DNA from: Eledone cirrhosa | Taxonomy: Eukaryota | Assembly (NCBI GenBank): GCA_964016885.1 | Contig: OZ024742.1 | Location: 110,732,001 to 110,796,000, forward strand | Length of the DNA stretch: 64,000 nt | Direction of reading: 5' to 3' | Shown: piece after piece, positions 1 to 64,000 of the stretch | How positions within the stretch are numbered: position 1 is the stretch's first letter | How the letters are laid out: every line of letters begins with the position of its first letter | Translations under genes and position numbers: made by a program | Notes under the pieces: generated by a model | Told to the model about the DNA's origin: nothing | The model's input: only the letters and a program-made list of their open reading frames with translations | The model's database searches: none

Positions 1-449
1 ACATCCATCCCCACATACTCTACACGCCAAGGCCAACCCATCACCACCACACCACAGCCCACCTCATCCACAGACCGTCACCAACATCTCACCATCAAAC
101 CCAACCCATATACACTACAGGCCAGTACATCGCCTTGATCCTTCTAACCAATCAAAACATCTCATTTTGTCAAACTCTTGAAACTCTGACTTTACCACAT
201 AGCATGTATTTCATTTTCTTATAGCATTTTAAGAGGGTCCGTCGAGCTGCCGATTATTGAGTCGGGTAGGATCGATATAGATCGAACCTTGAGCTGATCA
301 GTGGCGAATCGCGCGTCACCTATCAATAAATGCAATGAAGGAATAATCAATCGTCCTTTTTATCCTTTCTATATTTTACACTCTGTATAGCTCGAAACAT
401 CGAGTGCTCACCCGAGTGAACCTGCAGTAACTCCTAGTTACACCCCTGG
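1..449 (+). mobile_element. Probable 3' end (pLTR/tail) of a Penelope-like element, truncated by the window edge
   Basis: C/A-rich UTR-like tract, decayed HHR-like 3' half (GAAT-CGCGCG-TC at ~306-317) followed by AATAAA, terminal stem-loop GTAACT-CCT-AGTTAC, then (TA)n. Same layout as better-supported PLE ends in the window. Confidence 0.35.
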
Positions 450-669
450 ATATATATATATATGTATGTATATATGGATGTGTGAAGGTGGGAACCATCA
501 TCAGTGTCGTAATTGAACACATTGAATTTCTTCCTTATTCTCTTTCTTTCTATCTCCTTAATGACCAGCAGCAACTAAAACCTCACTATTGCTCTAGATA
601 TTAAACCACTCAATCAACCAGATTAAACCTTTTAAGAAGGCTCCATTAATATCCGTTTCTTCCAGATCT

Positions 670-790
<121 letters not shown>

Positions 791-813
791 ATATATATAT
801 ATATATATGTAAA

Positions 814-1016
814 AGGAAAATGTTCAAGACCCCGACGGCTGAGCTCAAGCCGTTTCGATGGCTATTTCTACACGAAATAGCCGGCGAAATAGCTTGAGCT
901 CTGCCGTCGGGGTCTTGAACATTTTCCTATTACCCACTCTACTACCCTAAGCATTGAGTACTCTGGTGCGTTATGGTCCATGTGGTTCCTTACCACACTT
1001 CCTTCGTTATATCTAT
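814..1016. mobile_element. Mini fold-back PLE-type insertion (hairpin 814-928 plus right-hand tail)
   Basis: Imperfect palindrome AGGAAAATGTTCAAGACCCCGACGG...CCGTCGGGGTCTTGAACATTTTCCT between TA repeats. Contains the HHR 3' half GAAAC-GGCT..AGCC-GTC and is homologous to the element at 12185-12653. Confidence 0.7.
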
Positions 1017-1197
1017 ATGTATTTGTATTTTTATGTAATGTATATATATATATATATATACATATATATGTAGGAGGTGAGTTTTATTGTAGTACAATAA
1101 AGCAATGCAGATATCGGATAAGAAGCACTCTACAGTTTGTAGGACTGGAGTATACATAATATATAAGAACAAAAGATGGTTAAAGGAGTTCCATGTA

Positions 1198-1263
1198 TTT
1201 TATTATGCGCATTTCAAAAACAAATATCATCATCAATAATATTTGTGTTTTCATCAGATAAAA
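1198..1263 (-). ncRNA. Type I hammerhead ribozyme (minimal, palindromic loop 3)
   Basis: Minus strand TTTTAT-CTGATGA-[stem II]-GAAA-T-GCGC-A-TA-ATAAAA; stem I TTTTAT/ATAAAA. The mirror copy at 2840-2906 has G12 mutated. Confidence 0.85.
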
Positions 1264-1482
1264 CAGGAGGACATGATATGAAGGTTAAAAAACACTTGTG
1301 AATAGTTCAGTTTTAAATCAACATATGAGAAGTAGTTTTAGAGTTGTGTTTAGATTATTGATGTGTGCTATTGGGAAAAATATTTTATTTAGGGGGGGGG
1401 GGATGAAAAAAAAGAAGGAGATGAGAGTGAAGGTGGAGAGGAAGGTGGAGAGTGAAGGTGGAGAATGAATTGGTGTCAGTTA

Positions 1483-1832
1483 TAACTGACACCAATTCCT
1501 TCACCTATTTTGGCTCCACTTCCACCTCTTTTAAAGCTCGTCTTTATAACCATAATTCGTCTTTTAAATACAAACTTAAAAGAACCAACACGGCTCTCTC
1601 AGAACTCATATGGTCCTTGAAAGACAAAAACATTAAATATAGCATCTTTTGGAAGAAGGTTTCTTCTGCGTCACCATACTTGAACAGTTCTCTATCTAAA
1701 ATCTGCAATCTCTGTCTAAATGAAAAATTTACCATTATCTCTAATCTAGATTCTATAATAAATAGACGCACTGACTTGTTTTCTATCTGCTTGCATAAAT
1801 TCCATAAAACATTTCACAAAGTATACAGCTAA
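1483..1832 (+). pseudogene. PLE GIY-YIG endonuclease C-terminal fragment
   Basis: YFGSTSTSFKARLYNH...TALSELIWSLK...ASPY...CNLCLNEK...INRRTDLFSICLH; same motif series as the PLE at 25052-27964. Confidence 0.88.
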
Positions 1833-2949
1833 TATTCAATTCTTTATCAATTTAGAATCTTTTTCTCAAAGGCACATATATATACACTTCTTTTAAAAAT
1901 ATACCCATCTTTCTACCTTATTTCAAAGGTTATTATACATTCTATAATACTTGTTTACTCATTACTCTTACTCTATATCACCTTGTAAAAATCCTTCGTA
2001 AACATATACATTTATTTTTGACGCTAGATTATTCATCCTCAATTCATTATCTTTTCTCCCTATCATCTAACTCATTATTCTCAATACATATTAATATTTT
2101 CTTTTTCTTCGCACATATTATCAAATCCTTCAATATACAAGCCTTAACTTTACATTATTTTTCTTAAATCCTTCAATATACAAACCTTAACTTTACATTA
2201 TTTTTCTCTTCGTTAATTTTCAAATTCTATAATACTTGTTTACTCTTTCTACATCACCCATATTTATCACTTCCTTTTCTTCTCTTCTAATATCTAACCC
2301 CTAATCTGTACCTTTTCTCACTCTTGCCTAACATAGAATCAATTATTACATAATACAACACATTCTTACTCTATATCACCTTGTAAAAATCCTTCGTAAA
2401 CATATACATTTTTTTTTACGTTAGAATATTCATCCTCAATTCATTATACTTTTCTCCCTATCATCTAACTCATTATTCTCAATACATATTAACTCCTTCT
2501 TTTTCTTCGCACATATTTTTCTCTTCGTTAATTTTCAAATTCTTTTAATTTATACATTATCTTCCAACGGTTTTCAACCTCTCTATGTAAAACAATATAT
2601 CTTTCTCAGTTATAAAAACTATCTCTCTCTCTCTATCACCCATCTCTCCTCCTATCTCATCCTTCCTCACTATACTCCTCCCTCTCCACCTTCACTCTCA
2701 TCTCCTTCTTTTTTTCACCCCCCCCTCTAAATAAAATATTTTTCCCAATATCACACATCAATCTAAAACTACTTCTCACATGTTGATTTAAAACTGAACT
2801 ATCCACAAGTGTTTTTAACCTTCATATCATCTCCTCCTGTTTTATCTGATGAAAACACAAATATTATTGCATGATAATATTTGTTTTTAAAATGCGCATA
2901 ATAAAATACATGGAACTCCTTTAACCATCTTTTGTTCTTATATATATAC

Positions 2950-2980
<31 letters not shown>

Positions 2981-3262
2981 CATATTTTTCTTTCTCTCAA
3001 TAATGATATCTGCTACATTCTATACTCCCACAGAAAACATATATCTTCAATTTTATATCTAAACTTTCAACTAATTTAAAGAGATATATATTTTTTTCCT
3101 TTCTCCTTCGTATCGATTTTTTGTTCATTTTATTAGACTATTTTGCCTTTTACACCGAATATACTATTATACTAATACACTAATGTACTTTTAGACATTA
3201 GTGTACCCTATACAATAACGTACATTTATAGTGTGCGTTTATGTCATTGCTTATACACATAG

Positions 3263-3357
<95 letters not shown>

Positions 3358-3380
3358 TATATATAAATATATAAATATAA

Positions 3381-4059
3381 ATGGAAAAAACGAAATTTCA
3401 TTTCTCACTCATAGTACGGCTGATACTTAAATATAAGTATGTATACGTACATACATATATGTATACAGACGTACAGTAGTATGTATATACATACATACAT
3501 GCACACATATATATATGTACGTTGGGTTTACCGAACATTTATTATAATGTTCGGTTTGTTTGTAAACAAACAGCCCGAATTAAGCCGTACAGTGTTCAGC
3601 AACCATCGTTGCCCTTTTGTTCAACACTGACAAAGAAACGATGAACTAGTTTCTAGCTTATTAGCTGTCATCAGCACCGTATACCTTCCTCTCAATCGAT
3701 TGAACATTTTAAAGTATATTCTTTACTTATGCATATTAACGGCTGAGCAGCCTAATTTGCATATCGAGTGAGTTATTCGGCCGGGCGTACCGAAAACGAT
3801 AGATGGAAAAAATGAAATTTCATTTCTCACTCTTAGTTCGGCTGAAACTTAAATATGTCAGTGTTGAACAAAAGGGCAACGATGTTTGCCGGACACTGTA
3901 TGGCTTAATTCGGGCTGTTTGTTTACAAACAAACCGAACATTATAATAAATGTTCGGTAAACCCATACGTACATATATATATGTGTGCATGTATGTATGT
4001 ATACACATACTACTGTACGTCTGTATACATATATGAATATACGTATATATACTTATATT
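3381..4059 (-). mobile_element. Retrozyme-like non-coding HHR element, family R1 copy a (422-bp unit, 54-bp direct redundancy, inverted arm)
   Basis: Direct repeats 3381-3434 and 3803-3856. 3857-4059 is an inverted copy of 3430-3632. HHR at 3638-3680, no ORF, TA-rich flanks, second copy at 8562-8997. Confidence 0.8.
3638..3680 (-). ncRNA. Minimal type I hammerhead ribozyme
   Basis: ACGGTG-CTGATGA-CAGCTAATAAGCTA-GAAA-CTAG-TT-CATCGT; 6-bp stem I and self-complementary ACTAGT stem III. Confidence 0.85.
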
Positions 4060-7000
4060 CATATAAATATATATATGTGTGTATGTGAGTGTGTGTGTGT
4101 GTGTGTGTGTATTGAGAGAGTGGGTGAGAAGAAAAGAGTGAGAGAGATGGAATGAGAGAGGAAGAGAGTGAGAGATAGATAGGATGTGAGTGAATATCTG
4201 CAGTACAACGACCGGTAAGACCACAATTTGTGTAGTACTCGAAACACGGTAGAATATATGTGTGTGTGCATGTGTTTTGGTATGAGGGTGTGTTTGTACG
4301 TGTATATTTGTGTGTAGGTTTAGGTGTGTTGTTGTCAGGGAACAGTTCAATATTTTATGTTTATGTTAATTCAAATATATGCACATTTTACTACTAGAAT
4401 TTTCGATTTATTTTTCTTCATTTCATATTTCACTTAGAAAAATAACATGTATAAACATAGTTTTGTTTGCGCTAAAAATGTCTCAACAAGAATTTGTCAA
4501 TAAGCGCAAATTACAAAATTACTAAATTGCAAAATAATTTAATAAACCAAATCTTTGATAGATTATTTCGAGACTTGGTGTATTTAATTATGAAATTAAA
4601 TGAATGTAAGAATTTTAATATGGAAATCCCCATAGATAATTACAATTAAGAAAGAACAACAAACCCTCTGTATAATCTTTTAAAATACCATACGCGTAAT
4701 TGTTAGATGTTACAGAAGGTAATTTATTTACATTATATGACTTTTCTACGATGTAATTGGTATTTACATTAAATTATTTTTAAAACACACCACTCACACA
4801 CACACATACATATTCTGTTTAATGTGCGTCAATAACATCTAATAAAAGAGGGTTTTAGTATATATTAAGTTTGCCTCCGGATGAAGCTATGAATGATTTT
4901 AATATATAAATGCATAAATATAACAGGTAACATTTATTAAAAATGTATTACTATCAACATGGGAAAACAAATTAAAAATAACCACACAAATACATGTATA
5001 TAATATCAATGAGAGTAAAATGAATCTTTGAGTCGCAGAGATTGTAAGTCAGTATTGAAACATTCATCCAATCAGCACACACATATGCACATGCATGCAC
5101 ATATACGCACACATGCTTGTACACACGTATACGTACGTATTTATTCAAGATACGCATACACGCTCATACATGTGTACATGAGATAAATTTAATGTAACTA
5201 TAAATACGCGTTTTGAATTTTAAAACTCTTTGTAAAAGGTGTAAATATATTTTCCACTATCCTCTACCACACAGAAAACATGATTTCTCTTACCCGTTTC
5301 AGGTTGTATAGTCTCCTTATCATAAGATAATAACCCCTGCAGTCCTTCCCACACAGGGGAATTGAGAGTATCACTATTTATCTCAAGTAAAGAGTATCTC
5401 ATAAGAACTGATGCGGAGGTGTCCATCACTACGTCGTACAGCCTACGGAGGCTCTCCGACGTAGTGATGGGCCACCTTCATATCAATTCTCTGTTTATAT
5501 GTTGATGTAACCCGGTAAGGATTACTAAACTAAATCTTTTATGTTCATTACATCTGATGACGTCACTGATTGCCTTGTATCTGGTAGGCTCTATATCACT
5601 TATTTTTAATCTTTTTAATTCTATGAGGCACTGAAGACCACATATAAAATTCCTCGACGAGCTCTTCGTATGGAAATAATAATTATGAACAAATATATTG
5701 CCTAACTTGTTTTATTGATTATGCATGCGCACTACAAGATTATGAATAACACATTTTCAAGACATTCAAACAATAACATATCTTCTTTAACGGATTAAAT
5801 TATATTTCTAAAAATCTGCTGTGTACCTAAATACTACCTAATATACAACAGTGAACAGCGTTGCAACGCTTGAAAACTATCGCTCTGTATGTGTATGGTG
5901 TGTGTTTTAGGGTAGTGTGGCTAACGAGTTTGCATCGATTACACAGCGTGGTGTTTTGAGCGAAATCCAGGTAACATAGCCCTTAGCTGCTGAACGAATT
6001 GTAAGTTCAATTTGATAACTGGAAACAGTAAGGTCATATGTACGTAGATACATATATTTACATTTGGTCGAAAGAAAAAGAAAAAAAACTGCTTTTTCAG
6101 TGAATTTATTTGTGATATTTGTTTTGCATAATATGTCAAACATTTCCCTGTCAGACTTGCAATCAGAAAGGTATTGAAATAGGGATTGAACCGTTCAATA
6201 TATCTAACAACACAACTCTTCTCCAACTGGAATATAAAATAATTATAAACGTATTTGTTGCACTGTGTATTTCTCTTTCTAACACCCTTATTCTCTCTTT
6301 CTATATATATTTCAGTGCGTTTATGTCTTGTGTGAACATATTTACTTAGATATGCTGTTATATAATTAAAATTGTTTAAAATATAAATTTTCTAAAGCGT
6401 TTTTCAATTATTATAATACAATCATATTAAATATTACTTATCATGCAATACTCTCTCGCTCGCCTTTGAGTCAAATTCTGGGAGAAATACAGGATATAGC
6501 TTGAAAGCAACATAAATAATTGCATAGAATATGAGAAATATCACCTCATAGACACATACACAAGGTTGGGTTTATATTTAGTTAGGCCAACGAAGTTCGT
6601 TCTCTGTCATTTTAATCATCTTTTCATCACAAATATGAAGCAATAAACATAATTCCTATGATTATGTCCGCTTACTTTCCATTATTTCATCTCTTCTCTG
6701 CTATTTTTTAATACATTCTTTTGATGTTTCTTGCTCGCTTTCATTCACTAACTCAGTAGCAGTGTCTATTGGTTTCTATGTCTGTTTCTCTCTCTCCCTC
6801 ACTCTATTTTACTATCACCACCTTCCTCCTTTCATCTATTTCGCCACCTCTCTTTCTTTGAAGCAAGAACCAATCTTGTAGCAACATCGACGGAAATATA
6901 AACCCGGTCGTTGCTATCAGACTTGACTTGACATAATGAAGAACCGTTTATGACAGGGGATCAACTTGGCAATTTATTCTCGAAATAGAGATAAATGTCA

Positions 7001-7749
7001 ATGTTTAATTACTTTGTTAGACACAACAACAACATAAACAACAAACGAGATAACCAAAACATATAAAAAATGTCAATAAGTAAAAAGAAAACGAATGTAA
7101 GAAAATGTGAGTTAAGGAAAAATAGAAAATGGAAGAGAGAAATTGTGAAACTCATCATATTAATATGGAGAGAAAAAATAACTTATATTTCTTATTTCCA
7201 TCGCTGGTCGTCGATTTAAATATAATATAGCGTAAGCTGAAGATTATTTCAGAATATATATTGAAGTGGTGGCTCTAAGGAATGTGATATCCGCGAGGAA
7301 GATTTGAGGTTTTCCGTAATGACAGGTTATTATCAGAACTTCAAAGTGCTCAAGCGTAAAAAATGTTTTATATGGAAGAATTATCAGCAGTAACAAAGGA
7401 ACCATAGATAAGGTAGGGGAATGGTGAAAAAAAAAAGTATCGGAGCAGTTTGCCCAGTATATTTGTGTAAGAAAAATATAATTTTGGCAATGGAAAATAA
7501 GACAGATTTGAATAATATTTCAGAAGTTCAGACAATACGTCTGTGTTTTAAAAACATAATAGTCACAATGTTTTAATTATATATAAATAGATAATATATA
7601 CGTAAATATGAACATACACATACATACGTTAATACATACACATACTCACGTATACACACATATATATACTTATATGCATATGCACACACAGATACACAAA
7701 TATAAATATATATATATATATATATATAGGGAGAGAGAAAGAAAAAGAA

Positions 7750-7863
<114 letters not shown>

Positions 7864-7904
7864 TGAGAGAGAGAGGAAGATAAAGACACATAAGCATACA
7901 TACA

Positions 7905-8057
7905 TATGAGAATGCTGGAGGGCACAAACCGACGGAAAGTGTAGAAATGTAATACGCACTCAACTTTTGATTGATGTAAAGTCAATTAACATATGCCATA
8001 TGTAACATTATATATATATACAAGTGTACACACAAAAACACACACACGTGTATCTCA

Positions 8058-8144
<87 letters not shown>

Positions 8145-8483
8145 TTATATATATATAATTATAAAGAAAGTGCTCAAGCGCAGAAATTCTATAAAGATAG
8201 CTTGTAAAATAGGTTGAAGAGCCTTAAAAGACGGAAAAATAGTTGCCATAGGCCGCTATAGGGAATTGAAAACCCATATCTTGCTGATACCGGTATCTGG
8301 AAGATATGAGGTTCAATTCTTGATAGCGGCAGATGGCCATATCTTTCTCCGTATTTTAAGGGTCTTCACTCTACTTTATAAGCTATCTTTATAGTATTTC
8401 TGCACTTGAGCACTTTCTTTATACTTGTATATGTTATATATGTTACATATGGCATATGTTATTTGACTTTACATCAATCAAAA
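7905..8483. mobile_element. Old fold-back insertion (arms 7965-8291 / 8292-8483) with probable left tail; left arm interrupted by a microsatellite block
   Basis: Diverged inverted repeat centred on GATACCGGTATC. 8025-8160 is inserted in the left arm. No convincing HHR found. Confidence 0.65.
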
Positions 8484-8536
8484 AATATATATATTCTCAA
8501 CGCTCCAAAAGCTTAAAATTCGGCTTCGTACATTGT

Positions 8537-8561
<25 letters not shown>

Positions 8562-8567
<6 letters not shown>

Positions 8568-8997
8568 GGAAAAAATTTCATTTCTCACTCTTAGTACGGC
8601 TGTTACTTAAATATAAGTATGTATACGTACATACATATATCTATACAGACGTACAGTAGTATGTATATATATATACATACATGCACACATATATATATAT
8701 ACGTATAGATTCACCGGATATTTATTATAATGTTCGGTGTGTTTGTAAACAAACATCCCGAATTAAGCCGTACAGTGTCTAGCAACCATCGTTGCTCATT
8801 TGTTCAACACTGACAAAGGAACGCTGTACTAGTTTGAAGCTTATTAGCTATCGTCAGCAACGTATACCTTCCTGCCAGATGATTGAACGTCTGAAAGTAT
8901 ATACTTTCCTTATGCATATTAACGGCTGAGCAGCCTAATTTGCATATCGAGTGAGTTAATTGGCCGGGCGCACCGAAAACGATAAACGTAAAAAATT
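8562..8997 (-). mobile_element. Retrozyme-like family R1 copy b (420-bp unit, ~16-bp redundancy)
   Basis: Homologous to 3381-3856. Starts and ends with ATAAACG(G/T)AAAAAATT. HHR at 8821-8863 (ACGTTG-CTGACGA...CAAA-CTAG-TA-CAGCGT, G12 mutated). Confidence 0.8.
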
Positions 8998-9019
8998 GTT
9001 AAAAAATTGCTAATATTAT

Positions 9020-9165
9020 CTATCGGTCGCAACTCCAGGTAGAAGGAGCAACGTGAAATAAAGTGTCTTGCTCAAGGACATAACGCATCGCCTGGTCCAG
9101 CAATCGAACTCAAAACCTCACGATTGCGAATCCAATTCTTTAACCACTCAGCCACACGCCTTCAC
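9020..9165 (-). mobile_element. tRNA-derived SINE (Meta/CORE-like core)
   Basis: Minus strand A box TGGCTGAGTGG, B box GTTCGATT, then GTCCTTGAGCAAGACACTT. Confidence 0.75.
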
Positions 9166-9169
9166 TATA

Positions 9170-9200
<31 letters not shown>

Positions 9201-9225
9201 AATGTGGAGAAGGGGCACACGAGTT

Positions 9226-9273
<48 letters not shown>

Positions 9274-9280
9274 TATATAC

Positions 9281-9355
<75 letters not shown>

Positions 9356-9410
9356 TATATACATATATATATACATATATATATACATATATATATACAT
9401 ATATATATAC

Positions 9411-9461
<51 letters not shown>

Positions 9462-9465
<4 letters not shown>

Positions 9466-10439
9466 AAAATAGGGAGAACAAGACGATTATTAGGAAGAAA
9501 AAGATATATATTTTTTTCTTTTTATTTTTTTCTCTTTTCTCTGGGTTGGAAAATGATTAAAACAAAATATTTTACTTTGTGTGAAGTGTTGAGGTATTAG
9601 TTAATATATTTATTAATTAACAATGGTATTTATTTATATATGCCATAAATATATAAATAAATAAATAAATGCCACTGTTAATTAATAAATAAATTAACTA
9701 ATACCTCAACACTTCACACAAAGTAAAATATTTTGTTTTAAACATTTTCTAACCCAGAAAAAAGAGAAAAAATTAAAAAGGAAAAAAAAAGAATTTTTCT
9801 TCCTCATCATCGTCTTATTGTCCCTATTTTCATATATATATATATACACCCTACCTAATCTTTTTTCTTAAATAAATTAACTATCATCCAGCATGAATTA
9901 CCCCCCCCCCTGCATATTAACTCTCTAAAAAGGGAAATCATATCAAACCCCAGTCCACCATTTGCCTCCATCATGGATCAACTAAGCACTCTTGCTATAT
10001 TAACACATTTTGATCTATGCCTGTAAATAACATTATTTTTTCTTTCACATTGACTTATTATGCTCCATATTACGCACCTTTCTTTCTTTCTTCTCTTTTC
10101 TTTTCCCTTCATAAACCATGTTTGTAAATAACATTATTCTTTCTGCACCATTTCGTTAACATGTCCAACACCACCATTCTACACCAATACATATTATTAT
10201 CGTTTGAAATGCTGAAACCGGTAATAGACAATTCATAAAAATGCTGAAACCGGTAATAGACAATTATTATATATATAAATAAATGCCATTGTTAATTAAT
10301 AAATAAATCAACTAATACCTTAACACTTCATACAAAGTAAAATATTTCGTTTTAATCATTTTCTAACCCAGAAAAAAAGAGAAATAAATAAAAAAGGAAA
10401 AAAAAATGTTTTTCTTCCTAATAATCGTCTTCTCCATGT

Positions 10440-10446
<7 letters not shown>
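9462..10446 (+). mobile_element. Decayed fold-back element with direct redundancy (candidate family R4)
   Basis: Palindrome 9462-9834; the same ~175-bp arm recurs in direct orientation at 10271-10446. Duplicated HHR 3' half GAAAC-CG-GTA at ~10214 and ~10246. (TA)n flanks. Confidence 0.6.
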
Positions 10447-10495
<49 letters not shown>

Positions 10496-10498
<3 letters not shown>

Positions 10499-11676
10499 GA
10501 TAAATCTACCAAGAGTTTACGGTAGTGTCCAATCCGTATGAAGAACTCAATGTAATCCGGATATCATGGAAAGAAGAGATGCATTCAAAAATCACTTTCG
10601 GTGAAAGATAAACGGAATACAGAGTCAAGATAAAGTATTAAAAAAATAATGAATAAAACAATGAAACAGTTCCTTATATTAAACAAAAAAAGTTCATTAT
10701 TTAACGATCGTTTCTAGGACATATATGTGTTAGAATTGGCATGCATATTCAACAGATCTATGTACAAAATTATACAAAATTATACAAACTATCAAATATA
10801 ATATACATACCAACACATACATATGCCGTCTTCAGAAATAATGAAATATATTTATTGATAATAACAACAATTCAAAATTACAGGTCTGTTTGGGAACAGA
10901 GTTCAAATTGACCAATGAAATACACAAAAATATAACAAGAAAATACAGTTAGGTGTGTGTATATATGTAAGTAACTTCGCTCACAGATATGCATAAAAAT
11001 ATATGTTCACATGCATACGCATGCCGAAAAAATGTATGTAAATACAAAAATTCAGGGCTAATGTCTCTGTATGTTTATAATCTACAGATAAAATACACAT
11101 ACGTATATAAACATATATACATTCATATATACACACATATACATACATTCAGTGTGAATGTATGTATATGTGTGTATATATGAATGTATATATGTTTATA
11201 TACGTATGTGTATTTTATCTGTAGATTATAAACATACAGAGACATTAGCCCTGAATTTTTGTATTTACATACATTTTTTCGGCATGCGTATGCATGTGAA
11301 CATATATTTTTATGCATATCTGTGAGCGAAGTTACTTACATATATACACACACCTAACTGTATTTTCTTGATATATTTTTGTGTATTTCATTGGTCAATT
11401 TGAACTCTGTTCCCAAACAGACCTGTAATTTTGAATTGTTGTTATTATCAATAAATATATTTCATTATTTCTGAAGACGGCATATGTATGTGTTGGTATG
11501 TATATTATATTTGATAGTTTGTATAATTTTGTATAATTTTGTACATAGATCTGTTGAATATGCATGCCAATTCTTACACATATATGTCCTAGAAACGATC
11601 GTTAAATAATGAACTTTTTTTGTTTAATATAAGGAACTGTTTCATTGTTTTATTCATTATTTTTTTAATACTTTAT
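10496..11676. mobile_element. Near-perfect palindrome of PLE family A pLTR (522-bp arms, 3-nt loop, 134-nt left tail)
   Basis: Arms 10630-11151 / 11155-11676. Homologous to the 3' ends of the PLEs at 25052-27964 and 60155-62280. (TA)n on both sides. Confidence 0.92.
11461..11613 (+). ncRNA. Type I hammerhead ribozyme with ~115-nt extended stem II
   Basis: TTCATTATTT-CTGAAGA-[long hairpin]-GAAA-C-GATC-G-TT-AAATAATGAA; perfect 10-bp stem I. Mirror copy at 10693-10845. Confidence 0.85.
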
Positions 11677-11697
11677 ATATATATATATATATATATG

Positions 11698-11765
<68 letters not shown>

Positions 11766-12034
11766 ATAAATATATATAAGCATATACATATACATATATA
11801 AATATATATAAATATAAAGACACACACACGCACGCACACACACACACATCCACACATTGCGTTGTAGCTAATCCTAGGGATAAACATATTCACCTCTGAA
11901 TGTGCTCATTCGATATTCAAGATAAATCCGCGCCCATCTGCGAGACGATTCACTACCGTTTCCTTAGTGTCGTAGTGGACTAATATCCAATATCAGGTAG
12001 GGTCTTGGATATTAGTCAACTAATAAAATAGAGA

Positions 12035-12064
12035 GTGAGAGAGAGAGTAAGAGCGAGAGGGGAA

Positions 12065-12143
<79 letters not shown>
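12035..12143. repeat. (GA)n microsatellite
   Basis: Direct inspection. Confidence 0.95.
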
Positions 12144-12147
<4 letters not shown>

Positions 12148-12184
12148 GTGAGAGTAAAAGTTGGAGAAGGTGAGAGAGATATAT

Positions 12185-12653
12185 CAGTTATGATATGTTT
12201 GTTACCCCGACGGCTGAGCTCCGGCCATTCCGACAGCTAGATCCGAACTAACACAGCAGTACTATGACGGCGGGGACCTAGCTGAACTTATCAAGGGGTA
12301 CAGTCCATATATGAACATGCAGTCAAAACAAAAAAGGAAGAAGTATCAAATCAAACAGCGTTAAGAGAGAACATTTTTACAAATATCACTGATGGGGTTA
12401 TGAAGGAATTTAACCATGTACATGATCCCCAAATCATTGACCCCTCTCCGTGACAGACCAGAAAAACAACACATTTTTAGAATTGTTTCATTTGATACTT
12501 CTGCCTTTTTTTGTGATTGCATGCCCATATATGGACTGTACCTCTTGATAAGTTCAGCTAGGTCCCTGCCGTCCTAATACTGCTGAGCTAGTTCGGATCT
12601 AGCTGTCGAAACGGCCTGAGCTCAGCCGTCGGAGTCCTGAATCTTTTCCTATT
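12185..12653. mobile_element. Diverged inverted-repeat pLTR element carrying variant HHRs
   Basis: Arms ~12203-12358 / ~12483-12636 around a spacer; related to 814-1016. Confidence 0.75.
12539..12636 (+). ncRNA. Hammerhead ribozyme, U3:A8 core variant
   Basis: TACCTC-TTGATAA-GTTCAGCTAG...CTAGCTGTC-GAAA-CGG..CCG-TC. The mirror copy (12203-12300, minus) keeps a perfect stem I TACCCC/GGGGTA. Confidence 0.7.
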
Positions 12654-13113
12654 ATATATATATATATATAAAATGCGTATGGATATGTGGGCGCGTGTGT
12701 GTGGGAGTGTGTAGATATGTACTTGGGGTTTTGTGATCACAAAATATAAATGGAGTTTTGCCTGGAAACTCAGACAACTTCCAATAAATTTGGTGATGTT
12801 TACTGGGAAGTAAATAAATATTGCAATCGTATAAAAACAAATAAATATCTGCCAACGGGCAAACACTGAAAATAAATATTTGACAATTCGTATTCTAGTA
12901 AAACAGTATCCATTAGCACAAGGTATTATGCAATCGTATCTAAATATAAGCTACATTTCACAAAAATACGAGAGGAGAAGTTAAAATAAAAAAGCATTTG
13001 TCTCTTTATTAGAATCCCAATGTGGAAAGTGTAATTTCACACACACACACACGCATACATCGAGTGCTCAATTTTGTGAACAAACAGTAACATAAAGTTA
13101 CAACACACAAACA

Positions 13114-14912
<1,799 letters not shown>

Positions 14913-14925
14913 TATATATAAAATT

Positions 14926-16777
<1,852 letters not shown>

Positions 16778-18493
16778 AGTGACATATATTGTCTAAATTT
16801 CCTGAAAGCAGTGCCTAGCCTGGTCACAATCCAAAGAGAATAACAGAAGACAAATCAGAAATTCACCCGGAGTATGTATATTCATAGCAAACTGATGCTG
16901 TGTATTTCCTTTACTATTCATAAAAAATATATATCATCTTGGCGATAATTCTATATCTATTTTTAACTAATTCAATTTATCCCGTCATAGAAGAGAAAGA
17001 AGCAATCATCAAATGATGCCAGAGAACACAGAAAGTAATTAAAGTCGTCCACAAGCAAGCATGCAAATATAACTACACATTCGGAGTGGAAACCTACATA
17101 GTATTAGAAACACATACATCTACATTTACACAAACACTTAAACACATTCTAGCACGTACACTCGCACATATATGCTGGTACACTATTACACAAACACACA
17201 ATAAAATGTATCTGATGTTTAACACTTTACCGTATCCAAGTTATCTGCTGCTGAAATCTATAATCTTCTGTCCTCTTCATTATTCCCAAAGTGAGATGAA
17301 CTATTAGATTGTTGAAATGAAAGCTCTGTCGATTTGATGGACAGTAACCCCAAGGGTAATTAAATGGATCGTTTAATAACTGAAATTCTAACTTCATGAC
17401 AACAACGGGAAAATAGACGTTTCACAATTTAAGACGAAACGTCGTAAATGAAATTTTATAAAAAAAAAATAGGAAGGAAGGAAATTCACACAAATCACTA
17501 AAAATATGAAAACAAAAACAAATAGACATACACACACACATCATATAAAATCTATAGGATTCTCTAATTATAACTTTGCGCTAAAATGTAATTAATGTTA
17601 TCAACACTCATTTAAGGTTATTTCGTATTCTACTTTAATCACTATTTTGCAAAACTGTTTAGTTTTTTTGCATATTAAAAACAACAAAAATTAAGAATGC
17701 CAATAAAGAACAAAAGATAAACAAATAAATGAAATTATAGCGGCAACGACAACAACTACAAGAGAAACAGGGGATTGTAGTAGGAAAAAAAATATTTGAT
17801 TTGAGCCAAAAAGACAGCTCTGCACGAACCAATTTAATTTTATAAAAAAGGAGTAAAATAAATTTTATATTTGTACACAATAAAATAAAATAATACTTCA
17901 GATAAAATGTAAACAAAAACGGTATTTGTTTGAATTAGTGTAAGATGATCTTTGGGTATAAAGACATGGCTGTGTCGTTAAGAAGTATATATATATATAT
18001 GTGTGTTTATATCAGTGAGAGGAAATTTCAGGGCATTCGAATTGTAAGGAAAATTAAATTCCCACTAGAATAACAAGTTATAACAATCAATTCTACTTTC
18101 TGGTTCCTTACTTGTGTTAACCATCAATGAGATACCCAGAAGTCAATGCATCAAGAAAATAGTTGATATATACGTTTCTTTAACTCCCCCCCCCCGCCCC
18201 CAACACACACTCACAAATACACACACACACACACACAAATACACATACACACACACACACACACACTCACAAATACACACACACATACACAAATACACAC
18301 ACACATACACACAACATACACACACAGACGCACAAATACCCCCCCCCCCCCCATATATATATACGAGAATTCTAACGCAAAACAACTGAAATAACAGTCG
18401 ATCGCTGCTACGAATAAGAGTGTTTGGATTCCTGCATTTTAAAATTTCAAATCCACCAAGCACTCCGATAAATCACACGACATGATATATGAT

Positions 18494-18661
18494 AGTAGAG
18501 GGTCGGACGCCATGCTTTCCAGCATAGTTACGTCCCTTTACGATCTGAGTTCAAATCCCGCCGAGGTTGACTTTGCCTTTCATCCTTACGTGGTCGATAA
18601 AATAAAGTACCAGTAATGCACTGGTAATTGCTGGTCTTGTGCCAAAAGTAGAAACAATTAT
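18494..18661 (+). mobile_element. tRNA-derived SINE with Deu/Nin-like core
   Basis: B box GAGTTCAAATC, core GCCTTTCATCCTT..GGTCGATAAAATAAAGTACC, ATT-ending tail; many copies in the window. Confidence 0.85.
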
Positions 18662-18867
18662 ATATATTATATAGATACATACACGCACACACACACATAC
18701 ATACACACATATATCCATACATACACACACAAATACACATATATATATACATACATACAGACATACATATACATGTCTATATAAGTAAAGAAGTTTGAAT
18801 CAGTTGATGTCTCTATGGGGTTATATGCTGGTGGTGATGTGTATGACCTAGCTGGATTATATATTCT

Positions 18868-18921
<54 letters not shown>

Positions 18922-18926
<5 letters not shown>

Positions 18927-19199
18927 GTTATATTTGGGGAGGTTATATTGTTATAATATTGTCAAAAATATATAATAAAACACACTCACTGTTTGGTTGG
19001 GGTCGCTTCTCGCTTCCATATATTTTATATCCCTATAGTTAATTTAGCTGGCAATCAATGACCAACAGTTAAACATATAGGTATAAAAATATATATAGTC
19101 TCTCAGAGTTCTTTCATCACACACTTATCATCAGTGATATTATGTTTCTCCACACACGATTTCATATCAAAAGCCTTGCAAAACAAATTCATCGCCCCT
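18922..19199 (-). mobile_element. Nematis-like PLE pLTR (minus) fused to a plus-strand tail fragment
   Basis: Homologous to 54359-54620; decayed HHR at 19103-19137; 19150-19191 resembles the family tail at 22137-22177. Confidence 0.7.
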
Positions 19200-19213
19200 T
19201 ATATATATATATA

Positions 19214-20250
19214 AGGCTTATGGAATCTCCAAGAGGATAGTGGACCTGATATCACTGCTCTACACCAACACCAAAGCCCAAGTCATTACACCTGATGGGA
19301 TGACAGAGTTCTTTGAGATACTGGCTCGAGTGCTCCAGGGAGATACATTGGCTCCCTACCTTTTTGTCATCGTAGTGGACTATTGTATGCGCCTTGCACT
19401 GGAGAAACACCAGGACTCTGGCTTTACTGTAGCACCGGCTCAGAGCAGGAGAGTTGGGGCGAAAAAGGTATCGGATGCTGAATTTGCCGACGACATAGTT
19501 TTGGTGACAAATACAGTGAAGGAGGCAGAGGATTTGATGCGGGAGGTTGAGACTGTCTCGATGAGTGTGGGGCTGAGAATGAATGAGACTAAAACAAAAT
19601 ATCTGGTAGAGAATGTTGAGAAGCCAGAGGGGATCACTAATGTAGGCGGGAAGCCGCTGGAATTGGTTGAGGACTTCCTGTATTTGGGAGCAAAGATTGG
19701 GAATACGGAAGATGGTGTGGTTGAGAGGAAGAGCAAGGCCTGGGCGGCGTGTCACAGCTTGAAATCGGTGTGGAAGTCGGACCTTCGTAGAGACCTGAAA
19801 ATCCGCCTCTTCATTGCTGTAGTGGAGTCTGTGCTGCTGTATGGGTCTGAGACTTGGACACTGACCAAGAGACTCACTCATATGGTGGATGGGTGCTACA
19901 CGAGAATGCTGAGGATGGCTCTGAACATTAATCAGTATACACTGAGGATGAAAAACTCAGAGCTGTATGGGAGCATCCCAAAAGTCAGCTCAAAAGTGAC
20001 ACAGAGGAGACTGAGGTTGGCTGGACATGCTCACCGACATACAGAGTTGACATTGCACTCAGTGCTCCTTTGGGAGCCCCTACATGGACACACTAGAAGA
20101 GGAAGACCAAGGTTAACATATGTTGATGCCCTAAGGACAGACACTGGTCTGTTGGAGATGCAGGATATGGCAGCGATAATGAGGGACAGAGACCGCTGGA
20201 GAGAACTCGTCCATGGATCTCGGGAATTTTACCCGCCTTAGATAGATAGA
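19214..20250 (+). mobile_element. 5'-truncated RTE-clade LINE; open RT/C-terminal frame 19240-20241; (TAGA)n tail
   Basis: LQGDTLAPYLFVIVVD, EFADDIVL, FLYLG, VESVLLYGSETW, RLRLAGH, RGRP motifs; inserted in (TA)n. Confidence 0.92.
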
Positions 20251-20491
20251 TATATATATATAGGAAAAAGGGTTAGGTCATGAAATTGGGGTCTTTGGTA
20301 CTACAGTAATTCGTGCTGAAATTAAATTGTCCATAATTCTATGCTTAAGTTTCAGCTACTCAACAAAGCATATTTTTATAATTCTGAAATAGAGTGTAAG
20401 TAGACAATTTTTTTGAAGCACATTTTTTCTGATTATATTGATAAAAAAAGAAAAGAAATAGAAACAGTTTCGGAGCAAATTGGTTTCAGTT

Positions 20492-21130
<639 letters not shown>

Positions 21131-21132
<2 letters not shown>

Positions 21133-22180
21133 TTGTTATACTTTGGGAGGGTCATGTTGCCAATAAGAAACACACGCACCAGTTGCTTTCACTTCAGTTT
21201 ATGATATATTTATAAATTTACAAATTTATAAATTTATAAATATAAACTCAATATTAAGATAGTAGAAAGACCAGGTACCTCCGTAAAAACACTTATTAGC
21301 AAGGCATACCCTTTTCAAAGACCCTCATGTATAGACAAGAAATGTATAACCTGTAAAATAAGCCCCCATATTAACTGTAAAACTAGAAATGTAGTGTATA
21401 GCATAAGATGTACTGAAGGACAATGTAGAGACAAAAATATAGTGTACATAGGTGAGACAGCTCGTAGTATAGGGGAACGGATAAATGAACACTGGCGAGA
21501 CCTTCAAGATAATAAAGAATCATCTGTACTCTACCAACATGCTAAGATATAACACAAGGGTAAATTAGAGAACAGAAATAAAAATAGAAACTACACACAG
21601 AAAAGATGCAATGTTTAGACAAATTACAGAGGCAATAAACATAAAAGAATTACAACCAAAATTAAATAGAAAATATGAGTGGAACAGCAACATCACAACT
21701 TACAATTAAGGACAAAATGAAAACACACACACACATAGAACAAACAACCAACCAGTAACATGTAAATAAACAAATAAATAAACAAATAGATAAATGAACA
21801 GAAACACACACAGACACCTGGATGTGGCGCATGCGCAGACTGAGCACACAACACACACACAGAAACAAAATGGCGTAGGACAGAACAAAGGAGAGGCACA
21901 GAAACAAAGAAAGGAATCCCCACTCACTGAAGAGGTCACAGAGTGTGTGACGAAAGGACTATGACTATATATAAACAACTATCTGGTTGCGGAACCAACC
22001 AACCAACCAACCAGAAATTTATATATTTATAAATTTGTAAATTTATAAATATATAATAAACTGAAGTGAAAGCAACTTGTGCGTGTGTTTCTTATTGGCA
22101 ACATGACCCTCCCAAAGTATAACAATATCGGTTTCAACACACGATTTCAGATAAAGAATCTTGCTAAACAAATTCAGAAA

Positions 22181-22182
<2 letters not shown>
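21131..22182 (+). mobile_element. 5'-truncated Nematis-like PLE (family B) with inverted pLTR arm and 3' tail
   Basis: Inverted arm 21131-21232; endonuclease remnant ~21243-21720 (CIDKKCITC..CKTRNVVYSIRC..YIGETARS..ERINEH); HHR 21923-21965; tail 22128-22182. Confidence 0.9.
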
Positions 22183-22232
<50 letters not shown>

Positions 22233-22253
22233 ATATATATATAATATAGATAT

Positions 22254-22301
<48 letters not shown>

Positions 22302-22404
22302 TATATAATATATATATATATATATTGTATACACACACATATAGAGACACACAGACAGACACACACACACACATAGAGACACACAGACACACACACACAT
22401 AGAG

Positions 22405-22474
<70 letters not shown>

Positions 22475-22734
22475 ATATATGCATATGTGTATATGTGTAC
22501 ATATAATTATACATATAATATGATGGATCGTTAGGTAGTGAATGCTAATATGACCGAACAAAAAGAAACGACAGACGGAAAAGATGTGAATACGGTGTGA
22601 TATATAATAATTCTGTGTTTAGATAGTAATATTAATTAGAGAATGTACCCGTGATATGCATTGTATTGTTGATCTCGTAGATAAACTTAGCGGGGAAATT
22701 TGCGAATATTTGGAATCAAATATATGCCGACCTC

Positions 22735-22784
<50 letters not shown>

Positions 22785-23506
22785 TGTGTGCAGGAGCAAT
22801 AAAATACAAGTCAGAAGTAATATTACAATCTTACGTAATATTGAAAGAAAAAGTATTTTAATCAGAGAAAAACAGTGGGGGCGTGTAAGTATGCGCGCAT
22901 AGGTATGTGCATGTATATGTGTATGCGCATATGCGTGCCTATGTGTGTGCGGATGTATGTGTATGGGACATTTATATTTTCAAAAGTTCAAATTATAAAC
23001 ATTTGTTAGAAATATTTTCAAGTGAAGGCATAAATAACACAAATGATGATGTAATAAATATAAAAAAATTGTTACATTGTGAAATAATCACTCCAGATAT
23101 TTTAGAACTTTCTCTACGTAGAATTTGAAGTTGTTGAAAATCGTGACAATATTGATCCCGAATATAACTGGTCACATTTTACCCTACTTTTCTTTTTTGT
23201 CAGGTGTTTCTCGGTTTATATAAGAGTATGTACGGTGGATTTCTCCAAGAGCAAACAAGACATCAATGTCATTCATTGATTCTTTCTGTCCTTAACACAT
23301 AGACAGACACACAGACACACACACACACACTGAAACACACTGTCACAAACACACACACATATATGTAACGAAGTTTTAAATAAACCTGAATCAACTGATT
23401 ATAGCCTCCGATCTTTTAATAATAATAATAATATATATATATATATATATATATACAAGCAAATTATAAACGTAAACATGTAAGTATACATAAATATATA
23501 TATAGA

Positions 23507-23578
<72 letters not shown>

Positions 23579-24039
23579 TATATATACATATATGTATATA
23601 TATATTTATGTATGTGTATGTGTGTGTTTCTGTGTTTATATGTATGTATGTGGGTGGGATTACACACCTCAAACACACACATACAATATAAACACAGATG
23701 TGTGTGTGTGTGTGTGTGTGTGCGTGTGTGCGCAAGGCTGAGGCCATGAAATTGGGGTCTTTGGTACTACAGTAATTCGTGCTGAAATTAAATTGTCCAT
23801 AATTCTATGCTAAAGTTTCAGCTACTCAGCAAAGCATATGTTTATAATTCTGGTAATAGAGTGTAAGTAGACAATTTTTTTGAAGCACATTTTTTTCTGA
23901 TTATATTGATAAAAAAAGAAAAGAAATAGAAACAGTTTCGGAGCAAATTGGTTTCAGTGTATACGAGTTTCCATAAAGGTACGGGTAATTGTAGATACCC
24001 CAAAACAATTTGCACAAACATTTTACGTTTTCCAACATT

Positions 24040-24438
24040 GACACAATGTCAGCAATATGAAGGGAAGGGGAAAGTCAATTAAATCGGGCCCGGTACTAAA
24101 CTACTACTTTATCTTATCCTTTCTGGAAGGATGAATGGCAAATTTGTCTTGGCGGGATTTTAACTCAGAACGTAGAAATTCGTAACTAAATGTCAGTCCA
24201 CCGCCAAATATCATATAATTATTATTTCTACTTTTGGTACAACGTCAACAGTTCGAAGGGCAGGGGAAGTTGATTAAATCGACGCAAGTGCTTTACTGGA
24301 ACTTTCTTTTATCGACCCCGTAAGGATGAAAGGTAAATCTAATCTTGGCGGAATTTTGACTTAGAACATATAGAAACATTACTATATGCCATAAATCATG
24401 CTGTCCAACGCTCTACCGCTACTGCCAATCCATCGCCC
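24040..24438 (-). mobile_element. Two tandem decayed Deu/Nin-type SINEs
   Basis: Reverse complements of the SINE core (TTTATCGACCCCGTAAGGATGAAAGG) and head. Confidence 0.75.
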
Positions 24439-25014
24439 TCAATTTTATGTAATGATAAATATTTATTATATCGGTATAATATGCACTTTCTGATTATTTG
24501 AGATTTGAAGATATCTCTCCTGATTAAAGTTAGTAGATTTCTACATTGGTAGTGTGGTTTATCTATAATCATCTCAAGGTCAATATTGATTAATTAAAGT
24601 TCTCTTTAATTTAGTATCTGAGCTTTTACTTTCATATTTAAATTGATCGGTGTTCACATGATTGAATAAACATCAATATATATGTGGATTTAGTTTCTTA
24701 GCTTTTACTTTCATATTTATAATGATTGATATTCATGTGATTGAATAAAATTCAATATATATGTGGATTTTATTTTAACGACCAAGATAGGTGAACATTA
24801 CCCAGATATGGACCCAGTAACGGAATCTGAAGGTTTAACGTAGATAGCGAAGCTAAGTACTGATGCAATGTTTTCAAACACCAAAAGCGTATACCCCAGA
24901 TGCATTCACAGTTATCTGATAGTGATAATTTTAGGTTGTGGTTCTTTGCTCAATACTAAAAACATACTCTGAAAACTCAATCTAACAGGCGCCTCATAGA
25001 ATGTCTATTGCAAT

Positions 25015-25050
<36 letters not shown>

Positions 25051-25051
25051 T

Positions 25052-27961
25052 ATAAATTAATAAAAACAATGAATAAAAACAAAGAAACAGTTCCTTATAT
25101 TAAAAATTCACCATTTTACGATCGTTTCTAGGATATATATGTGTGTGTTGGTATATATATCATATAGATCTATGTAAAAATTTTACAAACTATCAGAGGG
25201 AACAAAGCCTTGATATTTGCCAAAAATAGATGAAACTTAACTATGGATGACAAACACTACTGGAATTTCAGAAGGAATACTGGACCAGAAATACATATAG
25301 TAATCTATTCGACATTACTATGGGCTCTAGTGATTCTGCCCAAATTACCGATCTTGTGGGCCTCTTTCTTCTATTTAACATAAATGCTTCTTTTCCCCCA
25401 CCTTAAAGGTGGTTTATATCGTGATGACTGTCTTCTTCTTTCCACTAACGTTAGCCTATCAGAAATTGAAAAAAATAAAAAACTTTTTAGAACTTTCCTC
25501 AAAGACTATTACAGTCTCACTATTACATTTGAAAACACCAGTAAAGTAGTTAATTTCCTTGATATAACTTTAGACTTATCTACGGGTATCTACCAACCTT
25601 ACCATAAACCTAACCAAAACTTACATTACATACACTCACAATCCAATCACCCTATATCTATCCTTGAAACCCTAGCATATAATATCTCACCTCAATATTT
25701 CTAACCTTTCATCTAACCAGGATGTATTCTATAAAAATGCGCCCTTTTATAACGAAGCTTTAGCTAGAAGCGGCCACAAAAACAAATTAATCTATATACC
25801 TTGCACCAATAATACTTCAAACATACAACCCAATATTACCAACAAACACCAAATGAAAAATACACACGTAAATGCCACTCACACTATACCCCAAAATACC
25901 AACTTAAAACTTAATTTCTCTACTTCTTCTCACATACAATATAATAACTTTCAAAAAACCATTCATCCTAATACTCCAATATATGTTAATAACATTACTA
26001 ACAAAATTCCTAATAATCAGACTAAAACACCTAAATCAGTTAATCTAACTAAACCTATATATAATAAATTCACTAATACTAACTCTCTTAGTAAACATCA
26101 GGATACATCGTATAAAAATAAAAAACAACATCGAAACCGTAATAGACGATTTACTTGGTATAATGCTCCATTTAATCTACAAATTAAAGATAATATCCCT
26201 AAAATGTTTTTTACTATCCTAGAGAAAAACTTCCCGCCAAACCATAAATACCATCAAATTTTAAATAGATCAACGGTCAAATTCTCCTACTCCACTACCA
26301 AAAATATACAACAAAATATCATGCCTACAATGCATATAAATGTAAAAGAACCATGAATATACCACCAACACATCAAACTAACCATAATACTAAAATAAAC
26401 CGCAGCAAACCACCATCTCCTTCACATACAACAAGTCAAGTAAATTCCACACCTAATTTGACTAACTCCCCTGATATAATATTCACGAATGGTTGTAACT
26501 GTAGAAACAAAGCAAATTGCCCATTAAAAGGAAATTACATTATTAATAACATAGTATATAAATGTAAAATTAGCACTAAGGACTCAACTTATTCATATAT
26601 AGGAGCTACTTCTAACCAATTTAAAGTAAGATTTAATACCCACAAACACTGTTTTTAAAATGCCGCATTAGCTAATACAACATCCTTGACTGAAATAATT
26701 AATAATTATAGAAAAAAGAATATCGATTATAACATGACCTGGAGTGTGCTCAAAAGGGCCACCCCTTATCAAAATAACAGATATGAGTGTAGATTATGTT
26801 CCCAGGAACTTTTTGAAATAATGAAATCTAAGGATATCCTATTAAATAAGCGACAAGAATTAATTATATCGTGCAATCATAGAATCAGAAGAAATTTCAC
26901 ATATTATAAACCTAATTAATATACACTTATATTTTACAAATTATTATAATTATTTTTTTTTTATTTAGTTAACCTATAATTAGTATTTTACTACTGAGAA
27001 CGTCATAATTTTATTAACGTTTTACAGCTATCTTTTCCTAAAATTAATACCTATAAGTATACATATAAACTATTTTAATTTCCTGTTATGAATCTAAATT
27101 CCTTGTAGTCTATATAAGTTTGTTATTTCTCACTAATACATTTACCCCCCCCCCCCAAATTTTTTTCCTTCGTTTTTAACAACATTCTTTAATAACATCT
27201 AACTCTTATTTATCACATCTATATGAATTAATATAAATTTATCCCTATAAGTATACCTATTAATTAAATTAATTTAATTTCTTTTTATAGATCTAAATTC
27301 CTTATGTTTTAAATAAGATTGGTATTTCTCACTAACACATTTATCCTAAAATGTTATTCTCCTTCGAATTTAACATTAGCATTATTCTTTAATAACATCA
27401 AATTTTCGTGTACCTTTCACCGGCTTGACCTCTTTTCATCCCCAAAGTAATCTTTTCATTCAAAGTATTCTTTCCATTCAAAACTGAAGTCTGCATTCCT
27501 CTACCCCTAAATTAAATTTCTACTACTACTATTCTATCAACTTGACCACTTACTACTTTTCTATTGGTCAATTCAAAACCTGTTTCCAAGCAGACCTATT
27601 ATATTAAATCATTGTTGGTCTTTTTCAATAAACAAATATCATTATTTCTTAAGACAGCATATATATGTGTAGGTATGTATATTCCCTCTGATAGTGTGTA
27701 AAATGTTAACATAGATCTATATGATATACATACCAACACACACATATATATCCTAGAAACGATCGTAAAATGATGAATTTTTTAATATAAGGAACTGTTT
27801 CTTTGTTTTTATTCATTGTTTTTTAAAATTTATCTTGACTCTGTTTTCCTGTGATTTTCATCGAAAAAATGTTTGAATACATCTTCTCTTTTCATGATAT
27901 TTGGATTACATTGAGTTCTTCATACGGATTGGACACTACCGTATATTTTGGTAGATTTGTC

Positions 27962-27964
<3 letters not shown>
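25052..27964 (+). mobile_element. 5'-truncated Hydra-clade-like PLE (family A) with inverted arm and tail
   Basis: Inverted arm 25052-25202; frameshifted RT-EN ORF; HHR 27639-27776 (G5 mutated); tail 27834-27964; (TA)n flanks. Confidence 0.93.
25270..26919 (+). pseudogene. PLE reverse transcriptase + GIY-YIG endonuclease, frameshifted
   Basis: [70 protein letters not shown] motifs. Confidence 0.92.
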
Positions 27965-28002
<38 letters not shown>

Positions 28003-29355
28003 GTGTGTGTGTGTGTTTGTTTGTTTTGGTTTGTGTGCGTGTTTCTGTTGTGGTCTAAGGTACATGCACATGGGCTAACGAATGAGCTTCGCCTGATCAC
28101 TCAACATGTTATGTATATCCCCCCCCCCAAAAAAAAAAATTCTATCTTATATCATACTACCATTTTGTATTAAGAACCTTTTTGATAATATCCTAAGTTT
28201 TCTAAGTAACGAATAAAAGTAAAGCTGATCATAATTGTAGTGATAGGTGGTATCGACTTCGTGCATTTGGGTTTAAAACCACACATACATACTTCCCTTT
28301 CTTGTTTCACCCCTAGGTTCATGAAAGATCTCTGGTGATTTACGTAACAAGCGCCATGTGATCTTCATGGAATTTTCGTGAGAGAATGCAGTAGTGTTTT
28401 CCATTTATCCTCTTTTTTAAGACAGCTTGCCACACCCGATTTAGAATTTTAAAAAAATAAACACTTTATAATCCAAAACAAATGCAACAAATAAATCTGT
28501 TAAATGCTCTGATATTTTCACCACCCTTGATTATTACGTTATTTGATGGGACATGGATCTTAGTGGGATTTGAACTCAGAATGTAAAGAACAGCATACTG
28601 TAAGGCAATTTATTCAACGATTTAATTAATTCGTCGTCTTATAAATGTACAGGTATATTTAATACGAATGAGGTTTTAGTTTACATAGTCTTTTCCCGTC
28701 ATTACAGTTGTTAGTTCTAGAAGGACATGCAATCATGTAGATCTCTCGCTCGAAAATGTTGTTTCAGTTGTTTAGCTCACATGAAAATATTGTTTAAACA
28801 CATATAATATGATCGAACGGAATTCAGTTATGACCATCGTGTATTTTATATATCTAGGACTATAGTGCATGTGTGCCTTTTTAAATGTGTGATATGCGGA
28901 AATTAGACTGCTAATTCTAGCATAACCTCATAGTCTCATAGGCTTCGTCGTTAATATATACATACCAAGAGCTGTATGAAATCTAAAATTTGAAGACACT
29001 TGGGATTAGAATAAACAGTATGGTAGCACTAAAGTTTTGACAGGCCTCAATATCAACTACGTATTTATACTTCCCTAATTCATGTAATATAGTTATTTTC
29101 GTTTTAACATTAACAATTCATGTCTTTTCTGAGTTGGGAGAAAATAGAAAATATTGATTTATTGATTTGGTTTCGTTAAACAGTTTATATCAGCCTCTGG
29201 CTTTATAAACGCTTGTACTCCCTGAACGAAGTTCATCCTTTTCCAAGTATTTTGTAAACATTAAAATGGTAACTATCGCTTTACAAACTAAGCTGATTCT
29301 TGTTTAAATTTATTGATTTCTTTTGTAGTGGTAACCATTAATTTTAAGATATATA

Positions 29356-30239
29356 CGAGGTGTGTCAGAAAAGTTTCAGGACTGATGTCACAAAAGATTT
29401 ATTTCAAACCCAAACTTCACACTGAGAGTTTTCTCCTTCAAAGTAATCCCCCTAGAATATGTAACTGTAATCTTAGCTCTCTGCAGCGATCAAACTTTTT
29501 TCTTCATAATTTTATATACATGTCCCTTGTTTCAGGTCGTCAAACAATGAGCACAGAGCAACGAACAAACTTGAATTTTCTGCTACGGTTGGGGAAAACT
29601 CCGCCAGAAGCACTGGGATTGCTACAGCAAGTGTATCGAGATGAGACGATGTCACGCTCCGGTGTTTTTGAGTTGTGTAAGATGACCCCAGGAGCGGAAG
29701 GCCCTCAACAACCAGGACTGAGGTTAACGTTGAGCGCGTCAGGCAGATGGTGCATAGCGATCGTCGGCTGACTGTTCTACTGATGGCAAATGAGCTGCAC
29801 ATGAATCGGGACAGCGTCTGGAAGATTCTCACTGAAGATTTGGACATGCGGAAAGTCTGCGCGAAGATGGTGCCAAAACTGCTGAACGATGACCAGAAGG
29901 GTCGACGCATGAAAGTATGCCAGGGCATCCTAGAGCGTCTTGAAACCGAACCAGACTTGCTAGGGACAGTCATCACCGGTGATGAGTCATGGATCTTCAA
30001 GTACGACCCAGAAGAGACCCATTTTGAAGACGTGGACGACATCAAAAAGGCCGTGACGACGGAACTGCGAAGGATCCCGGAAGAATCCTTCCAGGAGTAC
30101 ATGCAAGCGTGGCAGAAAAGGATGGAAAAGTGCATTAGACTCCAGGGGGATTATTTGAAGGAGAAAACTCTTGTCTGAAGTTTGTGTTTGAAATAAATCT
30201 TTTGTGACATCAGTCCTGGAACTTTCTTGACACACTTCT
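29356..30239 (+). mobile_element. Internally deleted mariner (Tc1/mariner) DNA transposon
   Basis: ~65-bp TIRs (CGAGGTGTGTCAGAAAAGTTTCAGGACTGATGTCACAAAAG...), TA on both sides. HTH region, KMVPKLL and ITGDESW..YDPE are fused directly to the C-terminal FEDVDDIKKAV segment. Confidence 0.93.
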
Positions 30240-30906
30240 TAAGGGTGTACATTTTGATCCGAATACAAATTGTGTATTGTATGTTCGTCGTAAATGGACG
30301 CGCTATGATAAGCAATATTTCTGCTGCAGGAACTATAGAGAACTATTAACTCTTAAATATATTTTCTGTACTAGTGTTAATACTCAATTAAATAATGATA
30401 ATCACGTATATCTTGTGTGCCGGTCTAAACGCCATGGAATATATAAAGATATCTCTTAATCTTCTCGGTTCATTTAAAAAGTTCATTGCGTAAAATTAAT
30501 TTATAAAAAAAAAGTTGCCGTGTTAACAGATTAGCGTCAAATTATACGAGATTCGTATTCCTATTATGGGAGATGGCTTTCACTTCATTGCATAGATCTT
30601 ACTACTTATTTGAAAATATCAACTTAAGTTTATTAACAAATGTTAATTTCATTTCGTTTCATGCTGTAGTCTTACCGTTTTCATTGATCGTGGTAAGACA
30701 ATTATAACATTGGATGGTATTTTCATTTCTACAACGAATTTGCAGAGTCGATTGACATTCAAATCAAATGACTTGCAATCTGAGTAAAAATCTACCCTCG
30801 GTGAGATTCAGCTCTCGTGTTAGCAATTTGTACTAGACCAGGACGGTCGATTGGCAGAACTGATAAAATGTCTTTCTTACGTTCTAAGTTAAAATCACGC
30901 CTCTTA

Positions 30907-31716
30907 CCTATATATATATATAAAGTTGTAGTTCCTGTCTATTTGTTTGTTTGTTCACGAACTACTCCTATGATTTTTGAGAAATCCAATAACCATATAT
31001 ATTCTGAAACTACATTGTCCAGGGTACTTGGATAAGTATATTTCATTTTAATCAAAGGGTTTCCCGGGAGCACAAACCCCCGCTGACGATCTTTTCCCTT
31101 CGATTCATATGAAATTTAAACCATAGGTAAATGACAAGATATGATGCCTATTCACAAAATTTCAGCAAATCTCAATAATATTAAGACACCCTAATGGGGG
31201 TTAAACACCCTACAGTGAACATTTTGGAAGCCCAAATAAGATAATGTTTTAAACAAAAATGAAATGATCAAGTTTTGAATTGATATTTTGAAAAAAATTA
31301 TTTACAAGAAACAAAATAAGAATTAATAATTGTTTCTACTTTTGGCACAAGGCCAGAAATTACCCAGTGCATTACTGGTACTTTATTTTATCGACCCCCG
31401 TAAGGATGAAAGGAAAATTTAACCTCGGCGGGATTTGAACTCAGAATGGAAAGGGCCGTAACTCTATCCTGCAAAGCATGGCGTCAGACCCTCTACCGAT
31501 ACTGCCAATTCACCGCCCTAAGATTTAATAATGTAATTTTGATTTGCTATATTACAAAAAATAATGTTTTCCCATTTTTCATGCATTACATTTTACATTG
31601 AGTAATATTGAAATGCAGGGTTTTTCTCCATAAATTATATCACTGATTTAAAATCATCATAATTTTTTTACAAAGAAAATGTGTGAAACGCAGCAAGGCG
31701 CGGGTAATTCTGATAG
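30907..31716 (+). mobile_element. Non-autonomous Helitron with nested SINE
   Basis: 5' (T/C)CTATATATATAAAG + GTTT repeats; 3' hairpin CGCAGCAAGGCGCGGG followed by a degenerate CTAG|T end. Confidence 0.65.
31325..31518 (-). mobile_element. Full-length Deu/Nin-type SINE
   Basis: Minus strand GGCGGTGAATTGGCAG..GGTAGAG head, GAGTTCAAATC B box, core and ATT tail. Confidence 0.88.
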
Positions 31717-33817
31717 TCATTAGATAAATGATGATATGATAAGACTGCCGGTTCTAATATAAAAATATGAAAGAAAACTTTTATGAGATTCAACCACTTG
31801 GAAGAGTGAAGAAATATCTTCAGGCATGAACATTACGACATATGTGATTAAAGTAGCCACATTGTTTTGAAAGTAGTCTTGAATAATAGATATAGTGTTC
31901 AATAAATCTTAATATACCCTAAGTTAAATTGATTCAACTTTAGATGTGACCTTGTTTTTCAGTGCCCCCATATTATAGGCCATTTACCTGAGGTTCATGA
32001 TGTTTTCAACACTAGCTCAGGACAAGAACACTAGTTCTCCCTTTGATATGCGTCCCTTAAATACGCAGAGAATAAATGTGAACTTAAAGGGAACAAATTA
32101 ATTATATTATGCAGCCAAGGATATGTTAAAAATATATGCAGTCAAGGATATGTTAAAAAATATTTGCCTAAGGTAATACACCATGAGATTGAATACAAGA
32201 CCTTACGATTACGAAGCGAATTTCTAAACTACTTGGTCACGAATATGTCCATCACAAGTGTGAATTAACTGAATTCATAGCAAATACCTGTCATGTAAAT
32301 GGTTTCTACGTAACTGTCTTACATCATGTAATATAATAATATACTGCCTGATGGCTTTTATTTACACAATAATTGCGCATTTCCATTATATAACATGCCG
32401 CCATAGTATATTGTAGGATAGTGTGTGTGTGCTATTTAACAGTGAAAATATTGAATAGCTGCTGAAATGAATAAACATGAAAAACTCAAACTTAATATCA
32501 TTCACATATTTTGTTCCGTTGGATATGTACACTCTAAACCATGGAGGACAGAGACTTTAGCTTTGCGCTTAACGGCTTGTATCTTTCGCCATACCGTTCA
32601 TATGGCATCGATTAAGATTTTATCTTATGAGTTACATCTTCAGAATATATCGTTAAAGTTGGGTTACGGTAAGTATTAAGCCGAAATTAAAACCTATAGA
32701 TTGTAGTTTATGACATATTAGAGCAAATCTGATCTTAGTGTGCAACATCGATTTATTGAATCTAGTTGCTGTTAGCATGCCTTGTAGCCATTAAACGGAA
32801 AATAAGAGACAGTAATAAAGTTAAAAGGGACATTATATCAGAAAGCCCAACATATATTTTCCTTTAGAACGTCTACATATATAAGTAAATATATACCTAC
32901 TTTTATTTTTCTCTCTTGTCAGTAACAGTAGAAACATCAATTTTATGATCAGATAACCCTCGTTCAAGAATATTTATAATTTTTCACATTTTGCTAGTAT
33001 CAGCGATGTTATGAAAAAGGTTATATTTATTGATACTTTTATGCGAAATAGATTTCTTCATGTGTCGCTTTGATAAGAAATATATGTTCTTCTAGTAGTA
33101 AAATGTACGAGAATCAATTCGACAAAGAAAATATTGTTATCATTTTGTTAATCCACTAACACACGTGTGTTGCATCAAATAACTAACTGGCCTCTTTGAA
33201 AGAAGTTCACGCTGCATAGCGACAGCTATATAGTTTCTATAGGTAGAACAAGAAAAATGAAAGAGAAATATTAGATAACCAAGTATCAATTATATCGTTG
33301 ACAGAACGGAGGACAATAGAATTCAATAAAAACAAAAATAAGAACAATTACAACAGTCTGACAATGTAATTATTTAGACAATATCAAACGTAATAAGAGG
33401 AATACAATAATTAATGGAGTAATAGAGAAATAATGCAATATAAATTCTGTTTTTGTTGTGTGACTCAGCAGACCTAACATCATAATGAACATTTAACACA
33501 TAACATTTCAGTGATCGTGAATATAGGACTAATTATCTTAATTGGCCCTCTTATATAAACTTTTAAATTCTCTAGGCTGGTACAATTTGAGGGAAATCCA
33601 GCTACTATTCCTAGCATATCGCGTGATTACGTACATTCCCTCTAATTGACACGATTCTGTAGATCAGCGTTTCACAAAATCCTTTGCCCAATTCCCAATA
33701 CCCTCCAAAACACTTAGGACTCACTATTAACTTTTACCATAAAGTACCATAAAGTAATAACGATAGTAACTGCAATTACATTTAGATAGTTATAAATAGC
33801 TTTATTATTTTACTTGT

Positions 33818-33895
33818 TTACGGGGTCGATAGAATAAAGTACCAGTAATGCATTGGGTAATTGCTGGCCTTGTGCCAAAAGTAGAAACAATTATT
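33818..33895 (+). mobile_element. SINE 3' fragment
   Basis: CGGGGTCGATAGAATAAAGTACCAG...GTAGAAACAATTATT. Confidence 0.8.
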
Positions 33896-34149
33896 TTAAA
33901 TTCTTAGTTAACATTTCATTTCCCAAAGTATGCTTGCATAGCGAAGTTTCTGCACGTCTCAATCATTTGCTAAGAGATCTTACAGTAAACTAATGCTTAC
34001 CAAGAGCTTCTTGACATGCTCAATGATGTAGGGGAGACTGAATGACCTTCCCGGCCTTGGTACTGAGAGTGAACATATAGGGAGAATTAAATGCAGAGAA
34101 ATAAAACGAAAATAAAAAAGAAATTGCATTAAAACGAAAACAAAAAAGA

Positions 34150-34960
34150 AATTGCATGTTTTATCTAGGTACGATATTTCTCAAATCAACATTATTGTAT
34201 TCATTAAAACAGTTTCTATTTTTGGTCAAACTTTGATTTGTAGTGTTAAAACATGTTCCCGCTAAATAGAAAAGCTATACAATACTTTATTTCACAACAT
34301 ATGATACTTCAGACATTTTACACAAGCTATGAATTTCAAAAATCATCTTTAAATCGTCATTTGGTAAATGAAAGATAGCCTCATGTAAACTAATTTTTTG
34401 GTTCTATTTTGCCCATACATATTATTTTCTTAAGTTAGGTCTCCTCAGCATATTCAGGTCATTAACCTTCGTTTCAAAACACTACTTCAGTTTTTGTGAA
34501 TGTGCACAGTGATTTCACACATTATCATCAGTAAATAATTGTGAAAGGATTTTCATTGATTGAATCTGACTAAATTCCATTTGCTAACGGTTTGCATGCA
34601 CATTTCAATTTTACTTATAAAGCTGCGTTCTTTCCGTGTATTCGACGAGAATTACTTTCTTGCATTTGCAAATTCAGGCGATGTTCATCTAAGGAAGCCG
34701 TTGCCTTCTAACATCATCGAACATCAATGAGGAGAAGTAATATTTCAAATCGTTCATTATTCTCTTCACATAATCAAGGGAACTATCTTGTGTATAAAGT
34801 TAGAGTTTGGATTTTTTAACAGCCAATATTACTAAGGCCAGGTTTGAAAACTGCTGCTAACGAAGGTCTTCTAATGAATTACACAATGATCTTTGAATAG
34901 ATCAGGCATCTACTTTTCCATATATGACAACAGAGCAGCTTAGGTATCAGTTACACAAGA
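34150..34960 (-). pseudogene. Highly decayed hAT (Buster/ZBED8-like) transposase remnant
   Basis: Minus-strand peptides HCVIH, LCEENNERFEILLL.DVR and TCF..NQSLTKNRN...DLR resemble Buster motifs; hAT-like terminus CAGCGTTTCACAAA at 33665. Confidence 0.55.
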
Positions 34961-35012
34961 TATCATGTTGCTGCATATTTTATGCATATACTCTATATGT
35001 GTAAACATTATT

Positions 35013-35151
35013 GAGTTACGGCCCTTGTCATTCTGAGTTCAAATCCCGCCGAGGTTAACTATGCCTTTCATCCTTACGGGGTCGATAAAATAAAGTACCA
35101 GTAATACACTGGGTAATTGCTTGCCTTGTGCCAAAAGTAGAAACAATTATT
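35013..35151 (+). mobile_element. Deu/Nin-type SINE, 5'-truncated
   Basis: B box, core and tail as in other copies. Confidence 0.85.
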
Positions 35152-35524
35152 ACTGCCCAGTAATTGTAAGTATACTAATGAAAACCATCAAATATATTAC
35201 CGAGGATGGGAGCTAATCTTGTTTCTATTTTATATAAATACTGAAAATGTCATTAACATCAAATAGTTATGTGATTTGTATTAAGGTTCCGAGTCTCTGT
35301 CTTTTGTCACTCGAAAATTAGTTAATGCAAATTGTTGAATATTGTTTACTTTTTGCGACCAAACATTGATACCAAATTTTGTAAATATATTCTCCCTTTA
35401 TTTATGTTTTTTTGTTTTGCCAAAACGTTGATTTGTTTACTTAAAAAAGATATGAATTGAGATGATGTTTCTCTTTTTAATTATGTTTTCAAATATGCAT
35501 TGATGTCAAGTCCGCCATGGCTTG

Positions 35525-36260
35525 ATTGAAAATCAGTATTGCGAAAACTGAGACACTCGTTCTCTCAAGGAGGCCTGTGCAATGCACTCTACATGTGAAT
35601 GGAGTTCCACTGAAGCAGGTTGAGAAGTTCAAGTATCTCGGAGCCGTGTTCAAGAGTGATGGAAGGAAGCTGAATTAAGTAAAATAATTGCAAAAGCTTG
35701 AGTGGGGTAGTAATATGCCAGGTTCAGTATTTGGTACGCAGAAGAAATGAAGTAGGTGTAATAGCCAAACTCAACTATCTTCAATTCAGTATTCGTGCCA
35801 ATATTTGCCTTGGGTAATGGACGAAAGAATAGGATCGTGAATACAAGCAGCCGAAATGGGGTTCCGTTACTCGATAGACTAGCTCGGAGATCATAGAGTC
35901 CCTCCAGGTTGAGCTGCTATGTCTCCAAATTGAAAGATCACTGCTCCGATACTATGGGCATGTGGTTAGAATGTCTCAGTAAAGAATCGCTGGACATATT
36001 TTATGGGCAAAACGAACCGATAGGAGACACAGGAATATACCTCGAGCAAGATGGTAGGATAACATACATGAGCTTGGCTGGTCTCGCTTGGGGATTCAAC
36101 CAGATCAGTTGGAGACGGTTGCTTCTGAGAAGACCCGCTGGAAGAAGTGTTGGTGGACTCTGCCCTAACGACCGTCTCAGGAATAAGTGGGCGAAGAAGA
36201 AGAAGAAGAAGAAGAAGAAGAAGAAGAAGAAGAAGAAGAAGAAGAAGAAGAAGAAGAAGA
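35525..36260 (+). mobile_element. RTE-clade LINE 3' fragment with (GAA)n tail
   Basis: LKQVEKFKYLG and LRYYGHVVRM motifs; homologous to 15900-16530. Confidence 0.85.
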
Positions 36261-37529
36261 AATATAGAGACTGAGAATTTTAAAATAAAAAAATAAAAAA
36301 TGGAAGCGCAGTGCTACATATAAAACATTCACGGGGGAATTTTGATCAGTGAAATTTAACATTGATTTGAATAGGTTTCACATTTGACCGCAGTGCTAAG
36401 TACTTCAAAAGTTACATGGAAGTAAACGTGGATTTAAATACCTATCCATTGTTGTGGTGAAGCTTTGGCTTTTTGCCTAGTCATTATCGTCATAGCATGC
36501 GATAAAACTTGTGTTCCTTTGATAAAGAAAATAGGTGAATACTCTAAATGGATGGCTAACACTAGAGATCCGAATAAAAGGTTGCTTTCATCAGAAATCC
36601 AGGTTTTCAAAAGCATGATTCTACAATTGGATTCTTCTGATAATTCATAAAGCAGAGTGGTGATTGGCTTACAGGTGACTGAAAAGATCACTCATTTATC
36701 TGCAGATCAAATTATCAATCTTAAGCTAGAGTAGAGCTGAGATTTCTGTTTTTCTACGAATCGGGATAGTTTGAAAGAAAACTAGAAGTTAGATTCACTG
36801 AATGACCTGTGAAATGATAAAGTTCAAAACAACGCAAGGCTGTCCATCTTATATACATAATAAAAGACAATTTAATTTTGATTCGTAACTGTGCTGAATA
36901 AAATAAAAGACATCAAGGAAAACTTCATGCCATGGCGGACATATTTTCCTAGGCTGATACGTCAAAGCTCATTTGATTGAAAAATCCACACTGCCACACC
37001 GAGAAAGATGTTAGATATTCGCCGAAAATCTTCCAATCCTGGAGCGTGAAATCAACCTTGGTATTAATAACCGACCGAGGTGACTGTACATCTTAAAACA
37101 AAAAAATCTAAATTAAAAAAGAAAAATACATTAAAGAATATATTAAAACATAAATAAGTTTCGCAGCATAATTCGTTTCTTACCACCACTTCACTGATGA
37201 TGACATACATCTGACCGCGCTCCTAAATCCCAGACTCCTGTAATATAATTTTCATTACCGTCCCATCATCACTCCAAACACTTCTCCTTGGGGGCGACAC
37301 GGACAGGTTGGAAAACGTAGAAGTAGATGTATACATAAATGTCAAACTAACTCCACCTTTAAATTGTCTACAGACAAAATGTGTACACAGAAAGGATATT
37401 ATTCCATTGAGCTTGGTTATTAATTGTTATTACTCGATTCACATTAGGCCAGATCTTGAAGAAAAGAGATGTGATATATGATATTTCAGTCGTGACCATC
37501 ACATTATTTAAGACAGTATATCTGAGCAA

Positions 37530-38085
37530 ATTGCACAAGTTATGGAGTTTGTATATCTCGGTCACAAACTATCATCAAACAACAATGGAATGGTTTCTGC
37601 GCAGTATCGCATCTCTCTAGGCTGGGAGCTTTCAACAAGAACAAGGAAGTACTAACATCAAAACGAGTTTCCTATCATTTGAAGGCGAAGATCTTTGATA
37701 CTTACATCCTCCCAGTTGTGTTATATGGTCTTGACTGTGTTAATTGGACGACAAGGTCACTTCAGAAACTTTCTATATTCCAGAACCTCATCATGAGACT
37801 CAGCGGCCGTATCTGTATCAGTGAGCTGCTCAACATTACCAGACTTAGACCAATTACATCAATTGTCAAGTCAAGAGTACTCAAACTATACGGTCATATA
37901 AAAAGATCAACTCGTGGTGTGAGTAGGTTATGCCTGAAAGGAAGGTTGGTTGATAAGAGAAGCAGAGGCCGGCAGCCAAAATGATGGCTTGATAATGTCA
38001 ACTTATGGACTGGACTTGATCTTTACTCTTTGAACTCTGCTGCTGGTGACGAAACTTTGTGGAAAGAGATATCTGATGTTGATGA
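37530..38085 (+). mobile_element. Decayed RTE-like LINE 3' fragment
   Basis: EFVYLG, KIFDTYILPVVLYG, LKLYGHIKR, KRSRGRQPK*WLD motifs. Confidence 0.75.
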
Positions 38086-38409
38086 GGAGTTTAGCGTCAC
38101 AAGAAGATATCTGAGGAATGCATAATACAATATATGTAATGTTAATTCTTGTTAATTTGTTCCTACCACTGTTACTAAACTATTTTGGTCATTGTCTACA
38201 TAAATTGTATGCATGTATGTATGTACACGTAACTCCTTGTTAGGGCGCCGTCATGACATACGGTGTTGCTGGGACATATTAAACCTGGCGAATATCGATC
38301 CCTTTCCAGGTCTGAATACAGCCAATTTCTTCCAGAAAAGGAGGAAGCGAGAGAGAGCGAGAGAGAGAGAGAGTGGGGGGGGGGGGGATTGTGTGTGTGT
38401 TAAAGAGAT

Positions 38410-38530
38410 ATAGTGGAAGAATTGATCCAGATACTATACTGGTACCATTTTTTCGACCTGGAAAAGTTGAAAGGCAAAATTAACCTCAGTGGCATTTGAA
38501 TACAAAAAGCGTAGAGAGCGAGAACGAATA
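38410..38530 (-). mobile_element. Decayed Deu/Nin-type SINE
   Basis: CTGGTAC..TCGACC..TGAAAGGCAAAATTAACCTC..ATTTGAA. Confidence 0.6.
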
Positions 38531-39102
38531 CTATAGAAAATTTGATCCACCTATCTATATAAATTACAGAATTAATAATTATTATGCACTTCAATTCTTG
38601 TTCTACTTCTGTCGTATATGTTCTCTTCGCTGTAAACACATGGTTTTGTTCAAATATAATAGATTATTTACAGATCCCTTACTAATAAAATACAGATAAT
38701 AATGTGGGATTTAATAGATATATCTATAGATCGTTTGACAATGGGTAGATACGCAACCGCACTGGCTCGAACTTGATTCGTGTTGGCCCAAGGGAACAAG
38801 TTGAAATCATAAATATAACTGAAAAGAAACGCAAGACATACTAATGTCTTATAAAAAGTCTCTTCCATACCAATACTCTCCCTTAAAGCATCTATTTAAT
38901 AAATCCCTATAGCATAAAAATAATTACAAACAATACAAATACCCCTTCCCCATCTACATATAACCCTTAGAAATATGTTACATTGTTGTTTATCGTACCG
39001 GTTTATCAGATAATATGAATACTAATTGGATTTAAATTTTAAATTTAAATATATAATTATAGCTGATGCAGCTATTAGTTTTACAATTGTAAACTTTGAA
39101 TA

Positions 39103-39304
<202 letters not shown>

Positions 39305-39374
39305 CGTGTTTTAGTGAAGATGAGGTTGGAGAGATGCAGGGAGAGTTGGGTGCAAATATATATATATATATATA

Positions 39375-40605
39375 TACAAAGTGTTTAAACGATCAAAGTT
39401 TAGTTTAGAATATTTATTTGCTGACAATTGTTTCTTTCATAAGGAAGTCTGGATTCTTCGGAACATAAGGAATGTCGAAACATGTAACTAAAATCCTAGT
39501 CATTTAGAACATTTAAGGTACATAATTGTTATTAGTGTCAAAGGCATCATGTGGAGAGTCAGGGGTTAAAAAGATGTTCTGCTTGAAAGAACACAATTAC
39601 AGGCAGCACTGGTTGGAAGTGTAATAGGTGAAAGTAAAAAGCTCAAGCTAAAAAATCACAAGCAAAAAAAAACACAGGCAAAAATTTATAAGCAAGGAAA
39701 ATTGGTGTACAATGCGGGGGTCAATACAGTCAATAATGCATGTATGAGGAAAGAGTTATAATAAACATATTTTGTCTGGGGTGTTAAAGCATGTTACACT
39801 TATATAAATGTTTAAGACAGTGTGTAATTTGTTAGAGAGGCATGTGGTGATAATTTAGGTATCTGTTGACTCAAAATAATCCCATGGTTAATAGCTGTGA
39901 GTAAGAAACAACACATAGACATAAATACGAACTACAACACAGAAACACTTAAATGAAAATCACATACCAAACTATATCAGGTGCTTTGCATTACACCTTA
40001 CATAACAAATACCTACATTATCACCTCTCTAACACCTCTCTAACAAATTGCACACTATCTTAAACATTTATAACAATTATAACATGCCTTAACACCCCAC
40101 ACAAACTATATTTATTTCAACTGCATTATGACTCTTTCCTCACACATGCCTTATTGACTGTATTGACTCCTGCATTGTACACCAATTTTCCTTGCTTATA
40201 ACTTTTTCGCCTGTGTTTTTTTGCTTGTGCTATTTTTGCCTGTGATTTTTACTTATACCTATTACACTTCCAACCTGTGATGCCTGTAATTGTATTCTTT
40301 CAAGCAGAACATCTTTTTAACTTTTGACTCTCCACATGATGCCTTTGACACTAATAACAATTATGTACCCTAAATGTTCTAAATGACTAGGATTTTAGTT
40401 ACATGTTTCGACATCCCTTATGTTCCGAAGAATCCAGACTTCCCTCTGAAAGAAACAATTGTAAGCAAATAAATGTTCTAAACTAAAATATGATCGTTTT
40501 AACACTTTGTATCTCGGCTCTGTAAAACAATTGAAAATTTGCATTGAGCCTCTTGTCATAGCGGTAACCGGCTAGTACTTAGTATACCCAACATATCTAT
40601 AGTTA
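39375..40605. mobile_element. Fold-back pLTR insertion (~500-bp diverged arms, ~140-bp spacer, right tail)
   Basis: 39375-~39865 inverted against ~40010-40511; tail 40512-~40605; HHR-like motif in both arms; (TA)n flanks. Confidence 0.85.
40421..40467 (+). ncRNA. Hammerhead-like motif with CCGAAGA core
   Basis: TGTT-CCGAAGA-ATCCAG..CTGAAA-GAAA-C-AATT-G-TA-AGCA; mirror copy 39419-39465 has GTC at the cleavage site. Confidence 0.55.
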
Positions 40606-40637
40606 TATCAAACATATATAAATATAAATATTCTTAT

Positions 40638-40706
<69 letters not shown>

Positions 40707-41247
40707 TAGATAGATAGATATATAGATAGATAGATATATAGATGTGTATATTTAACGAACATTGTTTTGGTATGTAATAGATTAAATTTTTCTGTCTGAA
40801 ATTTTCACTATTTGTAGATTAATGTGTCTGCCGTTGTGTTATTTTTGTTGCGTTATATACCTATGTATATACAGCTTCGTACTTTCTTTGCTCTCTCAGT
40901 CAATGATGTTAATGTCTTTCGTATATTAGTATAAATGTGTCTCGCCCTGTGTTTATGTTTGTTATCATATTTTGTTAGCACAAATACATTATATTATATA
41001 GATATCAAGTTATATATATGTGCGTGTATGTACGCTATTATTTATATAGGATTTTATGTCTTGTATATTAATAAAAAATGTATCTGCTTTTATGGATTTT
41101 ATCATATATTGTATCAAAAAAGTATAACCAACTTAAATGGATACGTGTGTTTATGTGCGTGTATTTGTACTAATACATAGACACACTAACAGAGAGAAAC
41201 ATACCCCCACACCCCACACCCACACACATATATACAACACACACAGA

Positions 41248-41330
<83 letters not shown>

Positions 41331-42785
41331 GTATATATATATATATATATATATAAAACTCTTTCAGATTGGAGTAACGTTTCTATTATTACTATCCTCA
41401 CAATATTCCAGAATGCTATAATAAAAGTAATCATTACTATGATAGTAGCCTGGATTTGAGGTTACAGAAAAAATATGCCGTGATTTGAAATGTCTCCAAT
41501 ATTTTACCTCCAAAGAAAGACTACTGCACGTTATTTAATCTGTTAAAAATAGTAGAATGTTCTTTCTCAAATGTTACTCTACGTAATTAAAAATAGAAGG
41601 ACATATTGAAGAATGTAGTTGTAGATAGGCTGTGTCTTCGTCCCCCACCCCACCAAATATAGAGGAAAGTAACGAATCAGAGGTAATTGACAATAGATTT
41701 ACTTCCTATATCAGAAATGAATCTCGACAAAATAAGGTCTACAACAAAAACCAAACCAAAGGAAATAAGCGTATCAGCCAACCTGCTTGACACCATCATT
41801 TGACACTGACGTGGTGTTTATAAATGTTCTGGTCATGTTTCCAGTTTAAAGATGCCGTCCTTCAACCAGATTAGGAGGCCCTGAAAAGAGTTGCACATTG
41901 TAAAAGTCATTTGCAAAAATTGGTACGCGGTCATATCAAACCCGAGACCACCATATTGCGAAGCAAACATCTTAGGCACTCAACCGAACCCACATCAAAA
42001 CAAACCAAGCTTGTACAGACTACAATAGACACACATAGCAAAAGACAAAAAACACAAACATACGCACATACATACGAACAAAAACGCACATGTATGAAAG
42101 ATAAACATAGGGCTTAGCTTTTGATTTCAATTAGTTATATCAAAAGATTAATAATTATAGCAAAATAAATTAGAAGATAAATACGAGATCTCTCGATTCG
42201 CTGAAAATAGAAGTTCTATCACCCTCAAACAATGACACAGGGCAGTCGATCACAACCCATTTCCAAATCATTTAAAAAAAACACCGTTTATTTAAATGTA
42301 TTTTCACGTGTATTCACAGGCATTTGAATGGTCTCTACCCCAAATTATTGGCACTTAATGTCACAACATAACGGACCCTAACGGGCTCGTTGACCACGGG
42401 AAGAAAAACCCTGAGCTAACCATTGAATACAGGAATTACATTTTAGATACATGAAATATAAAATAATTGATTGTAATGTGTGGAAAGCCATTGATAAGTC
42501 TGCGCAGTCAGGGCTAATTGGGGCAAAACAAAAATGGTAACGATTTACGTGTTTTGCCTGTTTATATTTCAAACATGTTTTAATACCCATTCACTTTTCC
42601 AACTAAAAGGATATTTATACCAGTGTTCATGAATACTACTCTATTTCTTGTCCTATGTGAGCAGAAACCTTCAATTAATAGCACATCGGACAGCCGTCGT
42701 GTCTGAATAATTACACACACATACACACACATATATATATATATATATACATATATATACATACAAACACACACACACACACACA

Positions 42786-42854
<69 letters not shown>

Positions 42855-43447
42855 ACACACATATATATATGAGAAAATGACAGCATACTTAATTGAAAAT
42901 ATATTAAAATTAATATCAAAACAACTAATCCAATGCGTTGGCCGTTACATTCGCTTTTAATTATGTCGAATATAATTTTTCAGTAAAAGTAATTAATTGA
43001 TTAACGTTTTGAAGAAATTTTAATTAAATTTTAATTAAGAATTTTAAAATGTTGGAATTGTTTAATTAAATGAGGCATTTTCCCCAGTTTTTCGATTGAG
43101 CTATTTTTATCCGCTTTATTTCTTACATTCAATCTACTTAGATTTATATTCATCACTTGCGTTTTCATGCCGCTAAATTGAAACCAAAAATACGATAAAT
43201 ACACACACATAAACACATGGACACACACACACACATACGTGTTCAAACAAATACGTTTCTGCCTTTCCTCAGTTTATAGGCTCAATCGCTCGGGCGTATC
43301 CCAGTTTCATTTGTGTTAAGGGACTGAGTGAATAAAACTAACCCTTAATAATTCTTTTCTCCAACTAAATGAACGGGACCAACTCTAAATGAAGTGTGTA
43401 TCCTACGACTATAACCTGAACTCACACATTATATATATATATATATA

Positions 43448-43509
<62 letters not shown>

Positions 43510-44424
43510 ACACATTAATTCACATGATTGATTAAACTCTTGCTCAACAGCAAGAAACAGAATTCAGCATAACATTTAATATATCGTTCATGGGTTGTAT
43601 TATTCGAAATTGATGCTGTGTTTGGATGAAATCGTATCTCTGTATTAATTATAGTAAAACTATACAACTGAGATAGATATTTCGATAAAAACGAGGCATT
43701 TATATGATTTATGACCAATATATATTGTATGAAGAATGTTTTCAATCTAATAAGTTTCATCCGTCTAATTTTAAATACAATTCCCTTTGCCAATCATCAC
43801 CCTGTAACAATTGTTAATTTTATCCGATTCAAAGCAGTAACTTCAAATACTTTCATTTTTGATTTGACAGGAATTAAAAGAAACTAATATGTTCAGTAAC
43901 GTGTAAAATCTTAAAATGTTCCATTAGTTAGGTTTGATCCCTATCTCGTTAATGGAAGTGAGTGGAGCTTATTCAAACGGAAAATTAGAAGAATAATGAC
44001 TATAATACGCCAGAGGTTATCACATCAGCTTCACTAGTTATGCTTATCGAATTAAGGCAGAAAACTACTTAGATCAAGGTCACGTTGATACCAAACATTA
44101 TTTATTGTTAATATAGTTATTGTTGTAATTTAGCCCGGGGTCAGGTCTGATTACCTCTATGACGGTAATCGTTCAGGCAGTAACGATCTCTGATTTTATT
44201 CGGATATAATCTATCTAAACTACAATGTGACCTTCATATTCTAAGACTGTAGTATGATGTTAAGAAAATTCGGCATCTATTTCTGCCATATCATGTGATC
44301 GCATAGACTGTAAATTATTGGTGCAAACAGTATCGCTTTCGTTAACCTTTTCTTTATGTATCACTTCACCCTTTTTATTATCTCTCTTTGTCTGCACACA
44401 CACACATGTATATAATCTGTGTAT

Positions 44425-44642
<218 letters not shown>

Positions 44643-44814
44643 AGTGACAAGTGTTTCCGAAGAATAGATAAAAGAAAATGAGCACTTTATGTTAAGTACA
44701 GAGCTAAAATATATTATTATATATAAATTCTCAACACAGCTGCTTGCTACCTAAAATTTCAAAACCTAGCGTTGCTTATCTTTCAGACAATACTAAGAAC
44801 ACTGACGTTATGTT

Positions 44815-45245
44815 ATAGCAGTATCGCTAGGGCGCCGGACAACATGCTTCGCGACATAGAGTTACGGCCCTTTATGTTATGAATTCAAATCTCGCCGAAG
44901 TTAGCTTTGCCTTTCATCCTTACGATAAAGTAAAGTACCTGTCGATAAAATAAAGTACCAGTAACACACTGGGATCGATTTAATCGACATTCCCCTCTTC
45001 CGAAGTTGTTGTCCTTGTGTTTATATCAGAAATCACTATTATTATTATAGGGTCGGTAAAATAAAGTACCAGTAATGCACTGGGTATTTGCTGGCCTTGT
45101 GCTTAAATTAGAAACAATTATTATTAAGAGCGGTAGATTGGCTGAGGTGTTTAGAGCATGGTACAAACGCGTAGCACTATTTTTTCTGGCTTTTTACGTT
45201 CTGGGTTTAATTTCCGTTGAGGCCAACTTCATCTGTCATCCTTTC
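44815..45245 (+). mobile_element. Cluster of three Deu/Nin-type SINE copies/fragments
   Basis: Head-to-tail copies at ~44815-45047, 45049-45125 and 45128-45245. Confidence 0.8.
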
Positions 45246-45994
45246 TCTCTGAAGCCACTATCTGAAGTGCCTTCGTATAGTAAGCGGGGTAACCTATCGA
45301 ATATCGCTTTGGAGGAAGATAATTTAGGGATCCTACGGATAATGTTAGAAACTAGATATTTAAAGATTTCTGGGGATAGGGGTGGCAGGATCCTCTAACG
45401 ATACCTGTTAGTTTGTGCTAGCTTTATGGTATGGTTTATGATACAAGGGACCGGCGGTATGTTTTGATGTTGTTTCTATGCCAGCCGGCCTCTGAATGAC
45501 CCTTAGCGGTGGGGTGGAAGTGTGGGTCTGGCCCCGTCTCACGTCGCTTCTACTGGATGTCGAAAGTAACAAGTCATTGTAATAGTAACTAATTCTACAA
45601 ATGGCTCGCCTTTCCCTCCATCCTGTCTGGCAGTGTTAGTTATAGTAGTCTGAACAAATATCTTCTCCCACCCAGTGTTCAACTTCGTCTGCAACACTAC
45701 GATTAAGGTTATGTTGGATAGAAGGAAATAACTGTGAAAGTGGGGTTGGAATATAACTGAAAACAAGAAGTAAACATAACATATATCCAATTGAATGGAT
45801 ACACTTAAAATAGATATATTTAAAATAGATATCTCTATAGCTTAAAAAGAAAACAAAAGTGTATACAATAGGCATTATGCAGTTGGGCTATAAAGTGCTA
45901 TAATGTGTGAGAGCCTTTCTCCATCGCTAGGTCCACACTCAACAAGGGCTCAATAGATCACATTCACTTGTTCATAGCCCCTGGCTTGGAGATC

Positions 45995-46138
45995 TATGCA
46001 CCTGATGAGCGGAACGCCAGAGTGTAATCTGTCAATATAGGGGGAATGTCCTGGTGGTGTGTGGACAATAGAAATGTTCCGCACAGCTTGCAGTAGACAT
46101 TAGCGAAACGGATCTAGATCTCCGTGCCAACGTGCATA
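45995..46138 (+). ncRNA. Hammerhead-like motif with extra nucleotides at the cleavage junction
   Basis: TATGCAC-CTGATGA-GC...GC-GAAA-CGGA-TCTAGATC-TCCG-T-GCCAAC-GTGCATA. Confidence 0.55.
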
Positions 46139-46969
46139 ACAGAATAAGAATCTATGAATGAGTGCTCTGAATAATTAAATAGTGTAAGCTGACCCAAGGT
46201 AACTTAAAGTAAATATAAGAATGTGACACATGAAGATAAATTAAAGATAAATTAAAGTATGGTCAGAAACATACAATATAATGTATGAGACAGTATGATA
46301 TAAAATATAAAACTATATGAGGTAAAAAAATAGAAAAAAACAAACAGTGGGTTTACTTGTGATCATACAAGAAGTAAATGGAAATGTACACATAATAAAT
46401 GCAATAAAATAGATGCAATACAATACCATAACATAGACTGAGATTTCACACAAGTGTTACTAAACATTGATACAAATGTGCCTAAATATATATTGAAAAT
46501 GAACTGGAAAAATATATAGTTATGTTAAGATATGGATAGGAACAGATTCCGTAGTGTTCGTAGAGAGACTTGCACTGGTTTGCCAGTTTGTGTGTAGCTG
46601 GAGAGAGGGTTCTTTTCAAAAGTGTATCCATTCATAAGGATAGCCACGGGTTACATTCTGTAACATGTCCGTGGTCAGTGGATGATGTTACTTTCCGTGT
46701 TCTGCCAGTCGAGAAGGATAAGTTCGGTCCTCTGGCAAGCTTTGGTAGTCATATTAAAGTGGATATTTTACTCCAGTCCGTTGCTTCGTGCCATGAATCC
46801 ATCGCTTATTTATTGTGTCACCAAAGCGCTCAGCGTTAAAGGAGCCTTTAATTATTATAATATGGGGCTAACCGACCAGGAATGTGTAAACCACATTTTA
46901 GTGGGTCGGCTGGTATGCAGATGAAATGAAGCGCTTAACATAAATGGTTCAAGCCGGAGCATTATAGAG

Positions 46970-47260
46970 TATTAAACAGATCGAAGGACATATACAGTTG
47001 CATTCACGTTTATTTTAATCTTCATGATATATATTTCGCTGATATTGACGGCTATGTTGTTTTCTTCGTACCCATTCCATTATCCTGATCTCGTCAGAAA
47101 AATCTATAAATAATTTCATACAATTTAAAATATATATATAAAAATAAAATACCGTCTGATGAGCTCAGGATAATAGAATGGGTAGGAAGAAAACTACCTA
47201 GCCGTCAACCTCAGCGAAATATACATCCAATGCATATAGCGTTCGATCTTTTTAATAATC
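46970..47260. mobile_element. Old fold-back pLTR with HHR
   Basis: 47032-47098 inverted against 47155-47222. HHR 47153-47241: CGT-CTGATGA-GCT...AGC-GAAA-TAT..ATA-TA-GCG. Confidence 0.7.
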
Positions 47261-47302
47261 CTCCACGTTCCCTCTCTCTCCCCTTCTCTCTCTGTGCCTC
47301 TC

Positions 47303-47389
<87 letters not shown>

Positions 47390-47399
47390 ATATATATAG

Positions 47400-47975
47400 A
47401 AGGAAATTGTAGTTTAATTGAAGCATAGCGTAGTGAGGTATAGAAGGTATGAAGTTAGAAGGCCAGAACAATGCAGGTATGTATATAGAATATAAATACA
47501 AATCCAAAAGATATCGCTGACAAATTAGTCTTTTACTTTAAATTTATTTGAATATCCTTATATTTCGAGATAATATTTCTTCTTCAGAGTGAAGTAAAGG
47601 GGTTAATCCAGTGTTCTAATTAGTTTGCCAAGTCATAGTGACAGGAAATAGTATAGAAATTCCATTCTATTTCTAATGTCAAAGAGTGAAGGTTAGGTGG
47701 ATAAAGGGTTGTGTCCCTTTAAAAGGGTTTGGACATGTATGTCTAAGTGTTTGTATGTGTGTGTGGGAGAATACGTGAAGGTGTAAGCATGTGTGTGTAT
47801 GTGTGTGTGTGTGTGCGTTGGTGTGTGTGTGAGTTTGAGAGGATATGTTTATATGTAAATGTGGGGGCTAGATACTTTATCATGTTAACACTGGTCTATG
47901 TGTGTGTGTACGTGTGTATGAGAGAATACGTAAAAGTGTAAGCGTGCGTGCCTGTGTGTGAGTGTGAGTTATTTT
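47400..47975 (-). mobile_element. Probable PLE 3' end (decayed HHR at ~47550-47590)
   Basis: Minus strand CTGAAGA-AGAAATATTATCTC-GAAA-TAT-AAGG-ATA-TT with stem I lost; TA flanks. Confidence 0.4.
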
Positions 47976-48549
47976 TTATATATATATATATTTATCTCTT
48001 TATATCTCCCCCCTCTCTCTCTCCCTCTCTATCCATCCCTCCCACTATGATCAATTTAATTCTCTTTAACTCACAACATTCCACGACATGAACTCAAAAC
48101 TGACCAAATAATCCTTCCACCTCTACCCCTCCCTCCATCTCAGTTTGTCACTCTACTTCCTACCTGTTCCCCCTTCCTCTCTCTATATACTATTCCGTTT
48201 GTCCCCTCACTTTCTGATTCGTCTCTCTCTATACTAGTAAATACAATTCCAAATAAATGTTTTTCTCTATATATCAAGAATTATTTCAAGAGTAACTTAC
48301 TCACTATTTTGAAAATTTGGACTGTGAACAACAATTATAATTGAGTGGCTGCTATTTGCAGTATAGCAATATAAGGTTGCACTTACCAATGAAACGGATA
48401 AAATCCTTCTCTTTTATACTTTATACTCCAAGATTGAACGGAATTCTTACAAACTTGAGGAGTTACCCCTAAAACTGTACGTTGAAACCATCCATGAAAC
48501 TGGCTTTCTTAACCAAGAACTGGATCACAATAAGCAATGTTTTGCTCCT

Positions 48550-48582
<33 letters not shown>

Positions 48583-48624
48583 CTGTATATATATATATAT
48601 ACTGTATATATATATATATATATA

Positions 48625-48686
<62 letters not shown>

Positions 48687-48695
48687 TGTATATAT

Positions 48696-48730
<35 letters not shown>

Positions 48731-48734
48731 AATA

Positions 48735-48823
<89 letters not shown>

Positions 48824-48825
<2 letters not shown>

Positions 48826-49305
48826 CGATATTAAACAAATGGAAATTACATTTATAAAACCATATTTATTTCATTATATATATTTCAGGGATATCATATT
48901 AAAATATGGTATGGCCTCTTCAGACAAAATACAATATATAGACAGTTTTATAAATAAATTTGACATACCTTAGAGTTTACAACTTCCATTTAAAAAGTTG
49001 TTACGGTAGTGAAAATGTTAAGGACGGTTATGTTCACTACCGTAACAACTTTTTAAATGGAAGTTGTAAACTCTAAGGTATGTCAAATTTATTTATAAAA
49101 CTGTCTATATATTGTATTTTGTCTGAAGAGGGCATACCATATTTTAATATCATATCACTGAAATATATATAATGAAATAAATATGGTTTTATAAATGTAA
49201 TTTCCATTTGTTTAATATCGTAAAATACTCCAAAACTTGTTGAGTGCTTTTATATCAGTTATAAAATATTTACTCGTTGTAGCCCAACATTTTAAATAAA
49301 ACTTT

Positions 49306-49308
<3 letters not shown>
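48824..49308. mobile_element. Near-perfect fold-back pLTR insertion (190-bp arms, 19-nt spacer, 86-nt right tail)
   Basis: Arms 48824-49013 / 49033-49222; HHR in each arm; inside (TA)n. Confidence 0.9.
49116..49178 (+). ncRNA. Type I hammerhead ribozyme
   Basis: ATTTTGT-CTGAAGA-[stem II]-GAAA-T-ATAT-A-TA-ATGAAAT. Confidence 0.75.
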
Positions 49309-49359
<51 letters not shown>

Positions 49360-49370
49360 ATATATATATA

Positions 49371-49438
<68 letters not shown>

Positions 49439-49452
49439 TGTATATATATATA

Positions 49453-49506
<54 letters not shown>

Positions 49507-49635
49507 ATTGAGAGGGACGAGGCTGCGTAGTTACTGATAATGTGTGTTAGAAAGTTAAGGGAACACAAACAAGAGATAGACATTTTCCCTTCCTCTCTTG
49601 TCTACTACGAGTAACGGGTGTTTTAGCGCATTATA

Positions 49636-50549
49636 TCTGTATATATATAAAATTAAGTATGTGTTTGTCTGTCTGTGTGTCTATGTATTACCTATAGGGG
49701 CCTACATATTACAACCGATTTTCATGAAACTTTACAGGTTCATAGATTAGTCATCGGGGAGTGTTTTCTATGTAACAGCGTATCGTTTTTTTTTTATTCC
49801 GGGGTAATTCTGCAGATAAAAACATAGGTGGGGTGGGGGGTGTCACCTTTTTTAGGTATCAAACAATAAGATTTTTTGCTCTAGCTCCCACATTTTCCCA
49901 CCGATTTCGTTCAAATTTATCATTGCACATCCTGTAATGGCTTTATATTTTGCATTTGTTGTTCAGGGACGGCGTGGCAGCCGCTTAAATATTCAAAGAT
50001 ACCACTTTTAGACTCAAATTTTCAGCTTTTTCGGCTCTAGCTCCCACATTAATCAACCTACTTTGTAAAGATTTCACACTACGCTATATCTGATTATTTC
50101 ACGTCTTAAAGTGGCTTTACATTTTGGATTTTTTGTCCAGGAACGACGTGGCAGCCGCTTAAATATTCGAAAATACCACATTTTGCTCAAATTCCAGCCT
50201 TTTCGGGTCTAGCTGCAACATTTTTCAACCGATTTCGTTCAAATTCGAAACTTCGGCTCCACCTCCACATAAATCAATTTATTTGTTTCAACTTTTATAC
50301 TACGAGAGAACCTATCATTTCACATCTTATAGTAGCTTTACACTTTGCATTTTTTGTTCAGGGACGGCGACCTATCATTAGCTCTCACATTTTTCAACCG
50401 ATTTCGTTCAAATTCGAAACCTCGGCTCTACCTCACACATAAATCAATTTATTAGGTTCAACCTTTATACTACGATAGAACCTATCATTGCACATCTTAT
50501 AGATGTGCAAAGGCAAAACGATGGCGACTGACGCCGTCGGAGCTTTTAG
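49636..50549 (+). mobile_element. Non-autonomous Helitron with internal subrepeats
   Basis: A|TC start with TATATATAAAA and GTCT repeats, repeated CCGATTTCGTTCAAATT units, 3' hairpin CGATGGCG-ACTGA-CGCCGTCG then TTAG|T. Confidence 0.8.
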
Positions 50550-50718
50550 TTGTGTATTTGAGAATTCATCGGTTTCCAATCAAGTAGCGTGAGGAAATTT
50601 GGCTTAGTGTTAGAGATCATTACCTCCCTCACCCAGCATGCCTCTTCGTCAGTCTCCCGCGTTTCTCAGTGATAGAGGTCATTACCACCCTCCCCCGCAT
50701 GGCTGGTTACTGCTGCTA

Positions 50719-50780
<62 letters not shown>

Positions 50781-50858
50781 GTGTGTGTGTATATGTGTGT
50801 GTGTATGTATGTATATATATATGTGTGTATATGTATAAGTATCTATGTATATATATAT

Positions 50859-51603
50859 ATAATAAAGTATGAATTCCTACGTGTAAAAAATACATATAGG
50901 GAAAAAAGTATTATCCACCCATATGCCAATGTGGTTCTATGGCGGGTTAATAAATTAACAAGCCGGAACATATAAAATCGATGTCTAGCAAATAGAGAAA
51001 AAGTTTTAAAATAAATAAAAAAAAATTCGCTGTACTTACTACATGTGCCTTTACCGCGGTTTCATGCTCCAGAATAAACGGAAAATCCAAGCGGATTTCC
51101 ATTGAGAAGGGACCAATCTTGAGTAGGCTCTATATGCTAGACCTCGATTTCATATGTTCTGGCTTGTTAATTTATTAACCCGCCATAGAACCACATTGGC
51201 ATACGGTTGGATAATACTTGTTTCCCTATATGTATTTTTTACATGTAGGAATTCATACTTTATTATTATCGATCTCCCCCTATAAAATTTTGGCTGTTTG
51301 GACTGATGCTATTTCTAGTGGCAGGACATTGACCTGCCCACCCTGCCTTTTGTCTTTGCACACGGCACCAGACAGAATTATTTCTTTCATCATCCGCTCT
51401 CATTTGGTAATGGTTTTGTATGGCGGCAATTTTATATTCTCCGAGGGAGAAGAGCCTTCTGAAGATTGGTCCCTTCTCAATGGAAATCCGCTTGGATTTT
51501 CCGTTTATTCTGGAGCATGAAACCGCGGTAAAGGCACATATAGTAAGTACAGCGAATTTTTTTTAATTTATTTAAAAACTTTTTCTCTATTTGCTAGACC
51601 TCG

Positions 51604-51610
<7 letters not shown>
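50859..51610 (+). mobile_element. Retrozyme-like non-coding HHR element, family R3 (457-bp unit, ~26-bp redundancy, inverted arm spanning the unit junction)
   Basis: CTCTATWTGCTAGACCTCGATTT at 51128 and 51585; inverted arm 50859-51128; HHR 51454-51535; no real ORF; (TA)n flanks. Confidence 0.85.
51454..51535 (+). ncRNA. Type I hammerhead ribozyme (canonical core)
   Basis: GCCTT-CTGAAGA-[branched stem II]-GAAA-C-CGCG-G-TA-AAGGC; perfect 5-bp stem I. Confidence 0.88.
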
Positions 51611-51659
<49 letters not shown>

Positions 51660-51692
51660 AGGTATTTACAATCACACACACACATCCACACC

Positions 51693-51754
<62 letters not shown>

Positions 51755-51940
51755 ATTGAAAATACCTGACAATGTTGCTGACTTTAACAGAGCATGTTAA
51801 TACATCTCCTTAATGAGAATCCTTTATTTGCTTAGAATAAAGGAACCTTGAAAATTAATCAGAGTTGTAGTTTGCTTGACGCATTGTTGAATAGGAAATA
51901 TAAATTTAAACAATTTTAAAAGCCATACAATGCATTATAA

Positions 51941-52021
51941 AATTAAAGGTGCCAAGATAACGATAGATACAATTAAAGGTGCTAAGATAACGATAGATAA
52001 AATTGAAGGTGCTACGATAAC
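51941..52021. repeat. 30-bp tandem repeat, ~2.7 copies
   Basis: AATT(A/G)AAGGTGC.A.GATAAC at 51941, 51971 and 52001. Confidence 0.9.
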
Positions 52022-52150
52022 CTTATCAAATTTAATTATCCCAAATATTTTCGGGCTTAAAATTCCATTATCAAGTTCAATAAGTCCGGAGAAAACTGGT
52101 TGGAGAACCAAGGTCAGCACTCTGTGCAGAGCAGAGTGTATGCAATAAGT

Positions 52151-52434
52151 GGTGGTGTTACATAGGAGATTTATTGCTCAATGCTGGTTACAAATGTTTC
52201 TCAAGTAGCGGGCACGTGATCTGCATTGGCACCTCAGTGTCTGGTCTGGGTGCCAACCCAGATCACGAATAAACTGCTTGAGAAACATTTGTAACCAGGA
52301 TTGAACAATATATCTATGTAACACCTCCAATTTGATCTTATACGTATATATATTTTCTTTTAATATATTTATACTCTGCTATATATTGAGTACCTTACTT
52401 AATGTGGTTACCCCCGATTCAACTCGGAATAACT

Positions 52435-52436
<2 letters not shown>
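52151..52436. mobile_element. Fold-back hairpin (52151-52328) with right tail and decayed HHR
   Basis: Diverged inverted arms; CTGGT...GAAAC-ATTT-GTA-ACCAG; ends in (TA)n. Confidence 0.65.
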
Positions 52437-54343
<1,907 letters not shown>

Positions 54344-54358
54344 ATATATATATATATA

Positions 54359-55415
54359 TATTGTTATACTTGGGGTGGGTCATATTTGTGTAATGTTGCC
54401 AGAATTAATAACAGAACACACTCACTGTTTGGTTGGTTTTCGCTTTTCGCTTCTGTGTCTTTTATATTGGTAATCTAATTTATTCGGTCCTCAATGTTGC
54501 CATTGACTGACCAACGGTCAAAAATATACAGATACAATATAGACACAAACACATATATATAGTTTATAAAAGTTCTTTCGTTGCACATCTGCAACTTCAT
54601 CAGTGGTGCTATTGTTTCCTCCCGTTACATTGTATGTCTACGCCATCTTTATTTAGTCTGTTTATATATTTATTTATTTATTTGTTTGTTTGTTTATTTC
54701 ATCTTGTCTTCTTTGCGCATGCGTTTGCGTGTGTGTATAGTGTTTTGTTTGATGTGTGTTCGTGATAGGGTGACTGTGTATTGGTTAATGTATTCTATGT
54801 TTACTAGTGTGTGTTTATATGTATTTGTTCTTATTGTGCTTGTATATGTATTTATTTATTTATTTATCTATTTATTTATTTATTTATACTTCTCTTAGGT
54901 CAGTGTTGTTTGTTTGGGTGTTGTTGTTATTCCATTCATTCTTTCTGTTTAGTCTTGGCCTTCTAAGTTCTATTTCACTGGCCTCTCTGATTTGCCTATC
55001 TGCTGGGTCATTTCTATGTTTAGATATTATTCTAATTTCTATGTTGTCTATGTTACAGTCGTGTTGTTGTCTGGCATGTTCGTATAGTACTGACCCGTTT
55101 TTTCGTCCTTTTAGTTCCCCCCAGTGTTGGTCTATCCTTTCACCTATGCTACGAGCTGCCTCGCCTATGTATATTGTTGTCATGTTTCTGCAAGTACACT
55201 CTGTACATCTTATGCTATATACTACGTTTCTAGTTTTACAGTTTATCCGGGGATTTACCTTACATATGGTACATTTACTATTAGTACAGTGGGATTTCTT
55301 AAAAGGGTAGGTTTTGCTGATAATGGATTTTATGGTGGTTCCTGGCTTTGTACCACCCTGATCAGCAAAACTTACCCTTTTAAGAAAACCCACTGTACTA
55401 ATAGGAAATGTATCA
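54359..55415 (-). mobile_element. Nematis-like PLE 3' fragment (subfamily B') with snap-back duplication at its 5' junction
   Basis: ORF remnant 54884-~55350 (CTNSKCTIC..NVVYSIRC..YIGEAARS..RQIREA..LNRKNEW); HHR ~54566-54607; 55361-55415 inverts 55267-55321. Confidence 0.9.
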
Positions 55416-55432
55416 TGGTATGAGTTTATTCT

Positions 55433-56402
55433 AGAATAAACTCATGGTATGATAGCAATAAATACCAGAGTGTAATGTTCATCGATACAACCCCTAGTGG
55501 TGAATTAGCTTACAAATTTAGAAGGGCCCTAGATAAACATAAACTCAATATTAAGATAGTAGAAAGACCAGGTACCTCCATAGAAACACTTATTAGCAAG
55601 ACATACCCTTTTCAAAGACCTCCCTGTATAGATAAGAAATGTATAATCTGTAAATTAAGCCCCCATATTAACTGTAAAACTAGAAATGTAGTATATAGCA
55701 TAAGATGTACTGAAGGACAATGTAGAGATAAAAATATAGTGTACATAGGTGAGACAGCTCGTAGTATAGGGGAACGGATAATGAACACTGGCGAGAGCTT
55801 CAAGATAGTAAAGAATCATCTGTACTCTACCAACATGCTAAAATAGAACATAAGAGTAAATTAGAGAACATAGAAATAAAAATAGAATCTACACACAGAA
55901 AAGACGCAATGTTTAGACAAATCACAGAGGCAATAAACATAAATGAATTACAACCACAATTAAATAGAAAACATGAGTGGAACAGCAACATCACAACTTA
56001 CAATTAAGGGCAAAATGAAAACACACACGCACATAGAACAAACAAACAACCAGTAACATGTAAATAAACAAATAAATAAACGAATATAAACACACACAGA
56101 CACCCGGATGTAACACATGCGCAAACTAGGCACACAACACAGACACACAAACAAGATGGCGTAGGACAGAACAAAGGAGAGGCACAAAAAAACAAAGAAA
56201 AGAATCCCCAGTCACTGAAGATGTCACACAATGTGTGACGAAAGAACTTTGACAATATATAAACAACCATCTGGTTGTGGAACCAACCAACCGGAAATTT
56301 ATAAATTCCTAAATTTATAAATTTATTATAATAAATTGAAGTGAAAGCAACTGGTGCGTGTGTTTCTTATTGGCAACATGACCCTCCCAAAGTATAACAA
56401 TA
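55433..56402 (+). mobile_element. Nematis-like PLE 3' fragment (family B)
   Basis: SWYDSNKYQSVMFIDTTPSGELA..KIVERPG..YIGETARS; HHR 56211-56253; near-identical to 21243-22127. Confidence 0.9.
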
Positions 56403-56444
56403 TATATATATATATATATACATCTTATATATATATATATATAC

Positions 56445-56539
<95 letters not shown>

Positions 56540-56544
56540 ATATA

Positions 56545-56958
56545 TATTGGTAAATGGAATACAAAATGCTGACAAATTGTTCACAGTGAAAGATAGTTTA
56601 ATTAAGAATAAATGAGAATTAGTAATTGTATTGGTTAGTAATCAGTTTTGGTTTTAAGTTTTACCGGTTGCGCATTTCTAAATGCTTTTCAAAAATAATG
56701 TTGAGATAGAGCGTCCGTGATGTTTGCTCTGATCAGAGATCAGAGTAAACATCACGGACGCTCTTATTATTTTTGAAAAACATTTAGAAATGCGCAACCG
56801 GTAAAACTTAAAACCAAAACTGATTACTGACCAATACAATTACTAATTCTCATTTATTCTTAATTAAACTATCTTTCACTGTGAACAATTTGTCAGCATT
56901 TTCTATTCCATTTACCAATATATAATAACTTGTGCGTTACACCTCTATTCTTTTAACT
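56545..56958. mobile_element. Fold-back of the Neptune-like pLTR (~185-bp arms, 38-nt right tail)
   Basis: Arms 56545-56734 / 56738-56920; homologous to 56972-57172 and 59835-60072. Confidence 0.9.
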
Positions 56959-57476
56959 ATATATATATATATATTGGTAAACGGAATAGAAAATGCTGAC
57001 AAATTGTACACAGTTGAAAAATGGTTTAATTAGGAATAAAAAGTATTAGTGATTGTATGGGTTAGTATTCAGTTGTGGTTTTAAGTTTTTAAGTTTTTAC
57101 CGGTTGCGCATTTCTAAATGCTTTTCAAAAATAATTTTGAGATAGAGTGTCCGTGCTGTTTGCTCTGATCTGATTAGTTTTGGGAATTCTACCTGTTTTT
57201 ATGTTAAAAAAGTGGCTCCAGCGTTATTTTTGTGTTGCAAAAATGCTTGTGGTCAAAACAATTTTGATTGGTTGGTAGAGGTCATGTGAATGTAAAAAGT
57301 TGATTTTGCGCCAAGACTGTTTTTATGTTAAAATGTTAAAAAAGTGGCTCCAGCAAAAATTCTTGGTCAAAACAATTTTGATTGGACGGTAGAGGTCATG
57401 TGGATAAAAAATTGGTTTTGCGCCAAGATTGAGAAATGACTCTTTCACAACAAATATGTGTGTGTGTGTGTGTGTA

Positions 57477-57537
<61 letters not shown>

Positions 57538-57704
57538 TAGTAGTAGTAAGGTGTTCGATGCTGCGACAATGGCCAGCAGCGATGTGTGTCAAATGGCTAT
57601 TAAGATAAGTGTGTGTGAGTGTGTGTGTGTGAGTGTGTGTGTGTGTATAGCAGAGTCATTCGAAGGTCAAAAGATATTTTTCAGCTTTTGTCTTATACGG
57701 AGAA

Positions 57705-57761
<57 letters not shown>

Positions 57762-58166
57762 AGTCTCTTTGTATGTTGATGTACGCGTGTGTATGTGTTT
57801 GTGTATATATGTGTGTGTGGGGGTGGGTTGGGGGGGGGTGGACCAGTATTTTTTTCCCCCTGGTAAAATGGTGTACATTATTCGATTTTTTCAGTAAAAT
57901 CGGTTCTCTTAATAGAACATCAAAAATCTTAACAATAAAAGGTGTGAAATGATATTCACTATATATATATATATATACACACATACATATATTCACTACA
58001 TATATATATATACATATACATATATACATACATATATATGCACATATATTTTTTTGTATTGCACCATAGAGCATGTGTGTTTACGTGTGTCATTGTGTTT
58101 ATATGTGGGTGGAGATGTGTGCTGATGTAGGTATGTATGTTGACGTGTGTATGTTGTGGGTTCGTC

Positions 58167-59708
58167 TTAGGGAGAAGTGTTTAGACGGGGTCCGTATTTG
58201 TTAATGAAGTAAGATTCCTTGCTGATGCGCTGGGTGTGGGTGGCATTATCTTTAAATTTGTAGAGGGGAAAGATTCTGAAGTTGGGATGATTTTGGGCGG
58301 CACAGGTATCAATGTGTTCACTCAGTGGTATTTTCCTGTATTCCCGTATTTTGATTTGGGATCTATGGACAGTCATGCGTTGGCGGAGGCTGTTTTTGGT
58401 CTGGCCTATGTATTGTTCTCGACAACTTGAACAAGTTAATACATATATTAGATTTTCCGATGCACATGTGAAATTGTGTTTTACTATAAAACGTTGTCCA
58501 TCTTTGAAATAGAATTCCGAACCCTCTATTAGGTTGATGCAAATGCCACAGTTGGGTCTATCGCATTTTTTTACTGTGGGTTTCGTTGTTGTGGTTGGCA
58601 GTACTTTGGCATGTGTTAAGATGTTTTTCATTGACTTGGATTGTCTTTTGCTCTTTATGATATCGTGTGTTCGTAGAATTTGGTTCATTCTATGGTCCTT
58701 TTTCAATACAGGGATGTTCTGGAGGATGGTGTCAAAGGCCTCATTGTTGAGGGGGTTGTGTGTGGAGATGTATGGAAGAGCTTTTAGTTTTGGTTGATTT
58801 ACTTTAGGGTGTCTAAGGTCCTGGGTACTGAGTTTTAGGGCACGTTGGATTCCATTGTCAATTAGTGATGCAGGGTAGTCCCTGCCTATGAGTGTGTCCT
58901 TTAGTTCTTGTAGCCGTATGTAGCAGATGTTTTTATTGGAGACTATAGTACAGATTCTCTTGGCTAAGTTGTAGGGAATATTAATTTTAACGTGTCTATG
59001 GTGGCAAGAGTTGAAGGGGAGGTATTGCTTGGAGTCTGTGGGCTTGTAGTATATGTCTGTTTCTATTTTCTTGTTATGGATCTTAATGAGGATGTCGAGG
59101 AAGGGGAGTTGTTGATGGCTGTATTCCATCGTGAAGTTAATATTTGTGTTGAGCCCATTTATAAGGGTGTGAAATTCTTTAAGTTTTTCGATGTTTTCGT
59201 GCCAAAGGATGAAGCAGTCATCTAGATATCGCTTCCAGTTCCTTTCAATGTGTAAGTGGAGGGTGTTTCCAAATTTGTTTAGGACTTTAGTGTAGAGGGT
59301 GATTTCCAGGTATCCCATGACTAGGTTGGCATAAGTAGGGGCTGTTTTCGTTCCCATAGCGGTCCCAGATTTCTGCCTGTAGGGTTTGTTATTGAAAACG
59401 AAGTAATTGTTCTTCAAGATAAATTTGAGTCCCTCTATCACGAATTCTTTTTTGATGCGTTGTTGGAGTTCATTGTGGAAATTATCCAGCCAGAATTGGA
59501 TAGCTTCTATTCCTAGGTTGTGGGGGATGTTGGAGTATAGTTTGATTACATCGAAAGTCACTAGTAGGGTTTGTTCAGAAAGTGGCATATTAGGGAGGTG
59601 ATTGAGCATATCTAGGTCGTCCCTTATATAGCTTTTGATGTGCTTGAGGAAGGGTTTGAGAAGGGTATCAATGAAGTTGCTAAGACGGTGCGTTTCGCAA
59701 GCGGGGCC
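58167..59708 (-). CDS. PLE reverse transcriptase + GIY-YIG endonuclease (N-truncated, uninterrupted)
   Basis: FDVIKLYSNIP, GTAMGT..APTYA, RYLDD, LPFLD, CDRPNCGIC zinc knuckle, LIY..C..C..YIGQT..R..H. Frame stays open 33 codons upstream of the listed Met, up to the truncation junction. Confidence 0.93.
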   Translation of the reverse strand, partial: GPACETHRLSNFIDTLLKPFLKHIKSYIRDDLDMLNHLPNMPLSEQTLLVTFDVIKLYSNIPHNLGIEAIQFWLDNFHNELQQRIKKEFVIEGLKFILKNNYFVFNNKPYRQKSGTAMGTKTAPTYANLVMGYLEITLYTKVLNKFGNTLHLHIERNWKRYLDDCFILWHENIEKLKEFHTLINGLNTNINFTMEYSHQQLPFLDILIKIHNKKIETDIYYKPTDSKQYLPFNSCHHRHVKINIPYNLAKRICTIVSNKNICYIRLQELKDTLIGRDYPASLIDNGIQRALKLSTQDLRHPKVNQPKLKALPYISTHNPLNNEAFDTILQNIPVLKKDHRMNQILRTHDIIKSKRQSKSMKNILTHAKVLPTTTTKPTVKKCDRPNCGICINLIEGSEFYFKDGQRFIVKHNFTCASENLIYVLTCSSCREQYIGQTKNSLRQRMTVHRSQIKIREYRKIPLSEHIDTCAAQNHPNFRIFPLYKFKDNATHTQRISKESYFINKYGPRLNTSP

Positions 59709-59873
59709 TTTACATTCACATGACCTCTACCGACCAATCAAAATTGTTTTGACCACAAGCATTTTTGCAACACAAAAATAACGCTGGAGCCACTTTTTTA
59801 ACATAAAAACAGGTAGAATTCCCAAAACTAATCAGATCAGAGCAAACAGCACGGACACTCTATCTCAAAATAA

Positions 59874-59910
59874 TTTTTGAAAAGCATTTAGAAATGCGCA
59901 ACCGGTAAAA
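59874..59910 (+). ncRNA. Non-canonical hammerhead-like motif (UUGAAAA / GCAA core)
   Basis: TTT-TTGAAAA-GCATTT-AG-AAATGC-GCAA-C-CG-G-TA-AAA; also at 56659-56695 (-), 56770-56806 (+) and 57095-57131 (-). Confidence 0.6.
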
Positions 59911-60067
59911 GCTTAAAAACTTAAAACCACAACTGAATACTAACCCATACAATCACTAATACTCTTTTATTCCTAATTAAACCATTTTTCAACTGTGAAC
60001 AATTTGTCAGCATTTTCTATTCCGTTTACCAATATATAATAACTTGTGTGTTACACCTCTATTCTTT

Positions 60068-60154
<87 letters not shown>

Positions 60155-60157
<3 letters not shown>

Positions 60158-61124
60158 GATAAATCTACCAAAAGTTTACGGTAGTGTCCAATCAGTATGA
60201 AGAACTCAATGTAATCCGGATATCATGAAAAGAGAAGATGCATTCAAAAACTACTTTCGGTGAAAAATAAACGGAAGACAGAGTCAAGATAAATTAATAA
60301 AATAATGAATAAACAAAGAAACAGTTCCTTATATTAAAAAAATTCATCATTTTACGTTCGTTTCTAGGATATATATGTGTTAGAGTTGGTATGCATATTC
60401 TATAGATCTATGTACAATATTTATACAAACTATCAGAGAGAATATACATACCTACACATATATATGCTGTCTTCAGAAATAATGATATTTGTTTATTGAA
60501 AAAAACAAAGATTCAATACAATAGGTCTGTTTGGGAACAGGTTTTGAATTGACCAATAGAGAGATAGTGAGGGTCAGGATAGTAATATAGTAGTAGAAGA
60601 ACCTTAAATTATGGGTAGAGGAAGGTAGAATTCAGTTTTGGATGGAAAAGAATATTATGAATGAAGGATTATTTTAGGGAAGAAATAGGTCTTATGCTGA
60701 CCTCAGAAATAATTTTATTTTTTCAATTTTTCATTGAATAAAACCAACAAAGATCTAATATATTCTGTCTGTTTGGTAAGAGGTTTAGAATTAACCAATA
60801 GAAAGTTAATAATTGGCCAAATGGTAAAATAGTAGTAATTGAAGCTTATTTTAGGGGTGAAAATAGGTCAGGTGGTCAGTAAAAGGTATACAAGCAGTTG
60901 ATGTTATAAAATAGTAATGCCAATACAAATATCTAAGGTGACTAAAGTTTTAAGATAAGAATGTTAGTGAAAAAAATACATCTATGAAAAGAATATAAAT
61001 TAATTTAATTGATGGGTATATTTATATTGATAAAATTATACTAATACATATAGATATGATAAATAAGAGTTAGATGCAGTTGAAAAGTGCTGTTAAAGAT
61101 GAGGGGAAATTAAAAGAATATAAA

Positions 61125-61157
<33 letters not shown>

Positions 61158-62275
61158 CTCATACATATATATTTATACATATATATACACATACAGACAT
61201 ATATATATATATATATATATATATACACTTATATATATATATATATATACATATATATACACATACACACACACACATACACACATATATATATATACAT
61301 ATACATATAAATACACATATATATATATATACATAGATATATACATGCATATATACATACATACACATACATATACACACATATATACACTTATATATAC
61401 ATATAATTATTGGGGGGGGGATTAAATTTATTAGTGAGAAATAGTAAATATATATAGTTTTCAAGGAACATAGAGTCATAACCTGAAGTTAAAGCATTAT
61501 ATATGTTTACTTAATGGTATCAGTTTTAGGAAATGATATTTGTAAGAAGGAAAGCAAAATTATGTAGTTCATCAGTAGTAGAATATTAATTATAGATTAA
61601 CTAAATTAAAAATAGTTTATATATTAATTTCAAAAGTGTATATTAATTAGGTTTATCATTTTTAAAGCAGAATTATGTAGTTCATCAGTAGTAGAATATT
61701 AATTATAGGTTAACTAAATTAAAAATAATTTATAAATTAATTTCTAAAGTGTATATTAATTAGGTTTATAATATTTAAAGGTTTTTCTCAGTTTATGATT
61801 ACACGATATTATTAATTCCTAAAGTACCAGTAATGCACTGGGTAATTGCTGGCCTTGCGCCTAAAGTAGAAACAATTATTAATTCCTGTCGCTTATTTAA
61901 TAGGATATCCTTAGATTTCATTATTTCAAAAAGTTCTTGGGAACATAATCTACATTCATTTCTACTATTTTGATAAGGGGTGGCCCTTTTGAGCACACTC
62001 CAGGTCAGGTCATATTCTATATTCCTCTTTCTATAACTATTTATTATTTCAGCTAGAGATGTTGTATTAGCTAGTGCGGCATTTTTAAAGCTATGTTTGT
62101 GGGTATTAAATCTTACCTTAAATTTGTTAGAGGTAGCTCCTATATATCAATAAATTGAGTCCTTAGTGAAAACTTTACATTTATATACTATGTTATTAAC
62201 AAGGCAATTTCCTTTTAATGGACAGTTTGCCTTGTTTCTACAGTTACAACTTTTCGTGAATATATATATATATCG

Positions 62276-62280
<5 letters not shown>
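60155..62280 (-). mobile_element. Hydra-clade-like PLE family A 3' fragment with tail; SINE fragment inserted at ~61820-61881
   Basis: Endonuclease remnant ~61780-62260 ([27 protein letters not shown]); HHR 60344-60485; tail 60155-60288. Confidence 0.9.
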
Positions 62281-62359
<79 letters not shown>

Positions 62360-62406
62360 TATATATAGACACATATATATACACACACATATATATATAT
62401 ATATAT

Positions 62407-62960
62407 ATAAAATATTAAACAAATAATGAATAAAACAATGAAACAGTTCCTTATATTAAACAAAAAAAGTTCATTATTTAACGATCGTTTCTAGGATATA
62501 TATGTGTAAGAATTGGCATGCATATTCAACAGATCTATGTACAAAATTATACAAAATTATACAAACTATCAAGATTAAGTATACATACCAAACACACATA
62601 TATGCCGTCTTCAGAAATTATTTCTGAAGACGGCATATATGTGTGTTTGGTATGTATATTTAATCTTGATAGTTTGTATAATTTTGTATAATTTTGTACA
62701 TAGATCTGTTGAATATGCATGCCAATTCTAACACATATATATCCTAGAAACGATCGTTAAATAATGAACTTTTTTTGTTTAATATAAGGAACTGTTTCAT
62801 TGTTTTATTCATTATTTGTTTAATATTTTATCTTGACTCTGTATTCCGTTTATCTTTCACCGAAAGTGATTTTTCATTACATCTCTTCTTTCCATGATAT
62901 CCGGAATACATTGAGTTCTTCATACGGATTGGACACTACCGTAAACTCTTGGTAGATTTA

Positions 62961-62964
<4 letters not shown>
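62407..62964. mobile_element. Family A fold-back (212-bp arms, 1-nt loop, 133-nt right tail)
   Basis: Arms 62407-62618 / 62620-62831; HHR 62618-62764 and its mirror; tail 62832-62964. Confidence 0.92.
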
Positions 62965-63000
<36 letters not shown>

Positions 63001-63689
63001 TATATATACATATATATATATGTATGTATGTAAATGAATGTACATATATTTATATATTTGTATACGCTTTTCTTGTTATGTAAAAAACGGATAGAAAGAT
63101 GGATTAAAATATGCATACACTTACAGGCTCACACACGATCACGCGCACTGACACGTATATATATGTTGTCCATATGTAGTTTCACTACGAGAATCCACCA
63201 CACATTTAGAAAATATATCACTAGAAACCTACATAAATTTTGTTAACGTAACGTTTTTTTCTTTCTACGTGAATCGACGATCTTCAACATACGAAAGAAA
63301 TTCTAAATACATTTTGTAGCTGATTAATCTAATTTGCTTATCTAAGAGACAGCTAGAATATTTATCGTTTAGTAATATTCTTCTGAGACACATAACTGAC
63401 ACAATTGATAATTATCTAATCCACAGCGATGTCTTGACACAGAACGATAAATGTAATTTCACTGGCCAAGAAATTCAAACATTTGCGAAAGTGTATATGT
63501 GATAGTATCAGATAAATAAAATAAAATGAATATTATATATTTGGACTGTTCAATTATTTTGCTGAAGCATTAAAGGTTCATAAAATTTACCTACATCGGA
63601 GCATTGTATGGGAAATGAAATTTCTATGGTCGACTTGAACGACTAAACCCCTTTATGAGTGAGCTGCAGTATGGCCGCAAAATAATGAT

Positions 63690-64000
63690 TACAATAAGTC
63701 TCTAGCCTTCTTCATCTCCAGCTTTCTATCACTTCTAATAATTTCGATTCATTCAGTTTCCTATAACTTCTTTTCCTGTCGGCACTATCTTTTTCGAAAA
63801 CGTTACAATCGCTAACACATAAATACCCATGTCTACATATATACGCATTATATATATATGATAAATGCCACTTCGTTACAGAAGATTGCCATTTCTTCAA
63901 CGAATTCCATGCTTTTCGAACCAGCACCAACTGCTGGCTGCTGGCCAGTTTGATAACTGAACATGCTTTGTTTAGGTTACCTTTTCTAGACACTTTCCAT
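63690..64000 (-). pseudogene. Possible decayed DNA-transposase fragment
   Basis: Minus-strand peptides GSKSME..MAIF and YLCVSDCNVFEK loosely recall the GSSxxME...YxGDGDS motif of Kolobok/Mutator-like transposases; weak. Confidence 0.25.

Follow-up and report, generated by a model that had tools for sequence, protein, structure and literature searches.

Why does one arm of a two-armed insertion run through a hammerhead ribozyme, while its partner stops just short of the predicted cleavage site? This question is raised by copy a of the repeat R1, located at 3381-4059 of a 64-kb window from Eledone cirrhosa (the window being the whole stretch of DNA analysed). The first-pass annotation of this locus had proposed that one cDNA came from a circular or uncleaved template and that the other ran off the 5' end of a self-cleaved linear RNA. 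Here we revisit this proposal using the geometry of the two R1 copies, the predicted fold of the ribozyme, the arm ends of other R1 copies found in reads and contigs, and the other insertions in the window. We favour, with a probability of about 0.4, the explanation that reverse transcription was arrested at the folded ribozyme.

The R1 unit and its two copies

The window is AT-rich (32% GC), dense in microsatellites and holds many remnants of mobile elements. R1 is a non-coding unit of 423 nt with a GC content of 36%, which is predicted to fold extensively; in the open reading frame list of the window it has no coding frame, only repeat-driven frames over its right end. We call R1 high-copy based on the 7095, 4705, 10 and 37961 records obtained from runs X1, X4, X8 and X13, respectively; exact-motif scans of metagenome contigs, genome contigs and viral contigs returned no further copies. 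The window itself contains two copies, a and b, both of which sit in (TA)n repeats (3259..3380 for copy a, no strand), and any target-site duplication is masked by this repeat. Both copies also contain the octamer ATGCAAAT on the minus strand (3755-3762 and 8938-8945), approximately 70 nt upstream of stem I, a motif with six occurrences across the whole window that may be present by chance. Newt satellite 2 has an snRNA-type promoter.

The long arm of copy a (3381..3856, minus strand) runs in sense orientation from a 5' end at 3856 to a 3' end at 3381 and crosses the hammerhead. The direct BLAST match between 3381-3434 and 3803-3856 (92.6%) sets the unit at 423 nt and the long arm at 476/423 or 1.125 units, in agreement with the earlier estimate of about 1.13. 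The terminal redundancy, a partial tandem or pseudo-LTR at 3804..3856 (minus strand, 53 nt), is made up of a second tail copy plus 5 nt and has four mismatches to the first. The 49-nt 'tail' itself (3381..3429, minus strand) is found in the long arm only, as the inverted arm stops at the equivalent of 3430; by analogy with an element studied in vitro, it may represent the stretch bounded by two reverse-transcription start sites (PMC11167929, accessible parts). At 3856..3857 the arms meet head-to-head (5'-to-5') with 1 nt of microhomology. The inverted, 5'-truncated arm follows at 3857..4059 on the plus strand as a sense copy running from 3632 to 3430 (BLAST match of 3430-3632 to 4059-3856, 95.6% over 204 nt, E 8e-91), and it lacks both the tail and the hammerhead core. 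Since the single T at 3856 fits both arms, the inverted arm starts at the equivalent of 3632 or 3631, which is 11-12 nt 3' of the predicted cut and matches the distance of about 11 nt given before.

There are eight differences between the two arms in 203 alignment columns, and the inverted arm agrees with the long arm at 13 of the 14 sites that separate the long arm from copy b; judged by these sites, the arms of copy a derive from one subfamily. An assembly artefact was rejected in view of the same 8/203 differences and of similar joints in three other runs. Copy b (8562..8997, minus strand) consists of one arm only, 1.04 units long and inserted in (TA)n, with a decayed hammerhead whose predicted cut lies after 8827. 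It is 89.9% identical to copy a over 424 nt; the 3' ends of the two copies agree within about 3 nt, a value blurred by the TA target, and its redundancy is approximately 15 nt as compared with 53 nt in copy a, so that the common 3' end and the shorter redundancy claimed for copy b both stand.

The hammerhead and its predicted fold

A motif scan detects one type I hammerhead in copy a, with a decayed core at 3638..3680 on the minus strand, and places the predicted cut between 3644 and 3643, where it had been annotated. The core consists of CUGAUGA (3674-3668) and GAAA (3653-3650), with a stem I of 6 bp, a stem II of 4 bp and a stem III of 2 bp with a palindromic loop. This agrees with the canonical type I geometry as described in the accessible parts of PMC4209133 (6-bp helix I, 4-bp helix II, 1-2 bp helix III with a palindromic loop, and the core boxes). 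Decay is seen in both window copies: in copy a the triplet is GUU and stem II position 11.1 is occupied by A, and in copy b CAAA replaces GAAA as the one core mismatch. Neither retains the G10.1-C11.1 pair, which is C/A in copy a and U/U in copy b. In the majority of the family the triplet is GUA and the core is intact, the plus-strand change A>T at 3644 being present in 9859/10565 and 7456/7876 X13 reads. No Rfam hammerhead model matched at gathering level, nor was one found among the 112 matches at E up to 10 within 3300-9100; matches to microRNA families in this region scored below gathering and were rejected as microsatellite hairpins.

According to the folding prediction, stem I would extend into a rod at 3617..3706 (minus strand), in which U3637 is bulged, a 4-bp helix pairs 3636-3633 with 3684-3687, and the next helix starts at 3632. 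In copy b, the helix starting at 3632 is predicted to have 6 bp, with pairing probabilities of 0.70-1.0; more pairs are predicted further along the rod, up to about 3618-3622. Core-open constrained folds of both window copies gave a 6-bp helix at 3643-3638, the bulged U3637, the 4-bp helix at 3636-3633 and outer helices from 3632 onwards. On this predicted structure, the 11-nt offset of the inverted arm from the cut would correspond to the 3' strand of the first two stem I helices.

Arm ends in other R1 copies

Reads and contigs mapped on 3381-3856 gave 103 joints, and the counts that follow refer to the 15 listed, 11 of which join opposite strands. The lower ends of these 11 are 3565, 3632, 3632, 3637, 3640, 3659, 3673, 3685, 3685, 3685 and 3686: four in 3632-3643, none in 3641-3645, six in 3644-3687 and one below. 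The zone 3632-3687, which flanks the cut on either side, thus contains ten of the 11 listed, and the six at 3659-3686 lie inside the ribozyme and upstream of the cut, which means that they read through it. Four of the eight opposite-strand joints listed from the raw reads of run X13 end at 3632, 3632, 3637 and 3640, for which uniform nulls give P values of 0.0006, 0.003 and 0.056 with detectable ranges of 210, 135 and 60 nt, respectively. When the three 3685 ends are left out, all five remaining X13 joints listed fall in the 56-nt zone (P 0.001-0.012, uniform nulls). Two of the eight X13 joints listed fall within 1 nt of 3632 (P ~0.005-0.013 over a range of 135-210 nt) and, among the joints listed together with copy a, the end at 3632 occurs with three partners, 3837, 3842 and 3856, the last being that of copy a. 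In the contig joints listed (X1 and X4, n=3), none of the six arm ends is in 3632-3643. A single arm would end within 12 nt 3' of the cut with a chance of ~3-5% under a uniform null and copy a was picked after the fact; its end alone therefore proves little.

The inner arm ends of the R1 family are often in or beside the ribozyme, though not at the cut itself, as seen in five junctions at 3632-3640 including that of copy a, and the position of the inverted arm end is probably not due to chance. The peak of truncation points that had been foreseen near the cleavage site is hence present in part: half of the X13 joints listed end at 3632-3640, however 3641-3645 is empty and six of the 11 ends are upstream.

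Several properties of the data bear on these counts. Reads of run X13 begin at AATT sites and, like copy a, have a head-to-head arrangement, as judged from the side lengths, which in five of the eight X13 joints listed are exactly those expected for a start at 3816 or 3754; consequently only joints within a restricted fragment size are visible, and the best-supported X13 rows may favour short fragments and hence ends near 3620-3640. Reads also align best over the ribozyme, because it is the best-conserved part. The 3685 ends may be alignment clips, given that 7303 reads leave the reference there, and the mismatch of copy a at 3641 could have clipped an end at 3643 to give the one at 3640. Joints at 3632 may share ancestry, unaligned letters between joint sides may go unreported (overlap values and reconstruction are discordant in four of the 11 joints listed), and as 3381-3522 was left out as a repeat in read mapping, a partner arm may be of 0.1 or 1.1 units. 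Partner ends cluster as well, at 3837-3846; this cluster was discounted, since the reads start at 3816 and the stretch is ambiguous with the left-out tail copy. Contig depth is not copy number, and the depth profile was rejected as a truncation histogram; the X13 depth was rejected too, as it follows the AATT sites 3578, 3754 and 3816 and a divergent R1 subfamily. This subfamily aligns in the ribozyme region 3615-3685 only, where 9665 reads have a loose end at 3615 and 7303 reads at 3685. Run X13 further contains an internal-deletion form of R1, in which 3588 follows immediately on the tail plus 9 nt (57 reads).

Other insertions in the window

A relaxed scan gave 19 hammerhead-like rows in the window, where the length of stem I varies between families from 3 to 10 bp. 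In the eight two-armed insertions with a recognisable ribozyme, 15 of the 16 arms pass their own cut, by 80-1441 nt, and the sole arm that stays short of it is the inverted arm of R1; this count is biased toward read-through, as it leaves out two-armed insertions without a recognisable ribozyme (for example 9465-9830 and 56548-56958). An arm stopping at the cut is therefore not a general rule. Three of the 15 read-through arms, both of 62409-62963 and the left one of 50861-51612, end in or right beside the 5' strand of stem I. The window also has four arms that extend beyond their own start, at 1.04, 1.06, 1.13 and 1.24 units.

Five two-armed insertions are near-symmetric palindromes (10496-11674, 62409-62963, 48824-49222, 56548-56958 and 9465-9830), whose arms end at about the same template position. 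These ends are 450/449, 142/142 and 148/149 nt upstream of the cut in the first three, respectively, and at the equivalents of 59832/59834 in 56548-56958. This suggests one shared RNA end or a snap-back, unlike two independent random truncations. In 13519-14909, the tail-less arm ends ~9-12 nt into the tail end of the previous unit.

In a 5'-truncated PLE (Penelope-like element) at 56975-60072, the inverted pLTR arm and its partner share 98.5% identity and one of the two carries a 41-nt tail; this insertion represents a young copy of the autonomous type. Its pLTR contains no hammerhead by motif scan. The 519-aa frame at 58167-59726 on the minus strand matches Pfam GIY-YIG with an E of 7e-7 (above the cut-off) and RVT_1 with 8e-7 (just below), and its order of RT followed by a C-terminal GIY-YIG is that of PLEs. 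A second non-coding hammerhead family (10835/11471, 27648 and 62614/62624, with fragments at 25056-25189 and 60155-60557) has a type I ribozyme with a 10-bp stem I, a stem II region of 101-116 nt and a 6-nt palindromic stem III, and a tail of 136 nt. More hammerhead elements are located at 1159-2945, 13519-14909, 39374-40512, 50861-51612 and 54189-54298, each with a distinct palindromic stem III. A weak GIY-YIG match below the cut-off (E 4e-4) lies at 1431-1832. Related PLE-like endonuclease remnants with inverted arms occupy 21134-22124 and 54918-56399, and the frame at 55424-55846 had no Pfam match. Also present are a LINE-like RT frame (19138-20241; RVT_1 E 2e-11, DUF6451 weak), two related LINE-like 3' fragments (15877-16591 and 35501-36261), a mariner-like remnant whose sole match is a weak HTH_32 (29681-30178), and hairpin or inverted-repeat elements with no recognised ribozyme (811-930, 12204-12635, 7965-8483, 52150-52329 and 5405-5480).

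Origin of the two arms

By analogy with the PAc system, both strands of the AT-rich target would be nicked and each would prime a cDNA, one starting at the tail end (3381) and the other approximately 49 nt further in (3430); both outer ends would then be start sites and both inner ends stops. Synthesis of the first cDNA would have passed through a ribozyme that was uncut or re-ligated and ended shortly beyond one complete unit. That of the second would have halted within the extended stem I at the junction 3632, below the 4-bp helix delimiting the canonical hammerhead fold, and the two cDNA 3' ends would finally have been joined through 1 nt of microhomology. In such a process the folded ribozyme acts as a barrier to reverse transcription, with a hot zone at ~3632-3687, and cleavage would be unnecessary for the end to form.

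The arrest of reverse transcription is supported by the ten of 11 opposite-strand joints listed that end in this zone with none at 3641-3645, by the five of five X13 joints listed that stay in it once the 3685 ends are dropped, and by the recurrence of 3632 with three partners. The ends 3632 and 3637 moreover coincide, respectively, with the helix junction of stem I and with its bulge in the constrained folds of both window copies, and hammerheads with a short helix III are described as cleaving poorly as monomers (PMC4209133, accessible parts). However, the predicted rod extends to ~3618, which makes 3632 one internal junction and not the foot of the structure, almost any nearby position is close to some helix end, and the ribozyme region gains no folding stability over shuffled sequences (z +0.24 to -1.0). 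The joints are 15 of 103, with the AATT-start, size and alignment biases, the possible shared ancestry at 3632 and the possibly unreported letters between joint sides noted above, and the other window families, with 15 of 16 arms reading through, show no excess of ends at the ribozyme. It is possible, though rather unlikely, that the second template was instead a self-cleaved RNA with its 5' end at 3643, from which 3-11 nt were lost through trimming of the RNA to the stable helix starting at 3632, through the RT falling off a nicked stem I, or through trimming of the cDNA end during end joining. Four of the eight X13 joints listed do end 3-11 nt 3' of the cut, as predicted beforehand, the 3640 end may be a clipped 3643, and the family majority has the GUA triplet and an intact core. 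In addition, the most stable outer helix predicted for copy b begins at 3632, and animal retrozymes are reported to yield self-cleaved linear and circular monomers (PMC7229834, accessible parts). Yet none of the 11 ends listed is at 3641-3645 and six are upstream of the cut, and three ends at one base 11 nt away are unlike random trimming. For PAc, the accessible parts of PMC11167929 report no RNA-seq reads starting or ending at the cut site and, in vitro, uncleaved RNA as the dominant substrate with dead mutants inserting normally. By analogy, these results lean against a need for cleavage, yet they concern another element. Arrest and a self-cleaved end would both make the ribozyme responsible for the position of the inverted arm end.

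The arm may alternatively have undergone ordinary random 5' truncation, with the nearness of copy a due to chance and the read cluster due to restriction and size selection, alignment bias and shared junction ancestry. Truncation of both arms at the 5' side is the norm in PLEs, as described in the accessible parts of PMC8557442, 15 of 16 arms in the window extend past their cuts (by 80-1441 nt), the cluster reaches only P ~0.056 for the X13 joints listed with a 60-nt detectable range, and the six arm ends of the contig joints listed from X1 and X4 are all outside 3632-3643. We nevertheless consider this unlikely, as 3632 recurs with three partners, two of eight listed X13 ends fall within 1 nt of it (P ~0.005-0.013), and X13 read support is alike for 163-nt and 216-nt fragments. 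Finally, the first cDNA might have primed itself, in which case the inner end of the inverted arm would be a priming site and not a stop. Self-priming is one proposal for how head-to-head repeats of PLEs arise (PMC3846280), R2 forms snap-back junctions (PMC11331408; both in their accessible parts), the window has five near-symmetric palindromes, and the arms of copy a are of one subfamily at 13 of 14 sites. For copy a such an origin is quite improbable, since the junction offers only 1 nt of complementarity, outer ends are fixed in multi-copy families, and both tail boundaries are RT start sites in PAc (PMC11167929, accessible parts).

The long arm crosses the cut site, and it follows, as read from the sequence, that its template was uncut or re-ligated at the ribozyme. 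The original inference of a circular or uncleaved template is therefore retained for this arm, whereas its other half, if taken as plain run-off from a cleaved end, is at odds with the 11 joints listed, none of which ends at 3641-3645. A circular template for copies of more than one unit was proposed in 2014 (PMC4209133, accessible parts), and we give a circle and a linear multimer even odds: a circle is suited because four arms pass their own start by little, and a length-decaying truncation on a linear multimer fits as well. Twin priming on one 1.6-unit RNA was rejected, as it fits copy a but not the other insertions. A more far-reaching idea, which we regard as doubtful, is that each two-armed R1 insertion records two states of one ribozyme RNA. 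The first would be a ligated circle, copied for one full turn and left shortly beyond its start (1.04-1.24 units), the second a self-cleaved form, stem-held or trimmed, with a discrete 5' end at 3632. If true, the genomic junctions would show directly, in vivo, that PLE-driven retrotransposition is shaped by cleavage and ligation at the hammerhead, a role that went unseen in vitro with PAc (PMC11167929, accessible parts).

What the hammerhead does in the mobility of PLEs and retrozymes has been addressed by the circular-template proposal of 2014 (PMC4209133) and by the report of 2024 that cleavage is dispensable in vitro (PMC11167929; both in their accessible parts). Since run-off, structural arrest and chance would each give their own histogram of arm ends, a high-copy R1 with ends piling up at the ribozyme allows this question to be approached with nothing more than a genome assembly.

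Comparison with known systems

R1 is very probably a non-autonomous, hammerhead-bearing retroelement, a retrozyme-like unit mobilised in trans by a Penelope-like RT/GIY-YIG protein. The observations behind the PLE assignment are the layout, the ribozyme anatomy, the copy number, the TA target and the presence in the window of an autonomous-type PLE frame of the same layout. R1 has the pseudo-LTR partial tandem, the adjacent inverted 5'-truncated copy at its 5' end, the one-end tail and the AT-rich target; it does not have the RT plus GIY-YIG frame of an autonomous PLE, and such a frame is found at 58167-59726. Within the window, R1 and the PLE remnants have no match outside microsatellites. 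R1 is a new family with a layout that was already known: the partial tandem, adjacent inverted 5'-truncated copy, one-end tail and microsatellite bias are standard for PLEs (PMC8557442, PMC3846280), and type I hammerheads, dual and on opposite strands 100-700 bp apart, are described in PLE repeats (PMC4209133), each as given in the accessible parts of these papers. Likewise, the PLE protein studied in PMC11167929 cuts and extends both target strands in vitro and starts reverse transcription at two sites bounding the tail, according to the part accessible. In the openly accessible literature, from which most subscription papers are absent, we found no report of inner arm ends clustering at the ribozyme, and this clustering may be a new point.

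Among the known systems, the endonuclease-bearing PLEs (Penelope/Poseidon, Neptune and Naiad; PMC8557442, PMC3846280, PMC11167929, accessible parts) share with R1 the layout, the target and a type I hammerhead in the repeat. R1 differs from them by having no reading frame and by a tail of 49 nt in place of their 30-40 bp. In R2 elements with a 5' HDV-like ribozyme (PMC11331408, accessible parts), the ribozyme is 3' of the cut and the end tracks the cut position, unlike R1, in which the ends either miss the cut by 3-11 nt on its 3' side or lie upstream. Copy a resembles L1 twin priming in that the inner end of the long arm (3434 equivalent) abuts the outer end of the inverted arm (3430) with a 5-nt overlap; however, this abutment is absent elsewhere in the window, with an overlap of 74 nt in 13519-14909 and complete overlap in the symmetric palindromes.

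The animal non-LTR retrozymes (PMC7229834; bioRxiv 10.64898/2026.07.22.740005) are, in the accessible parts of these accounts, like R1 in their short low-GC unit, canonical type I geometry, structured RNA and proposed dependence on PLEs, and an axolotl retrozyme family likewise has a U-U mismatch at the base of stem II. The window copies of R1 are dispersed 1.04- and 1.13-mers with one ribozyme, whereas animal retrozymes form tandem arrays with two or more; the R1 records do cross the unit junction, and among those listed none spans two ribozymes. Inverted arms, as present in R1, have no mention in the accessible text of PMC7229834. Animal retrozymes have been argued to be non-autonomous PLE derivatives (bioRxiv 10.64898/2026.07.22.740005, accessible part). 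R1, which combines a retrozyme-type unit with the full insertion signature of a PLE, supports the idea that animal retrozymes are non-autonomous passengers of PLEs.

Follow-up and report, generated by a model that had tools for sequence, protein, structure and literature searches.

Animal non-LTR retrozymes are non-coding, AT-rich units that span a few hundred bases and contain a type I hammerhead ribozyme; they occur as monomers, partial tandems and long arrays in genomes that also contain coding Penelope-like elements (PMC7229834; bioRxiv 10.64898/2026.07.22.740005). They have been described as non-autonomous Penelope-like elements (bioRxiv 10.64898/2026.07.22.740005). Penelope-like elements are typically found as a partial tandem with an inverted, 5'-truncated copy and a tail of 30-40 bp at one end (PMC8557442, PMC3846280). 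The endonuclease-bearing members show 5' truncation, partial tandems, an inverted 5'-truncated partner and a single-end tail, as well as a hammerhead upstream of two start sites, an AT-rich target and possibly a retained intron (PMC8557442, PMC3846280, PMC11167929), and the Hydra clade targets (TA)n (PMC8557442, section 11). In the anole element, two internal start sites of reverse transcription bound the tail, both DNA strands are extended, and the protein is predicted to be dimeric (PMC11167929). The minimal, dimer-dependent hammerheads of Penelope-like elements combine a long helix II and a 5-bp helix I with a palindromic helix III that is predicted to form between two copies (PMC4209133).

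The features listed for the retrozymes, the endonuclease-bearing elements, the Hydra clade and the minimal hammerheads recur in family A, a repeat of Eledone cirrhosa with a copy at 50859..51610 of the window, the 64,000-nt stretch of contig OZ024742.1 (assembly GCA_964016885.1) that was analysed here. Judged from its sequence, the family belongs, as a new member, to the known class of animal non-LTR retrozymes, i.e., of non-autonomous Penelope-like elements. Its unit of 487 nt compares with 170-400 nt (PMC7229834) and 51-972 nt (bioRxiv 10.64898/2026.07.22.740005) for described retrozymes, from which it differs by a very long stem II. Its insertion ends could furthermore be mapped to two fixed sites, one of each per insertion, whereas the retrozyme descriptions cited here give no such mapping. 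Compared with the endonuclease-bearing elements, family A has no ORF and a tail of 110-117 nt instead of 30-40 nt; compared with the minimal dimer-dependent hammerheads, it has an extra hairpin of about 40 nt in loop II and is matched by no Rfam hammerhead model. The locus is very probably a two-armed, head-to-head insertion of this non-coding 487-nt hammerhead repeat into (TA)n, likely made by a borrowed Penelope-like reverse transcriptase/endonuclease that would prime at the unit end and 113 nt further on, with a circle or an uncut tandem RNA as template.

The window locus consists of two head-to-head arms of one repeat, each with its outer end in (TA)n, as follows:

50850..50858, unstranded: (TA)n target tract that borders the minus arm at its 3' end, within a longer TA/TG microsatellite from about 50720
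50859..50971, minus strand: tail of the minus arm (unit 1-113), which stops at the second fixed 3' end of the family
50972..51131, minus strand: 5'-truncated unit end of the minus arm (unit 298-457); the junction to the tail lies between 50972 and 50971
51047..51128, minus strand: hammerhead copy of the minus arm, with a mutated core (CTCAAGA), a mismatched stem I and a predicted cut position after 51052
51128..51131, unstranded: 4-nt overlap of the arms (CTCT), where both 5' ends meet
51128..51153, plus strand: start of the plus arm, the final 26 nt of a preceding unit (24/26 identical to 51585-51610)
51154..51610, plus strand: full unit, 457 nt in the window copy, which stops at the first fixed 3' end of the family
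51454..51535, plus strand: type I hammerhead motif of the plus arm, with a predicted cut after 51530
51543..51597, plus strand: possible 55-nt GT-AG intron (GTAAGT...TTTGCTAG)
51611..51656, unstranded: (TA)n target tract that borders the plus arm at its 3' end

From 51131 to 50859, the minus arm reads unit positions 298-457 and then 1-113 without a gap (blastn E values of 3e-73 and 5e-58); its unit end is identical to 51451-51610 at 154 of 160 positions, and its tail to 51154-51266 at 108 of 113. This confirms the first-pass annotation, which had the minus strand reading from unit end into unit start and about 110 nt further and had quoted the junction letters correctly, with the start moved from 51128 to 51131. 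The plus arm, too, spans the end-to-start junction (via 51128-51153). The unit size of 457 nt given earlier is that of a deleted copy: relative to the family unit of 486-487 nt, to which the other aligned full units mostly conform, the window unit is short by 9 nt after 51281 and by 21 nt after 51423. The putative intron is unsupported and was present in all of the spanning genomic pieces (0/130 without it); at the matching position, sister family B is missing the acceptor AG. The window locus, which has a tail end on the left and a unit end on the right, is typical of the family, and its 4-nt arm overlap falls within the gap of -12 to +30 nt that separates the head-to-head 5' ends across 52 two-armed insertions.

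A search of the 3.0-Gb genome with the family repeat returned 2520 first-look candidates, which are not copy numbers, and 40 of these were scored. The repeat is an abundant, dispersed, non-coding family, with one copy at the window locus. Seven DNA searches, with 30 loci kept from each, gave a non-random sample of best-scoring loci, from which 131 distinct insertions were parsed, 86 of family A and 45 of sister family B, which is 73% identical to family A. The array windows (L025, L027, L028, and L061-L063) and exact duplicates were left out of the insertion counts, whereas the duplicated loci L021/L022 and L276-L278, all single-armed, were counted separately. The longest ATG-started frame in a two-unit stretch was 51 aa; a 44-aa frame from unit position 1 was considered as the start of a helper ORF and discarded, as sister family B stops at codon 12. 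As in animal non-LTR retrozymes, the short non-coding unit (486-487 nt) is joined head to tail, in partial tandems, including loci with two to three units, and in one array of 19 units. Further non-coding relatives were a 459-nt family, an intermediate between families A and B, and a more distant family at 13.5-14.9 kb of the window; the short unit is likewise found in families B and C. The distant relative (13520-14920) is a two-armed insertion with a longer unit, a type I hammerhead at about 14470-14555 with a long stem II and a CCATGG palindrome, and a tail that is partly homologous to that of family A. The flanks of L008, L011, L017, L019, L021, L022, and L026 contained another very common short repeat, in many cases as an inverted pair, on the opposite side of the same (TA)n tracts; it is probably another Penelope-type non-coding family.

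The outer 3' ends of the insertions fell on two fixed sites, and the 5' ends were scattered, a combination of variable 5' truncation and fixed 3' ends that is the footprint of Penelope-like elements. The unit end (unit position 486) accounted for 62/128 of the 3' ends in family A and 42/60 in family B, and the second site, +110 to +117 past the unit end, accounted for 49/128 and 16/60, respectively. By a strict test, (TA)n adjoined the outer 3' ends in 107/128 cases in family A and 56/60 in family B (163/188 together), which marks a microsatellite or AT-rich target. Among the two-armed, tails-out insertions of family A, 35 paired a tail with a unit end, one had two tails, none had two unit ends, and six had an unclassified end; the corresponding numbers for family B were 13, none, one, and two. 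One arm per site was thus found in 48 of the 50 classifiable two-armed insertions (48/58 overall, including the eight with an unclassified end), so that an inverted, 5'-truncated partner and a single-end tail are present as in Penelope-like elements, with a tail that exceeds the published 30-40 nt. This pairing is not a product of the queries, because the searches constrain one arm at most. Furthermore, both arms carried the same subfamily alleles at three markers in 30/31, 36/36, and 45/45 pairs, compared with 49-66% expected by chance; therefore, both arms come from one source lineage. A full-text search of the literature found no quantified one-of-each end rule, and the 'tail at one end' is described there qualitatively.

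The family hammerhead, as seen in the plus arm of the window, is of type I, with stem I GCCTT/AAGGC, the core motifs CTGAAGA (51459-51465) and GAAA (51519-51522), and a GUA triplet. Its stem II is long and contains an inner hairpin, and its stem III is a loop-less CCGCGG palindrome. In the minus arm, CTCAAGA stands in place of CTGAAGA and stem I is mismatched. The GAAA at about 51487 had been considered as part of the ribozyme; it has no stem I, and it was dropped once the sister family revealed the true 3' half. The first-pass annotation had called the plus-strand core canonical, and all conserved core bases are indeed present; the surrounding architecture departs from the canonical form by a U.U at the base of stem II, a G-G mismatch within stem II that is found in the window lineage, and the loop-less palindromic stem III. 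As in the retrozymes, each unit has a type I hammerhead; the core was intact in 88/104 dispersed pieces, and the U.U was present in 103/110 pieces. The axolotl ribozyme HHR_Amex2 has the same U.U base and is active in vitro with weak cutting (PMC7229834). A minor subfamily of family A (L238 and L248) has G.U replacing U.U, together with several linked compensatory changes.

The stem II pair 344/393 covaried (59 U-A, 12 A-U, 2 G.U, 1 U.G, and 3 mismatched, with one vote per insertion; p 4e-12), counts that reflect few events because the copies are related and not independent; the pair 346/391 changed from C-G to U-A in 9 pieces, and compensatory changes in stem II were also found between the sister families. 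Folding of the monomer recovered stems I and II without stem III (z of -0.94 for the window copy and -2.10 for another copy). Circular folding of the B and C monomers gave z of -2.2 to -2.9 (30 shuffles), values that have no bearing on circularity. Rfam returned no hammerhead match among the 150 of 179 rows listed for the window scan or among the 6 rows of a 221-nt scan, likely because of the long stem II. As far as base sequences can tell, the hammerhead is real and its fold is conserved, and cleavage is predicted.

The position of the ribozyme determines what the flagged junction can show. Between the predicted cut after 51530 and the unit end at 51610, further downstream, there are 80 nt; the junction is inside any linear cut-to-cut RNA, and therefore reading across it requires neither ligation nor a circle. 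The junction does not by itself show that a circular RNA existed. The earlier claim that head-to-tail joining was already present in the template, as a circle or concatemer, thus stands in that the join was not made at this locus and recurs in most family insertions, and it goes too far in its circular form. The first-pass annotation had also held that copies linked to a reverse transcriptase ORF would make the junction an ordinary boundary between pLTR and 5' UTR. None of the 131 insertions is such a copy of the family, although the arrangement does exist by analogy in the coding Penelope-like elements of the E. cirrhosa genome. These have the order hammerhead, end 1, tail, end 2, and ATG, and they read through the equivalent junction and the tail into their own ORF. 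The tails ahead of the ATG are about 65 and 40 nt in Neptune-like families, and a Hydra-like coding family has an 89-nt tail up to the ATG of a 709-aa ORF with RWR, SNKT, and CxCx5C motifs (clade features according to PMC8557442, section 11). In this Hydra-like family, 30 loci included six tails-out insertions in which both ends could be seen, and all six (6/6) followed the one-of-each end rule. The informative feature is instead that the arms read through the cut site, an observation that a circle and an uncut tandem transcript explain equally well.

No clear nucleotide homology to a coding partner was found among 50 GIY-YIG loci, 60 Neptune/Hydra loci with 20 longer Neptune stretches, and 42 further Hydra-clade loci, in a genome that holds many further Penelope-like families (about 89,000 first-look candidates). 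Profile searches of the coding Penelope-like loci matched only non-coding units of the family or its sisters and none of the coding families' own ends, and pairwise similarity to the coding 5' regions gave marginal scores (rows from a family A segment that ends in a TA repeat were left out). In tblastn searches of 300-nt flanks with four proteins, 0/131 insertions, all from best-scoring loci, continued in-strand into an ORF with reverse transcriptase and GIY-YIG, as an autonomous element would; two abutting Penelope-like flank matches that were examined were neighbours on the opposite strand. Tail lengths in the Hydra-like coding families of the genome are 89 and 97 nt, and in several of these families the hammerhead has a long stem II and a CC..GG or palindromic stem III, although clear nucleotide homology between family A and the sampled Hydra-like families was not found. 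The Neptune-like families share (TA)n targeting, a CCTT/AAGG stem I, and a CCGG palindrome with family A. The long tails and the long stem II lean toward the Hydra clade as helper, and stem I and the CCGG palindrome are similar to those of a Neptune-like family.

At L357:4847-7043 (G000:C1:337.84 Mb), a family A arm lies head to head with a 5'-truncated Hydra-like element, with no TA between them, which is either a chimeric two-template insertion or two neighbouring insertions. This case (L059/L357) was considered as proof of the helper and set aside as ambiguous; it is a single case, and both arms end at tails, contrary to the rule.

Microsatellites and palindromes are abundant in the window, and an inverted arm could arise there by local DNA rearrangement or as an assembly artefact. 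Existing evidence already contradicts this origin, which we regard as extremely improbable: the arms of the window locus disagree at 11/273 bases, the unit join over 160 nt of the minus arm is not obtainable by a simple fold-back of the plus arm, the layout with fixed outer ends is common to 58 insertions, and opposite-strand joints are also found in independent contigs of public DNA-like runs (three, from one sample). It is likewise improbable, though less so, that the unit belongs, merely as pLTR and leader, to a long coding Penelope-like element whose truncated debris makes up the short copies. The coding families do show the same order of hammerhead, end 1, tail, end 2, and ATG, and the sampling was biased toward best matches. 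On the other hand, in the 131 insertions (86 of family A and 45 of family B) the tail either stops or is followed by the remainder of the 487-nt unit, no in-strand Penelope-like ORF follows on from any outer flank, and families B and C share the short unit. Among the matches listed, the loose contig ends past the tail were TA repeat, another simple repeat, or unit variants.

We consider the chances even that the template was a covalently closed 487-nt circle, in which case hammerheads would cut a tandem transcript, a host ligase would close the monomer, and the reverse transcriptase would circle from both priming sites. The predicted cut site is crossed by 108/138 arms of family A and 55/62 arms of family B, and it is crossed two or three times by 25/138 and 20/62 arms, respectively; in arms with two complete ribozymes, all cores were intact in 10/15 (family A) and 16/18 (family B). 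The fold is under selection, so that cutting seems important, yet the cut sites of the copied templates are intact. First and second units showed no clear inherited differences except at CpG and homopolymer positions, at a single non-CpG site (three B insertions), and in one triplicated locus, and retrozyme circles have been documented for coral, mussel, and axolotl (PMC7229834). However, equal read-through is shown by coding elements of 3-4.7 kb, most arms are shorter than 1.3 units, insertion-private alleles common to all units are rare (7/219 in family A and 1/183 in family B), and the 19-unit array is not one rolling run. Uncut RNA was furthermore the main in vitro substrate of the anole element, whose ribozyme mutants inserted normally (PMC11167929), and 8/9 Xenopus dimers remained uncut in vitro (bioRxiv 10.64898/2026.07.22.740005).

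Another serious candidate for the template, at a probability somewhat below even, is a tandem transcript that is linear, either uncut or cut in part, and derives from donor loci of at least two units, with no circle. Donor loci of two to three units are present, and the weak ribozyme architecture (U.U in 103/110 pieces, loop-less stem III) suggests slow cutting that may depend on a dimer or a protein. The distribution of 5' ends bears on both templates. In family B, 10/57 fell within 20 nt after the cut, compared with 0-5 in the other bins, and one lay exactly there, as for the 5' end of a ribozyme-made RNA; four of these ten, however, are at a single TATA microhomology with the target, and the sampling was biased to short extensions. 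Family A shows no such fixed 5' boundary and no pile-up at the cut (10/125 in the 20 nt after it versus 11, 11, 12, and 3 in the four bins before it), which favours the circle. Moreover, linear tandems should shorten over generations by repeated 5' truncation unless they are regenerated.

The 19-unit array of family A is located at C1:176.444-176.453 Mb (L061-L062, G000:C1:176443900-176453320). Its interior units share alleles (349A in 15/19, 352G in 14/19, 444A and 156A in 13/19 each, and 43C in 12/19) that neither terminal unit carries and that hardly occur among dispersed copies, and units 11-13 form a sub-block. The homogenised interior alleles and the sub-block rule out the array as a rolling-circle product. 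The array was expanded at the DNA level and is a retrozyme turning into a satellite by DNA-level exchange.

Other elements of the window and the genome belong to related groups. A 5'-truncated Neptune-like element at 58167-59726 (minus strand), with reverse transcriptase and GIY-YIG, a 519-aa open frame, and an inverted partner, has its ends at 56960-57300 and 59709-60070 and contains a hammerhead-like motif with a U3-A8 core variant and GCAA replacing GAAA. A young, abundant Neptune-like family (L205, G000:C4:28495000-28504999; L175-L224) gave 150 scored matches that were 95-100% identical in protein sequence, and many of these have an open frame of 775 aa; the core of the family's hammerhead is TTGAAAA (U3-A8 variant), and its tail is about 65 nt. 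Hydra-like Penelope fragments were found at 1431-2960, 25384-27820, and 61000-62150 of the window, and a hammerhead-like motif with a TGCGCA palindrome lies near 2850-2910. A perfect 522-nt inverted repeat with a 3-nt centre at 10630-11676 is related to Hydra-like 3' regions, and its 100% complementarity could reflect a very recent origin or an assembly fold-back. The window also contains a LINE-type reverse transcriptase fragment (Pfam RVT_1) at 19138-20241 (plus strand), and a fragment at 29681-30178 (plus strand) that may resemble a mariner-type transposase.

What is read directly from the copies, namely two arms with variable 5' ends and with 3' ends at two fixed sites, TA targeting, a conserved hammerhead fold, and no ORF, could be accommodated by the following course of insertion. 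A tandem copy would be transcribed, and a Penelope-like protein, probably of the Hydra clade and possibly of the Neptune clade, would nick both strands of a (TA)n tract. Reverse transcription would then be primed by each DNA end, at one or the other of two sites within the RNA; both cDNAs would extend back through cut sites and unit junctions and stop at variable points, and the two cDNAs would be joined 5' to 5' through microhomology. The flagged junction at this locus would correspond to priming site 1, viewed from the arm that began at priming site 2. We tentatively propose, at a likelihood somewhat below even, that a Penelope-type enzyme pair copies one small, ribozyme-made circle from two fixed sites 113 nt apart, one per nicked end of the TA repeat, and for more than one round.

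If this is true, retrotransposition from a circular template, as proposed for animal retrozymes, would have left its genomic footprint in the one-of-each rule (48/50) and in the arms that extend over as many as three intact ribozymes, with tails at three times the published length. The one-of-each end rule, which was found in two non-coding families and one coding family, predicts a single complex that primes two DNA ends at different RNA sites. The locus itself is ordinary; the family, being compact, lends itself to testing how the tandem and inverted insertions of Penelope-like elements are built, and also whether retrozyme circles are real transposition templates.
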